Assembly (NCBI GenBank): GCA_051530055.1
Contig: CM121341.1
Location: forward strand, 15,540,784-15,604,783
Source of the DNA: Neoechinorhynchus agilis
Taxonomy: Eukaryota > Animalia > Acanthocephala
Length of the DNA: 64,000 nucleotides
Reading direction: 5' to 3'
Shown: positions 1-64,000 of the stretch, piece by piece
Numbering within the stretch: the first letter of the stretch is position 1
Layout of the letters: each line of letters opens with the position of its first letter
The notes under the pieces: generated by a model
What the model saw: only the letters and a program-made list of their open reading frames with translations
What the model was told of the DNA's origin: nothing
Databases searched by the model: none
Position numbers and translations under genes: made by a program

Positions 1-699
1 CTTTGGTCGTTGAATCTATTCTTAATGCCCATAACTTCAGTGCATTCCATATTACAAGACAAGAATTTTAGTTGGAATTTCAGTGAGGAAGAGTTATTAA
101 GGGCGCGATTAATAATTTTGGAGTTTCACTTTCTATATTCACTAGTGTGAATAAAAAGAACAAATTACTATTTTTAAAACATTTTTATGATAGAATCAAC
201 ACTGATGAATTAATAGAACTAAATGTTTAAAGAATATCTTCATCCCGAAAAATAAAAGAAGTTAAAATCACCAATGGTTCCCATATTCGAATTATTGCAA
301 TACAAAACCCTATATTCTCGGTACTTGAACGAGTATTTGAACATAAATGAATTATTTGTTGAAGAGAAATTATATTGCAACTGATTTTCATGGATTCTCT
401 ACTAGAAGATCCCGCCACTGTGCGGGACAAAGGCTAAAGAATAAGAAGAAGAATTGCCATTGATTGAAATTAAAAGCCTTACATTTCAAAGCATATTTTT
501 GCTGTGCTAACCACTAAAATCACGAAAATACAAGTTCGAATTGTTTTTTAGATCTTAAGACGACATAATTACAAATAGAAGAGGTAGCGTGAAATGTCAG
601 TTTTTTGTGCAGCGGAAAACGTTATATCTAATTGAGCTTTGTAGGATATTGGACCCTCCGGGCCCCCCGATGACCGAGGAGGGATCTTCTCGGATATAT

Positions 700-3130
700 A
701 TTCTAGGCGACGGGTTTGTGATTATGAACGGTTGCAAAAGATGGGAGAGCCGTATGCGAGGGAGGGTAAAATAAAGCTGTAGTAAAATTTGGAGAGATCA
801 GGCTAAAGGACTTAAATGGCGAAAGTGTAATGTGCGAATTTTTATAAAGGCATTCGGTGAGCCCGAGGAAAATTAACTGTGCAAATTTTAGAAGCTTTTC
901 TATGAAACATTTCAAAGCGACTGTGTTTGTGATGTGGACAGGTTGCGAAAGGCGAGATGACCGAAGGTGAGGGATGGGTAAAATATAGTTGTTGTGAAAT
1001 TTGGAGAGAGCGTGTGATTTGAATCCGAAATGGCGGAGGCGTTTGAGGAAGTAAATGGTGAAGCTATTACGTTTGAGGGAAAGTGTAATGTGCGAGTCCT
1101 ATTTAAGATTTGATTGAAATTGGATACCCAGAATTCTGAGCGAGATCGGGTTAGGATATGGAGGCCGCGGAAGATTGAGGGGATGTTTTCGAAGTATTTA
1201 AAGAAGTTCACTTAGAGTTTGTGGGTGGTGTAGAAATCTTCGATGTGTGTGATTTCGTTAAAGGTTAAGAAGAGGGAGAGGTGGAAGGGTGATTTTGTGA
1301 TGGGAGTGAGATCGTCGGCATATAAAGAAAGTTTAGCGTGAGAGGCGAGAGGTTTGAGGTCGTTTAGGAAAATATTAAAAAGAAGTGGTGACAGCACCTT
1401 GAGATACGCCTTTGGTGAGGGATAGAGTGATCGAGGAGGTAGATAGGCAGTGAATGTATTGTATGCGATTGTGAAGATAAGATTCGAGCCAGCGGATCTG
1501 CCACGCGTTTGGACCGAAATCTGAGCAGGCCCGGAGAAGGAGTGAATTGTCACCGGAGTCGAATTCTGTCGATAAATCAAATTGAATGAGACGGGTGACG
1601 TGGGAGGGATTATTGTCGAGGTTACGTAGAAGCGTGTCATAAATGCAAAGTAAGTCGTCGGTTGCAGAAAATCTGGGCCGTAAGAATGAGAAGTGAAAGA
1701 AGGCAAGATTTAAAACATTTTTCGATGAATTTTGAAGGAGCGGGTAGAATGGATATTAAACGGAATGATTCGGCGGAAATATGATGGCCTTTTTCGGAAT
1801 ATAAAAAGCTGAGGTTTATAATGTGGATAAGAAGGTCGGTGAGTTCGTAGATGATGTAGCAAAGAACTCAGTTTGGGATTTCTGATTACGAGGACGAATT
1901 TTTAGGTAATTTCATGAGATACTTTAGTACTTCATATGATGAAACTAAGGGGAGTATACGCGAGTTGACAAAAGTTTCGGATGTGGGCGTGAAAGATTGT
2001 GTGGTGTCCGATTTGAAGCAGTGATTGTAAATTGAGTCAGGACAGAGGTTCTGATTAATGGAATCTAGAACCTGTTTTAATTCAGTGGAGGACAAATTAG
2101 GACGGGATCCGGGTGGCGTAGACCAAGAGAGCCCTTCATGTAAAGTTGCCACCTGATCGAATTTTAGAGGAAAGGAAGTTTTTGCGGGCGATAAGTATTT
2201 TGTTAGTAAGTGTTTTTTGTAAACGAGGAAAGTCTGGAGAGTTATTTCGATGGCCTTTAGAAGCTTGCCTTTGTAGAAGTTTCAAAATTGGGGTTATCCA
2301 TGGAGGTTCCCGGTTGGAGATCCTAATGAATTTCTTGGGAATTGCGGAAGCTAGGGATTTTTTTATGATTGAGGTTAGGGAGGACATGGCCAAGGAAGGG
2401 TCATTTGTGTTGTCAGGATGAAAGTTATGAATCATATAATTGAAAAATTTCAAAAAATTGTGGATGTTATTATTCCGTTTATCCTAGAAGGGTAAGCGAG
2501 GTGACTTTTGACACTGAGATGGAGTGGATGGAGTGATAGGGGCAGAAGAGTGGTCAGGCTTCGTGAAGGGAAGGAGATTGCAGGCAGATGAGTGGGCGTC
2601 GATTTTGGTGAACACTTTGCCTAGGTGAGCGTCAAGACGTGTTGGGAAGCCAATTTGTTAACGCAACTTGGAGAAGGATGGCGGAGGAAATAGTTAATCG
2701 AAGTCTCCTGTAATTAGGAAATGGTGTGCATTTGCGGAGTTTATGAACTCCATCATGGACTGCAGTTTACGCAAATAGGACTCAGGACGAGACGCAAGAG
2801 GGCTGTATACGCCAGCAACTGTAAATTCTATAAGACCATTTCTTAGAGGAGAGGAGAAGTGGACTGCAATGAATTCTACATCTGGGTTTTGTAAAGAGCC
2901 TGTGAGTAGACGGTCTTTGCGGTACGTATGGAAGGAAAAGTACCAGGAAATAATGACTGAATTGCTGTTGACGAGGGTAAGCCATGTTTCTGTTAAGACG
3001 GCTACGTCGGGTTTTGAAGTATATAGAATGAGTGAAATTTCACACAGTTTAGGGAGGAGGCTTCGAGTGTTGAAGTATATTACGACGGGGAAGTTAATTT
3101 TAGATTCGGAGACACTGTGATGGAAATGAG
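700..3130 (-). mobile_element. Degraded CR1/L2-like LINE (APE endonuclease + RT)
   Basis: Minus-strand translation near 3110-2950 gives YFNTRSLLPKLCEI...PDVAVLTETWL (APE N-terminus); ORF 1212..1706 has LLFNIFLNDL and LSLYADDL (RT); many frameshifts. Confidence 0.85.
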
Positions 3131-5149
3131 GGAGATTGCAAGTATGTACAAGTGATTTTATGCGCTTCCCTGACCAAACCGGTAACTTTTATTCTGTTTT
3201 TCAAAATGTGGCCTTTTTCACGGCTAATAATTTTTCATTGGGCACGCAGCATACCAATCGGGGACAGGGAAGCGCATAAAATCACTTGAACGTCCCTCCG
3301 GATCCTCAGATATATCCGGGAGGCGGGACTCACCAGTGAGTTTCCTCCCTTCAGCCGTATTTCGGTCGGCGGTAACGGATTCGAATCCTTTGACTCAAAC
3401 AGGGATCAGAAGCATATATCCACTTGAGAATGCACAAACTCAAGAAAAATTATCAGCCGTAAAAAGGCAACACTTAAACACAATTTTTTATTGCGATCTG
3501 AGCAATTGCCTCAGATTCTCTATTTTTATTTGCTTGACTTAACTCGTTTTTGATCTTCAAAATTTAGAAGAAATCAAACATAAATGTTTCTAATGATTCC
3601 CTCTAAAAGTGATTAACTCTCCAGAAATTTTGATATTACGTGAACATTTTTATTCGCATATGAACAATTTACTTTAAGCACTTTGATCTACTTATTTTGA
3701 AGGCATAAATTGTATTAACACATTTTTCGCCGTTTATTCATGGATTATTTAGAACTGAACTGCAAAAAGATTTCATGTCTTTTAAGCATTTTTATCATCA
3801 TTTTGCCATCGAGTTTTCAACTTGAAAGTTGCCCATTTATGCGCGAGGTTTTTTAGTGTATCGATTGTAAACTCAACATTGATGAGACTGCTGTGCTAAA
3901 AATAAGGTATTGAAACAATAAGCTTAAAGATAGTGTTTTCTGTTTGCCGATGTAGGGATTGTTAAAATTTTAATTTCTCGCCATCTCGCGCTTCTTTATT
4001 TGTTTGCATTGTAGAACGAGTTTAAATCTTTTTTTCTATAAAGATTATTATGCTGATGGAAAAATTTCGCGCAGAAGTTCATAAGATGAATTTTTTATAT
4101 TTTCATGAAGGTGTTTGGCGATTAAAGTTAAAATTCCTCCAATTCAAAATCCACATTATAATCTTCGTAATGATTCAATAAAGTAATTAATGTTTCAGAT
4201 TGTTGATCATAAGTGTCCAAGAAATCTCCTCCACTGCAGACCCTGTGGCATCATTAAGTTTGTACAGAAGTCCGTCATCCTCACACGAATCATCCTCCTC
4301 CTTCAAATCTCCTGCGAAATTCAGACAACTTTCCGCTGTACAATTGAAACCGAAGTATAGAAAAGCGTTTGTTTTAAGCACGGGAGCGTATTTGAACATT
4401 ATAAAATTTTCCACTAATTCTTGAAGACTAAACGCAGTTTGGAATAAAGGGTCACCGCTATGGATCTGTATAGTACAAGTTGCTCAACTTGTGAACTGTC
4501 TGTATGATGAGACAAAGGTTCATGTTCGCATCATTGATCCTTCTTCGCTAATGCCATGAGACTAAGGAAAACGCTCTCTACTTGATCAAACGTCTTATCA
4601 TGGAAGCAATGCCAGAAGCTGTCAAAAGTCAACCGGTGCCAGATTTGACACTGACGAAGAAATCCAACAATTCGGATGACTGTGTGTTCACTGTTATTCG
4701 GTGAATCCAATAAACAGCAAAACGCTACGAACAATTATTGCCTTCAATGAAATTTCTGAAGGGAGTTCTACGATCTATGTTTGATTTTGAAAAGCCTGAC
4801 TCTATTCAGATCATTTAGAGGGTTATTTGCCAGTCGTCTAAATCACTGATGGTTTGCTGAACAAATACACCATGGAAAATGTGACTGATTTATATGGAAG
4901 TAGTATTCTGTATTTTATAACGTACTAGTAGACCTCGTTAAACAATAACTAGCAGAGTTATGCTGGTTGGGACTTGTTACTGGAAAGGTCCGTTTGAAAT
5001 GCTAAACGTTAGTAGGTTAAAGGGGCTCGGCCGGAAGTTCCCAAAGGTTATCAAGAATCAAATGAGGAAGGCTGCTGCAACTGTCAATCCTCACCATCGT
5101 CTCAACTTCTATTTTTACCGTGGGCCATGTAGATTTACGGCCGAGCAAT

Positions 5150-5760
5150 CGGATCTGGGATCACTTAGGGTTCTCATCTCCTGTTACTTTGTGAATGGAA
5201 AGCAATATATTCAGGAACGCACAGTGACGACATCGACGAATTCTCGAATTCGAGGCCGCCAACGACGACGATTTAGGTGATTTGATAAATATTGTTCGTT
5301 TATCCAGCTGAGACAAACTGCCATCCAAATGACAATATGTTTTTAGTGGTCTCCTGACGATTTTAAATTGTTTCGGGTGCATTAAATCTACGACAGATCG
5401 AAGATATTGATGATACATGCTAAAATATCGTCGAAGCTAGTTAAGGCATCCCGAGAAATCATTCGTTTAAAAGAATCCTCCAACGAAGGATTGGGATGCA
5501 CCACGATTACGGCATCCCGAGAAATCCTTCGTCTCAAAGAATCCTCCAACAAAAGATTGAGATGCACCACGATTACGGCTTCCTGAGAAACCTTCGTTTC
5601 AAAGAATGTTCGGTAATCAACTCAAACCGATCGGAATTGAGTGTCGCTTTTAATTAAAGTATCGTTAACACTTCGAATTTATTTGAATACTTCTGACGGA
5701 GCGACATTCGGCATTGTATTCCGGCGGATCGCTATTTTCACAATTCGACTTTAACCAAGG
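5150..5760 (+). repeat. Unclassified dispersed repeat with internal 66-bp tandem units; second copy at 45130-45790 (-)
   Basis: TCTCCTGTTACTTTGTGAATGGAAAGCAATATATTCAGGAAC at about 5180 matches the reverse complement of about 45705-45750; both copies carry about 2.5-3 units of GGCATCCCGAGAAATC...CACGATTAC. Confidence 0.8.
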
Positions 5761-5869
5761 CGACCAGATCAAAAGGCGTTCATTTGGGGAGTTCTATTTG
5801 GCGCTGATCCTTTGAAGCTTTTGAAACTTGGGTTGATTTTAATAAATTGATCAAAAGTTGTAATAGGGA

Positions 5870-6480
5870 CCACCTTGGAACCATCTGGACGCCATGGTCT
5901 CGTCTGTCCGCAACACGCCAAAGTGAACGCAATTCTTAGTCGTGCCCTGAATACGGTGAATGCGGCCAACATCCTAGAGCCGAGCAATCTTTGCCGACTC
6001 CATGATGGTCGATCGGACGGTGTCCCAGTATTCCCGTGGCGATAAGGAAAATGTCTTCTCTGGGACGCCAAGTCCGTGAACACCCTCGCAGCCCGCAACA
6101 TAAAATTCGCTGCCGTTAAACCAGGGGGAGCAGCAACCGCCGCTGAGGAACGCAAAAAGACAAAATACAAGGACCTGAGTCGAAATCATTATTTCGTTAC
6201 CTCGGTCCTTTGGTATCGCGGCACAGGACCTGGTTAAGCAATTGTCTAAGAGATTGAGACGAATAACTGGCGATCAGAGGGCAGGAGCATTCCTTCTGTA
6301 AAACATAAGTCTGGCTGTTCAACGGCATCCGTCCTTTCGACCGTTACACCAGGAGGGCAGGTGAGTGATAGAGAGCAGGGGCATTCCTTCTGCAAAACAT
6401 AAGCCTGGCTGTTCAACGAGGGGACGCTGCATCCGTCCTTTCGACCGGTGTGAGTTCTCATGTAGCATAGAGATGCACTT
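5870..6480 (+). mobile_element. CRE-like non-LTR retrotransposon 3' fragment (family A), with a roughly 100-bp tandem duplication at the 3' end
   Basis: Encodes RHGLVC...NAILSRALNTVNAANILEPSNLCRLHDGRSDGVPVFPWR, homologous to the RLE domain at 25001..26068. Confidence 0.85.
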
Positions 6481-6681
6481 GCCGAGGAACAAAAATGATA
6501 CCATAAATATATCATGAAGTAGAAAGATATAAAAAGATGAATCTTGATTTAATCTATTGTTGATGAAGCTGAAGTTGCTCGTAGAAGAGGATAATCGCGT
6601 ACATGGTTGCTTGGTATTAATTCAAACGCCACAATTTGGATTTATTTAAGATGAAATTTTACTTTGTCATCTAACGTTATA

Positions 6682-7719
6682 CTAATTTTGTTTTTTCTCC
6701 GACAATGATTTTTCGAGCCATGTCAGACTGGTATTGACAAACGTTTTTAGTGATTGAAGGCCTTGTGCGGCAACTGTCCTAACAATATCAATCTCTGAGC
6801 TATTTATTCGCGAGACGTCCTTTAGAATACTTTCACAAAGAGTGATTCCAGCACTATATCCTGATTTTAGTGGACCTGGAAGTACGTTCGAAAGGGTGCT
6901 ATTGACCCATTGTATATCAGTTTTAATTCGCTGGGTGACAAATAATGTAAGCTTGTTCCGTCTTTCCTCTTCAGTGTCACAATTTCCGATTTCCTTCTTT
7001 TGATCGTCAGATAAATAAGCATCAAGAGTGTCCATGTCTATTTGTGATACGGGGTTATCCCCACCGATTTCAAGAATTTTCATTAGCTCACTAATAACCC
7101 TCAGGACCGTGAGCATGCGGTCTCTTGCAGAAGCCAAGATGTTCGGTCCGACGTACTGTGATGCTGTTTGACTTGGATCAGTGAAATAGTCCTTGAATGA
7201 CTTTGGTTTCTCTGTCGCTGATGGAGTCTCAGGTGGGGCTGAGAATTTCGTGTACACTGTAGAAGCCAAACGGAATGGGTACAAAATAAGAGGTTTAAGT
7301 CCGACATAAACTGCAGTTAGGAACTGTTAATAAAACTGGTAGTTTTGATAAATAAATCAGATTAGACACGTACCTCAATAGGAGGAGCCATGAGTGCTGG
7401 AAAGTAGCTCTCAAGTGCGTATAAACATTGATTGGCCAATGCATCGAGATAGTTTACTAAAAATAGCCAATTCTGTTGCGTACTTTTGCATGAAGGTTGA
7501 ATACTCACAAAACGGTGAGATGGGTCCTAGAATCGGGGCAGTGTATGTCTTGATGGAATCTACCAGCGATCGGGCATACGTAGCAGACTCTTTAAAGAGT
7601 GGGCTTAGGTTTTGCAGTTGACTGCAGCAAAAATATGTGCTACTAGCAACCAACTGTATTATGGGAATCCGATTGAAATGTTGAAGAAATGATTCATTTG
7701 ATTTGCCAGTCGGAGTCAT
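6682..7719 (-). CDS. Perilipin (PAT family)-like protein, 3 exons
   Basis: N-terminus FLQHFNRIPIIQLVASSTY...SPLFKES...ARSLVDSIKTYTAPI resembles the PAT domain; removing a 52-nt GTGAGT..TTTTAG intron gives LNYLDALANQCLYALESYFPALMAPPIE, then a 50-nt GTACGT..TTAACAG intron joins ORF 6682..7284. Confidence 0.65.
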
Positions 7720-7972
7720 TTTATCTAAAATGGGTATGAACCCTTCGTCGAATTCTATATGCCGAAGGCAAAATGATTTATTCGCAGTCCATGTAGAAGT
7801 TAAAGAATGTTGTGCGTCACATTCATGTGCACACAATGGGTGTCGTGGAAAAGTGGGAGCGTTTGGGGTAATAGTCAAGTGATGCGATCGGCATCACCAT
7901 GAGACATTTTGTATGTGGAGTGACGAAAATGAATCAGAGGTATGGTAATTCGAGAAAATACACTTTGAAAAA

Positions 7973-8293
7973 TTATTTCATTTTTTCCATCACTTCATTT
8001 GATAATATAAACCGACATTGTTCAAGAGAAGCTCCACATGCTCCAACATTAAATTGTCTAGGATACGTAGACTTCATTGCATTAGAGCCAAGTGTTCGAA
8101 TGCTTCGCAAACATCGTTCCCATCTCGCTAACTCGTTGCTGCTCTGAATCACAGTGTCTTCTCTGTCTTTAAACGTTCTAGCAAACGAATGGCGGAGTAC
8201 TTGGTTGAAGTCACGTCCACTTTTTGATTTATCCAACGGTATCAACTTTAAAGCGTCAATAAGATCACGGTAGAGCTTAGCAGTTCTCGACAT
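7973..8293 (-). CDS. UQCC2: Ubiquinol-cytochrome c reductase complex assembly factor 2
   Basis: LYRDLIDALKLIPLDKSKSGRDF...F...YPR...G.SLEQCRFILSNEVME matches the human pattern (WPVDETKRGRDLG...YPR...GLSLEEYKLILS); ATG at 8293. Confidence 0.8.
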   Translation of the reverse strand: MSRTAKLYRDLIDALKLIPLDKSKSGRDFNQVLRHSFARTFKDREDTVIQSSNELARWERCLRSIRTLGSNAMKSTYPRQFNVGACGASLEQCRFILSNEVMEKMK

Positions 8294-8577
8294 GATCTGA
8301 ATATAAAGAACTGATTTGAGAGTAGGTTTCAGTTGCGAAAACGTGATCCTCTTAGAAAAAATGTGCATTTCGTATCATCAACGCTAGCAGAAATCCCGTC
8401 ATATTTTCTGAAGATTAACTACGAAGCTGAAAATTCAAATTGTCATCATATTCAATAAGCCACGCAATAACGCCTTAAAGGTTTGACAGCTCAGACGGTT
8501 TTAAAAACAAACAAATTTTAGATTTAAATTGATCGGATTTCCGAATAAAAAATCATTGTTTAATCTAGGCAGTAAAA

Positions 8578-8702
8578 ATCTCAAAAGGAATATTTAAGTC
8601 CCAACAAAAATAGTTGGCCTCAGTAATAGGTATCTAATGGATAGGAAAAACTATCAATTACGCTAACAATTTCTGTTGGGATTTAAATATTCTTTTTGAG
8701 AT
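8578..8702. repeat. Short foldback/MITE-like element
   Basis: ATCTCAAAAGGAATATTTAAGTCCCAACA at the left and its near-exact reverse complement at the right. Confidence 0.7.
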
Positions 8703-9349
8703 TTACACACCTTTTAGAGATATCGACGCTTCTCGCGATAAAGAATCAGAATGTTGTATACATCATTGCAAACATTTGATTGCATTTCTTTATCTTAAAT
8801 TTTTTTTTACTGGCAAACCGCTTTTATTGATTCTGATTTAGGGCATCCTTCCTCGGATTTTTAGTTGGTATGGCTTCATGCCAAGAAGGAACATTTCTTT
8901 TTAGCGAAAATGTAAACGGTAGGTTCTGGAGAAAACACGCCAGTGTTGGAAAAATGTGAAAGTAGTTGCAATTGTAGTTGAAGAACATCAGCGGATGCTT
9001 CGAAGTTTGTCAAATTTCACCATGCCGATATTGAGAGAATCAACTGCTTGCGAGCTATCATTTATCGATAATAAATTAATGCAGCATATAATACCTATTA
9101 TTTAATCGGAAAACTGACTTTTAAAAAGTATCGATCACTTTCGAAGGTCAAATAGTGCAGAATTGGCTAGAATTAAGCGGACTACTCGTTGATTTTGTCG
9201 AACTTAGTAAAAAGATAAAACACATTTACTGCGACTTGAAGGTAATAATCTGATCTGCTTAGGATCAACGATAACCGAGTCCAAAAACCGTCCTTTTTCA
9301 AGTGTTTTGTCTCCAATACGCAAAATCGAAATCGGGGATATTTTGACGA

Positions 9350-9455
9350 TCCGAGGGCAGGAGCATTCCTCCTACAAAACATAAGTCTGGCTCTGCAACA
9401 GGGGGATGCTGCATCCGTCTTTTATACCAGGACGACAGATGAGTGATCCAAAAGC
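9350..9455 (+). mobile_element. CRE family A extreme 3' fragment
   Basis: GAGGGCAGGAGCATTCCTCCTACAAAACATAAGTCTGGCT...CCAGGACGACAGATGAGTGATCC matches the 3' ends at about 6280, 48170 and 55480. Confidence 0.8.
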
Positions 9456-10399
9456 AGTGACGTATTTGCTATTAACGAAAAAATCTACTAAGATACGAGG
9501 AGGTATACGTTGCAAAACTACTAATATTTCCTACAACAATAGCTCAGTTGACAAATCCTTGAAACATATAATAACTATCCTTACTTATCGTAAAGAAACG
9601 CTCGACAAAACGAGTTATTTAAGGAAAGATTTCCCAGTTTTCAATAAGACTCCATTGATATTTAACTATGTACACTGCTTTAGTTACTAAAACTTTCTAC
9701 GAGTGCTTCGAACGCGTAATCGCTTGAGAATCGCCGTACGATTTCTGAAGAAACACTGAAAAACGTCGAAAAATGAAAGTGTTTAGACAAAATATACAAT
9801 AGGCTAATAGACAATATGATTCAAAATCAGTGTTTGTTTTTAACTGTTATCCTTATCGGGGAAATTCACAAAAAAGTTTGAAGATTGAACCATTCATGCT
9901 TGTTTATGGCGTAAAAATTAAAAGAATTTATTAAATCCCATATTTCGGCACACAATCTCGCGCCTTTATCAAGGTCGCAAACTTACAAACAACTTCGGTG
10001 AACTGCAATATCGCACTTGATCAATTCGTTTAATTTCCGTCAATAGAAAACATGCATCTACTTCAAAAAACCAAACCTTTCTTCCGGATCGTAGGCAAGT
10101 GTTTAGAATTCGGTATTTTTCGGCCGTTTCAAAGTCAAGACCACATTGTGGAAAATTAACGCACTCGTTCAAAAAATAAAATATATTTTGAATTTTAACC
10201 ATCCCATTTTTCTCGACCTGTAAAATATTCTGAGCTTTCTCGTACTCTATAACCCGCGTGCGTGCGTGTGAATGACATTTTCAACTAAAATCACGTAATC
10301 CAGAGGTATTACGAAAGAATCGTAAAGGGAAGTTTTCCGTGTTCCTTGACGAGCGCGTTTTGGTTCTATTTGTTCGGAATATCATAAAAATTGATCGAA

Positions 10400-11554
10400 A
10401 TGTCACGACGATTCGGTGGTCGTAATTTGCCTCCCCGTCAGACCCGTCCTCGTTACCGCACTCCCTTTCCAATGGGAATGTTTGATCCAATGGCGATTGC
10501 TTATGGAGTAGGTGCTCCATTAATGTACAATCCGACGGCGGCGGCAATGGCAGCCGCCTTCTTTAATCCAATGCAAGCAACAATACATCATCAATCTTAC
10601 GGATTTTCAACTGGAATGTACCCAAGGATGCATAATATCAATGGTGGTGGTAGTGGTGGCGGTGGTAGCCATCGGTTTTTTGCTCCATCGACGAATGCGA
10701 TGGTTCCACCGACTTCTTCTGCTTTAGCTCGTAAAAGGTCTGCCGGAGCTCCTGCGGCTCAAATCAGCTCAGACGACGACTATGCGACTGATGGAGATTC
10801 GGACGATGAGTCAAAGCAGGGTCAGCCTCCGTCGAAAAAATTAGCTAATAGTTCGGGGGAGGGAGCTGGAGGTGGTAGTGGAGGAACCTCGGCCACAAAG
10901 CGCTCCTCGTCAAAAACCCCCTATAACCATCCAGGGGTGACGGAGAAGCAATGTGAGCTCTGCGGTGTTGTTTTTACGTCTAAGGTTCTGCGCGATCAAC
11001 ATTTAAAAGGCAAGAAGCATAAAAAGAAACTTAAATTTCATATGAATAAGGGAGAAACCCCGTTTGATGTGCCGGATTCTCCAGATGGAGACGACGAAGC
11101 TGATCCTGCTGACGACGGAAATGATGAAGAAGTGGACGAAAGTGGAGATGTGGAAATGGAAGTCCTTGATCCGCATCTAGAATTCTTTGAAGAACTTAAG
11201 GCCCTTAAGGGAGCTATATTAGATCCAGAAAACGCTGAACGGATCTCGATTAATGCTTTTCAGTTGTTCAGAATAATGGAAGAGTATTTAAGGTACATCA
11301 CAAGAAGATACGTGAGTCCAGGAATCGATCCTACACGTATGTCATGGAATGAACTTTTGAACGTCTTAAAACGAAACACGATTGTGAAATTGAGCTCGAA
11401 CATGGAGAGGAAGCTGGATAACGTAAGACAGTTGAGAAATTCTGTTGTCCATTCTTTTACGGCCCCAGTCGATATACGCGTACTCACCAAAGTTATTAAA
11501 GTCGCTGAAGAAATGTACGAATGGGGTGTTCAGTTCAGAGATACCACACTTTAA
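10400..11554 (+). CDS. Intronless protein, 384 aa: low-complexity N-terminus, matrin/U1-like C2H2 zinc finger, acidic linker, C-terminal HEPN-like domain
   Basis: CELCGVVFTSKVLRDQHLKGKKHKKK (10952-11030); FQLFRIMEEYLR...WNELLNVLK...KLDNVRQLRNSVVHS with an R-x4-H motif at 11435-11452. Confidence 0.8.
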   Translation: MSRRFGGRNLPPRQTRPRYRTPFPMGMFDPMAIAYGVGAPLMYNPTAAAMAAAFFNPMQATIHHQSYGFSTGMYPRMHNINGGGSGGGGSHRFFAPSTNAMVPPTSSALARKRSAGAPAAQISSDDDYATDGDSDDESKQGQPPSKKLANSSGEGAGGGSGGTSATKRSSSKTPYNHPGVTEKQCELCGVVFTSKVLRDQHLKGKKHKKKLKFHMNKGETPFDVPDSPDGDDEADPADDGNDEEVDESGDVEMEVLDPHLEFFEELKALKGAILDPENAERISINAFQLFRIMEEYLRYITRRYVSPGIDPTRMSWNELLNVLKRNTIVKLSSNMERKLDNVRQLRNSVVHSFTAPVDIRVLTKVIKVAEEMYEWGVQFRDTTL

Positions 11555-11844
11555 ATGCGATTATCTTTGCTAAAAAGCGATTATGATGTTTGGCTTCAAA
11601 TTAAATATCGACTAAAATACCGTTTAGTGTGGTATTTCGCGCCTCTCGGTTTCTAACCATAAATCTTTAGGTGCGGATTTTTTTCTGAACGATCAGATAT
11701 TTAACTGAAGGCGAATTCTCTAACTAACAAATGGAATTTCACTAGTCAAAATCAAGGTATTGAAATAGAATTTCAGTGAATTTCTACGTTTTATTTGTGT
11801 GAGAAATCGCTTAAGGCTTCGTTTGTTTAATTTTAGTCTCAACT

Positions 11845-12365
11845 ATAGAATCAGATGCTTGGCTTAATGCTCTCCCAATTGCTTCTGTGGTTACACTTTT
11901 CTTCGACGAGACAGTGAAGATCGCAGTGTCTCTGAGACTTGGAGTACCGATATGCACATCCCTTCGCTGCCTTTACGGAACGACCGTGGAACCACCGGGA
12001 CGCAATGGTCTTGTCTGTCGGCAATCAGGCGGAAGGTGCTCACGACACGCCGAAATGAACGCAATTCTTAGTCGTGCCCTGAATATTTCTTTGCCAACTC
12101 GATGGCCGTAGACCAAACGGTGTTACAGCATTCCCTTGGCCAGAAGGCAAATGCCTTCGCAGCCAGTAGCATAAAATTTGCCACGGTTAAAACTGAGGGG
12201 GGGCAACAAAAGTGGGTCGAAATCATTATTTCGTTCCCTTTGGCGTTGAGACACTCCAATCGTTTGTTACCGTGGTGCAGGACCTGGTCAAGCAATTGTC
12301 CAAGAGACTCAGACGACTGGGAAGCGCATTACACCAGGACGGCAGCTGAATGATCCTGAGCAGTG
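11845..12365 (+). mobile_element. CRE family A fragment, internally deleted
   Basis: ETVKIAVSLRLGVPICTSLRC...RNGLVC...RHAEMNAILSRAL; same 3' end (ACACCAGGACGGCAG..GATCC) as other family A copies. Confidence 0.85.
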
Positions 12366-13669
12366 GTGTGAAAGTTAGAATCAAGTTATGTTTTTTGACA
12401 AATTCCTCCTTTTTTAACTGCTAAGTGAAATAAATGTATCGATTTATTTTTTCCTTTATCTTGTACAATTTAGTTCATCTTTTATTCGTATAATCTAGAT
12501 AAAATCAAATAAATTCTTCTACATTATTTAACGTAGTGGAAAAAAGAGCAAATTAATAGTTATTTGCAATTATCCACTTTTTTGTGTACCTAAAAGTTCA
12601 TTCTTTAAATTGGATCCGTTTAATCATATGATTATAAAATTCGGTAAATATATTTCTTATTGGTTTTTGCATCTGCTTAAATTTAAATCCTTTAGGCTTT
12701 TTGTTCAAATAAATCGATAAAAGCTCCAAAAATGTTGTTGTTGGTAGATAGTTTCTTTATATTAATCGTTATGATAGATGATGAATCAATCAACCTTTAT
12801 GTTCATTTGCACAGTTTTTCAAAACCGGTTGTAATTAATCGGTATATTATTAGAGTTTATAAAAATGGTTGGATTTATAAGTCCTCGAGTTTGTGTAAAA
12901 TTTGATCATTTTAAGCTGTTTTAAATTTTTTTAATTAACAGGATTTTAAGTAAATGAAATTGCTTATACTTCATTTTGAAGATTTAATTATTTTTTAATT
13001 TCTGAAACTATTAAAATACTTTTCTTTCAAAATATATCATTTCACTGAGTGTTGTTAAACTCCAATATTGAAACTAAAAAGCTAAATTTTCCTCAGTGAG
13101 ACCAAGAAACTATCATCCCACATACGGACACTTATATGTTTTAACTAAGTGAAGCGGTTGGTTTTTATGCATGACCACTAAATTTAAAATAAACTATTAA
13201 AATTTTGGAATATTATAGTATCGATGACGTAGGTTCTAGGAACTGTGTGCCGGTTCGTTTTAGTTACTAACTGCATTTTCAAAGCATAATTTATCTTTAG
13301 TAATACACTTTGATGTTCAAGTTTTTGTTGTTTCCGAGGAATTTTTCTTATTGAGTAAACTACACAAAAACGTAAATTTTCCTTAAAATCTCTTCGAGGA
13401 AAAGCAATATTTTTATAAAACGACTGAATATAATCACATATAAGAAAAATAGCCGAGTTTTAACCACCATCCATCTCAGACCAGCCTGAGAGTTAACGTT
13501 ATTTATTCGTTAGATTGAAAATATCTCTCATAGCCTATTGCCTAGGCGCTTGATCCTATTTTCAAGATACTACAAGTACCGTCAAATCCGGTAAATCGGA
13601 CCAGCCACTTTTTAAGGTCAAATTCCATAGAACCAAAACAAATGTATTTACATGGACGTAATATACAGT

Positions 13670-16600
13670 CAAATCAAAACAAACAAACAAATTTATTCGA
13701 GTGGATGTGTCAGTTGATTCTTAACTATAATCACATAGATGTCGATCCATTTGGTGGTCTTATCGGCCCAGTCGGTCGCTTGCGCCCTTTGGTATGGGAG
13801 TTTGGCGAGAGCGTTGAGGAAGGAGCAGCGAAACAACAGGCGTTGTTCAGGCGGTCGGCCTCTTGAATAATATATTAGGCGGGATATTGCCCACGAATTC
13901 CAGATTACTCGAGTACTCTTCATGTCCAGCCCTAGACGACGAGCTCTCTTTGCTTTGAGGCTAGCTAATTTGAGTATTCTCTTGAATTTGCTTAAATCAC
14001 AAGTAGTGGAAAAATTACTCGTGAAAGAGTATCCTAGGATTGTAATCTTGTTGGAAATGCCGGTCATATTTTGGTTAAAAAATTCGTTGAAAGACTTTCT
14101 TAATTCCAACTTATCTAGGGTAGATCTGGACTTGATGAGGAGTTGAGTTTTACTTGGATTAACCGTCAGACCCGTCATGTTAAGAGTATCAACTAGGAAA
14201 GATAAAAGAGCAAGAAGTATCTCCCGTGCCTTCAAGTAATTAGCTTCCTTGATCACCGCTGTCAAGTCATCGGCGTAAAGAGAGAGAACTGCAAACTTTA
14301 CAGTTCTGAATAATGAATTGTGACGCTAGGCAGAATAAAATGGGGGACAACGGCGAACCTTGAGGGACTCCTTTTGTCTGATAGTAGATTCTATGCTGAG
14401 GATCATCCTGGAAAAAGAAGGATTTCGTATATAAAGTATTGTTTACCCTTGCAATAATATTGTATGGATAATTAAAAAAACCTCATAATTTTAATAATGA
14501 ACTCTATATCGATGTTATCAAATGCTTTAGATATGTCGAATGAGATTAAGATATTAGTTGAATTCCGGTTATAGTAGAAGTGATTAGCTAGACTTCCCGG
14601 GTAAAAATCCATGACATCTAAGGTCTATGCAGTCATTATCTGACGCAAACTTTAAAATTAATTGAGCAAGTGCTCTTTCATAGATGGAGACCAAGGAGTT
14701 TTGTATCGCGATTGGTCTAACGTCCTTAGCCGAAGTGATTTTGCGGCGCTTGTTCTTCACCAGGAAAATGCGTTTTGCGACATTGATGTCTGCCCATTGT
14801 TGTGGGGGGGTGCCTGAACCATGGCCATGGCTAAGATGCTAATATTGTCTGCCGACAAAACGCCAGTGGCTTTAAACGAGGCAGAGCAGTTATTGGACGT
14901 AGATATATTTTTCGATCCCCATCGTTTGATGATATGTTCGGGCGACGGATCAAGTTTCCGTCGTTTAATGGGTAGGAAATTGGATTTAACCGGCTCAAGG
15001 GCACACCCACCAGAATGTTCATTGCGAAGTGCTTCTACTACTGTAGATCGTCCAACTTCTTTGATCCAAGGACCCGCAGCTTTATCCCAGGGAGTGAAAT
15101 TCTTTTTTGCTGCTATGCGTCACCAAGAAGACGAGTACGGAAGGAAAGATTTGATTGCCGTGCTGTCCGAATTTAACTGATGTCGGACTCGGCATAGCCA
15201 TTAGAGAGAAGACCAAAATTTCGCAGCCTCTTTGTCTCCCTCCGACTTAGCCGCGAACAGCTCCCTTCCCTAGAATTTCAACAGTTGTGGATGCTTGTGA
15301 CAACTGTTAGAAAGGATTCGCTGTGTGTGGCGAGGCAGTCATTTAGCGCTTTCAGGGTTGTGTCCCTACTGCCCTTGAGAAATATGAAAGTGGCAAGGTT
15401 AAAGAGTTGGATGTTCAGGGACGATAATTTAAACCTCCGAGTCAATAGCGAGTTCCTAGCGAGGTTGCGTGAGATCGCATCGTGTCCACAAATTGTGAAC
15501 AGTGAGGATTGTGTGTAGATTTAAGGTCTAAATTTGAAACTCTTCCTTTCCCCCAAAATGAATTGAGAAAATGGTGTAAGACATATCAGGTGTACTGAAT
15601 TGACCGATAACGGTCGGGAAAGGGCAGGAATTAAAAGTTGAGAGGAGTCCCTGCGAATTAAGATTGGCCGGCGGGGTGATGAAAATGGAGGAGTCCATAT
15701 CTAGACACTTAATACCTTCAGGAAGATCTTGGAAGTCATAGATACATTTGGTTTCCTGAATGAAGGTCATTTCATGCTTCTGAGCAGCCGAGATTATTCT
15801 GGGAATTTCTAGGCGTCCGCCTGCATTCCACTGCACCAACCTCAATTCTGTCATAGAATGGCTCTCCTCCGCTTGATCATATAGACTAGTCCTTCTGCGC
15901 ATATTTGCTGTTGCTCGTCAATTATTTGCCTGACATATGATTCATTGTCATTCACATCGATATTCACAGTAACGCCCGTACTCGTATCTGTTTCATATAG
16001 ATCTGGAGATCTTTTCTCTATCCTACGGGTTTTCAGTTGTCCCGGTATATTTATGCGGCTCAGACTAATGAGATAGAATTGGTCAGGGCTTTGAAGTGTT
16101 TCTCTAGGCGTCGTTCGAGGTTTTGAATAGCTGAGCTTATCCTTAAGTACACCATTTGTAGTATTTTCGCTGAAAAGTCATTGAGAATATTATTAAGCTG
16201 AAGCCAAGTGTTGGTCGAGAGTTCCGATATGGAACCAAAACGTGATGATGTAGCAGACGGCTGGTCTATGACTAGAGTCAAAGCTACTGCTTGCTGAGTT
16301 TTCGAACTGACAGTCGAAGGGGCTGCAGCAAATGACCTCCGATGCGTTTCCATTGCCTTGTTTTGAGTAAGCTTTGAAGCCCAACTTTACTACAATTCGC
16401 GCAGTGCTCGAGGTCTTTGGGGCAATCGCCACTTTGGTGATCCCTGCACAGTAAGCGCAGATTATCTTCCTCGAAGGACATCGTTGTAACCAATGTCCCT
16501 ATTTTTGACAACCGGCGCATCTTGGGAAGATGAACTCGTCCATGCGGGGAATTTCGTTTTCAATGAACTTCACTTCCATCGAGTTAAAGAAACACCTCTT

Positions 16601-17350
16601 TCCTGTAAGCGAATGTCGTGTCTCTTTTCCGGCTTTCACCACAGCTCTGGGAATACATCCTCCATTTTTCTTTGATTTTAGAAAGAATAATATTCTGCAA
16701 CCGAATTTGTTTTCGAAAGCGATCCTATTATCCTCATCTATGTCTGGAGAGAGTCCATATACAATGAAAGTCGTCTCGTATGATTAATTATGGACCGTTA
16801 CTTTTGATTTGTTGCATTTCGTAAGAAATTTTTCGTAGTGTTGTCTCAAGGTCTCATTCATCAAATGGACTTTTAGTTTTCCTCCGAAGTAGGTGACATG
16901 TGAGACTCTTTGAATATCATCCTTAAAGGATTTAAGCCATGGGCCAAGATATTCCTTGTAGAGGAGCTCTCTTGGTAGGATGGGGTTCGAAACGATGGTC
17001 GTAGCGCTAGGCCATTCCCGTGATGGAGGAATCATGAAATCCAATTCGATCGTCTTTGGGTTGTATTTTCAGCAATAATCTGCTGATTTAGTTCAGAATC
17101 TTCGGGGTCCGCATTTCCGAGAATTTGTCTCCGTATGTCCGGAGGCACTGTAATTTTTAAGGAATTGGGTGGCCGTTTGCCATCCTACGCTGCAGCACAA
17201 ACGCGGGCTGCATTGTGAATTGCAGTCAAATCCGGTGCATATCGTACCAATCCTTTACTAGTACCAAAACGATCGCGTTCCGATGTTGTTCTATTAACTC
17301 TGGAATCAACTGTATTTCTTTTCCGTCAACATCGTGCTTCTCCAGCACAT
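13670..17350 (-). mobile_element. Decayed I/Jockey-like LINE (ORF1 with zinc knuckle, APE-RT ORF2, (TTTG)n tail)
   Basis: LRLVQWNAGG...FIQETK (APE, 15528..15902); DISKAFDNID, GVPQGSPLSP, LSLYADDLT (RT); ORF1 pieces at 16284..17044; AATAAA followed by TTTGTTTGTTTG at about 13690. Confidence 0.85.
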
Positions 17351-17507
17351 AAACGAAGAAAACGCTTGATATTAAGTTCTTCGTTATTCTTGGCTCTTTG
17401 AAATTCCAAATTAATCAAATTTCAAAATATTTTTCATAATAAGATTTATGCGGATCGAGTGGAACAACGCTCGTCCTAATACCCATATTTTTAACCTTTG
17501 TTTTAGA

Positions 17508-18386
17508 ATGGCTGATTCATCTAAGAAGGATCGACCAACGGAACCACCGTCTATATCTTGTTTGGAGCTTTCATCTTATCTTCCATTCAGTCCATATTTT
17601 ATCGATCCAGAAATGGCAGCTACCGCAGCAGCATTTATGCCACCAGGACAGGGGTGGGAGAATTCCCCCGAGTTCCAGAAGCTATTCAGAAAGCCCAAGT
17701 CCGGTATGATGCCTCCGTTTTTCTTCAATCCAGTAACGGCTGCGATTTCAACTGCGTCATTCGTCCATCCTGTATGTGTTAGTGGGCCCAGCGCTATCGA
17801 CAAAGAAGCAACTCAACTTTATGAATCCCACAACGGAGCGAATTTCAACACTCATCAACAAGTATTCGGATTTGTTGTATCTGCTTTCTACGCGACTCAA
17901 AAGATAGATCCCAGCTTTGTGTCCCAATGCTATAACACCAACGGCCGCCTTCAAGATGATTTACGGAACATAGAGGAGGACACTGATGTCGAGATGGAAG
18001 TTTTGGATCAACATCGAGAGTTTCTAGATGACCTACGCTCGATTGAAGTAAAGTCAAAGGATGCAGATGGTCACCAATGGTCAACCATTACATTCGAGCT
18101 CTTTCGTCTTATGGAAGAGTACCTTCGTTATATTACAAAGAAGTACGTAAGTCCGGGTCTTGATCCATCAATGATGCCTTGGAACGATCTTATAAATCTG
18201 CTGAAACGAAACACGATTGTACCAATGAGTCCAAGTTTATTCAGAAAACTTGACGACGTTCGACAATTAAGAAACTCTGTTGTACATTCATTCACCGTTC
18301 GTCCAGATCATGTACTTCTAAAGGAGCTTTTACATATAGCTTCAGATTTGTATCGTTGGGGAGCTCAGTTCAGAGATGCTAACTAA
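17508..18386 (+). CDS. Intronless HEPN-like protein, 292 aa, paralogue of 10400..11554 without the zinc finger
   Basis: DVEMEVLD.H.EF and EYLRYITKKYVSPGLDP..M.WN.L.NLLKRNTIV...RKLDDVRQLRNSVVHSFT closely match the first copy; RNSVVH at 18270-18287. Confidence 0.8.
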   Translation: MADSSKKDRPTEPPSISCLELSSYLPFSPYFIDPEMAATAAAFMPPGQGWENSPEFQKLFRKPKSGMMPPFFFNPVTAAISTASFVHPVCVSGPSAIDKEATQLYESHNGANFNTHQQVFGFVVSAFYATQKIDPSFVSQCYNTNGRLQDDLRNIEEDTDVEMEVLDQHREFLDDLRSIEVKSKDADGHQWSTITFELFRLMEEYLRYITKKYVSPGLDPSMMPWNDLINLLKRNTIVPMSPSLFRKLDDVRQLRNSVVHSFTVRPDHVLLKELLHIASDLYRWGAQFRDAN

Positions 18387-18455
18387 TAGAAATGCTTTTT
18401 CTTGAATTCAATGTAATAAATACACGTGTTATTATTTTCATTTGTTGGATTTTCA

Positions 18456-18720
18456 GCTGATTTTGTCGACCGCGATTATATATTTCTTTTTATTTTTATA
18501 TGAATTATTTTAGCATTTTCGACGGTCGAATTTCATTTTTTACATCACAGACGTGATATGAACACTTAAACTCCGATGAAAAGTTAAGAGTTCGTACATC
18601 AGAGTTTAAATGGTCATATCACTTCTCTGATGCAAAACATAAGATTCGACCGCCGAAAGTGCTAAAATAATTCATATAAAAATAAAAAGAAACGTTATTA
18701 TTTTGCGGTCGATCATCAGC
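18456..18720. repeat. Near-perfect palindrome of about 260 bp (foldback element)
   Basis: TCGACCGC...TTTTTATATGAATTATTTTAGCA...TACATCACAGACGTGATATGAAC mirrored by GTCATATCACTTCTCTGATGCA...TGCTAAAATAATTCATATAAAAA...GCGGTCGA; central loop under 20 nt. Confidence 0.85.
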
Positions 18721-19284
18721 ACCCGAGGGGAGGAGGGATTTCGTTAAAGACCAATGTATTTCGACCAGTTCAATAAGTCATTTTATCAATTCTATCTAAA
18801 AAATAGCAGGTATTATTAGTCACAAACACTAGACATGTCATCTACGGCATTGACGAACTCGGGTTCCCGAGTAAAAACGAAAACAATCATGTCGTGTGTT
18901 GAATTTTTTAGATAGACTGACTGGAACAATCAATGGAAATACGTTCGTATTTAACGCGATCTCTCTCGGGTGATGATGATCGATCGCAAAATAATAACAT
19001 GCCTAAAAATGTCGATATGTGGGGTACCGGGGAATGTGATTTGAATTACTGTTTAGGTCTACACCCGAAGAGTATATTGCTAACAAACAAACTGATGATG
19101 AACCCGACGAGGTTCGGAACGTCTTTAATAAATAATCATTTACCGGTTGTAGACCTAAACAATAACTCCAATAACATGTTTAACCACCCGGCCGAATGCA
19201 ATCCTCAAAAAGGTTTTTCTGCGCAACCTATTTTGTTGATCTTGTTAGCGGTCAGAAGAATGATTGCATTCGGGTTGCTAGAGA

Positions 19285-19442
19285 TGTTTAGGTCGCTTGT
19301 CGACACACAAGCGCGAGTTCGTATTAAACACGAATTTATATATTTCGGCTCTGTTTCGCACTGACTGATTCAAGCGGTCGAAATATATAAATTCGTCTTT
19401 AATGCGATATCTCTTCTTGGGTGTCGACTAGCGACCTAAACA
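19285..19442. repeat. Foldback/MITE with TGTTTAGGTC termini
   Basis: TGTTTAGGTCGCTTGTCGACAC...ACGAATTTATATATTTCG mirrored by CGAAATATATAAATTCGT...GTGTCGACTAGCGACCTAAACA. Confidence 0.8.
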
Positions 19443-19533
19443 ACAGTAAGAAGGATGTATTACGAAACGCATGGAAATATAAACAAAATAGGAGTTTTAC
19501 TGATCAAATCGTACCATGTCCCTTTTATAGAAA

Positions 19534-20169
19534 TCAACGACGTAGTCGTCGTATAACATGCGAAACCAAAATCCTTGCCGTAAAGCGTGTAAACTCTGCG
19601 TGGTCGATATCAGGATAAGCACGTCCTAAATAAATCAAATATTGTATTAACATTTCACTGAGTCTCGGCCTATTTTGACCAGTGTTATGGAAATGACCCA
19701 GTAAATCAACCAACGTTTCGTTGCTCGAATGATCGCCACCAGCTTCTAATAAATCCACGATTGGACAAGTAAGTAACATATTGCTAATGAAGATTTCTTC
19801 CATCATATTTAAGGTCAGTTCTCTGTGGTTACGCCGAGCCTCTGATTCGTTGCCGTCTTGGTTTTGAAGATCATCGTGAGTATTATTTGAAGAGTCAATT
19901 TCTCGGTCACCGTTTGTCCTTTGCTCTTCAGAATTAACGAGTTCTTCGTTATGTTCTCCACCTTCAGCACTTTCTCCCGATCCATCTTGATTATCGTCTC
20001 CTTCCTCTTCATTAACAGGTATTTCATTGTCTTCAATTTTGTTGGGATCCTCGTCCATCTCCTTCGATGTTCCATTTTGGTTGAAGTTTGCGTACCCTTT
20101 TGCATGGAAGGCATTGTTGAACAAACTTTTAATGGGTCGACCAATCTTCTCCGTCGTATTGCTGCTCAT
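19534..20169 (-). pseudogene. Acidic ORF with a possible divergent MA3 (PDCD4-like) domain, apparently frameshifted and interrupted
   Basis: VDLLEAG...ETLVDLLGHF...LIYLGRAYPDIDHAEFTRFTARILV is co-linear with recalled PDCD4 MA3 (MTSKLLSDL...LPELALDTPRAPQLVGQFIARAV); weak similarity. Confidence 0.35.
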
Positions 20170-20508
20170 TATTCGACACTTTTATCAAAGCTGCAAATCA
20201 CACACACATTGTTTCTTTGGAGTGTTGTAGTCATAGTAACGTTTAGGTTTTTCGCACAAGAAGTGATCGCCTTTTTAAAAGCAAAAATTTCGATCAAGTT
20301 CTAAAAAATTCCATCAATTATTTTTCAAGCAATCAATTAGAAATAATCATCGATTTATGTTTTTCTAGCTATAAAAGTCGTAAAACAGATCGGATGATGA
20401 TTGACAGAATTTTTAAAGAAGATGGTAACGTAATTTGATAGCATAATCCGATAAGTGCCAACCTTCAAACATTCTCTCACACACATGTATCTACATTAAA
20501 TTTCAACG

Positions 20509-22562
20509 TTAGTACCGGTAGTTCTTGTATACTCTTCCATTATCACGCCATTGCCTCTTTCGGTTATCATAATGTCCACCACCTGAATGACTACGGTCAT
20601 CCCGGGTTCGACGATGTTCCCTTCCTTGTGAAGAATACGACTGACCGTGATTTGATGGTTGTTCCGGAAAGCGCCCATGCTGTTGATTTGTGCGTCGGGC
20701 GTCGTACGCATACGGATTATGTTCATGGTTACTTCTTGATGAATGCTGAGAAACTGGAGGTGGTGCTGGAACAACGTATTGTTGGCAAACGGCTAAAGTT
20801 TCTGGTTCCGAATTCGATTGAACTAATGATTGCACTGAGAACTCTGATGGCGGCTGATGTATCATTGACAAATGCGATTGTTGTTGTTGTGGTGGCTGCT
20901 GGTAGCCGCTAAATCGGTTTCCAAATATACTTTGATGATTAGATAAGCAAATGGGTTCGTTGTGAGATTGCGAGTTGGGATCAAAATACGTTGCTTGATA
21001 CTGAGGCGGCATTATGAGCGGGGGATGCGATTGGGCGTTTATAAAGCTCGCATAGTTTAATTGTTCGTTAGGATTTAACGGCGGAGGCAGTACATTGGAG
21101 AAATCAGGCACTATAAACGCGTACCGACTTGATAGTGATGGTTGAACTACTGGATCCATCATATTAACTGTCGGTTCACAATGACTGATTTTATCGTCCT
21201 TTACTATGCAATCACTAGACGCGCCCTTCAAAGCGGATTTCTCTCGATACTCAATAATTCTCACAAGCACTTCGTCAGAAGCACTTAATTCGTCAATAAT
21301 ACCACCATCGCCCAATGCCAAAATATTTTCAACGCTCCAATCGGCAATCTCTACGTGTGGAATATACGCACATCCAATGTCCCTATTAAACTGATGCTGA
21401 CGATCCTTAATACCAATATTGCTAGCCCAGGCTAATCGCGCTGAAATTCCACGGATTATAAGAGTCTTATTCTCTTTTAGAAATTTCTCAGCATCTTCTC
21501 GAAATTTAAAGCAAATATAAGCACATCCGCGTGGACCTATAAGGTTTACCGACTCAGCTTCACCGAAGTTAGCAACCATTGTCTTTATAAGCTCTTCCTC
21601 TACGGTCTTTGGAAGATGTCCAATCCACACCGTCCTTGTACAAATTGTCATATGTTTTTCTTTAACTGGAACAATATGTTTCCTTGTCTTTTCATTAGAT
21701 GATCCCTGAACTGGCGGATCACTTAAAACATCAGCACTGGTCTCTTCGTTGTCATCATCAGATGAAAAACTAGGCAGGTCTTTACCTCTGAACCTCTTCG
21801 GTATTTTATTAAACGCCATGAGATTAACACGCTCGCGCAGTGTCAACCCTTTGTACCGAATAGCCGTCGGATCGTCGTCTACACAATACATCTTTATCGT
21901 AAAGAGCCCCAAATCGATCAAAATGAAATGCATTCATCTTCGTCTTCGATCAGTAGAGGTTCGTTATCGGGTTCAACTCGATCAGTGTCACTCTTAGCAT
22001 TCGGAGAAACAGGGCCCATTTCATCTGGAGTAGAAGTTGCATCATTGTCCAGGTTCTTAAAATAAAACGCATCTACCTTACCCGTCCACCATTCTTGTAC
22101 CGATTTGGGATCACCCAAAACTTCAGCTGCAAACGCTCGTACATCCTCCTCACTAAGAACGCTATTCCGATACCAAATAAAGAATGTCTTGAGAACTTCA
22201 TCAGCCATTTTCGGCCTTCGCTTACAGTAGATCAACGCATGTTTTAAAATGGATGCTTTGTGCCGCTTAAAGCGACTAGTAAACACAGTTTTATCTCCGT
22301 GTCGGAATCGAGTGTGGCGCATCAGTGAGTCCATAAGATACAATGCAACCAGCTTTCCATCCACACTTTTCCCTTCCATTAGTACCTGAACACTTCGTGC
22401 GAAATAGCGTTCTATTCCGTCTACGGACAGTGCCGTCTCGGTTAGTACTGCTATATCCATTTCGCTTACGGACGATTTTTTGAGGCAAAGATGGTCTAAT
22501 GCTTTATTAAAGTAAGATAAAAGACATTCCTCGGCATCAGTTAAGATCTCTTTCTGTGGCAT
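20509..22562 (-). CDS. SCAF8: SR-related CTD-associated factor 4/8-like (CID + RRM), split over two frames at about 21920
   Basis: CID: KLVALYLMDSLMR...VFTSRF; RRM: CTRTVWIGHL...LIGPRGCAY...LAWASNIGIK...DIGCAYIP...GGIID; Q/P-rich tail. SCAF4 versus SCAF8 not resolvable. Confidence 0.85.
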
Positions 22563-23512
22563 GAGTTCTAGAATTAACGAGTGATCAAGGAAGGAAATCG
22601 AAACTATGTGACGACTATACGAGTTCACCGAAGAAAACTAAAATTTTCATCAAAGAAAAGATTGGACAACGCGGTAAATAAAGTCGCAGCAACATTTTGA
22701 TCTCTTAGCCAGTCACTAAACCATTTTACATATAAAGCAAAGTCCATTGTTATACATCTTAAAAACATAAGCAAGTATTGGGCGCTTCAGTCAAAGCAAT
22801 ATCAATCGATTATTGGTACTAAAATATTTGTAATTTTATGTATCATCGAACATAATTGGATTCTCACTTTAAATGTAAATTTAACATCAATATTTACTGA
22901 CTTCCTTTTAATACGTTCAAAAAACAAATAATTAGTAAATGAATATCTTATAATAAAGAGATATGAATGCTCACTTCCGTAATTCTAAGAATCTCAGTAC
23001 GCGATTTTTAAAAACCCGAATAAATTACTTCAAAAAATTTGTGACTTCGTTTTTGAACTCCTACCATTCTAAATAGCAATGAAACATTCAGTGGACATGA
23101 TTCGGCGCTACAGACGAGAATTCTTTTTGTCTACGACGCTTCAATCATTAGAACAAAAATACACTCTAAAACGAAATTACCGCAATATACGATCAATATG
23201 AGCTTGTAAAATGTCTATACCACGAAATTAGGATCTTAGATATGCCCAGAAGTTGAGATTTAAAGAGTATGAAATGATAAATGACAATTAAACCTTTTAA
23301 TTAGATCTAGGCTTTCTATTAATATTTTCGCCTCACGTTAAAAGCTAAATTAAATTCAAAATCATGCATTTAGAATTATTTTAAGCTCAAAAGGTTTCTC
23401 TAAGTAGATAAACTATTTCAGTACTTAATCCGAAAAAAATTAGATTTACAGTTTATTTTTTTAAGAAGTGTTGATTACATATGGTCATTTCCACGATATT
23501 CGCTTTATAAAA

Positions 23513-23620
23513 TGTCTGAAAATTGAATTATTCATGTTTGTTTATGGTGGAAAAGTGTAGGAATTTCATTAAATCCGATATTTCAGCGGCATAATCTTGT
23601 GATTTTATCAAGGTTACAAA
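23513..23620 (+). mobile_element. MITE family half-copy (others at about 9895, 24070, 53095-53279, 60490)
   Basis: Shared GTCTGAAAATTGAATTATTCATGTTTGTTTATGG...GGAATTT.ATTAAATCCGATATTT. Confidence 0.75.
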
Positions 23621-24649
23621 ATGAGCAAAAGTATTTATTTGATCAATAAAACCTGAGAATCAAGAGTGGTTGTCAGAGACTTTAAATTTTAAATTAAATA
23701 ATATATTAATAATGCCCATTAAAGAGGCCAGTGATTTGCTCTGGTCCGCATTTAATACATAGGATTGCAGAAACTAAGAAAATAATGGATATGTAAAGCA
23801 CTGCGCCGACCATTCAGGACGTTATTCAAACTTCGAGTAAAAGGATTGGAACCCGCATTCATCGAATTCGGAAAGGCAGCATAATTGTAGGCTTGAGATA
23901 AGACGTTTTCGATCCACATAAATAAATTTTTGATAGCAGTCCTTTCTAGCTATCCCGATGGAAAATAAATAAACTATAAAAACTCGATTATGAACAGTTT
24001 TTGACGAGAAATCTTTCAGACAACACACGAGGAAAAAATGACAAAACAGTCGCCAAAAGTAAATCTCTAATGTCTGAAAATTGAATTAGTCATGTTTGTT
24101 TATGGTTGAAAAAGTGGCCATAAACAAATCTTTAATAGCGATTAGCAGAGAAAACCTCTATTTGAGTCCAGGAGACGAAACAACATTGCGCAAAACTGGA
24201 AAGCGTTTTTTGGAAAATCTCTAATACACTCAAATATTTTCAATTTTTCGTTAGGTAGGACTTCTTCAAAATTGTTTAAGTGTTTTATTGACCAATACTT
24301 ATAAAATGGTGTCTTTTTTCGATACGAAAATCAAGAACTGCCTATACATTTTACGGCATAAAAGAATTGATTGAAATAGCGAATACACAGTGGGACGATT
24401 GAAGAATGAACTCATGAACTCTAGGCAAGGCAATTAAAAAAACATCAAAAACACGCGACTCAACCGTAAAGAATGGAATAGAGGAGTTCATTAGTGTTAG
24501 AGCAACCGGAAGAAATCAAATGATGAGGTTACACGTCACGTATGACGTCACTCGGCAAGTTCCTTAAAAGGAAGTTTGGAAGAATGAAAACAGTTCATGA
24601 CATCGGAGAAAAATGTATTTTATTTAACCAAAATATAAATATGCTTTTA

Positions 24650-26100
24650 TTTTTTAGAAGAATGTAAAAAAATTGGCCTCAAACTGAACCCAAGCAAGTG
24701 CGAAATTTTGGTTTTGAATTGTGGGGACGAGGAACGCGCACAAATTTTGAGAGAGTTTGAAAAGGCCGCACCTAATATCCGACTTATCTCCAAGTCCAGC
24801 TTAGAACTGCTGGGAAGCTGCGTTCTCGAGGAGAATATGCAGGCTGATATCAGGAAAATCAGACCTTCCATTGATATCATCTGATCAAGGGCCTCTGAAC
24901 TTTTCCTCACGATGGTCTCTTCCTTTTAAAAAATTGCATCTTCATTCCACGCATCCTCCATAAACTGCGGTCAACCCCTTCCTTTCAATGTCAGCCCGAA
25001 TTGAGAGAGATTGATGGTTCTTTAAGCGATGGTCTATGCAAGATCCTTAATATTAAGCTCCCCGACACTGGCTGGACCCAGGCATCTTTGCCCACAAGCC
25101 ACGGAGGGATCGGTATTCGTGCCAGCTCAGCCATTGCGCTTCCAGCCTTTCTATCGTCTCTTAGTAGGTCCAAGCGCCTTTCCAGATTGATTTTGAAACA
25201 TAATTTTGAGGAGGACATCAGCCTGGAGCCCGCTCTTCATCTTTGGATGTCCCTGTCTAACCTCGACAAGATTCCAGACCTCCCGGAAAAACAGAAATCG
25301 TGGGACATTCCGTTAGTGGAGCGTGTTCACACCTCACTTTTTGACTCGCTCTCAGACGTGGATAGAACGCGATTAACTGCAGTTTCCTGCAAAGAGTCCG
25401 GCGCCTGGTTGAAAGCTGTACCATCAGCAAATATCGGTTCGAGATTAGACGGCGAGGCTCTCAGAATCGCAGTGTCCCTAAGGCTCGGGCTCCCGGTTTG
25501 TATCCCTCACACCTGCCGATGCGGGACGGAAGTCGACCCCTCGGGCAGGCACGGTTTAGCCTGTAAACGCTCAAGTGGCCGTTTTGCTAGACACACCGAA
25601 ATAAACGCATTGCTGAGCCGCGCTTTGAAAACGGCTAACTCTCCGAATATCCTCGAGCCTAGCAACATCTGCAGGATCGATGGCCGTAGGCCGGATGGAG
25701 TTACCGTTTTTCCTTGGAGCAGGGGCAGATGTCTAATATGGGACGCAACATGCGTCGACTCCCTTGCAGCCAGCAATCTGCGAGATGCATCCTCCGGGGC
25801 TGGGGGAGCCGCATCAGCAGCTGAGCTTCGTAAGGTTGCAAAATACGCCGATTTTACAAATTCTCATCATTTTGTCCCCTTCGCAGTGGAAACCTTAGGA
25901 GCTTTCGGGCGTGCGGCGAGGAGTTTTGTTTTCGAACTGGGGCATCGACTGATCAACTCGACCAATGACAGGAGGGCTCGCTCGTTCCTAGTACAGAACA
26001 TATCCTTGGCTATCCAGCGAGGAAACGCAGCGAGTGTCTTGGGGACGGTGAAGGACAATTCAGAATAATATAAGTTAACTTTTTTAAAAAAAAATGCTTA
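24650..26100 (+). mobile_element. CRE-like non-LTR retrotransposon, 3' part (RT thumb, CCHC, RLE endonuclease)
   Basis: ORF 25001..26068: WTQASLP..GGIGIR, CRC..RHGLAC..RH, RRPDG..PW..LIWDATCVDSLA, FVPFAVETLG, SLAIQRGNAASVLGT; A/T-rich tail. Confidence 0.92.
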
Positions 26101-26399
26101 TTTATTTGTGGGTAAGGAAAAAACAAAAGTATGTCCATCTTTTCATATCTAAATATCGAAATTCTAGAACCAGTAAGGGGACATTCAGTGCAAAAGGTCT
26201 TGTGTGATCCTCGAACTGTTATTCATAATTTAATTCGCCGCAATGAACGTTTTTAAGTTCTAAATATCTCAATAAAATTTATTTCAGGTAGCTTTTTGGC
26301 CGTTCAGTTTAAATTCCCAGTTAAAATGAACACAAATCACCTCTTTATGAGAACTTCTTTCTTCGTGCCTATCCCTTTTCGGGGTCGCACAAAAAGGTA

Positions 26400-27665
26400 C
26401 AATCAAACATAGTTCATCATCATCTCTCTAGACCGCTTGTCCTCTGCAACTGCGTCTTTCCACCTGTTTTGGGTCTGTCTCGTCTCCTAGTTCCCTCAAT
26501 CTCCATTTCCACTACTTTGATGTAAATGTGTCCCGAGTTCCATTTTTTTACTTTCTCGCTCCATTTGATCCTTCGTTGCTGAATTACGTCTTTCAGATCC
26601 TCCACCTTGGTCGATCCACGCACATATTTATTTGGAATCATGTCTTTCCTGGTGACTCCAGCCATCTATCGCAGAATATTCAACAAATGATCCCTGTGAG
26701 ACTTCTTCATTTCATCCACCCTTTTTGAATCCTAGCGCTTATTTCGGCTGTCATGTCGTTTCCCTTCGATACGAATGAACCCAGATATTTGAAGCTCTCA
26801 GCTTTGTTCAGTTGCGTATCTTGTAAGCAAATGTTTTTCTGTCCGACATAGGCGGTTTTATCCCTCGATATATGTAGACCATTTCCTTCCAGGGCCTCTC
26901 TCCGTTTTTCCAGGTCTTAATGTAGTTCTTGGCATGTATGGCTCGACAATACAATATCATCAGCAAATAAAATATTCCACGGAGCACCTCTATTTAGCGG
27001 TTCGCTGATTACGTCCATGATTATCACAAATAAATATGGACTTAGTGATGATCCTTGATGTAGTCCAGCTTTCACGGGGAATTCGTTCAAGTTTCCGACC
27101 GGGGGTACATATCTTGTATTACTCGAACGTATACCGCTAGACAGAATTTTCTGCTCAGGCACATCCATATCAGATCTTTGGGGACGGTATCGTAGGACTT
27201 TTTGAGGTCAATGAAGACACTGTGCAGCTCTTTCTGCTTTTCACAGCACTTTTCGTACAACTATCTCATTGCAAATATTGCATCTATGCTACTTCTGGCT
27301 GGCATAAAGCCTCTCTGAATTACAGATATTGATATTTCACTCTTCAAGCGTCGATCAATTATTCGCTCGTACAGCTTCATCGTGTGACATATCAATTTGA
27401 TTCCTCTGTAGCAGCTGCAATCTCTTACATCCCCTTTTCCTTTGAAAATCGGGGTCATAACACTTCGCCTTCATTCGTCTGGAATCCGCTCAGTATCAAA
27501 GATACGTCGTACAAATTTAGTCAATAAATGAATAGCATCATCTCCGAAGACTTTCCAGAAATCTATAGGTATTTCATCTGGTCCAGTCGCTTTGCCGTTT
27601 TTCATTTTGGAAAGAGCTATCCTGACTTAGTTATTCGATATGATTTGTACTAATCCTTGATTCTA
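26400..27665 (-). mobile_element. Degraded RTE-clade LINE RT fragment
   Basis: YRGIKLICHTMKLYERIIDRRL, QRGFMP, GLHQGSSLSPYLF, ILFADDIVL, GVTRKDMIPN..VR. Confidence 0.9.
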
Positions 27666-29195
27666 TCAAGCAAGAAATTAAGTTGAATGTTATTAAGCGA
27701 ATTCCTGTACTTTTTTGGATAAATACACTTCGGGGCTCAACTTCAATCTAAATCTCAATCAATATGCGGCCGGGCGGCTATACGAGTGCAAAGTCATAAA
27801 TTGTAAAGATGTTTAAGCGAACGTTAATGAAACACGAGATACGTTTTGAGAGTGAATTCAAGCGCTAAAAGTTTTCTAATATTAAAGTGTCGACTCGATT
27901 TTTTCAAAGCTTAATCACGATTGTTAACAGGTAAAACGATTTTAATGGCTACAACAACCCAAAGCTATGAAGGTTCCGTTTTTTAGCGTGTACGCACAAA
28001 AGTATTTTGTAAGCGATCGTCCATTCTATATTTAAATAATTAAATCTTTCGACCTCTTATATTCACCGCTACACACACTCGGATAACGAAAAGAGTATTT
28101 CTAACTCTCAAGTAAATTCCGCAACATTAAATTTCAAGCTGGAACTTTTCGGATTATTTCTACTTCACAAATCGAATTCGCTATTCGATTAGTATAGAAA
28201 AGATCAATATTATATATAAAATAAGAATTGCGTTCTAGCAAAAAGCTCTACCATTCTTGTGCTCGGAAAAGAATTAAACTTAAAGGAGCACATTCTTAGA
28301 GATATTTCGATCTTGTCTAATAAAATATTTCCGTGTGTTTTTCAAATTCTTATATGGCCAATACATATACGTCATCTTTTCAAAATAAAAACAAATTAAG
28401 TAACGAGGCAGCAGAAAAACAGAATGTTCTCAGAAGGTCGATGCATTTTGATGATCAACCATCAAAACGAATTTCGTAAATAATGAATCGGAAAATTTAT
28501 CTACATGAATGTGATTCTGATATATGTGCATTTTCTTAGTAGCATTTTTAGATTGATTTTTGAGATATTCTTAAATTCAAGAAAAAGTAAAAAGATAAAT
28601 TCTGATAATTCGTATTCAATTTGATATACTCAGGTTCATTAGATTTCATAAAACGGTACCAATTAATTTGTTCGATAAAGTAGAATTTGAGAAAAGATAA
28701 ATTTAAGGCAATAAACGTTATCTTGATTAACGTAACACTTTATGGTTGCTTAAATATATGAGTGACTTTCTAGGAAATAGTTTGTTATTTTTGAAAATCA
28801 TTTAAAAATTGATTTTCAAACCGGCCAATTTTAAAAATGAAAACGATTTCAGGTACTTTTAGAAGTTACAATTTTAAGCATATTTCAGATTTTTACTAAA
28901 ATGAAAGGTGAAAATTTATCATCATTGTAGTTAGTGACAAACTTGCGAAACAATGGCTGATGAGGCGAGTTTACCTCGCGAAATATTTCCAATAAATCAA
29001 ATATGCTATTACCGGGAGTTTTTTCACCAAAATTATATTTTGGCTAACCCGAAGGACTTTCTCTGTCGATGAAATAACGATATGTCTATCTGATCAAAAA
29101 AATTAGATCACAAACATGTCCGCCTCCTAAGATTCTTGTTAATATTTTTGGTTTGAGTGCACTTTCGATTTATTTATTAAAAAACCCTTCAACGG

Positions 29196-29990
29196 TCACA
29201 CCAATGAAGAGACCTGAGAAGCGATCCTATTGCCGAACATCCTATACCACCAATTGGTTACTCCGCCAAAAGACGGCAACATGCTCCAAGCGTACCTAAA
29301 TAACAGTTAAAAAGAATTTGAATTTCAGTTAGTTCGAGACGCTATACTCACATTACGATGATCACAATTTGAACAAAAGCAAAAATGATCGTCAAAGTGG
29401 CATTATGAAGCTGAATGGTTGTAACCAAATGGAAGATAATATTTTTTGAAAAACTTACTCCGGACGCAAAATATAGCGTAAGACTGAACGAAACAACGTA
29501 AAAGAGTGAATACACCCATCGATTATTGTCAATTAAAGCCTTTCGTGCATTCTTCGTCCCAATTAGAAACAAGAAACTGTTTTAAGGAATTATATTTTAA
29601 AAAATTGATAGCTGTCTGACCTTACAACTGAGAGACAGTTAGCAGTGCTGTAGATTATAATGAATTTTGCAGGATTTAGAGAAAGCAAAGGAATGTAGAG
29701 GACGAATGCCTAAATTAAAGGACGTAAAAACGACGAATCAACGTTCAATTTAGGACCATTGTGTAGAGTAAAGCAGCTCCAAGTGCGAACAAAACTGAAA
29801 TTATGAGCCGTTCGCTTCTTGAAAGACCGCACCATACATTCGATTGTTCAGCTTGAGTGTTCATTCGTGAATTCACCGTCGCCCTTATTTGATTATACCA
29901 ATCACGAACTGCAGATGAACCATTCTCTTCATTAAAATTCTTAAGTTGTTGATACTGCTCACTGCGTTGGTCCATTGTTCCGTAAACCAT
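29196..29990 (-). CDS. SFT2-like vesicle transport protein, 5 exons
   Basis: Canonical introns of about 45-55 nt give WCGLSRSERLI...YIPLLSLNPAKFIIIYS...FLFLIG...LTLYFASGLHNATLTIIFAFVQ...YAWSMLP; stop TGA at 29196. Confidence 0.85.
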
Positions 29991-30069
29991 CAAATGGTAC
30001 TCGGCCTTTAGCCTTACACCAAACTTCTTCCGCGCTAAGAACCTGAGACCATTTTGTTTCTTTACGTGA

Positions 30070-31260
30070 TTTCATCCTTTAGTTCTCGTAACTGCCAGCA
30101 ACCCTTCTTAAATTTCTTCTTAATTTGTTTGTACATAAGTTGTGCGAATTATGGGAGGAATTCAATTTGTGTTGTCGGTGGCGAGTATTTGTTGAAATCA
30201 AGGCAGAAGGAACAACCAATACACACAAACGTCCAGGCTGCACCTAAACGAAGCCTTCAACCGCGAAAAATAGAGGAAGATATATGCAAAAGCCACCTCG
30301 ATACGGGATAAAGACTGAAGAAGAATTACGCTCCTAGACTCTTAAATCGACCAAGTCAAACGCCACAATGAAAAATCAGAACTCGAGTGTTTATGATGAC
30401 CCAAAGGTTCATGGGTCCTCTTCTTTGTGAATCAACAAATAAAACGCATTATTACCATAAAACCGGAATAAAAGAAATTTCTAAAATATTGAGAGCTACA
30501 GTTTTCAACTTTGTCCCCTTTGTACTGAAGACTTACGAGAGCTTAGAAGAGTCGGTGCTGAAACTGTTGGATGAGATTAGCGTGACGTAAGCAGAACATT
30601 TGGGCACCCGTAGGCTATATTTTTACTAGTTGATTTTGCTCAAAACTCTTTCTACACTTGCAAACTGGCATTCTAGGTATTATATTTTATCTTTACACAC
30701 CTTTAGCGTGAGATTGGGGAAGGACATAGCAAACAATAATCCCACATTTTTACTTTATGTTTCGAACAAAGGATATATTTTTATGGTCAACATTAAAAAT
30801 TGTGTATTTCGTTAAGATACAGAATTTATAGATCTACTGTGTAGGAAAGCTTAAATAGGAATTTCAAATGAAATCATCGTCGACAACATGTTCTTTTGTC
30901 AAAATTGTTAATAAATCTACTGAAAGTTTCAATTCCATGTGAAGTGTTTTCACTGTATTTAGAAATTGGATGCGATCCGTAATTGAGAATGAACCATCAT
31001 TAGCGATAGTTTGAAAAAAGGTGCTACTATTATTTGTCACATTTTTAGCAGTAATCCTAAGTACAAGCTTATGTGAGTCGTGGATATTGTTGAAATGCTG
31101 TAACATTGCAATTTTTGTTTTCTCGTTATCATCTTTTTTGATTAAAGACATTAAGAAGATTACAGAGATTAAATATGGCTCAATTTCAGCTAGAAATGAT
31201 CTCGAAAGCGTAATTCTTCTATCATTGTCAACAAGTTTATGCCGTTTAAAACTTTAAATT
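30070..31260 (-). CDS. Probable spliced gene of unknown product
   Basis: Open stretch 30864-31250 plus a canonical-looking 41-nt GTAAGT..CTGTAG intron near 30505-30545; exon chain not resolved. Confidence 0.3.
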
Positions 31261-31492
31261 GAAATATTTCGCACGAGCGCAAACTTTTATGTCTTTAGAT
31301 ACAAACCGAAAGTAAATGTGATTCCGAATAAATGCGCAGTTGGCCTTTATGAATCATTTTTTGTAACTTATAAAAAGCTACATGGCCGTAATTTAAGAAC
31401 ACAATTATTCTACTGGTACCCAGGTCAAATGTCAAAGTTCATTTTTTCGATGGGCGACGAATAAAGCAAGAAAAGCTTTGTACAATCTTGTG

Positions 31493-32250
31493 ATGGCGAC
31501 ATTCAAAGGTTCTTCGCAATTATCATTTGCTCCGCACCAATTGAGCATAGATGCCTCTACGGAGCCTGAACTGGAACGCAAATCTCCGGATTGGGTAAAG
31601 CGTGAAAGTTATTTTCGAATAGCGCAAGTCTGTTTGAATGCAATAGCCTGCCTAAGCTTAATTGGTGGATTCGCAAGGGCCGATTTTGTCCGAGACCAAA
31701 TTTCTCCAGGACTTGAAATCAGCATTGGCATATTCAGGAAATGCAGTTCTTCATACAATGAAAAGAACCATTTGTGCCATTTTAGCTCCACCAAGGAACC
31801 TTATAATATCAATACGATTCCATCGTTTGCAATTTGGATCATCGCTGAAATCGCTCTCAATGCTTACTGGATATCGACAACGTTTACAAAAGTTCGATCT
31901 TCGATAGGACAGAAAATAAGCAATGGGGTTGATATCGTTTTGCCTCTCTTTACTGGTTTACTCGCTTTCGGAACGTTTTCGGATTCGGTGGTTCAATTGA
32001 ACGAACATTGTGGCTGTGGAATCTTTGGAGCTGGATTTCATGTCACTTTTGCGGGTCTTGTAATCTCAATGATTTCAACGTCTTCAATGATTTTCGTCGG
32101 TTTAGATGTAAAGTTTCTCTTTTTTTAGAGAAGAGAAATTCTATATTACATAAAACCATTTTAAGCTATTTAGTATATCAGATGAACAGCGTGGGTCCGA
32201 CGCCCATCAGTAGCTTTGGTTCAAATTATCAACCTGCAGTAATGTACTAA
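31493..32250 (+). CDS. Claudin/PMP22/LHFPL-superfamily tetraspan membrane protein
   Basis: Four hydrophobic segments, GIFRKC..C first loop, FGAGF before TM4; likely intron 32108-32181 adds the tail MNSVGPTPISSFGSNYQPAVMY. Confidence 0.6.
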
Positions 32251-33059
32251 ATGTTGGTTAAACACAAAACAAAAGGTCAATAACAACAATCTTTGTAGTG
32301 GAAATGGATTCGATTGGCTTTTTAGTATCCTTTGAAATAATGATTTCCAATTATTGTACGTGGTTCTTATCGTTGTTTGGAAAATTAAACCTCTCATTCT
32401 TTGTTCTGATTGGAAATCCATTTTGCTTGTTACGTACACTGATTTATTTACGACTCTAAAGTCTCTAACCCAAAAAATAATCATATTTGTCTTTCATGAT
32501 TTGTTTTCCAATCGGCGTTCATGAAACCGAAAATGCGGCAATACTAAATCTGTTGATTGTAAAATTACGATGAAGTTGTTGTTGATAGTTCAATCTTCCG
32601 TATAGGTTTTTAACTATTTTGTTGTCTACAATTCAATATAAAAGCAATTTACGCGATGCGCTTAATAAAAAATTGTTTCGAATTGAAAATTCTATTTTTT
32701 GAATTTATTCTGTCTGAATCTCATTGTTACCAAATTGATTTAAATCTTGATGACGATAGGCAAGGATTTGATTTTACTAATATTTTTCGTGTAAGCATGT
32801 GAAATTATTAAAAATTTATCATTTTTTGGTTTTTCACCATATCTTTGTTTCCAAACACATAACTGCTTTTCATCTTTATTTAAAATTAAATCACGTCGTA
32901 AACACTTGCAAACATCGAAAAAGTTTGCAAGCAAGAAAAAACAACAATAATCTTAACAATTGCAAACAAAACTTACAAGCAATAGTGTTCAACATCATCC
33001 AAAAATTCAACGACCGACGACCACATAACAGTCAACAATCAATGCAACCGCCCGACTGA

Positions 33060-36000
33060 AAACAAGCAGCTAACTGCGTTCATATCGCAATCGGCGTTCA
33101 ACCAATCATAGCCAGTTTCAAAAATCATGCGCAGTTTTCGTTCTGACGGAAAAAGCGTATTTAGTAGTGAACACCCTTCGAAAGCTACTCTCTAATCTCG
33201 AGCTACAACAATCACAAATCCTGGGAAACAACTTCCAGTCGACATCATCAAAGCAAATTCCAATATCAAATTACTTGTCTTCACCGACAAAAAAATGGCC
33301 ATACATAGCTATCTTCAAATCAAAACCAACCCTTCCCAAACAAATCATGTACGATCAAATAGTAAGCCCTTGGACTCGTTCTTTTAAAAACGATGGCATT
33401 AAAAGAATCGATCACTTAACATATTTCGCCGGCACGCTTAGAATTTATATGGTGTCACATACTTGGTTGGAAAAATTGGTCAACTTCTCTATTTCTAATC
33501 TTCCTAAGGAAGTGTATGATGTTTCATATAGCTCTCAAAAAGTACAATTTCTGGTGAAAGGAATTGATCCTTCAATCACCAATGAAGAGCGGGAAGATTT
33601 CGAGCAATCGTTCAATTGCAAGATCAAGTTTTTTCTTAATTCAAGGAGGACAGGTCAACCCATCTCGATTGTTATGGTGGAGGGACAAAGACAAGTTCGC
33701 GACGACTTATGCACACAACAATTTTGCTCGTTCAATTGCTTTGAAATTAACTTTGCGATGAAGTCGAACCATGAACAGGATAACTTCATATTCCCACAAT
33801 GCACCATCTGCCAGCAATGGGGCCACTGGTGCCAAAATTGCCCCAATCCATCCTTAAAAAAATGTTGCCACTGCGCAGATACCTCCCATGGTTCGGATCA
33901 GTGTATTAAGTCAAAAAAGCAGTGTGTGAATTGTCATGGACAACATTCGTCCTTCTATAAAGGCTGTCCTGAGTTCAAGAAATATTGTGCTTGGGCTAAA
34001 AAGTCTCTCAATGCCGGTGGAGACAACAGGAGCAAATTCAGGAATCCAACCGAGCAGTCAGCAGCGAAGCTCAACTCAGCGCTTCCAGCAGCCTCCTATC
34101 GTCAATTTGACAACTCTACTTCGGAACATTCCGGCAATGCGCCGTCAGCTCAAGTTGTGACCATGGATTTTTTGGAGAGCAAATTAGAAGAAGCCTGCAA
34201 CAAATTTCTCATGATCATGCAAGCTCGAGGCATTGTTGGCTTTCGAAAGGAAGATCTGTACCCTAATCGATAATTTGACAAACCTTCCGGCTCTTTTCTC
34301 CTCTTGCTTATCAAAACAAGATCCAGCAAAACTCAAAAGATCCATTACGTCTGACGAGGATGTAAGAGTAGAAAAAAAGTCAAATGGTGGATCTCGCTCT
34401 AATGAAGAGGAAGATGTTATGATGGATATTGATGAATCAACTTCAGAATTCGTAGCCAGAATAATCGAAACCCAATCCAGGCTAATTGATAGCGGAACAG
34501 CCAACCTGATCTCAAATGCCAATTCAAGGAAGCCTTGACTCAATGGCTCAGGAGAAGGTAGGGAATCTTAGGGTGTTGCAGTGGAATTGTGGGGGTGCGA
34601 CCAACCTTTCTAAACTCTCGAGATATCTACCTGGAATTTCTATTGTGCTCATTTAAGAATCGAAGAGTGTCTTAAATATAGATCAGCTCTTTTCTCATTT
34701 ACCTCATTTAAACTCTTCGGCTTTTATCCCTTTCGTCTCTCCTCCTTATGAACCTAATTCACAAGGCCTAATTTCTATCTTTCATTCCTACCTCAGTCCC
34801 TCCGTGGTCACGTCCTATTCTTGCAAGGAATTGTCATATAGTATCTTCAAAAAATTTAACAATAAGAAATTTTTCTCACTTGCGAACATATATATAAGGC
34901 CAGGTTTTATTCATCGTGCCCATGTGAAGGAAAAAATCAAATGGCTTTTAAGGGCTAACATTGATCTGATTGTGGGAGATTTCAATGATCCTTCTTTAAG
35001 ATGGTCTCGGGCAATTGTAAACGCAGTCAAACCTTCCCACTCTCTTATCTTGCCCAATAATCCGTCGTTCCACAATATTACCACCAACAGTCATTCCTTC
35101 TTGGATCTAGTTATATTGAAAAATGTCTTGAATCTTTCAATCGATTATGATCACCAAGTTTCCACCTTCGACCTCTTAGGACATGACATTTTAATTTGGT
35201 CCTTGGGTCACATTGACAGACTACGCAAGGTGTATCATTTATCACCTTTAAATTTAGCGTTTCGGCTAGTTTGCGAGAACATTTTCTCACACTCACTTTT
35301 GGACTGCAATCTGTCAGATTTCCTACCTTTAGCTAACTCCTTCGTCAATAAGGCCGCTAGTACTTTTTATGTCGTAATGTTAAAACTTTCTCACGCCCTT
35401 ATGTGAGCCGATCACATCGTTTTCTAGGACGCCAACTTTATGCTGCCAAAAGATCGGGGGATACTCTTTTATGCAAAACTCTTTCGAGCCTTCTTTGGGC
35501 TGCCCGCTGCCGACAGCAACAACGCAGAGATGCAATCTCTCTTGCGACACTCAACCCTTATTCTTCCAAATGGTGGCGTACCTTTTCAAATAAAGGCCAA
35601 ACACCTTGGAAGTCGAAACTAGCTGCCTGGTTAAAATCCACAACATTGGGGGATATTCTTTTTCAAATTTTTGACTTTCATTCCGCGGGCTCGACTACCA
35701 ACGTGCCATCAATTTGTTTTCGCAAACTACTTGGTAATCGCACGGATATCACCTTAAAAGATATTCTCGAAGTATGGTCAACAAATCCGAAGTTGGGATC
35801 GTCTAATGGCTGCCCAGGGACAAAAATCTTCACACTGCATCCTAAAAGCTGTGTATCCCTCTTAGCCAAATCTATGCTGCATTCCTCCCCTTACGCTCGG
35901 GGAGAGATTAATGTCTCCAGACGTATTTTCTTGGTTAAAAATGGCAGGAAAGCCATTGTTGAACCAAAAGACGTTCGCCCTATCTCGCTTCAAAATCCCC

Positions 36001-36470
36001 TTGTAACCATTTATGAACGCGCACTTGCTAATAGGTTGAGATCCTTCATTAATGAACATAATTGCATCTCTTCAAATTGTCATGGTTTTCTAAAAGGGAA
36101 ATCAGTTCACTCTGTCTTAGCAGTTATTTACTCCAATTTTTCTTGCTCTTACAAACTCTTGCGAGCTATGTTTGCCGTGGACATTTCTCAAGCTTTTGAT
36201 AAGATTTCACTCTCTTTTATTATTGAGATGCTTGAATTTTTCAGTATTCCTCACAATTTAATTACACGTATCCACAATATTTTATTTACAAAATCTTTTT
36301 GCTTAGAAGACGACATTTCAAAGACACTATATTATCCTTCCAATGGTGTTCCACAGGGGTCACCTCTGTCACCTATTCTCTTCCTTTTGGCGTCACAATA
36401 TTTGATTCAAAATTTTAAAATAAGGGCCTCTCTCACGTCATCTCCGCCTACAGAGCAGCCAAAATGAAAA
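33060..36470 (+). mobile_element. I/Jockey-like LINE, same family as 13670-17350; 3'-truncated
   Basis: ORF1 33167..34273 with three Cys/His knuckles; ORF2 from 34542 LRVLQWNCGG; KDVRPISLQNPLVTIYERALA, AVDISQAFD, GVPQGSPLSPILF; ends before YADD. Confidence 0.9.
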
Positions 36471-36529
36471 ACCTGATTGGTCAATGTATTGATTATCTTA
36501 ACTCCTTTTTACCAAAAATGAATTTATCT

Positions 36530-37000
36530 TTGAATAGGTCGAAGTAACGGCGAAATTCCCCAACATCTTGGAACCCGCCCATCTTTGTCGACTAGACGGT
36601 CGTCGACCTGACGGAATTTCGGTCTTTCCGTGGCGGGAGGGCAAATGCCTTCTCTGGGTCCCATGTGTGGACACCCTCGCAGTAAGCAACATTCCGTACT
36701 CTCTCGAAATCGCTGAAGGTGCATTCAGTGCAGCGGAAGGGAGGAAGGTACAAAAATATAGGGATTTAGGGAGGGCCCATTATTTTGCCCCCTTCGGAGT
36801 AGAGACGTATGGTGCGCTTTGCAGCTCGGCGCTCACTCTGCTCCAGGATCTCTTGAAGAAATTGAGAGAGGCAACCGGAGACTCAAGAGCAGGCGTATTC
36901 CTTCGACAAAATATCTCGCTTGCAGTTCATCGAGGCAATGCTGCTAACGTGATAGCGACGGCCGAGGAAGGAGAAAAGCTAAGATTTTGCGGGCGGTGGT
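36530..37000 (+). mobile_element. CRE family B 3' fragment directly following the truncated LINE
   Basis: EPAHLCRLDGRRPDG..PW...FAPFGVETYG...ISLAVHRGNAA; nearly identical to 57400-57780 (-). Confidence 0.9.
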
Positions 37001-38147
37001 GATTGCACATGTTGTGCTTTATTATTAGATTGCAGTTGTGCATTGACGCATGCATTTGATAAGATTATAATTATTTAACTATTTTCATAATTCTCACTCT
37101 TCCCTTTAAGAGTTTACCCTCTGATATCGAAGTTTCCACTTCAGAATCGAAATGGAGTTATTGAGATTAGAGTCCGTGAAAGAGTTTTCGGTGATTAAAT
37201 TCACTGTGATCATCTTTAGCACTCCCATTGCAGAAGGAAATATTTCGATAAGAGAATGTTATATTATCATCAAAATTAATTTCAAATTATTCTACGCATT
37301 GTTAGACTATTTTAATGTCTTTTTATTTGTTTAATGCATTTGGCGTCGTAGGTTGCCACAAAAATTATTTCAAAGTGCTTCCACTTTGGTTGTTAGTTTT
37401 ATCATTATTTTTAGTTTTTAAATCTTCGCCATTTTACCCTAAGATGCGAGGTCTACAATTGGAAGTAGGCTACGGTGTAGATTGTAATAAGTAAGGTTGT
37501 TATCAAACTTTTTCGAATTTTAGAATTCCGATTTGCTTTAGATTATGTAGAATTTTGGCTTTTTTATTTACTGCTATTTTTGTTGCCACTCGCAGTACTA
37601 AGATTTGCAGACTTAAAAAGCTCAATTGCTTTTTTTAGTGGCTTAAAAAATTAAAGCTGTACTGTTAGATTATTTTGTAAATTGAAATTGCGACGTACCG
37701 CTTAAAATACTCGAGCGATTGAATCGATTTCATTGGAATTAGAAACGAGATCTAAATTCAAATTAACATCGTCTTATGATCATTGTTTGATCATATTAAT
37801 GTATCAGCAAAACATGGAGAATTTGCGATCCACATTATTTTGTTTTAAAGCAAAGATAATCGTCTTTAGATAATTGTAAAAGCAATTTTTTTAATACAGA
37901 AAAATTTGAGAATGATGAAGCTCTATTTTATGTTCAAATGAAATGTTTCAATGAGTGTATTTGCTGGAAAACAAAATCTAAAAATTGTGGAAATCTTTTT
38001 AGCACTACATTTTATTTATTAGAGTAAAGATTATAAGCGAATTATTTTTACCGAACAACGTCAACTTTTCAAAAATTTTCTTCCTTGAAGATTGCCAAAT
38101 AGCTTGTTCCATGTTCTCTTTTTCCGCGCACTTATTATCGGAGTATC

Positions 38148-38312
38148 TCAGTCTTCTTCGTCGACTTCAGTTAGTGTTTCATTCAAATTTGTAGCAAATC
38201 TACGCCGATCGCGTATTAAAGGTTCGTTGGTTACTTCTCGGAGTGGTGGTCGGGTATTGTTTCGAATGAAAGCAAAAGGATCGCGGTTATTGGTATTTTC
38301 GCCGTTGTGCAT
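38148..38312 (-). CDS. Candidate 54-aa acidic protein with a D-box (RPPLREVTN)
   Basis: MHNGENTNNRDPFAFIRNNTRPPLREVTNEPLIRDRRRFATNLNETLTEVDEED*; below the ORF-track cutoff; resembles 44125..44487. Confidence 0.4.
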   Translation of the reverse strand: MHNGENTNNRDPFAFIRNNTRPPLREVTNEPLIRDRRRFATNLNETLTEVDEED

Positions 38313-38374
38313 TTCAACCTATGATCGATCGAAAGCTCTTCGTTATTATAAGATGAGAGGGATCCAGCGAATAA

Positions 38375-39365
38375 AATAAATCTTGTATTAAGTCACATGA
38401 TCAATTTAGCGATCAGCTGCTTCGATAAGCTCAATAAATTGCCGAATGTAAGCAATTATTTCCTGGTGGCATTCAGGTGGAAATTCATATCGATTTTTAC
38501 ACAGATTCTCTTAATATATAAATCCAAAATTTAAAACTTTTGTCTGTAAGCTAATGAATAAAATAAATCCTATATTTCAAGAACCGACAATTTACATTAT
38601 TGAATTAGCGGTCAATTGCTTTGACTAGCTCAATAAATTGCCGAATGTTAGCAGTTATTTCCTGGTTGCATCCCTGTTGAAATTAATTTCAGATTTTACA
38701 GATATTCTCTTAATATATCAATACAAAATTTAAAATTTTATCTGTAAGCTAGCGAATAGAAGAAATCTTAAATTTAAAGCATCGATAAGCTACATGATCA
38801 AATTAGCAATCAACTTCTTTGATTGGCTGCATAAAATGCCCGAGGTTATTAATTATTTGCTTGCGGCATCCAGGGGAAAATTTATATCGACAACGATCCT
38901 CTTAATTTATAAAAAAAATTGATAGAGGAAATCTTGTATTTTAAGCACCGATAATTTACAATATGAAATTAACGATAAATTGCTTAGATTGGCTCAATAA
39001 ATTGCCGGATATTAGAAATTATTTGCTTGCGGCATCCAGTTGGAAATTTATTTCAATCTTTAAGGAGATTATTAATTTATAAATAATTTTTGCACTTTTC
39101 GCTATCATCTAACGAATAGAAGAAGTAATATATTTTAAGCACCGACAAGTCACATGATCAGTTTAGAGATCAAATGCTCTGATTAGCTCCATAAATTTCC
39201 GAATATAAGCAATTATTTCCTATTGGAATCCAGGTGGAAATTTATTTCTATTTTTACATAAATTATCTTAATTTAAAAATTCAAATTTTTTTACTTTTGG
39301 CTGTAAGCTAACGAATAGAAAAATCTTATATTTTGAGCACAGTTAAGATATCATGGTCATTTTAG
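38375..39365. repeat. Degenerate tandem repeat, about 198-bp unit, about 5 copies
   Basis: TCAATAAATTGCCGAATG-like anchors at 38431, 38630, 38828, 38994, 39188 (spacings 199, 198, 166, 194). Confidence 0.85.
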
Positions 39366-39766
39366 AGATCAATAGCAAATGTTAATTTAACACCATTTCG
39401 TAGGTTCATAAAATACTAATAACACGAATTCTAAATAAAATTTTCGGCACATTAATTCCGGGATGTTTCAACTTCGGTCTCCCGCAATCATTCGAAATGC
39501 TTCATGAGATTTATGCTAAACGGAAAATTAGTTAGCAAAATTACGATTTGGTATAAATGAACCAACTTTTTTTACTTTTAAGAGTGCACTAATCTGTGTC
39601 AAAAATTAATTTGTAAACTGAAAACAATGTGTTTGTGTTGATTTCGATTTTCACTGTTTTAGTACTCAACAAAAAATAATCTGCAATTTATCTCAGAGTA
39701 GAATTTTTTTTAAGATGAGGATATTTGAGAACATTCTATTGATTTTTAAAATTTATTGTTAATGAC

Positions 39767-39780
39767 GTTGTCATGGATAC
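39767..39780. promoter_or_regulatory. RFX X-box upstream of alpha-tubulin
   Basis: GTTGTCATGGATAC (reverse GTATCCATGACAAC) fits RTHNYYWTRRNRAC; ends 68 bp before the ATG. Confidence 0.6.
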
Positions 39781-39847
39781 TCTGCTCCTAGTACAGAAAG
39801 GAGCGGCTGGATAAGCAGCATAGTCAACCCTCGTCTTCACCACCGTA

Positions 39848-41236
39848 ATGCGAGAGTGCATCAGTATTCACATTGGTCAATGTGGAGTTCAAATTGGAAG
39901 CGCTTGTTGGGAGCTGTATTGTTTAGAACATGGACTGGATGCGCAGGGTAATAAGCTCGAGTGTTTACAACAAGTAGCAGATGAGTCGTACCAGACTTTT
40001 TTCTCAGAAACTCGTTGCGGTAAATATGTACCACGAGCACTGGTGGTGGACACCGAGCCTTCGGTGGTCGATGAGATACGAGTTGGAACTTATCGTCGGT
40101 TATTTAATCCCAACACCCTAATAACGGGAAAAGAAGATGCTGCCAATAATTTTGGCCGTGGATATTACACCATTGGTAGAGAAATGCTCGATGCTTCAAT
40201 GGATGCTCTTAGAAAACAGTCAGAGCTCTGTGATGGCCTCATTGGTCTATTCACATTTCATGCTTTTGGAGGTGGAACCGGTTCGGGATACACTGGTTTG
40301 GCAATGGAAAGAATGTCTGATGAGTATGGGAGTCTGACAAAGCTTCAGTTTTCGGTGTACCCATCGCCCCTTTTAGCCACTGGGGTAACGGAATCTTACA
40401 ACAGCGTCTTGCACACCCACACTGCTATGGAGCATTCTGATTGTGCATTCTGTTTGGACAATGAAGCACTTTACGAAATTTGCAGAAGATACCTCCACGT
40501 TGAATCACCAAGTTATGTCAATTTGAACCGGATAATTGGGCAGGTGGTTAGTTCCATAACTGCACCTCTTCGATTCCAGGGTCCAATAGCTGTAGATCTC
40601 AATGAATTTCAAACAAATCTTGTCCCATTTCCGAGAATTCACTATCCAATGGTTACCTACGCTCCGCTAATCAGCGAGCAAAGATCCTGCCATGAACTTT
40701 TGAGCACATCGGAACTAACTTCATCACTATTTGATCCTAATGCTCAAATGATTAAATGTGACGCTCGAAATGGAAAGTATATGGCTTGTTGCATTCTATA
40801 TAGAGGAGATGTGTATCCTTTGGACGTGAACGTAGCCATCGCTTCGCTAAAAAAGCGAAAACTTCTGAATATGGTGGAGTGGTGTCCAACTGGATTTAAA
40901 ATAGGACTTAATAATCAGCCTCCAACGTATGTACCCGGAGGAGATATTGCTCGAGTTCCTAGGGCTGCATGTTTATTGGCAAATACATCAGCAATTGGGC
41001 AATCATGGGAACGTCTTAATAACAAGTTCGATGCTCTGTTCAATAAGAGAGCGTTTATACATTGGTACATTGGAGAAGGCATGGATGAACAGGAATTTCA
41101 TGAAGCCAAAGCCAACCTTACGGCGCTGGCTGCCGATTATCAAGCTATCATCAGTGAAGCTGATTTCGAGGAAGCTGGAGAGGAAGCCCTTAACGAAGAA
41201 GATGAAGAAGGGGGATTCGAGGAGTTTGAATATTAA
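39848..41236 (+). CDS. Divergent intronless alpha-tubulin
   Basis: [63 protein letters not shown], acidic tail ending EY. Confidence 0.97.
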
Positions 41237-41859
41237 TACTTTTTAGTCTCTACTTAAATGCTCATTGACTTTTCAACTAGCAGAATAAACTTTGAAGTTT
41301 GAGTTCACGAGAGCGATTAGATACGAAAACTCAGCGATTGTTTTTATTTTAAAAAAGTAAATACGGCACAACTAAAAAAATGCCATGTATAGAATTTCAT
41401 CTTGTACATACTAAGATTCACTGCGAATCACCTAAAATTCGAATATATTTTGCTGAGAATATATATCCGTTTTCCGCGCCGTTACTAATATACTAGGTTT
41501 ACCTTTAGAGTAAATAAATTAATTCAATACGTTAACATTTCATGACTGAGATCGGGAAACCCTTTATCAGTGCATTTACAGAACTACTTTTTGTTCTTTA
41601 TAGTTATTGTTTAGATCAACCGGGTTTAGACCTAAACAATAATTCCGATCACATTCCCCGGTACCTAACATATCGACGTTCTTTATAGTATCCTTTAAAA
41701 TGTGTTTGAACAAAGACATTTCAAAGGAGTACATTTAATTATTCGTTGCCGACTGTCTCCCAAACAAAAATGCCGTTTACATTTATTCAAACTGGCATCC
41801 ATAATTTTGGAAAAACGATTTATTCTTCTAGTTCTAGCTACTATCTAACTCTAAGCCAC

Positions 41860-42680
41860 CTATATTAATGCTAAGAAGATGCCGATCGTCGCGAAGGAGA
41901 GCGATCCATGGTAGGAAATCTCTTTCGCGGAATTCCTCCAGGTATATGTCGTAGAGTTGGTAAGGCGTTCAAACGCTCGTCGAACTTTATCCTTTATCAT
42001 TTCAAACTTAGTCCTTTTGTTATTTCCTTTGTTACAATTCAATAATGAGCATCACCGTTTTAAAATACCTTTCTGGTTTTGTTTGTCAGATATCGAGTCA
42101 TGATTGTATTCTTAAAAACATGATGACAGATTGCAGTAGACATTTTTACACTCACCGATTTCAGCTACATTAACACCAGGAGATGCGCTAATCCGATCTA
42201 TTAGATCTCGATCATTGGCGTTGAATTCGATCTGGTCGAAATTCTTCAAAGTATATGTAGATTGATCGATTGCTTCCATAAATACGACATATTGTTGATT
42301 TGGCAGCAATGTGTGACACACACTATCCACATCTCTTTCTAAAGCGTCGTGATTCTCGAATCACGTAATCCCGATCTTACCAATATTAACTATTTTGATC
42401 TTGTCTTGAAACCCGTTTCCTTTTATGCCCATCTTAACCGTAACGGATGCGTTGTACAATTGAGGATTTTCCCTATTAATCCTTTCCACTTCGACTAATG
42501 CCACATACGGTGACATTTTAATCCTGTCCTCTACTGATAAATTTCCACGAGGACCATGAAGATCCCAGTATTTGTACCCGGCAACAAATCCGTAGTTTAG
42601 TAAAACGAATAGCTAGAGACTAAGTTGATTATTCGTCTAAATCAGTTTAGTAACTTTACATTGACTGCGAATGTTAACAT
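41860..42680 (-). CDS. Secreted, probably GPI-anchored protein with an agrin NtA/NTR-like domain, 5 exons
   Basis: Introns of 47, 42, 45 and 42 nt give signal peptide MLTFAVNLFVLLNYGFVAG, LSVEDRIKMSPYVALVEV...YNASVTVK..IKG...C...PNQQYVVFM and a hydrophobic C-terminus SLSFATIGIFLALI. Confidence 0.6.
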
Positions 42681-43019
42681 CTGAACTTCTAATTGGTTAT
42701 TCAGAATCTAAGACGAACTACTGTTAGTTTGACAGTCGATTTAATCACCTGTCTAAAGTGCGCAAACTGTAATCAACTTTAATGATGAATTGTAAAGCAA
42801 AAAGCAATATGCTGCGTCAACAATATACATGATTTTGACGACATTGATAAAATCGACGCTTGAGTATCTATTCAATCCAAATGCATCCCTCTGGAAATTA
42901 AAGACTGTCACAGTTTCGAGGTCAAAGAACAGGAAAGCAAAAAACTACATTTTAAGTAGATAATTGCAAATTTACAGAAAGCATATCAACATAGTTTAAA
43001 TTTTTTTAACGAAACAAAA

Positions 43020-44225
43020 GTGATAAATCGATTTTTTACGATACGCATGAAACATTGAGGCTTATCTTTATGAACGAAATCTCGGAAAATTTGTCAATTT
43101 TCTTGCCTGAGAAGACCACGCAGATAAAGTTATATTAAAGTTCTTTAACTACATATTCTAAATAATTCTATTAATCTGGTTTATTAAAGAAAATTCAGCA
43201 GAAATCAAATTATTAAATTTTAAGTTTAAACATTTTGTCATACATTCATAATACAGACTCATACGTTATGATTGTTCGGCAGCTTCCTTGATGGCCGCGG
43301 CGTTGTCGCGTTGGATCGCCGCGCTGATTCGCTGCAGCAGGAAGCTGCTGAAGCGCATAATGAGTACATTTTACAATAGTCAGTCTTTACCATACATTAT
43401 GTGAAATTATTTTTGCTATAAATTTTAACAATTTCACCAACATTTGTATGTAATTTATATAAAAGAGGAAAACTCAACCGCTGTTTTTACCAAATGAATT
43501 CCGATAATTTTTAAAAGTAACCTAATTAAACATGAGAGGCATTCTTCAACGAGGCATCAAATCCAAGACTATAAAATTTAAAAACTCTCCGTTACAAAGT
43601 ATTTAGGCAAAAAGATCTTCAACTTTGTAGCTTTCAGTGGACAGCAACTAACATGAAATTTAACAACTTCTCTTTCAGATGGAGCAAATTTGACTCCATT
43701 TCATTGTATAGAATTTATAGCTCGTTCATTATGGTCATTGCACTTATTGTCGACATCCATTTTGCTGTAAAGACGTGAACAGCAAGATGCTTTGACACTT
43801 ATAAGTCCTTTTGCTTCATTTAAGGGCAAAACAACATCTGATTCATCGGGTATATTTTCTTCACAAAATTCAACATACTGAGTACTTGATAATTTTTCAA
43901 TAACTTCTTTGAGATCTTTAACTTGCGAAATATCCTTTCGGTTAAGTCGCAACTTTATTTCAGTTTCTTTTCCACAACCAAACATTGTCTTCAGCTTTAA
44001 TGAACAGTAGATGATATCCCTAGTTAAATCGATCAGATCAAAGTAATCTGGTCCTTCAACTGATCTGAAAAACGAATCGTCAGTTGATAAGCGTCCGTCT
44101 ATTATGTCGACGGAGTTGGCAAGATTATGAAGCATTTAGGTAATAGCACTTTTCGTATTTAAAGAAACGCTGTTTATGTTTAATGAAAAATTTGTTCAAG
44201 CCAACCAAAGTAAAGAGAATACATC
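43020..44225 (-). pseudogene. Segmental duplicate of the ValRS 3' end (source 48548-49933) with a 291-nt in-frame deletion
   Basis: Near-identical DNA; ORF 43701..44135 (144 aa) equals 49117..49842 (241 aa) minus 97 aa. Confidence 0.92.
43220..43360 (-). mobile_element. Tiny GC-rich CRE-like 3' end inserted in the duplicate only
   Basis: Reverse strand encodes RFSSFLLQRISAAIQRDNAAAIKEA (CRE C-terminus); absent from the source copy at about 48745. Confidence 0.7.
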
Positions 44226-44487
44226 CCTCCTCCTCCTCCTCCTCCTCCTCCTCCTCCTCCTCCTCCTCCTCCTCCTCCTCCTCCTCCTCCTCCTCCTCGT
44301 CTTCATTGTACTCCACGCCTTCATCGTCCTCATTGTACTCTTGGTCTTCATTGTTCTCTTCCTCCCGGAGAAACCTTTGAAATACACGTATTAAATGCAT
44401 TGATTTATCGTTCGTAATATCACGAAGAGCTTCTCGAACGTTAAGACGGAACTGACGTTCGCCGTTTACATTATCTTGGTTATCCAT
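44125..44487 (-). CDS. Candidate acidic D-box protein (REALRDITN) with a poly-Glu tail, running into duplicated ValRS intron sequence
   Basis: MDNQDNVNGERQFRLNVREALRDITNDKSMHLIRVFQRFLREEENNEDQEYNEDD...E-run. Confidence 0.4.
   Translation of the reverse strand: MDNQDNVNGERQFRLNVREALRDITNDKSMHLIRVFQRFLREEENNEDQEYNEDDEGVEYNEDEEEEEEEEEEEEEEEEEEEEEEEEGCILFTLVGLNKFFIKHKQRFFKYEKCYYLNAS
44226..44298. repeat. (CCT)n microsatellite, about 24 units
   Basis: Directly visible; begins exactly at the duplication breakpoint. Confidence 0.97.
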
Positions 44488-45129
44488 TTCTTTTAGCAAA
44501 TTTAGACAATGCTGAAAACAGTGTTCACCTCGCAGTTTTTGAACGAGGGTAATTATCTACTTAGATGAGATTACATAATGTATTCTCGTCACTAGTGCCA
44601 ATCAAATTTTTTTTGTTGATAACCAGTAGCAAATAAGTGCACCATATTAATACTGTCAAATGTTTGTTTCATAGCAATTCAAACTGACGAATGAATTAAA
44701 AATCTTAAAGAAACTACAAAAATGAAGCAGAGCATTCTTCGTAGCTTATTTTTTTACATTCAATATCACCGAATTCTGAATGAAATAGCCATCCGAATCA
44801 CTTTCTTCAAAATTATTTAAATATATTTGAAGTTTTCACATGAATTTAAAAGAAAAGACACTTTACTGATTGCAATCGGTTTTACTCGATCATCGAAGGT
44901 CGAGCAGAAATGCCGCCAGTGAGCACAAATACCGCGAATTACAGCAGATTTAAAGGCTGAATAACATTTCCATGTTAGACTCGGGTAACGAAGTCCTTGA
45001 AATCGAATCATTTTCCAATTGGTCGCTATGACAACTTCCGATCAATTTATTGAAATTTACCTAAATTTCAAAAGCTTCAACAGATCAGCAGAATATAGAA
45101 CTCCCCTGGTTAAAGTCGAGATGCGGAAA

Positions 45130-45790
45130 GGGCGACCCGTTGAGATACAATGCCGAATGTCGCTCCGTCACAAGTATTCACGTAAATTTGAAGTGTTCAA
45201 GGGACTGTCATTTAAAGCGACACGTCATTCCGATTGGTTTGAGTTGATTATCGAGCATTCTTTGAAACGAATGAATTTTCAGGATGCCGTAATTGTGGTG
45301 CATCCCAATTCTTCGTCGGGGGATTCTTTGAAACGAAGGATTTCTAGGGATGCCGTAATCGCGGTTCACCCCAATTCGTCGTTGAAAGATTCTTTGAAAC
45401 AAATGATATTCGGGGATGCCTTCAATTGCTTCGATGGTATCTTAGCGTCCATCATTAATATCTTCGATCTTGTCGGAGATTTAATACAACCGAGACAATT
45501 TCAAACCGTTAGGAGACCACTAAAAAAGATATCGTCATCTGGATGTCAGTTTGTCTTAGAGGGGATAATCAAAATTGTGATTGTTGTAATTATTAAAATA
45601 AATCGTATTTACCAAATCCTACTATGTTGTCAGCGTAACTATCACCTAAATCGTCTGGCTGCCTCGAATTCGAGAACTCGTCAGTGTCGTCCTCTATGTG
45701 TTCCCGAATATATTGTTTTCCATTCACAAAGGAACAGGAGATGGGGACCCCAAGTGATTCCAGGGTGCACTGGACCACTTCGACGCAACT
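45130..45790 (-). repeat. Second copy of the 5150-5760 repeat, abutting the truncated Penelope-like RT
   Basis: Sequence match as above; 66-bp units at about 45280-45430. Confidence 0.8.
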
Positions 45791-46910
45791 ACGGCCGTCC
45801 AGCAGATAATGAACGTATCATCCACATATCTTAGCCAGAGATTCACACCATTCAACTTAAATAAGTATTTATCTTCCCATGTTCTCATATATAGCTCCGC
45901 CAATACTGGGGACAATGGACTTCCCATCAACCTGGTCAAAATTTTCATCTTCAAACACAAAGTTTGAATATTGTGTACAAAATTGGAGAAGCTGGCGCCA
46001 ATTAACAGCTGAGATCTTCCATTCTGTACATTTTTCAATCAATAAGTTTGTGGCTAGCTCAATTACCTCTTTCACCCGTATCCTAGTAAATAATTACGTT
46101 ACATTTGCTGAAACCATCAGATCAGATTCGTTTGGATTCATCTTGTTCAATCGATCAATAAAATCTACTCCCGATTCAACCACATGATTTGACGGGGGTA
46201 GGAGCTGTTTAATAAAACTCGATAATTTCCTCGATGAATTATAATTATAGAAAGAGTGTGCAGCGATGATCACTCGTACTTTGATGGATGTTTTGTGGAT
46301 CTTTGCCAATAAATACATTTTCGGTGTCTTTGCATTCACAGATCGTATTCTTTTATACTGCTCTTCTGGTAGACATTTCTTTTTCACTAATTTCAGATGC
46401 AATCTGCTAAGTTCATTCCCACGTTTCTCTGTGGGACAAACATCTAACCTCTTGAATTCATCCGTTTGGAGAATTTCTTCACCCAGTTGTTCCTTTATCG
46501 ATTTTTAGTATACGTAATCCATATCGTGCATTGATCTCTTTGAGCCTAACCAACATCTTATCCGTTACATTCGAAACCCGATTTTTTCCTTTCATAATCG
46601 CCCTATTGTAAGTTCCGTCAAATTCCCCTAATGGAACATTCTTAATTCTAATCGATAAGTCATACACCAACTCCTCCATCTTAGTTCTCAGGAGCAAATG
46701 TCAAAAGTTCCACCACTTCTTCAGGTAAGACTATATTTGAAAGGTTCTTGCGAGGAGCGACGTAAGACGCAACAGAGTGACTATGGAAACCATCATGACC
46801 CAGCAAACAGGTACTATTTGACAATGCTTCTTTTAAATTGTAGTTTGACTGAAGAAGACCAACGAAAAGGCCGAAATTTTTCAAGATAAATCTATCTTTC
46901 TGAATCAAAG
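45790..46910 (-). mobile_element. Penelope-like retroelement RT, degraded
   Basis: NLSNIVLPEE..LL, KIDKG, TPKMYLLAKIHK...RVII, MGSPLSPVLAELYM, WLRYVDDTFII. Confidence 0.88.
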
Positions 46911-47379
46911 ATCGCTAATTGAAGCTGAAACTATAATGAATAATTTCTTTACCGTATGTATCAGTCTAAGCGATTCAATCACTTATCTGATGTAAGAGAT
47001 CGGTGTGGCTTCATGCCAAGAAGGAAAACTCAAAAACCGAGGAAGGGATGTCCTAAATCTGAATCAATAGAACCGGCTTGCTAGCAAAAACATTTAAGAT
47101 TTCCGGTTATGATTTCGTATCTTTCCGTGTTCTAAGCAATGCGGTTTTTATCTTTGTTTAATAAAGACTCACTTATAAAACTCCTTAGATTATTCAACAC
47201 TAATACTTCACGTCTTATGAGTTTGATCGATAACGTGTATATTCATTAGTAGAATCATTGTAATTTTGTTGACATGAAAAGTAAAACGACTTCAATCGAT
47301 ATGGTTACGTTCCTACAAGATGATCGATAATTCAAAACATGAATTATTTTCTAAAACCATTACGAAGATTTTAATGACA

Positions 47380-48280
47380 TGTGCCGTCCGGTGGTTTGGG
47401 CACCAGAAAAGCAGCTGATAATTCTCTGCCAGCTTATTTGGGATCGTATGAAGCAAGCCGTAAAATAGTTCAATCTTTTCTTAGCGAGAATTACACCTTG
47501 GAAGAAGATTTCGTGGAGGCTCCGGTAGCGAGCAGGTGCCCGTCAATGATTGAAACCAATCACGTTGGGATTCACTCTTAGTAGCGAGAATTTCTTTAAT
47601 TTCAGTTTCCTGTGAGCTGGTGAACCGATCTCGATTGGGCAGTCTCAACTATGGAATCAGATGATTGGCTCAATACTCTCCCAATTGCTTCCGTGGTTAC
47701 ACTTTTCTCCGACGAGACAGTGAAGATCGCAGTGTCCCTGAGATTTGGAGTATCGATGTGCACATCCAATCGCTGACTTTGCGGAGCGACCGTGGAACCA
47801 TTCAGACGCCATGGTCTCGTCTGTCGGCAATCAGTCAGGAAATACTCACAACACGCCGAAGTGAATGCAATTCTTAGTCGGGTAATGAATACTGCGAATG
47901 TGTCCAACATACTAGAGCCGTGCAATCTTTGCGAATCGTTGGCCGGACGCGACGAGAAGACAAATGGGACGCCTGGTGGACGCGCTCGCAGCCAGTAACA
48001 TAAAATTCGCAGGCCGCTGAGGAACGCAAAGGCAAAATACAGGGAGCGGGGTCGAAATCATCATTTCGTTTTCATTTGGCGTTGAAACATTCGGATCTTT
48101 TGGTAAAGCGGCACATTACCTGGTCAGTCAATTGCCCAAGATACTGAGACTAACCACTGGCGATCCGAGATCAGGAGCATTCCTCCTATAAAAAATAAGT
48201 CTGGCTGTACAACGGGGAAACGCTGCTTTCGTCCTTTCGACCGTTACACCAGGACTCCGGCTGAGTGATCCAGAGTGATG
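47380..48280 (+). mobile_element. CRE family A remnant with internal deletions
   Basis: GGLGTRKAAD.SLPAYLGSYEAS, RHGLVC, EVNAILSR, and the shared family A 3' end. Confidence 0.88.
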
Positions 48281-49116
48281 TCGTGGCTGTTTGTAAGGTA
48301 TAAAAAGCAAAAAATTTCTACATTGAGAAAATTGCAATAGAGGAATTTTAACTGAAATCGCCAAATACTTTAACAATATTATCAAGAATTCATCTTATAA
48401 CCTTCAGCGCGCAGACTTTTGCCTTTAGCAAAATAATTTTTATGGAAACAATGGATCTGAATTCATTCTCACATGCAAATAAATAAAGAAGCGCGATAGA
48501 AAAATTTCACAGGACGGCCAGTTCATAACTTATATCGAACGCCATAAAAGTGATAAATCGATTTTTTACGATACGCATGAAATATTGAGGCTTATCTTCA
48601 TGAACGAAATCTCGGAAAATTTGTCCATTTTCTTGCCTGAGAAGACCACGCACATAAAGTAATATTAAAGTTCTTTAACTACATATTCTAAATAATTCCA
48701 TTAATCTGATTTATTAAAGAAAATTCAGCAGCAATCAAATTATTAAATGAGTATATTTTACAATAGTCAGTCTTTACCATGCATTATGTGCGATCATTTT
48801 TGCTATAAATTTTAGTATATTTTTCAACATTGGTCTCATCAGTACTATTTCACCTACATTTGTATGTTATTTATATAAAAGAGGAAAACTCCACCGCTGT
48901 TTTTACCAAATGAATTCCGATAATTTGTAAAAGTAACCTAATTAAACATGAGAGGCATTCTTCAACGAGGCATCAAATCCAAGACCATAAAATTTAAAAA
49001 CTCTCCGTTACAAAGTATTTAGGCAAAAAGATCTTCAACTTTGTAGTTTTCAGTGGACAGCAACTAACATGAAATTTAACAATTTCTCTTCCAGAAGGAG
49101 CAAATTTGACTCCATT

Positions 49117-52100
49117 TCATTGTATAGAATTTATAGCTCGTTCATTATGATCATTCCACTTATTGTCGACATCCATTTTGCTGTAAAGACGTGAACAGCA
49201 AGATGCTTTGACACTTATAAGTCCTTTTGCTTCATTTAAGGGCAAAACAACATCTGATTCATCGGGTATATTTTCTTCACAAAATTCAACATACTGAGTA
49301 CTTGATAATTTTTCGATAACTTCTTTGAGATCTTTAACTTGCGAAATATCCTTTCGGTTAAGTCGCAACTTTATTTCAGTTTCTTTTCCACAACCAAACA
49401 TTGTCTTCAGCTTTAATGAACAGTAGATGATATCCCTAGTTAAATCGATCAGATCAAAGTAATCTGGTCCTTCAACTGATCTGAAAAACGAATCGTCAAA
49501 GTACTTCTCCTTAGCCAGGTCATTTGTCTGTTTCAAAACGATTTCCCACACATTCTGGCAAACGCTTGGAATAATAGGATAATGGAGACGTAACATTGCG
49601 GATAATAATTGACGAAGACACTCTTTTGATGGTTTAATGATCTTAGTTGCTTCAATGTAAAAATCAGAAAAATCACCTTTGAACAGTTGCTGAAGTTTTG
49701 ATGATAGTTTTAGGTATTCGAATTCTGTTAAATCATTCCGGAGTTCATTTGCAGTTTCCTTTATTCGATGCAACATCCATCGGTCAACAATTGATAAGCG
49801 TCCGTCTATTATGTCGACGGAGTCGGCAAGATTATGAAGCATTTAGGTAATAGCACTTTTCGTATTTAAGGAAACGCTGTTTATGTTTAATGAAAAATTT
49901 GTTCACACCAACCCAAGTAAAGAGAATACATCGCTTAAGCCGACTCCATCAAATTAATGCTTGAAAGCTTGGATGAGTTTTACTTCACAATTGATTAGCA
50001 TTTAGGGATAAACAATGGTAATAAATCGATGGAAATATGTTACAAATGTTAAATAACGTCGATCGCCTGATTATTAATTAACTATGGTCTTCGTGTTACC
50101 CTTTGACTGATCAATTTCTAGAGGTTTTCATATTTAACGGTCAATTCAAGAAAAAAACGGCAAAACCAATTCAGTTTTAAATCAGCTAAATTTTTCTGAA
50201 GTCGAGATTAATATACTCAACGTCATGTTTATCATTGTTTAAAAGTTTCGTTGAACTTAAATACTCGAAAGAGCAGATTGTAAAACAGTTTAAAAAATTA
50301 CTTGTTACAAACCTAAAAATCGACATTCCTTTCTAATCAATAGTGAAGCTTAAACTACAGCTATTTTCGTCATCGTAGGATTCCAAAATACCATAAATAT
50401 ATCGACAAGCATTCCAGAACTTATTAACATACTTCTGTCCGTCCGCGAATGACCTTTCAGCGTCCATTTTAATCGTTTCTTGCTTGAAATAATAATTGAG
50501 ACACGCATATCGAAACGCGTCAACTCCGTATTTTTCTACGATGTCAATAGGATTAATAACGTTTCCCTTGGACTTTGACATCTTCTTACCCTTCGTATCC
50601 ACAATTAATCCATGAAGTAAAATTCTTTTAAATGGTAAGCGATTGCTTAAAGCAAGACTCATCATAACCATTTTAGTTACCCACGGGGTTTGTGTTGGGT
50701 TTTTGTTGTTGTGGTTGGGTGGTGTGGTGTTTGTTGTTTTGTTGTTGTGTTTTTGGTTTTTTGTGTTTTTTTTGTTTGGGTTGTGTGTTTGTGGTGGGTG
50801 TGTGGTTGTTGGGTTTTTTGTTTTGGGGGTTTGTGTGTTGTGTTTTTTTGTTTTTGGGTTGAAGTTTCTTTTCCGCTGACATAGTGGTACTCTGTAACTC
50901 TTGTTCGAGTGAACTCGACTTAAATAACCTAGCTGAGATAATCATCCAGCTCTAAGTTCTCTTGCTTCATACACATTGAATCCGTCCACAGCTGGAACTC
51001 TGCAGCGCATACAATCATTAGAATCGATTACCGATTTTCGAAGAAGATTGTGAGTGTTCCCGATTTCGAAATCCATGAAGTCATGAGCAGGACTAATTTT
51101 AACAATTCCTGTGCCTTTAAAACTGCGGCATGGTTCAACGTAAACCCAAGAGAGAACCACGGTCGCCAAGTATATCCGGATAGACGCGCTTATCCGCTAT
51201 AAAAGGAATTCTTTCACCAGTCAATGGATTACAAGCCATTCGCCCTATAAGATGAGACTTTGAAACATCGTCAGGATTTACGGCAAGAGCAACATCACCG
51301 AATATCGTCTCGGGTCTTCTTGTAGCTACCTCGACCCAATCGCCAGTGAAGTCATCGATGTCATACCGAACAAAAAACATTCTACCAAGCTCTATAGAAC
51401 GACCGCTTGGCAACCGATATTTGGTCCCCCCTATCATTTCCACGAGTTTTACTTCAGTGTCGGACACCGTCGTCTGTAGAAAAGAACTCCAATTCACGAG
51501 TTGTTCCTGTCTTCTAATAAACGGTTTGTTATCTCGCGATTTCTTGTATCGTAACTTTTGAAACGAGTCAACAACGAAATTATTAAAACTATCATTTAGA
51601 GTGTAGTATTCTCTGCACATGTTTGTTCGATCTTTTAAGTAAAACAAATATTCTAAATTTTAAATGGCCATATCAAAGATTGAAAGATCGTCCATTAACG
51701 CAAAACTTTTGGTAAGAATATAACAGAGAAAAATAAATTGCGTAATACCTGTTTTTAAGTAATTTGAATCACTAAGAATTTTGGGAGCAAAATCTCCAAG
51801 AAAAGAGATTTTTAAAGTTAAAATAAGATACCAATTCGTAAAACTAAGTTTAAATATTAATTACACTTCTAAACGTATCTTTCATTCAGAAAACTAAGGC
51901 GATTGGAAAAATAACTTTTGAACGCAGACAACAAAAAGGTAGTAAATATCTAAAACTTTAGTTCGAAATCGAACGAACATGCCTATCCCAGCATAGTTTC
52001 ACTCCCAATTTCTTCAACTGAGACTTCATTTCTTGTCTCCTTTTATCCGTCCATGCTCTGATCGTGCATTGATCGATTTTTCTAGAATCTCTCAAAGCGC

Positions 52101-52395
52101 TTCGGGCAGCCAAGTGACCAGCAATGCCAGCGTGATCAAATCCGGGTATCCAACTTATTTCGTTTCCATAAAGCATCAACTGCGACCTAACATGAACGTC
52201 CTGAATTACAGCATTAAATGCATGTCCTATATGAAGTTGACCGGTTACGTTTGGTGGAGGCAATACCATGGTGTTTCCAGCCAACGAGTACGGCGTAGAT
52301 ACTTTTGACTTTACGTTTGTCTCCATCCTTAAAGTGTCATATTTAGACGGAAGCTTGCTGAAGCGGTAGCCATTAGATGTGATTAATTTTGACAT
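49117..52395 (-). CDS. VARS2: Valyl-tRNA synthetase, probably mitochondrial; middle section disrupted in this sequence
   Basis: PPPNVTGQLHIGH, PGFDHAGIA, ATRRPETIFGDVALAVNP, GTGIVKISPAHD, HGLIVD..GKKMSKSKGN, NKFWNA, DRWML, FSDFYIEATK; no GST-like N-terminal extension. Confidence 0.9.
50685..50861. repeat. 177-nt tract made only of G and T, aperiodic
   Basis: No A or C between 50685 and 50861. Confidence 0.97.
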
Positions 52396-53094
52396 ATCGA
52401 AAATTAGGATGTTATCTGAAGGAAAAGGAGGTCGATGAACTTAGGTGGTGGCCTATAAAATTTCAAATTTTACTAATATTCACGGCGATATCTTCAACGA
52501 TCATTTTTGAAATAAAATGTACATCCTAAATTAATTGTTGGTTTTCGTTCGTCGAATTTACTCACCAATAAGTGACTTGTTTTAATTTGAGAACCAACTG
52601 CTTTGAAAAGACCACTAATATGTGAAACGAATGGCTCAAACTTTGATTGAAGTTATTTTTAGTTGAAAAGATGCATGCTGATACTTCGCTAAAAATTTCG
52701 AACCTAGTAGATTTTATTTATAGAAATGAATTCATGAAAAGGTGACTGATTTAAATTTGAAAATGGAACGATCTCTAAATGTTGTTGGGATGACTTTGAG
52801 CTTATTTTCAATAGAATCATGAAAAATTAATTCGTAAAAACGTAAGAATTAAAGCATGAAAGGGTTCACTTGAGCAAATCAAATCAATGATTTTGAGAAA
52901 TACACGCAAAAGCGGGATTCGCCACACTTCGACGTGCTGGAAAAATAACGATACTTTCCATCAAGGAGTATACTTATTAGCGAGTTACATAACAGCAGCA
53001 GTCATTAGTCAATTGAATTTAATCCTTGGTGTTGCGCTGTTTATTAAAATGGACATTGAAAATTCGTTGATTTTGCTTTACTATAAGTAATCTA

Positions 53095-53279
53095 ATGTTT
53101 GTTTACGACGGAAAAATTGTAGGAATTTTATTAAATCCGATATTTAGGCACAATATTGTGCCTTTATTAAGGTTGCTTGTGAAAAAATTTCAAGTGTAAA
53201 TTGTGCCCAAATATCGGATTTAATAAAATTCCTTCGAATTTTCCGCCATAAACAAACACGAATAATTCAATTTTCAGAC
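53095..53279. mobile_element. MITE with inverted repeats of about 60 bp
   Basis: ATGTTTGTTT..GGAAAAATT..GGAATTTTATTAAATCCGATATTT.GGCACAAT mirrored at 53190-53259. Confidence 0.85.
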
Positions 53280-53522
53280 TGCTAACCTAATGCACGAAAG
53301 CATAAAAACGGGAGTCGAATTATGATTGTAAACGAAACGGGTTCAAATACAGTTTTACATTCGTTGAAAAAACAACTAAAACTGATTGAATCAAAGAAAT
53401 AATCTGATTGATTGCAAAAAAATACTTTTGTGTGAAAACTTATATAGTATATTTAATCCAGGAGACATTCGTGAGGATGGTATATAATGGTGCTCAATGA
53501 GCCTCACGAATTCCTTTTGACT

Positions 53523-54213
53523 TTATTCATCTTCCGCCGGCAAAACCTCTTTAGGTAACAACTTGTATCCACATCCTTTTCTTATGATCTTAACCGGATT
53601 ACCAGTGAGATCAGCGACTGTCGATCCGCTTCTATCGCCATCATGTATAACTATTTCTCCACCATCAACGATCAAATCAATGTTTGCAGCAATCTGAGGC
53701 ATAAGTTAAATTTTATGATTTCAGAAAAAAATCACAAAATTTGGGCTTTAGTTCGGACCACTAAGATTGGCACTGGTCAGTGCGATACACATACCGAGCT
53801 TTTGTTCTACTTGCCCACAGAGATCAATCATGAAATTATCGTCCGGAATCCGAATGCCAATTGTGGCATTTTTGGGATTTAAAAAATGAGGAAGATGCAA
53901 AGATCGATTTAGAACAAAAGTGAAAGGTCCCGGAAGCAGTTCGCTGAACAGATTGCGAAATCCGGTATGCCTAATGTCCTCCAGTTTGGTGTATTTACCA
54001 ATTTGATCGATATTCGACAAACAGATAGCAAGAGGCCTAGATTCGTCCCTACCTTTAATGGCATAAATTTTATTCACAGCCTTCTCGGAAGAGGCTAAAC
54101 AACAAATCCCGTAGATCGTGTCTGTAGGCACAACCAAAGTGGAGTGATTTTTCCAACAATTTAACGATTTCAGTGAAATTAACATCAGTCGATTTCACTG
54201 TTGGAGTTTTCAT
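53523..54213 (-). CDS. YRDC: Threonylcarbamoyl-AMP synthase (YrdC/Sua5 domain), with frame problems
   Basis: VVPTDTIYG, IYAIKGR...PLAI, LLPGPFT, IGIRIPD, ALTSANLSG, DLIVDGG, GSTVADL, IIRKG. Confidence 0.9.
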
Positions 54214-54409
54214 CTAAAAACTCTCCAGCTTTATTCTATAGTTTAGTCTACTTGGAGCAGTATACGGAACAAAGTTGGGACCAAAGCTTAGGATTTCCAG
54301 TACTTCACTAGGAAGTACAAAGTTCGAAATATTTACGACATCCTTAGTATGATCCGATGGAAGGAAAAACCTCCCATGTGTGAGACGACTAATTTTCCGA
54401 CACTGACGG

Positions 54410-55590
54410 TTGTAGATGAATTTTGAATTGAATGCTGCGAAATGCGAGATTTTAGTGATGAACGTGGATGATGTGGCATCCAGCCAACTTATCGTGAAAT
54501 ATTTTCAGAACTTGGTCCCCGGGATAGAGCTGATCACTTTAGATTGGTTGAGTCTTCTAGGAAGTTGCATTTTTGGTTCTAATTTCGAAGCAGCGATTGC
54601 CAATCTTCAACCGCCACTTTCGGTACTGTGCGAACGAGTTGATGAATTATCTTCACATGAGGCTCTTTTCCTGATCAAGAACACCATTTTCATTCCAAAA
54701 CTGCACCTTTTTAGACATAAAGATAAGCCGGCAAAATTAGACGAGACGGTGATAGCCTATCTCGAGAAAACTTTAAATACTCAGCTGCAAGACAAGGCCT
54801 GGCGTCAAGCGTCCTTGCCTTTATCGTCCGACGGTTTGGGTATCCGCAAAGCAGCTGATATTTCTCTGCCAGCTTATTTGGGATCGTATGAAGCAAGTCG
54901 CTTAGTAGTTAAATCCGTTCTGTGCGAGAATTACACTTTGGATGAAGATTTCATGGAGGCGCTTAATCTTTGGTGTGGAGATTCAGGCAGCGAACAGGTA
55001 GCCGTGCGTGACGAGACAGTAAGGATTGCACTGAGGCTTGGGGTACCGATGTGCACATCCCATCGCTGCCGTTGCGGAGCGACCGCCATGGTATCGTCCT
55101 TCGGCAATCAGGCGAAAGGTACTCACGCTATTCCGAAATGAACGCAATTGTTAGTCGTGTCCTGAATACTGTGAATGCGCCCAACATCCTAGAGCCTAGC
55201 AATATTTGCCGACTCGATGGCCGTAGGCCGGACGGTGTCCCAGCATTCCCGTGGGGATAAGGAAAATGCCTTCTCTGGGACGCCACGTTCGTGGACACGC
55301 TCGCAACCAGGGGGAGTTGCAACCGCCGCGAACGCAAAAGGACAAAATACAGGGACCTGAGCCGGAATCATTATTTTGTTCCCTTTAGTGTCGAGACGCT
55401 CGGGTCATTTGGTACCGCGGCACAGGACCGTGTTAAGCAATTGTCTAAGAGATTGAGATGAATCACTGGCGATCAGAGGGCAGGAGCATTCCTTCTGTAA
55501 AACATAAGTCTGGCTGTGCAACGAGGGAACACTGCATCAGTCCTTTCGACCGTTACACCAGGACGGCAGATGAGTGATCCAGAGCGGTGA
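54410..55590 (+). mobile_element. CRE family A remnant (longest family A copy)
   Basis: LNAAKCEI, LLGS, WRQASLPL..GLGIRKA, RRPDG..PW, FVPFSVETLG and the family A 3' end. Confidence 0.9.
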
Positions 55591-56561
55591 TGTGAGGTAA
55601 TCAAAGTAAAATAATAAAGCAACTAGGTTTGGAAAAAAATAATAAATTATTTTTATTCTGCATTGGAGTCCATGAATATTTTAATTTTCTACGATTTTTC
55701 AAAAACTTTCGACATCATAGACATCGACCTCATTTTGAATATCATAGAGTGTTTGCCCATTTAAATAATATTCTGAGATGTAAGCGTTTCTTCTTCAAAG
55801 ACGATCCTCAACGAACGTGTTGCTTTCAAACCTCAGGTCTTACTACTGTCGCCGAGCTTTTTTCCTGGCAAATCAAAAAATGGTGAAAAAGTTAACTTCT
55901 GGGATTCACCTATCAGTGTATGCGGTAAATATAACGGTGCTCATCATTCAAATGACGGTCTCTATTTCGATTAATTGTAATCGATTTTTTACTAGGGATT
56001 TCAACGATTTGACTTGCCAGGCGGTGAGACCAGCATGTATCAAGGAGAAGATTTTGATCGATGGAGTCAAATGCTTTATGAATGTCGACTTGGATGAGTC
56101 GAGAGATAAATAAAAGACGTGCATCGAGATTATGAAGAAGAGAATCGAAGATAAGAAAAGCCTGACCAGAAACTGAATTGAATGGGTGAAATTTTTCGAT
56201 TGAAGATTGGCAGAAGGTGTGCTTTAAAGCATCTAGAAAAGGAATTTAGACATTTTGTAAAATATTCCTCGCCTTGATGGAAGACAATATCTTAGAAGAA
56301 ATTTCAATCTTGGCGAAAAGCAGCAATCGCCTGGATAAAATCTGTATATTTTTATGAGGTTATTTATGCAATGTGCTCAGAACGCTTTCTAGGTTTCATT
56401 TTAAACGTCAGTAGCATAGATTTCCTTCCCATCAAAGACCGTCGCTTTGACCTAAAGGCCCAATAAGCTCTGAACGGTTTCTATGGGAAGCAACCACTCG
56501 ATAATAAAGAATATTTTTCTTAACGAATAGATGAGCTTTATTAATTATGCTGCTTCGTTCC

Positions 56562-57041
56562 TTAACCTTTCTTTTTGGATCTTTGCTTTCCGAAAGTAAA
56601 GAGTCCGACAATCGCTGCTCCCAATAATCCAGCGGCTCCAAATGTAAGTGCGGTAGTAGATAGTTCACGAAATTTCATTTCTTCGATTTCATTTTTAAGC
56701 TCAATTGCGTCCTTGTTTTGAGGATTGATTTCGAGAATGGAATCAACTAATCGGATGGCTTTCTCCGGAAATCCGAGTTTAGCTTCAGCGATTGCCATGT
56801 AGAGCAAATACTTACCAGTTAAACTGTCATCATGACTTTCATTATATAATGAACGAATGAGTTCATTTCCCCGTTTGATTAGTTCAGGTTTCTTTTTCGG
56901 TTGAAGAATAAGGGCAGAAGCGTAGTTGAACGTCGCGGATGATCCAGCTAAACCATTGTAACGATGCAACTCCTCTTCGTAAGCCGCCTTAAATGACCGA
57001 AAAGTCAAATCGTCAATTTCACAGTCCAAACGCTGAAGCAT
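56562..57041 (-). CDS. FIS1: Mitochondrial fission protein 1, intronless
   Basis: TFNYASALI...RG..LIRSL...YLLYMAIAEAKLG..EKA...VDSILEINPQNKDAIELK, then a C-terminal TM helix and basic tail. Confidence 0.88.
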   Translation of the reverse strand: MLQRLDCEIDDLTFRSFKAAYEEELHRYNGLAGSSATFNYASALILQPKKKPELIKRGNELIRSLYNESHDDSLTGKYLLYMAIAEAKLGFPEKAIRLVDSILEINPQNKDAIELKNEIEEMKFRELSTTALTFGAAGLLGAAIVGLFTFGKQRSKKKG

Positions 57042-57229
57042 CCGTGATTCTAGACTTATTTCCGCGTATGAACTGCAATCACATTTCTTCCGGCGAATAA
57101 GCGTCATATCAACTGAAATGGGAATTATTGTTTCTCGTATAAAAAGTCCAGCAGCACAATCGAAATGTTATTTTTCAAAAAGCTAACTTTGGATAGCTCA
57201 CTTAGGCCTGCTGTATAATCCCAGTCGAT

Positions 57230-58420
57230 ATCTACGAGCAAATGATTTCGTATTTCAAGGAACTAAATATAGGAAATATTTTCTGCTCGCGTGGCACCAT
57301 TTTATTAATCATCTCGTCTATTTCGAATTTCCTTTGCCGTAAAAAGCCACTATTATACATTCCGATATTAACTATGCAATCACCACAGCCCGCAGTCGCC
57401 ATCACGTTAGCAGCATTGCCTCGTTGAACTGCAATCGAGATATTTTGTCGCAGGAATACACCAGTTCGTGCGTCGCCGGTCGTTTCTCTAAATTTCTTCG
57501 AGAGATCCTGGGGCAGAGTGAGCGCCGAGCTGCAAAGCGCACCATACGTCTCTACTCCGAAGGGGGCAAAATAATGGGCCCTCTCTAAATCCCTATATTT
57601 TTGTACCTTCCTCCCTTCCGCTGCACTGAATGCACCTTCAGCGATTTCGAGAGAGTACGGAATGTTGCTTACTGCGAGGGTGTCCACACCCCGCCACGGA
57701 AAGACCGAAATTCCGTCAGGTCGACGACCGTCTAGTCGACAAAGATGAGTGGGTTCCAAGATGTTGGGGAAGTTCGCCGTTCCCAACGTCCGAGAAATTA
57801 CGCTGTTGATCCCAGAATGGCGTGAGAACCTTCCTCCTGACTTTAGGCAAACGAGACCGTGTCGCCCGAAAGCATCAACCAAAGACCCGCATCGACAGCG
57901 ATAGGGCGTGCATATCGGGAGACTTAGTCTTAAGGACACTGCGATCCTCGTTACCTTATCAGTAAGAAGAGTTCCCACTGGTGCCAGAGGAACAGCCTCC
58001 AGCCATGCCCCGATTCTCGTGTCGAAACTGCCAACAATCTAGCTCGGACGACCCCATCGCGAGAACCTGAAAGTAGAGAGCTCTAGCGACCAGAGGTCTG
58101 TTCCAGATAGACTGTCTGAGGCCATTCACGGGAACATGGTTTGCGCCCGTCTGCTAGCACCATTCTTCAACTGCCACCACAGTCTTGGTCAAGACAAAAC
58201 TTTTCCCTCAGAATTTTCTGCGCTATCGGTTGACTTCCCTCATACGATCCAAGGAAGGCTGGTCCCCAGATGACGCAGGTAATGAAGCTTGCCGCCACGC
58301 CTCATCTGAGAGCTGGACATTTAAAATACGCTCGAGACAAGCCCTCACCTCGTCGTCGAGCTTAGCCAATCCTTCCTTGCTTTCAAAATGGAAACGTATT
58401 TTCAAATTTCAATGACATCA
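57230..58420 (-). mobile_element. CRE family B remnant
   Basis: AWRQASLP, RIAVSLRL.LPIC.PYRCRCG...RHGLVC...RFSRH, RRPDG, ISIAVQRGNAA. Confidence 0.9.
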
Positions 58421-58526
58421 AATCAGAAAAAAAAGAAATTTGTACGGCAGTGAGCTCATTCTTTTTAAGCATGGTAAGTTATTAGTAGCGCTTTCTTTGC
58501 AATCGATATTTTTACAACATCACCCT

Positions 58527-59208
58527 TTACTGTTCATCAAGTTTCCCGTATATCTATCAAAGCAAATAAGAAGAGGTCACATTGAAAAAATACCTTAAAA
58601 TAATATGGACTCAATTCTTCATAACTCAAATCCCAATATTCAGACCAACTGTTGGCGTCCTCGAGTTTCGTCAGTGCGAATTCTGCACTTGAGTTGACAA
58701 TATTACAAATTCTAACGACGGAGTTCATCAGCTGCTCCCGAACAATTTCCTTGTCTTTATGGTAACAGTGTATATGAAGTTCAATGAAAATGAATTTTAA
58801 GAACAAACCACTAGACTCTGGATTCCTTTTTACTTTGAAACATACATTCCAAATTTCCCATGGTTTCGCCAAACACCGAAAAACTGAATCTATCACTCGA
58901 TGTCGAATTATGTTCTTTGTGGTAAATTCAATAACCAACTGAAGTTGAAATGCAGCATTAGTTTTTTATCAAACACAATGATTACCTTTGGATTTGGCGT
59001 GTTTTTTATCGAATCGACGAATAAGTTAATTGCTTCGTCGACCTCTCTCGTCAACCGATTGCTGGATATGCGAACCTAAATAACACTATATTTTCTGTTC
59101 ATTGATGACAACGGGTACATAAGTGAAATCAACACAATCTGATGAACAGTCAACGTCGTCGAAATCGATTGGACCAACGACCATCTTGTTTTCTTTATTT
59201 ATAGTCAA
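58527..59208 (-). CDS. ATG101: Autophagy-related protein 101 (5' exon unresolved)
   Basis: Splicing short GT-AG introns gives DDVDCSSDCVDFTYVRISSNRLTREV...LVIEFTTK...PWEIWNV...EIVREQL...ICNIVN...LSPYYFKIY, matching human DVDCDFIDFTYVRVSS...PWEVWTV...VQPYLYKI. Confidence 0.88.
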
Positions 59209-60639
59209 CTAAAATTGGCTGGATAAAGATATGTTCATCGAGTGATTTTCTTAAGTGAAAAAAATCGATTGTAAGCTCCAAGTTCAACCCCACAGAGTTA
59301 TTTATTAAAAAAATTCTCAATTTAGTTGAGCTTGTGCTTTAGACGGATTGTAAAGTAAATGATGCAGAGTATTCCGTAAATCGACTTTTTTGTCACTTAA
59401 AAGTTACCACTTTAATATTATGGGCATGAAAATCACAATATAGCCCAATCGACCAATACCTTTCCTTTAAAGCGATTGAAGAATATCGTGTGCACCAATG
59501 CTATTTTGAAAGCTAGTTTAAATGATAAATTTTTAATTGATAGCTGACCCAGAGAAACGTCCTTCACTGCAATTGAAGGGACTTCCTAAGTGCAAGCCAT
59601 AGGATTATTAGATTCATAAATTGTTACCAACGAATTCAATGTTGTGAGAACTTGCATTCATTCAACTCAAATCGTTTTATATCTGAAGACAAAACAGTTT
59701 AATATTTTTTAGTCAAACGTGGCCAAAGGAATTCCACCGTTGCGGCTCACGACGGTGAAATTAAACATACGGCATTCGAGATGGGAAAAGTTCAAAAAGT
59801 AAACCTGACGATTAAATGATTACCACAAAGCAATGTAGGCACCGTGGGTTTCGAACCGTGCGAAGAATGGGCTTTTTAAATGTCAAGTTGATACCACTGT
59901 CTTAAAAAAGAAGAATTTGAGCGTTAAGAAATTAGCCATTTAAACAAAAGTGAGGAGCGTTTGTTCTTGAAAAAGTTAAAGGTAGAAACCAAATGCGACC
60001 ACTAAAAAAGTTTCAGTGTGTTTAATACGGTAAAAAGTTTTAATCCGTCGGTTGTATCCGATCTCCATCAGAGCACAAATTTCACAATTCTCAAAAAACC
60101 CGTGTATTACCAGCATTATTGAACAAATAAAAATTCACGGCACGAAGCATTTATTTATGAACGTAATTGAAAGAAAAAATCAATTCCCGGCAAAATATTT
60201 GAAATGCATAACAAACGCTCCCTGGCTACAGTGCGTTTATAAAAGTCATATTTCGCTCAAGAACTATAAATTCCATCACACTAAAACTATATATATTTTA
60301 AGTTGTAAAATATATCGTAATTGCAGTAATTGGAACGTTCATTCGTAAATTTAGAGAATATTTGTAGATGTACCATGATTTTAGATAGTTTAAAAACTAG
60401 TTTTGCGAAGAAACGTAGGTTTCGAAGTTGATCAAATGTTTAAAAATGCACTAAATTTGATGAAAATTTAATACTTTAAACGTTTGAAGATTGAATTATT
60501 CATGTTTGTTTATGGTGGAAAAATTAAGGGAATTTATCCAATCCGATATTTCAGCAGTCTCGTGCCTTCATAAAAGTCGAAAAAGCACAAGCGGAGGATG
60601 GTTTAATTTACACTGCGCTTAGATTTTAACCTGGCGAAG

Positions 60640-62480
60640 CGATATATGGATGATATCCATGACATGGCCTTGTTGCTCCAAATGGTTGAGAATCGCAGAA
60701 CTTGTACCGGTGCCTTTTCTCATAGTATATTTCTGTTCTTTCGTGAGATCAAAAACAATGATAAGCTTGCTCTTTTGATAAATTTAGTCTCAAGCTCGAT
60801 CCGACGGGTTCCAATTCAATCAATTGATCAGTATATTAAAACGTTGGAATTACTCAGCAAAGACTGTTCATTTGGGGCCGTCTCAGCAGCTGAGCACAAA
60901 GAGAAATGTGTAAGGGATGCATTCGTAGCAGAATTGTATCCATCAAATATTCGACAACAGATCCTAGAGTGCTCGAATGTGAAATTGAAGGATATTTATA
61001 GCAAGGCATGATCTCTCGAGATGGCCCAAATTCAAGCTGAATGCTATTTAAAGAAAGATGCAAGCCATGGTCACGTAGTTTCAAAAACAAAGATGGTTCG
61101 CTCAATCACACCAATGACTATTCAATTTTAGTCAATCCCTTTCTTGTCCGGCTTATTTATTTAGGCATAAAGCCAAACCAATTACATCAGAGAAGTGATA
61201 TAACCACATAGTCTCTAATGCACGGTTAAGAGTTTGTACATTCCTCCGGATCCTCAGATACCTCCAGGAGGCGGGAGATGTAATTGGTTTGGCTTCATGC
61301 CTAAATAAATAAGCCGGACAAGAAAGGGATTGACTAAAATTGAATGATCATAACATACCGGCTTGCCAGTAAAACTTAAAAAAAATACACCAATGACTGA
61401 TAAGGATGCGATGAATAGATTAGTAGACCTCAACTGGAAACTATTGCAATGCTCAATCGCCGCGGCTGCAACAAAACATTGTTTTTTCTGTTCTCAATCT
61501 TGGCACCTTCGACAGAAATGTCCGGTCAAGCAAGTGATATGCCATAATTCCTCAAATGTGCATGTCGATCCCGTCGAAATAATATTGCCCGCAAAGTTAA
61601 CGCAGTGATAACGGGCGATGGAGGAACGAACTATCAAACGGCAATAAAGACAATAGAATTGCAGAGAACAAAAGTGGAGGTAAAGCTGAATGGTAAGTGA
61701 TGCACGGGCCTTTTGGATACCGTAAGTTCGGAAAACTTGATTAACAGCTAGTTGGCAATTTTGCTACAGTCAAGATTGAATCCATACATCAAAACGTTCA
61801 GAGGAAAACTGGTCATTCGTCGCAAACGTCGAAGTCGATAACTGTAAATATGAACAAGTACGTTTCCTTTGCCTGGATAACCTAGAATTGATAACAATCA
61901 ACTTTGATGAAAAACGTCCAGTTATGGTCGTAAGTATGTTAAAATCGTTAAAAATCGAATGTCTAAGATAATTCTCGAATCTAACCGAAGATGCTATAGC
62001 GACCAAATCACGACGAAGCAGAAATCGAGATATTGTTAAACGAAAACATAATCGAATCGAGCCAGTCTCCCAAAAGGGTAACGTAGTTTTTTCTACAAAT
62101 AGCAAAGGAAAGTCACGACTGGCCAGACGGTAAATAGCTATACAGCATTAGATGCATACCCACTCCCTCGGATCGATGCTCTTGTCCAAACGGTTTCGAA
62201 ATATAAATTCTATAACAAGGTAGATTTGAAGGCAGTATATCATCAACTTTAATTATAGTCTTTTTATTGCCTTCGAAGCAAATGGAAAATTATACCATTT
62301 CCTCAGGGTACCATTCGGTCTCATTAACGGACCAGCAGTTTTTAAGTAAGCGATCGATCAGATTATATAAAATGCGAGCCAAGATGTTTTCGCGCATCTC
62401 AATGATATCGTAGTTTGCGGAAACACCATTGAGGAACACGATGTTAATATGTATCGATTCCTAAATGTAACCAGAACAAG
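60640..62480 (+). mobile_element. Degraded Ty3/Gypsy LTR retrotransposon (gag, zinc knuckle, protease, RT start)
   Basis: SIDQYIKTLELLSKDC.F...RDAF...IRQQILE; CFFC...H.RQKCP; LLDTVSSENLI; DAYPLPRID, DLKAVYHQ, VPFGL.NGPAVF. Confidence 0.88.
61120..61386. mobile_element. Foldback insertion in Gypsy gag: 69-bp inverted repeats, A-rich end, 12-bp flanking direct repeat
   Basis: 61120-61188 mirrors 61277-61345 (1 mismatch); ACACCAATGACT at 61108-61119 and 61387-61398. Confidence 0.85.
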
Positions 62481-62499
62481 TGGAATAAATTGAGCTGAT

Positions 62500-64000
62500 G
62501 TGGGTCCTTTATTCCACTTTCACAACACGCTTACACTCAATGTTTTTGCAATTTAACATTCCAGTGGAAGGTGGCGAAGTGCCACCGCCAAATTCAATGC
62601 CTCCAGATCCTCCAAATGAAGATGTGGGTGTTGTCGGCGAAGATAAAGGGGCTCCTGTCTCTCCTGTCGATAACGGCATGTCTGTTCGTCCTTCCAATTC
62701 TCTTCGCATCTCCCTGCCCTCTGATCACATTTCCCTCCATTCTTTTCACTAACATAAGAAGTCTGTTACATAAAATAGATCATATTTCGCTTTTAGTCAC
62801 TACCATCAACGCAGATTCCGACATCGCCTTGAACCTTGCTACACTTCTTTTCACTCTTACAGCGACGAACGCGTGGGAGGTGGTCTCCGTTTCATTCGGT
62901 CCGACCTCCCTTACTCCTCTCCAATTCAACTCGTTACCAATCACCATACTTAGAGTACATCTGCATAACACTCGCCAAAACTTCGTTCAGGCCGCCGCAA
63001 TTTAACCATTATCGGTATTTATCGTTTTCCCTCAGTCAATCTACAAATGGCATCACAGGAGATTGATGCAATGATAGCAGATTTTCATTCTCTTGATCTT
63101 GAACATCTAATCATTCTTGGTGATGTCAATAATCTTCCTACATCACTATCTCTCCTTGACTTCGCAAAGTTAGCAAAATTTCCCACCCGCCAGAACTCAC
63201 ATCGTGATAAAATCTTTTCTAACTTCCACAAAGACAAGGGTGCTAAAAACTAATTCCAATCTCTTCCCCAGAACCATTGCGCAATAATCCTTTCTCCCTC
63301 CGCTCCTCCTCAACGTGTCCGGTCATCCTCCTTTACGGTCTGGGATAAGAGTGATCAACACATATTCACATTTACCAAATTAGTCTCGTGTAATCTATCT
63401 TCACACAGAAAATCTATTTTTCACCCGAAGTCCCCTTTGAAAATGCCCCAAATAAAAGCAATTAGTTTATACCACGCATGCTATCCTGATTTTCCTCGCC
63501 TTCAATCCACTCTTGCGCATCACATTCTCAATTCGCGCACGACCTTTCTTGCACATAAACTCGCATCCGGTTTGAAAACACGAAAAACGCCCTATGTATC
63601 GAAAGGCAAAACCCCTTCTCTAACTTCTCAAACTCCGACCTCATTGCTACACTAAATCCTATCAATGCGCAACTTTGTGGCTCTCACTCAGCTTCTATCG
63701 CTTGACCCCCAATGATTTCCACGTATGATATCCTCATGCTCCTTCGGAAACTACCACGCAAATCATCCTCTAACTCTCCCATTCCCAACTGGGCTCTACG
63801 CTTTATTATAGCAGATTTAATTGATCCATTTACCCATATAATCAACCAAAGTTTCAAGACCGGCATCTTACCTAATTGCCTTAAAACAGCTCGGGTAACC
63901 CAGCTCTCGAAAGCAGCTAAACTTATATCCACCTCAAGTTTTCGACCGCAGGTCTTCTGATGATCGGCATTAGAGAGATGTTTTAAAGCACACTTTCTGC
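62500..64000 (+). mobile_element. Degraded CR1/L2-like LINE, runs off the window
   Basis: FTNIRSLLHKID, LIILGDVN, YDILMLLRKLPRKSSS, PFTHIINQSF..G..P..LKTA.V; related to 700-3130. Confidence 0.85.

Follow-up and report, generated by a model that had tools for sequence, protein, structure and literature searches.

The locus described here raises the question of whether an animal, the acanthocephalan Neoechinorhynchus agilis, possesses a ribonuclease in which a zinc finger is joined to a HEPN domain, and of what such a protein might do. Acanthocephalans are parasites of fish and other vertebrates, and their genomes are strongly reduced, many conserved genes having been lost. The locus lies in a stretch of 64,000 nucleotides, which we call the window, and the gene under study is called gene A. 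An earlier note on this DNA had read gene A as an intronless gene for a dsRNA-directed RNase of antiviral or anti-transposon defence, possibly built on a horizontally acquired domain. On balance, we favor the view that gene A encodes an acanthocephalan-restricted, catalytically competent HEPN endoRNase which its finger would recruit to RNA that is structured or double-stranded.

Gene A, its copy and its relatives

The coordinates of the features are listed in Table 1. The reading frame of gene A runs on the plus strand from the ATG at 10400 to the TAA at 11552-11554. The 384-aa ORF with its finger and the two sequences RQLRNSVVH and E..LR were all found at the positions claimed for them in the earlier note. 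The protein of gene A starts with MSRRF, and that of a cDNA-like orthologous contig (L001), in which an in-frame stop lies 5' of the start, opens with MSRQF. The start codon of gene A is thus supported by the orthologous start. An in-frame TTG is also present upstream at 10391, and it is irrelevant. From an open frame of 384 codons in DNA of about 40% GC, we infer that a chance origin is excluded.

Table 1. Positions of the features of gene A and gene B in the window.
Feature	Position	Strand	Basis
Gene A CDS, zf-met finger + HEPN, 384 aa	10400..11554	+	Uninterrupted ORF, stop included; P0001 100% identical
N-terminal region of gene A, ~176 aa, low-complexity, predicted disordered	10400..10927	+	pLDDT <50 over residues 1-44 and 55-176
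Single zf-met / U1-matrin-JAZ-type C2H2 finger, residues 184-207, then Lys-rich helix to ~216	10949..11020	+	Pfam, PDB matches, model
Acidic disordered linker, residues 217-250 (DSPDGDDEADPADDGNDEEVDESGD)	11048..11149	+	pLDDT <50 over 217-246; sequence reading
HEPN domain, residues 248-384	11141..11551	+	AF2 model, Foldseek, PADLOC RTasHEPN, sub-threshold Pfam/NCBIfam
E294-x3-R298 (E-E-Y-L-R), auxiliary E-x3-[KR] motif, in helix 2	11279..11293	+	Invariant 4/4; placement as in PMC3710099
R346-N347-S-V-V-H351, Rx4H motif, polar N after R, then S352-F353	11435..11452	+	Invariant 4/4; C-terminal end of helix 3
Possible polyadenylation signal ATTAAA, gene A, 46 nt past stop	11600..11605	+	Sequence reading only
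Gene B, tandem paralogue, 292 aa (P0004), HEPN without functional finger	17508..18386	+	Homology search
R-N-S-V-V-H catalytic motif, gene B	18270..18287	+	Sequence reading
Possible polyadenylation signal AATAAA, gene B, 29 nt past stop	18415..18420	+	Sequence reading only

The full-length model of gene A resembles beads on a string, with disorder over residues 1-176, then the finger with its helix (~180-216), the disordered linker, and finally the HEPN domain, which is modelled with confidence. The N-terminal region is rich in Pro, Ala and Gly, with an acidic Ser/Asp patch (SSDDDYATDGDSDDE) and basic patches. It is fast-evolving (20-32% identity to the relatives), and a Pfam search of this region detected no domain.

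The homology search gave three relatives of gene A, namely P0004, P0003 and P0002. P0004 is the product of gene B, which sits on the same 19,375,080-bp contig as gene A. The HEPN domains of the two genes are 55-56% identical, and all catalytic residues are kept in gene B. The zinc ligands of gene B are gone, only the residues equivalent to F192, H207 and F213 being alignable, and its N-terminus has an AAAF..NP low-complexity motif in common with gene A. Since gene B keeps the HEPN domain and a related N-terminal motif after loss of the zinc ligands, the combination of finger and HEPN is probably the ancestral architecture, and gene B a derived, finger-less form. Because gene B keeps the nuclease motifs without a finger, the finger seems to be dispensable for the function of the HEPN domain.

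P0003 is a hypothetical protein of Pomphorhynchus laevis. This species is a palaeacanthocephalan, and N. agilis belongs to the Eoacanthocephala. Five exons with GT-AG borders are annotated in the P. laevis gene model (4-5 for the gene proper), and the last exon encodes both the finger and the HEPN domain. An LSM domain is encoded by exon 1, which probably represents a neighbouring gene fused by the annotation, since exon 2 opens with Met-Ser. P0002 is encoded by the Logan contig L001 (1,662 nt, run SRR6291294), which is cDNA-like, with UTRs and an ORF of 521 aa from nt 47. As its DNA identity to P. laevis is only 74%, L001 comes from a third species.

These relatives bear on two claims of the earlier note. 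The description of the gene as intronless holds for the N. agilis gene A copy, and fails for the P. laevis orthologue. That the gene belongs to an animal is confirmed by the GT-AG introns in P. laevis, by the UTRs of the cDNA-like orthologue and by the eukaryotic neighbours in the window, which comprise a CID+RRM protein, alpha-tubulin, an aminoacyl-tRNA synthetase and Fis1, besides non-LTR retroelement fragments. When the P. laevis locus was compared with the window by tblastx, the gene alone was common to both, and no conserved synteny was seen.

Synonymous sites were saturated in every pair of sequences (pS 0.83-0.94), and for this reason we report pN against pS in place of dN/dS. In pairwise comparisons of the four sequences, pN was 0.11-0.34 in the C-terminal domain and 0.29-0.56 in the upstream part. 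The identity of the HEPN domain among the family members was 50-84%. At the level of sequence, the saturation of synonymous sites together with this identity indicates long-term purifying selection centred on the HEPN domain, in both N. agilis paralogues. Conservation under such selection means that gene A is a genuine gene.

This result bears on the idea that gene A is not a host gene, being instead borne by a retroelement or decaying. The window is rich in retroelements, fragments of which lie between and around genes A and B, and both genes are uninterrupted, as a retroelement-borne ORF might be, while the P. laevis orthologue has introns. However, alpha-tubulin and other genes of the window are also single ORFs, the RT ORFs of the window are ordinary retroelement fragments located several kb or more from gene A, and the orthologues in other acanthocephalans lie in different genomic contexts. 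We rejected the idea of a transposon-borne ORF and consider it extremely improbable, because only two copies of the family are present in the 64 kb, without attached RT, gag or integrase, because purifying selection is strong, and because a full-length cDNA-like orthologue exists.

An exhaustive phmmer search with the domain against 1.84 billion representative proteins, rotifer proteomes included, returned P0001, P0004 and P0002 only. Searches of plasmids and phages by tblastn gave chance matches only (E >= 1), degenerate patterns scanned against 185,579 prokaryotic genomes, and against viral contigs and metagenomes, gave no relative, and the BFVD library of viral folds gave no match at E < 0.3. 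Judged by these searches, the family is restricted to Acanthocephala, where it occurs in N. agilis and at least two other species. We found no report of HEPN in Acanthocephala in the literature, and the gene is not mentioned in the paper on the N. agilis genome and transcriptome or in its supplement.

The suggestion that the domain had been acquired horizontally drew no positive evidence from these results, and the P. laevis orthologue is a spliced multi-exon gene. Because relatives were found neither in prokaryotes, plasmids, phages and viruses nor in metagenomes, a donor cannot be named, and horizontal transfer of the HEPN domain is unsupported. HEPN domains diverge fast, however, so that a donor may have escaped these searches.

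The zinc finger and the HEPN domain

The ligands of the finger are arranged as C185-x2-C188-x12-H201-x5-H207, the sequence reading C185-E-L-C188 at its start and ending in H-L-K-G-K-K-H. The earlier note had assigned it to the matrin/U1/JAZ type, and this assignment was borne out. The finger matched Pfam zf-met (PF12874) with an E-value of 1.7e-7 and 31.7 bits, the gathering cut-off being 21.2, and fell just under the cut-off of the zf-C2H2_jaz model (20.2 against 22.6). Its best sequence matches in the PDB were ZFa (1zu1), ZNF346/JAZ (2mkd) and SCAPER. The model shows a beta-beta-alpha fold plus a helix, with a pLDDT of ~75, that is, with moderate confidence.

The AlphaFold2 model of residues 248-384 was all-helical, with a pLDDT of 87.2 and a pTM of 0.83. 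The earlier note had proposed a structure search as a check of the HEPN fold, and the outcome agreed with the claim. When the domain model was compared with the PDB by Foldseek, ranks 1-17 were all occupied by HEPN proteins with a probability of 0.98-1.0, including HepT (5yep, 6m6u, 6m6w and 7bxo), 1wwp, AF_0298 (2hsb, TM 0.63/0.68) and YutE (1ylm). Further down came TT1696 (1ufb), HepS, other AMPylated HEPN toxins, ST0689, Csm6 and the HEPN domain of AbiA, and non-HEPN helical proteins appeared in the list with low probability only. The E-values were modest (7e-3 at best), and the TM scores were 0.5-0.68.

Among the profiles, only PADLOC RTasHEPN (PDLC03820) gave a significant match. It matched all four family members over ~42 residues (best E 3.9e-5), from the insert through helix 3 as far as the catalytic His, and weaker PADLOC matches to CARF-HEPN, Csx1 and DUF3644 came after it. 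The matches to the HEPN clan in Pfam (HEPN, 0.0068; HepT-like_2, 0.013; HEPN_Cthe2314, 0.007-0.024; RiboL-PSP-HEPN, 0.12) and to HepT_toxin in NCBIfam (E 0.023; 14.6 bits against a cut-off of 60) were all under the curated cut-offs, their E-values being 0.007-0.16. A search of PDB sequences with the family profile gave chance matches only, to PPR and NAP1 proteins. The HEPN call thus rests on the convergence of several weak-to-moderate lines, from sequence and from the predicted model, with the motifs. Taken comprehensively, they make us highly confident that the C-terminal domain has the HEPN fold.

In the model, a conserved lead-in (D-V-E-M-x3-D-x-H) is followed by helix 1 (258-274), helix 2 (276-305), a helical insert (316-326), helix 3 (333-352) and helix 4 (359-383). 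In the published definition of the HEPN topology, helix 3 ends in Rx4-6H with a polar residue after the R, helix 2 contains an acidic residue, and an insert separates helices 2 and 3 (PMC3710099). From the placement of its motifs and helices, the domain of gene A fits this definition.

RQLRNSVVH corresponds to residues 343-351 (nt 11426-11452) and MEEYLRY to residues 293-299. In the model, R346-N-x3-H351 is placed at the end of the helix of residues 333-352 and runs into the loop between helices 3 and 4. The earlier note had put E..LR in the first helix, and here the model corrects it, since E294-E-Y-L-R298 lies in helix 2. E294, R298, R346, N347 and H351 are invariant in all four known family members, and F353 is also invariant among them. 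The complete HEPN catalytic signature that had been claimed, Rx4H with Ex3R, is therefore present and correctly placed. Counted within the 137-aa domain, the motif residues are R99 and H104; in HepT chains (130-147 aa) they are R97 and H102, or R102 and H107, as taken from the names of mutants.

Catalysis, RNA targeting and biological role

[quoted passage not shown] By analogy with this biochemistry, the HEPN domain of gene A would act as a metal-independent endoribonuclease leaving 2',3'-cyclic phosphate ends. His351 would activate the 2'-OH, and Arg346, Asn347 and Glu294 would support the transition state. The protein would probably be a dimer in which two Rx4H motifs form a composite active site. 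From these analogies, we consider it fairly likely that the domain is a catalytic RNase.

The domain might instead be non-catalytic, serving as a module for RNA or nucleotide binding or for dimerisation, so that the protein would be an adaptor that binds structured RNA. Several eukaryotic HEPNs, including those of human sacsin and Swt1, have been inferred to be inactive binders (PMC3710099), and some HEPNs that retain the polar residues are nevertheless non-catalytic binders. Moreover, the insert between helices 2 and 3, YVSPG.DP..M.WN.L.N.LKRNT, is the most conserved stretch of the family, which suggests a conserved interaction surface beyond the active site. However, inactive HEPNs typically lose the R and/or the H, whereas R346, N347, H351, E294 and R298 have stayed invariant here over deep divergence. 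We therefore regard a non-catalytic role as improbable.

Returning to the catalytic reading, the finger and the Lys-rich helix may anchor the nuclease to RNA that is structured or double-stranded, as is suggested by ZFa, JAZ/ZNF346 and U1C-like fingers. The fingers of ZFa and ZNF346/JAZ bind dsRNA. A single zf-met finger can also contact proteins or bind single-stranded or RNP targets, as in spliceosomal and pre-ribosomal U1-like fingers. Targeting of dsRNA or structured RNA by the finger is thus a tentative proposal from analogy, which we hold with somewhat less than even confidence. The product of gene B might work on its own or join in a heterodimer, and the acidic linker may be an autoinhibitory mimic of nucleic acid; both suggestions are speculative.

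We then considered what the RNA might be. A role in defence seems unlikely to us. In its full form, the defence proposal of the earlier note takes the protein to be an RNase of innate immunity that senses dsRNA and is directed at viruses or transposons, its HEPN domain having possibly come horizontally from bacteria. It agrees with the fact that the nearest folds and profiles are those of prokaryotic toxin or defence HEPNs (HepT, RT-associated HEPN and CARF-HEPN), with the lineage restriction and tandem duplication of the family, with the abundance of retroelements in the window, and with the precedent of the CXorf38 dsRBD-HEPN proteins (PMC3710099). The bacterial character of the nearest fold is, however, partly an effect of sampling, because the HEPN structures in the PDB are overwhelmingly prokaryotic. 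The absence of a nameable donor and the splicing of the P. laevis gene also speak against the proposal, as do the strong purifying selection on HEPN with saturated dS, the number of copies, which does not go beyond two, and the absence of Pfam matches to Death, NACHT, TIR or CARD-type immune adaptor domains. We think that this full form has a low probability.

Cleavage of endogenous structured RNA, in processing or decay, fits equally well, since the gene is under purifying selection, is present in two copies, has no immune adaptor domains and is conserved across acanthocephalan classes. We rate it as roughly as probable as a defence against dsRNA of viruses or transposons, or as slightly more so.

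The most far-reaching version is an immune RNase triggered by dsRNA, which acanthocephalans either evolved themselves or derived from a toxin or defence HEPN of prokaryotes that has since diverged beyond recognition. In such a system, the finger would sense viral or transposon dsRNA and license the HEPN dimer to cleave RNA, and gene B and the acidic linker would regulate it by heterodimerisation or autoinhibition. We regard it as a long shot. If the immune reading were true, a logic like that of RNase L and CXorf38 would have arisen anew, from other components, in parasites whose lineage has lost many conserved genes.

Comparison with known HEPN systems

In RNase L, Ire1, Las1, Cas13 and Csm6, as in many toxins of bacteria, HEPN is the catalytic engine. 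The superfamily, its chemistry, the fusion of dsRNA binders to HEPN and the repeated recruitment of HEPN in eukaryotes are already known. Gene A and its relatives, unannotated until now, are most fittingly classed as a HEPN family of their own, new and restricted to acanthocephalans, whose zf-met+HEPN architecture is novel. Neither the 2013 census of HEPN (PMC3710099) nor our searches of N. agilis and acanthocephalans contained another combination of zf-met and an active HEPN. Their interest is that of a specialist, incremental addition to the superfamily, in that each new eukaryotic recruitment of HEPN shows how RNA-cleaving modules are wired to sensors. If active, the protein would provide a compact eukaryotic HEPN RNase of ~130 aa with a simple RNA-binding tether, readily tested in vitro, and as a lineage-specific gene it may be of interest for acanthocephalan biology.

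Compared with ZFa, JAZ/ZNF346, SCAPER and the U1C-type proteins, the finger of gene A has the same C-x2-C-x12-H-x5-H spacing and the same H-x2-G-K-K-H helix signature. These proteins lack a nuclease domain, unlike gene A, and the single finger of gene A contrasts with the finger arrays of ZFa and JAZ.

By fold and profile, the HEPN domain is closest to the nucleotidyltransferase-associated HepT/HEPN-T group and to the RT-associated defence HEPN. With HepT (type VII TA, DUF86; 5yep, 6m6u, 7bxo, 7ae6) and HEPN-T (PF05168; 1wwp, 2hsb, 1ufb) it has in common a compact size of ~130 aa and the same order of helices. The group also has the Rx4H at an almost identical linear position, provides the top Foldseek matches and is represented in the weak matches to the HepT-like_2, HepT_toxin and HEPN profiles, and by analogy gene A would work as an RNase of the HepT/HEPN-T type. 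In contrast, the sequence similarity to this group is not significant, and gene A is eukaryotic, is spliced in P. laevis, and has a finger and long disordered regions. The antitoxin MntA AMPylates the Tyr of the RX4HXY motif of HepT. We rejected membership of gene A in HepT, because F353 stands in place of this Tyr, an MntA partner is lacking, and the HepT_toxin score is far under its cut-off; no nucleotidyltransferase gene was found among the neighbouring ORFs of the window. As for the RT-associated HEPN, gene A differs from it in lacking a reverse transcriptase partner of its own and in its animal, rather than prokaryotic, context.

The HEPN domain of sacsin is classed in the HEPN-T group (PF05168; PMC3710099), from which our best Pfam match comes. 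As animal sacsin HEPNs thus belong to the nearest HepT/HEPN-T set, domain shuffling within animals is a live alternative for the origin of the domain.

The protein was also compared with the eukaryotic families. With RNase L/Ire1, Las1, Swt1, C6orf70 and sacsin it shares the superfamily and the predicted chemistry. Gene A is without their kinase, ankyrin, PIN, TM and Hsp90-like modules, and it is found in Acanthocephala only, and not throughout eukaryotes as this group is. Membership in KEN (RNase L/Ire1, with kinase/ankyrin partners), Las1 (with its Las1 fold) and C6orf70/DUF4209 (with TM+TPR) was rejected, as no profile matched at E <= 10 and zf-met was the only other domain. The affinity to Swt1/DUF4145 that the earlier note had seen was not borne out either: none of the four proteins gave a Pfam match to DUF4145 (PF13643) or the Swt1 HEPN at E <= 10, and a PIN domain is absent, the nearest groups being the HepT/HEPN-T group and RTasHEPN. 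The view that the architecture lies outside the described eukaryotic HEPN families stands, in that no KEN, Las1, Swt1, DUF4209 or CXorf38-type Pfam match and no Zn-ribbon insert was found.

The comparison with CXorf38 is one of design. CXorf38 is a dsRBD-HEPN protein of the Swt1-like clade, found in deuterostomes and cnidarians, with a Zn-ribbon inside the HEPN domain and with NACHT and DEATH partners, and viral dsRNA has been suggested as the target of such dsRBD-HEPN proteins (PMC3710099). Gene A does not belong to this family, since its insert (residues 306-332) contains no Cys and Pfam gave no dsRBD, NACHT or DEATH match; the binding module is zf-met here and dsRBD there, and a sequence relationship was not detected. 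What the two have in common is a design logic, that is, a binding module of the dsRNA type joined to a predicted active HEPN in an animal protein.

Paralogue B and the gene model of Pomphorhynchus laevis

Gene B (P0004) is a HEPN paralogue standing in tandem with gene A, the gene for the zinc finger-HEPN (zf-HEPN) protein. The two genes are 6 kb apart, gene B being the downstream one, and retroelement fragments lie between them. The HEPN catalytic signature of gene B is intact and its zinc finger has decayed, and the gene is under purifying selection. The coordinates of this and other features are listed in the table below.

In P. laevis, the GenBank model GJ496_000333 (WNNJ02000469.1; 10001-10249 of our locus L002) treats the zf-HEPN gene and an exon encoding an LSM domain as one fused gene. 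Both gene A and its orthologue on the cDNA-like contig L001 begin with Met-Ser-Arg and are without an LSM domain. We therefore think that joining the two is probably an error of the annotation.

Features located in the window
Feature	Position	Strand
Lead-in motif D-[VI]-[EV]-M-x3-D-x-H (gene A residues 248-259)	11141-11176	+
H2-H3 insert YVSPG.DP..M.WN.L.N.LKRNT (gene A residues 304-332)	11315-11395	+
Gene B (P0004), 292 aa	17508-18386	+
Repeat-encoded protein domain, copy/fragment 1	11887-12111	+
Repeat-encoded protein domain, copy/fragment 2	25001-26068	+
Repeat-encoded protein domain, copy/fragment 3	54416-55141	+
Repeat-encoded protein domain, copy/fragment 4	57232-57978	-
RT fragment with YADD motif	1212-1706	-
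Gag-like ORF with CCHC knuckle	33167-34273	+
ORF between gag-like and RT ORFs	34804-35406	+
RVT_1 reverse transcriptase ORF	35403-36467	+
Alpha-tubulin, single ORF	39848-41236	+
66-bp tandem repeat, 2.5 copies	5441-5607	
66-bp tandem repeat, 2.5 copies	45257-45420	
(CCT)24 microsatellite, perfect	44226-44298	
G/T-rich degenerate repeat	50689-50861	

Retroelements, repeats and a divergent tubulin

The four copies or fragments of the repeat-encoded domain share the motif IAVSLRLG.P.C....C.CG..VD..G.HGL.C..S.GR..RH..IN. The longest of them had no match in Pfam. The shared sequence probably represents the C-terminal domain encoded by a family of non-LTR retrotransposons. The run of same-strand ORFs at 33167-36467 (+) looks like a fairly complete non-LTR retrotransposon.

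The GC skew is strong and of opposite sign at the two ends of the window (1-4000 and 62001-64000; +0.37 and +0.23 versus -0.26). Because the skew at the left end coincides with a minus-strand RT fragment, it is probably a strand bias carried by that element. The two sites of the 66-bp tandem repeat are separated by about 40 kb and opposite in orientation; the consensus of the second is approximately the reverse complement of that of the first. On either side of the G/T-rich repeat there are ORF fragments that belong to a gene for an aminoacyl-tRNA synthetase (49117-51647, -), and the repeat is therefore presumably intronic.

The alpha-tubulin of the window is unusually divergent: its identity with the canonical alpha-tubulins of animals is only about 60-62%. 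The same contig carries another N. agilis tubulin, with which the identity is 68%, and a P. laevis tubulin is 65% identical.

Conserved elements of the HEPN domain

The profile search with the family alignment (A2) returned nothing at E <= 1 despite the presence of family members in the database, so that its negatives are unreliable.

The lead-in motif is placed immediately before HEPN helix 1 and lies outside the canonical HEPN signature. Its residues D250, M253, D257 and H259 do not vary among the four proteins (P0001 to P0004). Confidence is low in this part of the domain model, whose first ten residues have a pLDDT of 59.

The highest conservation within the zf-HEPN family was found in the insert between helices H2 and H3. 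Since this insert is the best conserved part here, whereas it is the least conserved part of HEPN domains at large, our results suggest that it forms a family-specific surface for interaction or substrate.

Follow-up and report, generated by a model that had tools for sequence, protein, structure and literature searches.

Two same-strand open reading frames lie 5.9 kb apart in a 64,000-nucleotide stretch of contig CM121341.1 of Neoechinorhynchus agilis (the window), and a preliminary, sequence-only reading of this DNA took them for a tandem pair of HEPN proteins, one with a zinc finger and one without, that might form a sensor-effector heterodimer. The locus raises the question of whether both frames are genes, what their common domain is, and whether their products would work together or apart. 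The analysis described here indicates that the ORFs are quite probably real, separately transcribed paralogues of an acanthocephalan family, likely finger-guided HEPN endoribonucleases, of which copy 2 is a maintained finger-less derivative.

Gene pair and intervening DNA

Both frames were found exactly at the positions given by the sequence-only reading, each as one ORF (Table 1). Copy 1 consists, from the N to the C terminus, of a disordered-looking region, an acidic Ser/Asp stretch, a zf-met finger, a basic cluster (KKKLKF, directly after the finger), an acidic linker and the HEPN domain, and copy 2 of a predicted disordered region of about 154 residues, no finger, an acidic linker and the HEPN domain. 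The description of the genes as intronless held for the coding sequence of copy 1, whose ATG at 10400 is preceded by an in-frame TAA five codons upstream and whose N-terminus (MSRRF) resembles that of an orthologous contig (MSRQF, L003). Copy 2 is likewise a single ORF, open already from 17448 with the database gene call beginning at the ATG at 17508; an intron in its 5' UTR is possible, given the TTTTAG immediately 5' of this ATG.

Table 1. Positions in the window of the two genes, their domains and motifs, and the elements between them
Feature	Position	Strand	Evidence or remark
Copy 1 coding sequence	10400..11554	+	ORF, 384 aa plus stop; identical to database protein P0001
U1-like / matrin-type C2H2 finger, C-x2-C-x12-H-x5-H	10952..11020	+	Copy 1, CELCGVVFTSKVLRDQHLKGKKH, residues 185-207
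Acidic linker and HEPN domain, copy 1	11132..11551	+	AF2, Foldseek, sub-threshold Pfam HEPN families
E-x3-R (EEYLR), copy 1	11279..11293	+	Predicted helix 2; second, acidic HEPN active-site element
R-N-S-V-V-H-S-F (Rx4H, polar residue after R), copy 1	11435..11458	+	End of predicted helix 3
ATTAAA, possible poly(A) signal of copy 1	11600..11605	+	46 nt past stop; weak evidence, AT-rich genome
Frameshifted retroelement C-terminal CCHC/PD..D-like module	11827..12346	+	tblastn to ORFs 25001-26068 and 57232-57978, E = 1e-24 to 1e-31
Degenerate LINE (ORF1-like, reverse-transcriptase pieces)	~13693..17044	-	tblastn, broken ORFs; related to fuller copy 33167-36467
Copy 2 coding sequence	17508..18386	+	ORF, 292 aa plus stop; identical to database protein P0004
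Acidic linker and HEPN domain, copy 2	17970..18383	+	AF2, Foldseek
E-x3-R (EEYLR), copy 2	18114..18128	+	Translation
R-N-S-V-V-H-S-F, copy 2	18270..18293	+	Translation
AATAAA, possible poly(A) signal of copy 2	18415..18420	+	29 nt past stop

The DNA between the copies had been described as CRE and LINE insertions. Two retroelement fragments were indeed found there, and one is a LINE (tblastn: ORF1, 34% over 206 aa, E = 8e-40; reverse transcriptase, 53-56%, E = 2e-40), but the name CRE is without support, the CCHC/PD..D-like module having no Pfam or PDB match. The called neighbours comprise a UQCC2-like protein, transposon fragments, an acidic 211-aa protein and CID/RRM proteins. Foldback repeats are located just 3' of copy 2.

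Common C-terminal domain

The similarity of the two proteins is limited to a domain of about 135 aa at their C-termini (BLASTP, 55% identity over 137 aa, E = 6e-52); at the DNA level, the match was limited to 11276-11460 versus 18111-18295 (70%), and no DNA match was obtained between the flanks of the copies. The identity of about 70% estimated by eye for the HEPN cores is therefore right for the stretch EEYLRYIT...VVHSFT (45/61 residues identical, 74%), but too high for the whole domain. An N-terminal similarity (AAA..AAF / FFNP), also proposed earlier, is present but barely above chance, its local score of 45 being reached by 49 of 2000 shuffles (31.6 ± 5.0).

In predicted structures built on a four-sequence alignment, the domain common to both copies is a HEPN fold, as the sequence-only reading had supposed. 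The copy 1 domain was modelled by AF2 with a pLDDT of 86 and a pTM of 0.81, and its predicted helices span residues 14-30, 32-60, 72-82 (an insert), 89-107 and 115-139 in domain numbering, with E50-E-Y-L-R54 inside helix 32-60 and R102-N-S-V-V-H107 closing helix 89-107. In the copy 2 model, residues 1-154 had a pLDDT below 50 and residues 160-292 a high one (about 87-96 over most of the domain), and the five-helix topology and order equalled those of copy 1. For both models, the PDB entries that Foldseek matched best were almost all HEPN proteins (HepT SO_3166, AF0298, TT1696, YutE, HepS, MNT-HEPN toxins, Las1, and Csm6), with probabilities up to 1.0 and target TM-scores up to 0.72, at weak E-values of 0.013 or worse; for copy 2, 2hsb (target TM-score 0.72, rmsd 2.7) was followed by HepT, TT1696, Las1 (7y16), and Csm6.

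The superfamily is defined by Rx4-6H where helix 3 ends or the next loop starts, with a polar residue (N, D or H) after R, and by an acidic residue in helix 2, typically within E-x3-[KR] (PMC3710099). The order of the predicted helices, the insert helix and the placement of E-x3-R and R-N-x3-H agree with this definition, so that the fold (predicted rather than solved), the Rx4-6H motif and the helix-2 acid are all present. Both copies retain the catalytic residues, as had been claimed (EEYLR and RNSVVHSF in each, the latter giving R346 and H351 in copy 1 and R255 and H260 in copy 2), and both motifs are invariant in 4/4 family members, inside the most conserved block. Sequence profiles gave weaker signals. 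With the domain alone, the Pfam matches were all below gathering scores (HEPN_Cthe2314, best E = 0.0012, matched in 3/4 family members; PF05168, E = 0.0073, 16.9 bits against a cut-off of 22; HepT-like_2, E = 0.014; RiboL-PSP, E = 0.019), so that no curated Pfam HEPN profile reached its gathering score; full-length copy 2 gave no Pfam HEPN match, and no HEPN protein came up when PDB sequences were searched with a profile.

Because the signature is complete (E-x3-R in helix 2, R-N-x3-H closing helix 3), the proteins are most likely endoribonucleases and, by analogy with characterised relatives of this fold, metal-independent ones acting as dimers. RNases of the superfamily leave RNA ends with a 2',3'-cyclic phosphate. 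HEPN active sites are generally made by two HEPN domains. HepT, for example, forms oligomers (PMC7641770).

Family members and zinc finger

Among 5.8 billion clusters and in an exhaustive search of their 1.84 billion protein representatives, the domain was found in only four proteins from three species, with one cluster per outgroup species; the exhaustive search found no prokaryotic relative. Two members are the copies described here, this genome-wide count of two resting on the protein database gene calls of the assembly, and the others are finger-bearing orthologues from Pomphorhynchus laevis and from one Logan contig (L003). The P. laevis gene is the one copy within the 28 kb examined. The only transcript-like evidence was a Logan contig of 1662 bp, which belongs to another species. 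The best reading is that the family is very small, so far acanthocephalan-only and not described before, the fold being the predicted part of this description.

The copy 1 finger belongs to the zf-met / U1-like group by both its spacing and its match to Pfam zf-met (PF12874; 31.7 bits, cut-off 21.2; 1.8e-7), and its match to zf-C2H2_jaz, the dsRNA-binding JAZ model, was just under the cut-off (6.9e-4). Copy 2 falls outside the group; neither a C-x2-C...H-x3-6-H pattern nor a Pfam finger match was found in it, which bears out its earlier description as finger-less. Because both outgroup sequences carry the finger and copies 1 and 2 are slightly closest to each other (54% identity, against 48-51% for either copy versus the outgroups), the loss of the finger in copy 2 is taken as derived.

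Selection on the two copies

Between copies 1 and 2, pS was 0.87 (saturated) and pN 0.28 over the domain, and pS was 0.94 (saturated) and pN 0.16 over the core, while third codon positions were 35% identical. The 62-residue core is 69-77% identical in every family pair, and its flanks 21-45%. Tajima relative-rate counts of the copies against the two outgroups were 12 vs 14 (chi-square 0.15) and 10 vs 12. The saturated pS with low pN and the equal change since duplication argue that copy 2 is neither a pseudogene nor transposon cargo, and, together with the two copies in the protein calls, uphold the earlier view that the conservation reflects selection rather than transposon debris.

A decaying duplicate, neutral or pseudogenised and with its frame merely still open, would account for the lost finger and for the missing Pfam HEPN match of full-length copy 2, but it is very improbable in view of the equal amino-acid change in both copies, a core that stays 74% identical despite saturated synonymous sites, and a confident fold prediction for the domain. 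The copy 2 frame is moreover intact across 312 codons (chance 1.6e-8), and even its unalignable N-terminal part of 174 codons is still open (chance 1.5e-4). It is still harder to credit that the two ORFs travel as cargo in a repetitive element or are parts of one that became domesticated. LINE and related fragments do lie between and around the genes, and the foldback repeats next to copy 2 could be read in the same way; against this, the domain occurs in so few called proteins (two in the genome, four database-wide), the two loci share neither flanks nor flanking or terminal repeats, tblastn detected no third copy within the 64-kb window, neither ORF resembles the transposon or LINE proteins of the window, and the P. 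laevis orthologue lies in a different context and has an intron of about 2.9 kb.

Discussion

The reading preferred here, of separately transcribed paralogues, includes an ancestral architecture in which a disordered N-terminal region and a dsRNA-type U1-like (zf-met) finger are followed by an acidic linker and, at the C-terminus, the HEPN domain. Copy 1 would have retained this architecture, and its finger probably steers the nuclease to RNA that is structured or double-stranded. Copy 2 would go back to an ancient tandem duplication within this lineage and would then have lost the finger and the adjoining basic cluster while its nuclease domain was kept under constraint equal to that of copy 1, so that its targeting or localisation would have to differ.

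The arrangement proposed by the sequence-only reading, an obligate or regulated heterodimer in which finger-bearing copy 1 would be the sensor and finger-less copy 2 the effector or regulator of a composite HEPN active site, appears unlikely. It would suit the general building of HEPN active sites from two domains, the adjacency of the genes on one strand, and the position of the most conserved stretch of both copies (74%) around the catalytic motifs, which is compatible with an interface there. However, R-N-x3-H in both copies fits two separate homodimers equally, and with all catalytic residues in both subunits the pair shows no asymmetry of the kind that specialisation should bring; in the outgroup species, one gene with the finger also seems to suffice (a single copy across 28 kb of P. 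laevis, one database cluster per species), and the copies here are 5.9 kb apart with their own candidate poly(A) signals and unrelated flanks. The extended version, in which duplication of a finger-guided enzyme would have yielded a targeting subunit (finger and basic cluster) and a finger-less subunit of a heterodimeric RNA-structure-sensing nuclease, possibly directed against the host genome's abundant retroelements or RNA viruses, is decidedly doubtful. Equally doubtful is a non-catalytic role, in which the HEPN-like domain would be a helical module binding RNA, nucleotides or protein (cf. human sacsin and Swt1) and the proteins would be RNA-binding adaptors. A number of HEPN domains in eukaryotes are regarded as non-catalytic (PMC3710099), and every HEPN HMM match here is sub-threshold, yet inactive HEPN domains have typically lost the Rx4-6H motif (PMC3710099), whereas both motifs are invariant in all four members.

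Among known systems, the best structural matches of both models were HepT / DUF86-type and HEPN-T minimal RNases of MNT-HEPN (type VII) TA modules (5yep, 6m6w, 7ae2, 1wwp, 2hsb). The HepT signature is RX4HXY with an AMPylatable Tyr (PMC7641770). The R-x4-H-x-aromatic arrangement seen here resembles it, but the position of the AMPylated Tyr is occupied by Phe, invariant in 4/4 members, so that RX4HXY itself is not formed. In contrast to the HepT type, to which no significant sequence similarity was found (HMM matches all sub-threshold), this family occurs in a eukaryote lineage, is monocistronic and has its domain joined to a zinc finger and a long disordered region; the Pfam matches of the neighbours included no MNT nucleotidyltransferase (GSX10DXD) antitoxin family. 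The predicted logic, a recognition module joined to a dimer-acting, metal-independent HEPN RNase, is like that of RNase L / Ire1 KEN and Las1, the last being among the structural matches of copy 2 (7y16). Unlike these pan-eukaryotic proteins, however, the present family is confined to one animal lineage and has no kinase or ankyrin modules, no KEN-type circular permutation and no detectable sequence relationship to them. RNA-binding proteins of the zf-met / JAZ type usually have several fingers and no nuclease domain, whereas copy 1 and its orthologues carry one finger, C-x2-C-x12-H-x5-H. The pairing of HEPN with zf-met was not found in the literature searched, and the term 'zinc finger' is absent from the 2013 HEPN census (PMC3710099).

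On present evidence, the finding is a solid discovery at the level of annotation, not a new and surprising mechanism. HEPN RNases play a central part in the defence of prokaryotes (Cas13, Csm6, HepT, and Abi systems), but to our knowledge few of them have been described in animals (RNase L, Ire1, Las1, and sacsin). The present family would extend this short list by one whose catalytic signature is complete, which pairs a finger with HEPN and whose distribution is extremely narrow, and the two copies provide a natural experiment in which one nuclease domain occurs under equal constraint with and without an RNA-binding finger. If active, the proteins could reveal in what way a eukaryote links RNA targeting to catalysis by a HEPN dimer, and whether parasitic worms turn such enzymes on retroelements or viruses.

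Organization of the gene pair

The two HEPN-like genes, a finger-bearing copy 1 and a finger-less copy 2, lie on the same strand as single ORFs, as the sequence-only reading had proposed, and the ORFs were identical to the proteins P0001 (copy 1) and P0004 (copy 2) called on the 19.4-Mb chromosome CM121341.1 of GCA_051530055.1. An in-frame TAA is located five codons 5′ of the copy 1 ATG, and a candidate poly(A) signal was found 3′ of each stop (ATTAAA, 11600; AATAAA, 18415). A single Cas13-like gene with two HEPN domains was ruled out: the copy 1 stop immediately follows the domain, the candidate poly(A) signal is 46 nt beyond that stop, and the copies are separated by 5.9 kb of transposon debris.

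Positions of the HEPN-like genes, their neighbors and other elements in the window
Feature	Position	Strand	Remarks
UQCC2/CBP6-like gene	7973-8368	-	upstream of copy 1
Repeats	8576-8704, 19034-19442		
Copy 1 ORF, finger-bearing	10400-11554 (ATG to stop)	+	384 aa
Finger CELCGVVFTSKVLRDQHLKGKKH of copy 1	10952-11020	+	C-x2-C-x12-H-x5-H
Retroelement C-terminal module, frameshifted fragment	11827-12346	+	between copies
Degenerate LINE	~13693-17044	-	between copies; related to fuller element at 33167-36467
Copy 2 ORF, finger-less	17508-18386	+	292 aa; start ATG from database gene call; frame open from 17448
Inverted repeat	18483-18692		96-nt arms, 18-nt loop
Acidic protein gene	19534-20169	-	211 aa; no family match; convergent to copy 2
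CID + RRM gene (SCAF-like)	20509-22628	-	
LINE with 3′ CCHC/PD..D-like module	33167-36978	+	fairly complete
Alpha-tubulin-like ORF	39848-41236	+	462 aa, unbroken
Valyl-tRNA-synthetase-like pieces	49117-49842, 51135-51647	-	Pfam PF08264
LINE/module-related pieces	5866-6446, 9300-9428, 11827-12346, 24672-26068, 47387-48254, 54416-55563, 57232-58387 (-)		

By BLASTP, the two proteins shared 137 C-terminal residues with 55% identity (E = 6e-52), and 45 of the 61 residues in the EEYLRYIT...VVHSFT stretch were identical (74%); the earlier estimate of about 70% for the core is therefore borne out for the 61 residues it named, and falls to 55% over the 137-residue domain. DNA likeness of the two loci was confined to 11276-11460 versus 18111-18295 (70%), with the flanks unmatched. 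Between the N-termini a local score of 45 was obtained, against 31.6 ± 5.0 for shuffled sequences, and was reached by 49 of 2000 shuffles; the N-terminal motif proposed to be shared thus reflects a likeness that exists but is marginal. Tandem-repeat, tRNA and Rfam scans of the region were negative, no flanking repeats suggestive of mobilization were present around the copies, and no third copy of the domain was found in the 64-kb window.

HEPN assignment of the shared domain

All Pfam HEPN matches of the domain were below the gathering scores (PF05168, E = 0.0073; HepT-like_2, E = 0.014; RiboL-PSP, E = 0.019; HEPN_Cthe2314, best E = 0.0012, with matches from three of the four proteins of the family), the domain profile gave only chance matches to PPR and NAP1 proteins among PDB sequences, and the sequence evidence for HEPN is weak by itself. 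The copy 1 domain was predicted with a pLDDT of 86 and a pTM of 0.81 to consist of helices 14-30, 32-60, a short 72-82, 89-107 and 115-139 (domain numbering), and the full-length copy 2 model contained the same five helices at high confidence, residues 1-154 being predicted disordered. The top PDB matches of both models were nearly all HEPN proteins (HepT SO_3166, MNT-HEPN toxins, AF0298, TT1696, YutE, HepS, Las1 and Csm6), with probabilities up to 1.0 but E-values of just ~0.01-0.4; copy 2 gave a target TM-score of 0.72 and an rmsd of 2.7 against AF0298. Foldseek against viral structures returned no meaningful match.

The HEPN superfamily is defined by four helices in an up-down bundle, the second and third separated by an insert; an Rx4-6H motif ending helix 3; a polar residue directly following the R of this motif; and an acidic position in helix 2, usually within E-x3-[KR] (Anantharaman et al. 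2013, PMC3710099). All four of these features were found in the predicted structure of the domain: E50-E-Y-L-R54 lies within helix 32-60, helix 72-82 forms the insert, and R102-N-S-V-V-H107 is at the end of helix 89-107. The E-x3-R and R-N-x3-H residues were invariant in all four known sequences, and EEYLR and R-N-S-V-V-H are retained in each copy, as had been claimed. For each copy the predicted fold is of HEPN type and the catalytic signature is complete.

Zinc finger

The copy 1 finger scored 31.7 bits against Pfam zf-met (curated cut-off, 21.2) and slightly under the cut-off of the JAZ model, a dsRNA-binding finger. The lack of a finger in copy 2 was verified: pattern and Pfam searches detected neither a C-x2-C...H pattern nor a match to any finger model, and in the family alignment the site of the finger and the following basic cluster is mostly deleted. 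The profile match indicates a bona fide zf-met finger in copy 1 only of the two copies; both outgroup proteins (P0002 and P0003) also carry the finger.

Selection and age of the duplication

By the Nei-Gojobori method, pS was 0.865 (saturated) and pN 0.284 over the domain, and pS was 0.94 and pN 0.16 over the core; third codon positions were merely 35% identical. Since pS exceeded 0.75, dN/dS was replaced by the comparison of pN with saturated pS and by a relative-rate test. Saturated pS with low pN indicates an old duplication followed by conservation of the protein, and the saturated synonymous sites of the core exclude recent gene conversion as the source of its conservation. Unique residue changes numbered 12 in copy 1 versus 14 in copy 2 with one outgroup and 10 versus 12 with the other (chi-square < 0.2), which indicates that the constraint on copy 2 is equal to that on copy 1. 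The 62-residue core was 69-77% identical in all family pairs (flanking helices, 21-45%), and in copy 2 the 174 N-terminal codons that cannot be aligned have kept an open frame (chance ~1.5e-4). As identity between the copies (54%) slightly exceeds that of either copy to the outgroups (48-51%), the duplication probably took place in this lineage, and the finger loss is derived. Saturated pS against low pN, equal change and non-repetitiveness uphold the proposal of selection rather than transposon debris, and as judged from these comparisons the copies are two paralogous, conserved, non-repetitive genes.

Distribution and orthologs

Four proteins were retrieved when 5.8 billion protein clusters were searched by word index, namely the two window proteins, P0003 (GJ496_000333) from Pomphorhynchus laevis and P0002 from the Logan assembly of run SRR6291294. 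When the domain alignment was used as an HMMER profile in an exhaustive search, 1.84 billion representatives yielded the family itself only, with no wider family or bacterial donor. The GJ496_000333 model appears to join an upstream LSm gene to the finger-HEPN gene (locus sequence L001, 10001-18313, WNNJ02000469.1), of which one copy only is present within 28 kb; its coding pieces are 2.9 kb apart, which implies an intron. The Logan contig L003 (SRR6291294_2189; 1662 bp) looks like an mRNA and contains a 521-aa ORF from nt 47, the database gene call beginning at an internal Met. As L003 is contiguous and its ORF begins with MSRQF (MSRRF in copy 1), the copy 1 coding sequence is complete within one ORF, in agreement with the intronless structure claimed for it.

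Retroelements and neighboring genes

Of the CRE and LINE insertions reported between the copies, a degenerate LINE and a retroelement module fragment were recovered; the CRE label gained no support, as Pfam and PDB searches of the CCHC/PD..D-like module gave no match. The fuller LINE encodes a CCHC ORF1, an EEP endonuclease and a reverse transcriptase. The module is located immediately 3′ of the reverse transcriptase and recurs eight or more times across the window. It would be unusual (Dualen-like) for one element to carry a restriction-like endonuclease module as well as an AP-type endonuclease. The inverted repeat ~100 nt 3′ of copy 2 (arms 89% complementary) and smaller foldbacks nearby look like MITE or foldback elements.

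None of the acidic, CID/RRM and UQCC2-like neighbors is akin to nucleotidyltransferases or known HEPN partners. The unbroken alpha-tubulin ORF and the single-ORF finger-HEPN genes, given the intron in P. laevis, raise the question of common intron loss or retroposition in this genome. The valyl-tRNA-synthetase-like pieces include an anticodon-binding domain, and the fragment matched only itself in the word-indexed protein search, which indicates that the proteins of this genome are highly diverged from database content. GC skew is strong and opposite at the window ends (+0.37 at 1-2000 and -0.26 at 62001-64000), and a tandem-repeat scan gave no explanation for it.

Discussion

Prokaryotic HepT and HEPN-T minimal nucleases are, by the predicted models, structurally closest to both proteins. 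In HepT toxins the signature is RX4HXY, and the MNT antitoxin AMPylates its Tyr (PMC7641770). The motif of the domain instead runs on as H-S-F, with an invariant Phe at that site, and no nucleotidyltransferase is among the neighboring genes; the domain therefore resembles a HepT-type minimal HEPN outside the HepT toxin-antitoxin family. By analogy with the HEPN superfamily, both proteins would be metal-independent endoRNases acting as dimers. The sensor-effector heterodimer of copy 1 and copy 2 envisaged in the sequence-only reading is possible, but unsupported and rather unlikely: the catalytic residues retained in both copies fit homodimers and heterodimers equally, and the outgroup species appear to manage with the finger-bearing gene alone.

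No curated HEPN family matched either protein at threshold, neither HEPN combined with zf-met nor HEPN in Acanthocephala was found in the literature searched, and the term 'zinc finger' is absent from the 2013 HEPN census (PMC3710099); the four sequences thus appear to represent a HEPN family that is new, lineage-restricted and of novel architecture. Both proteins would probably operate like RNase L, Ire1 and Las1, which combine a recognition module with HEPN: the finger may direct the nuclease to structured or duplex RNA, and copy 2, which also lacks the basic cluster, would differ in targeting or localization.
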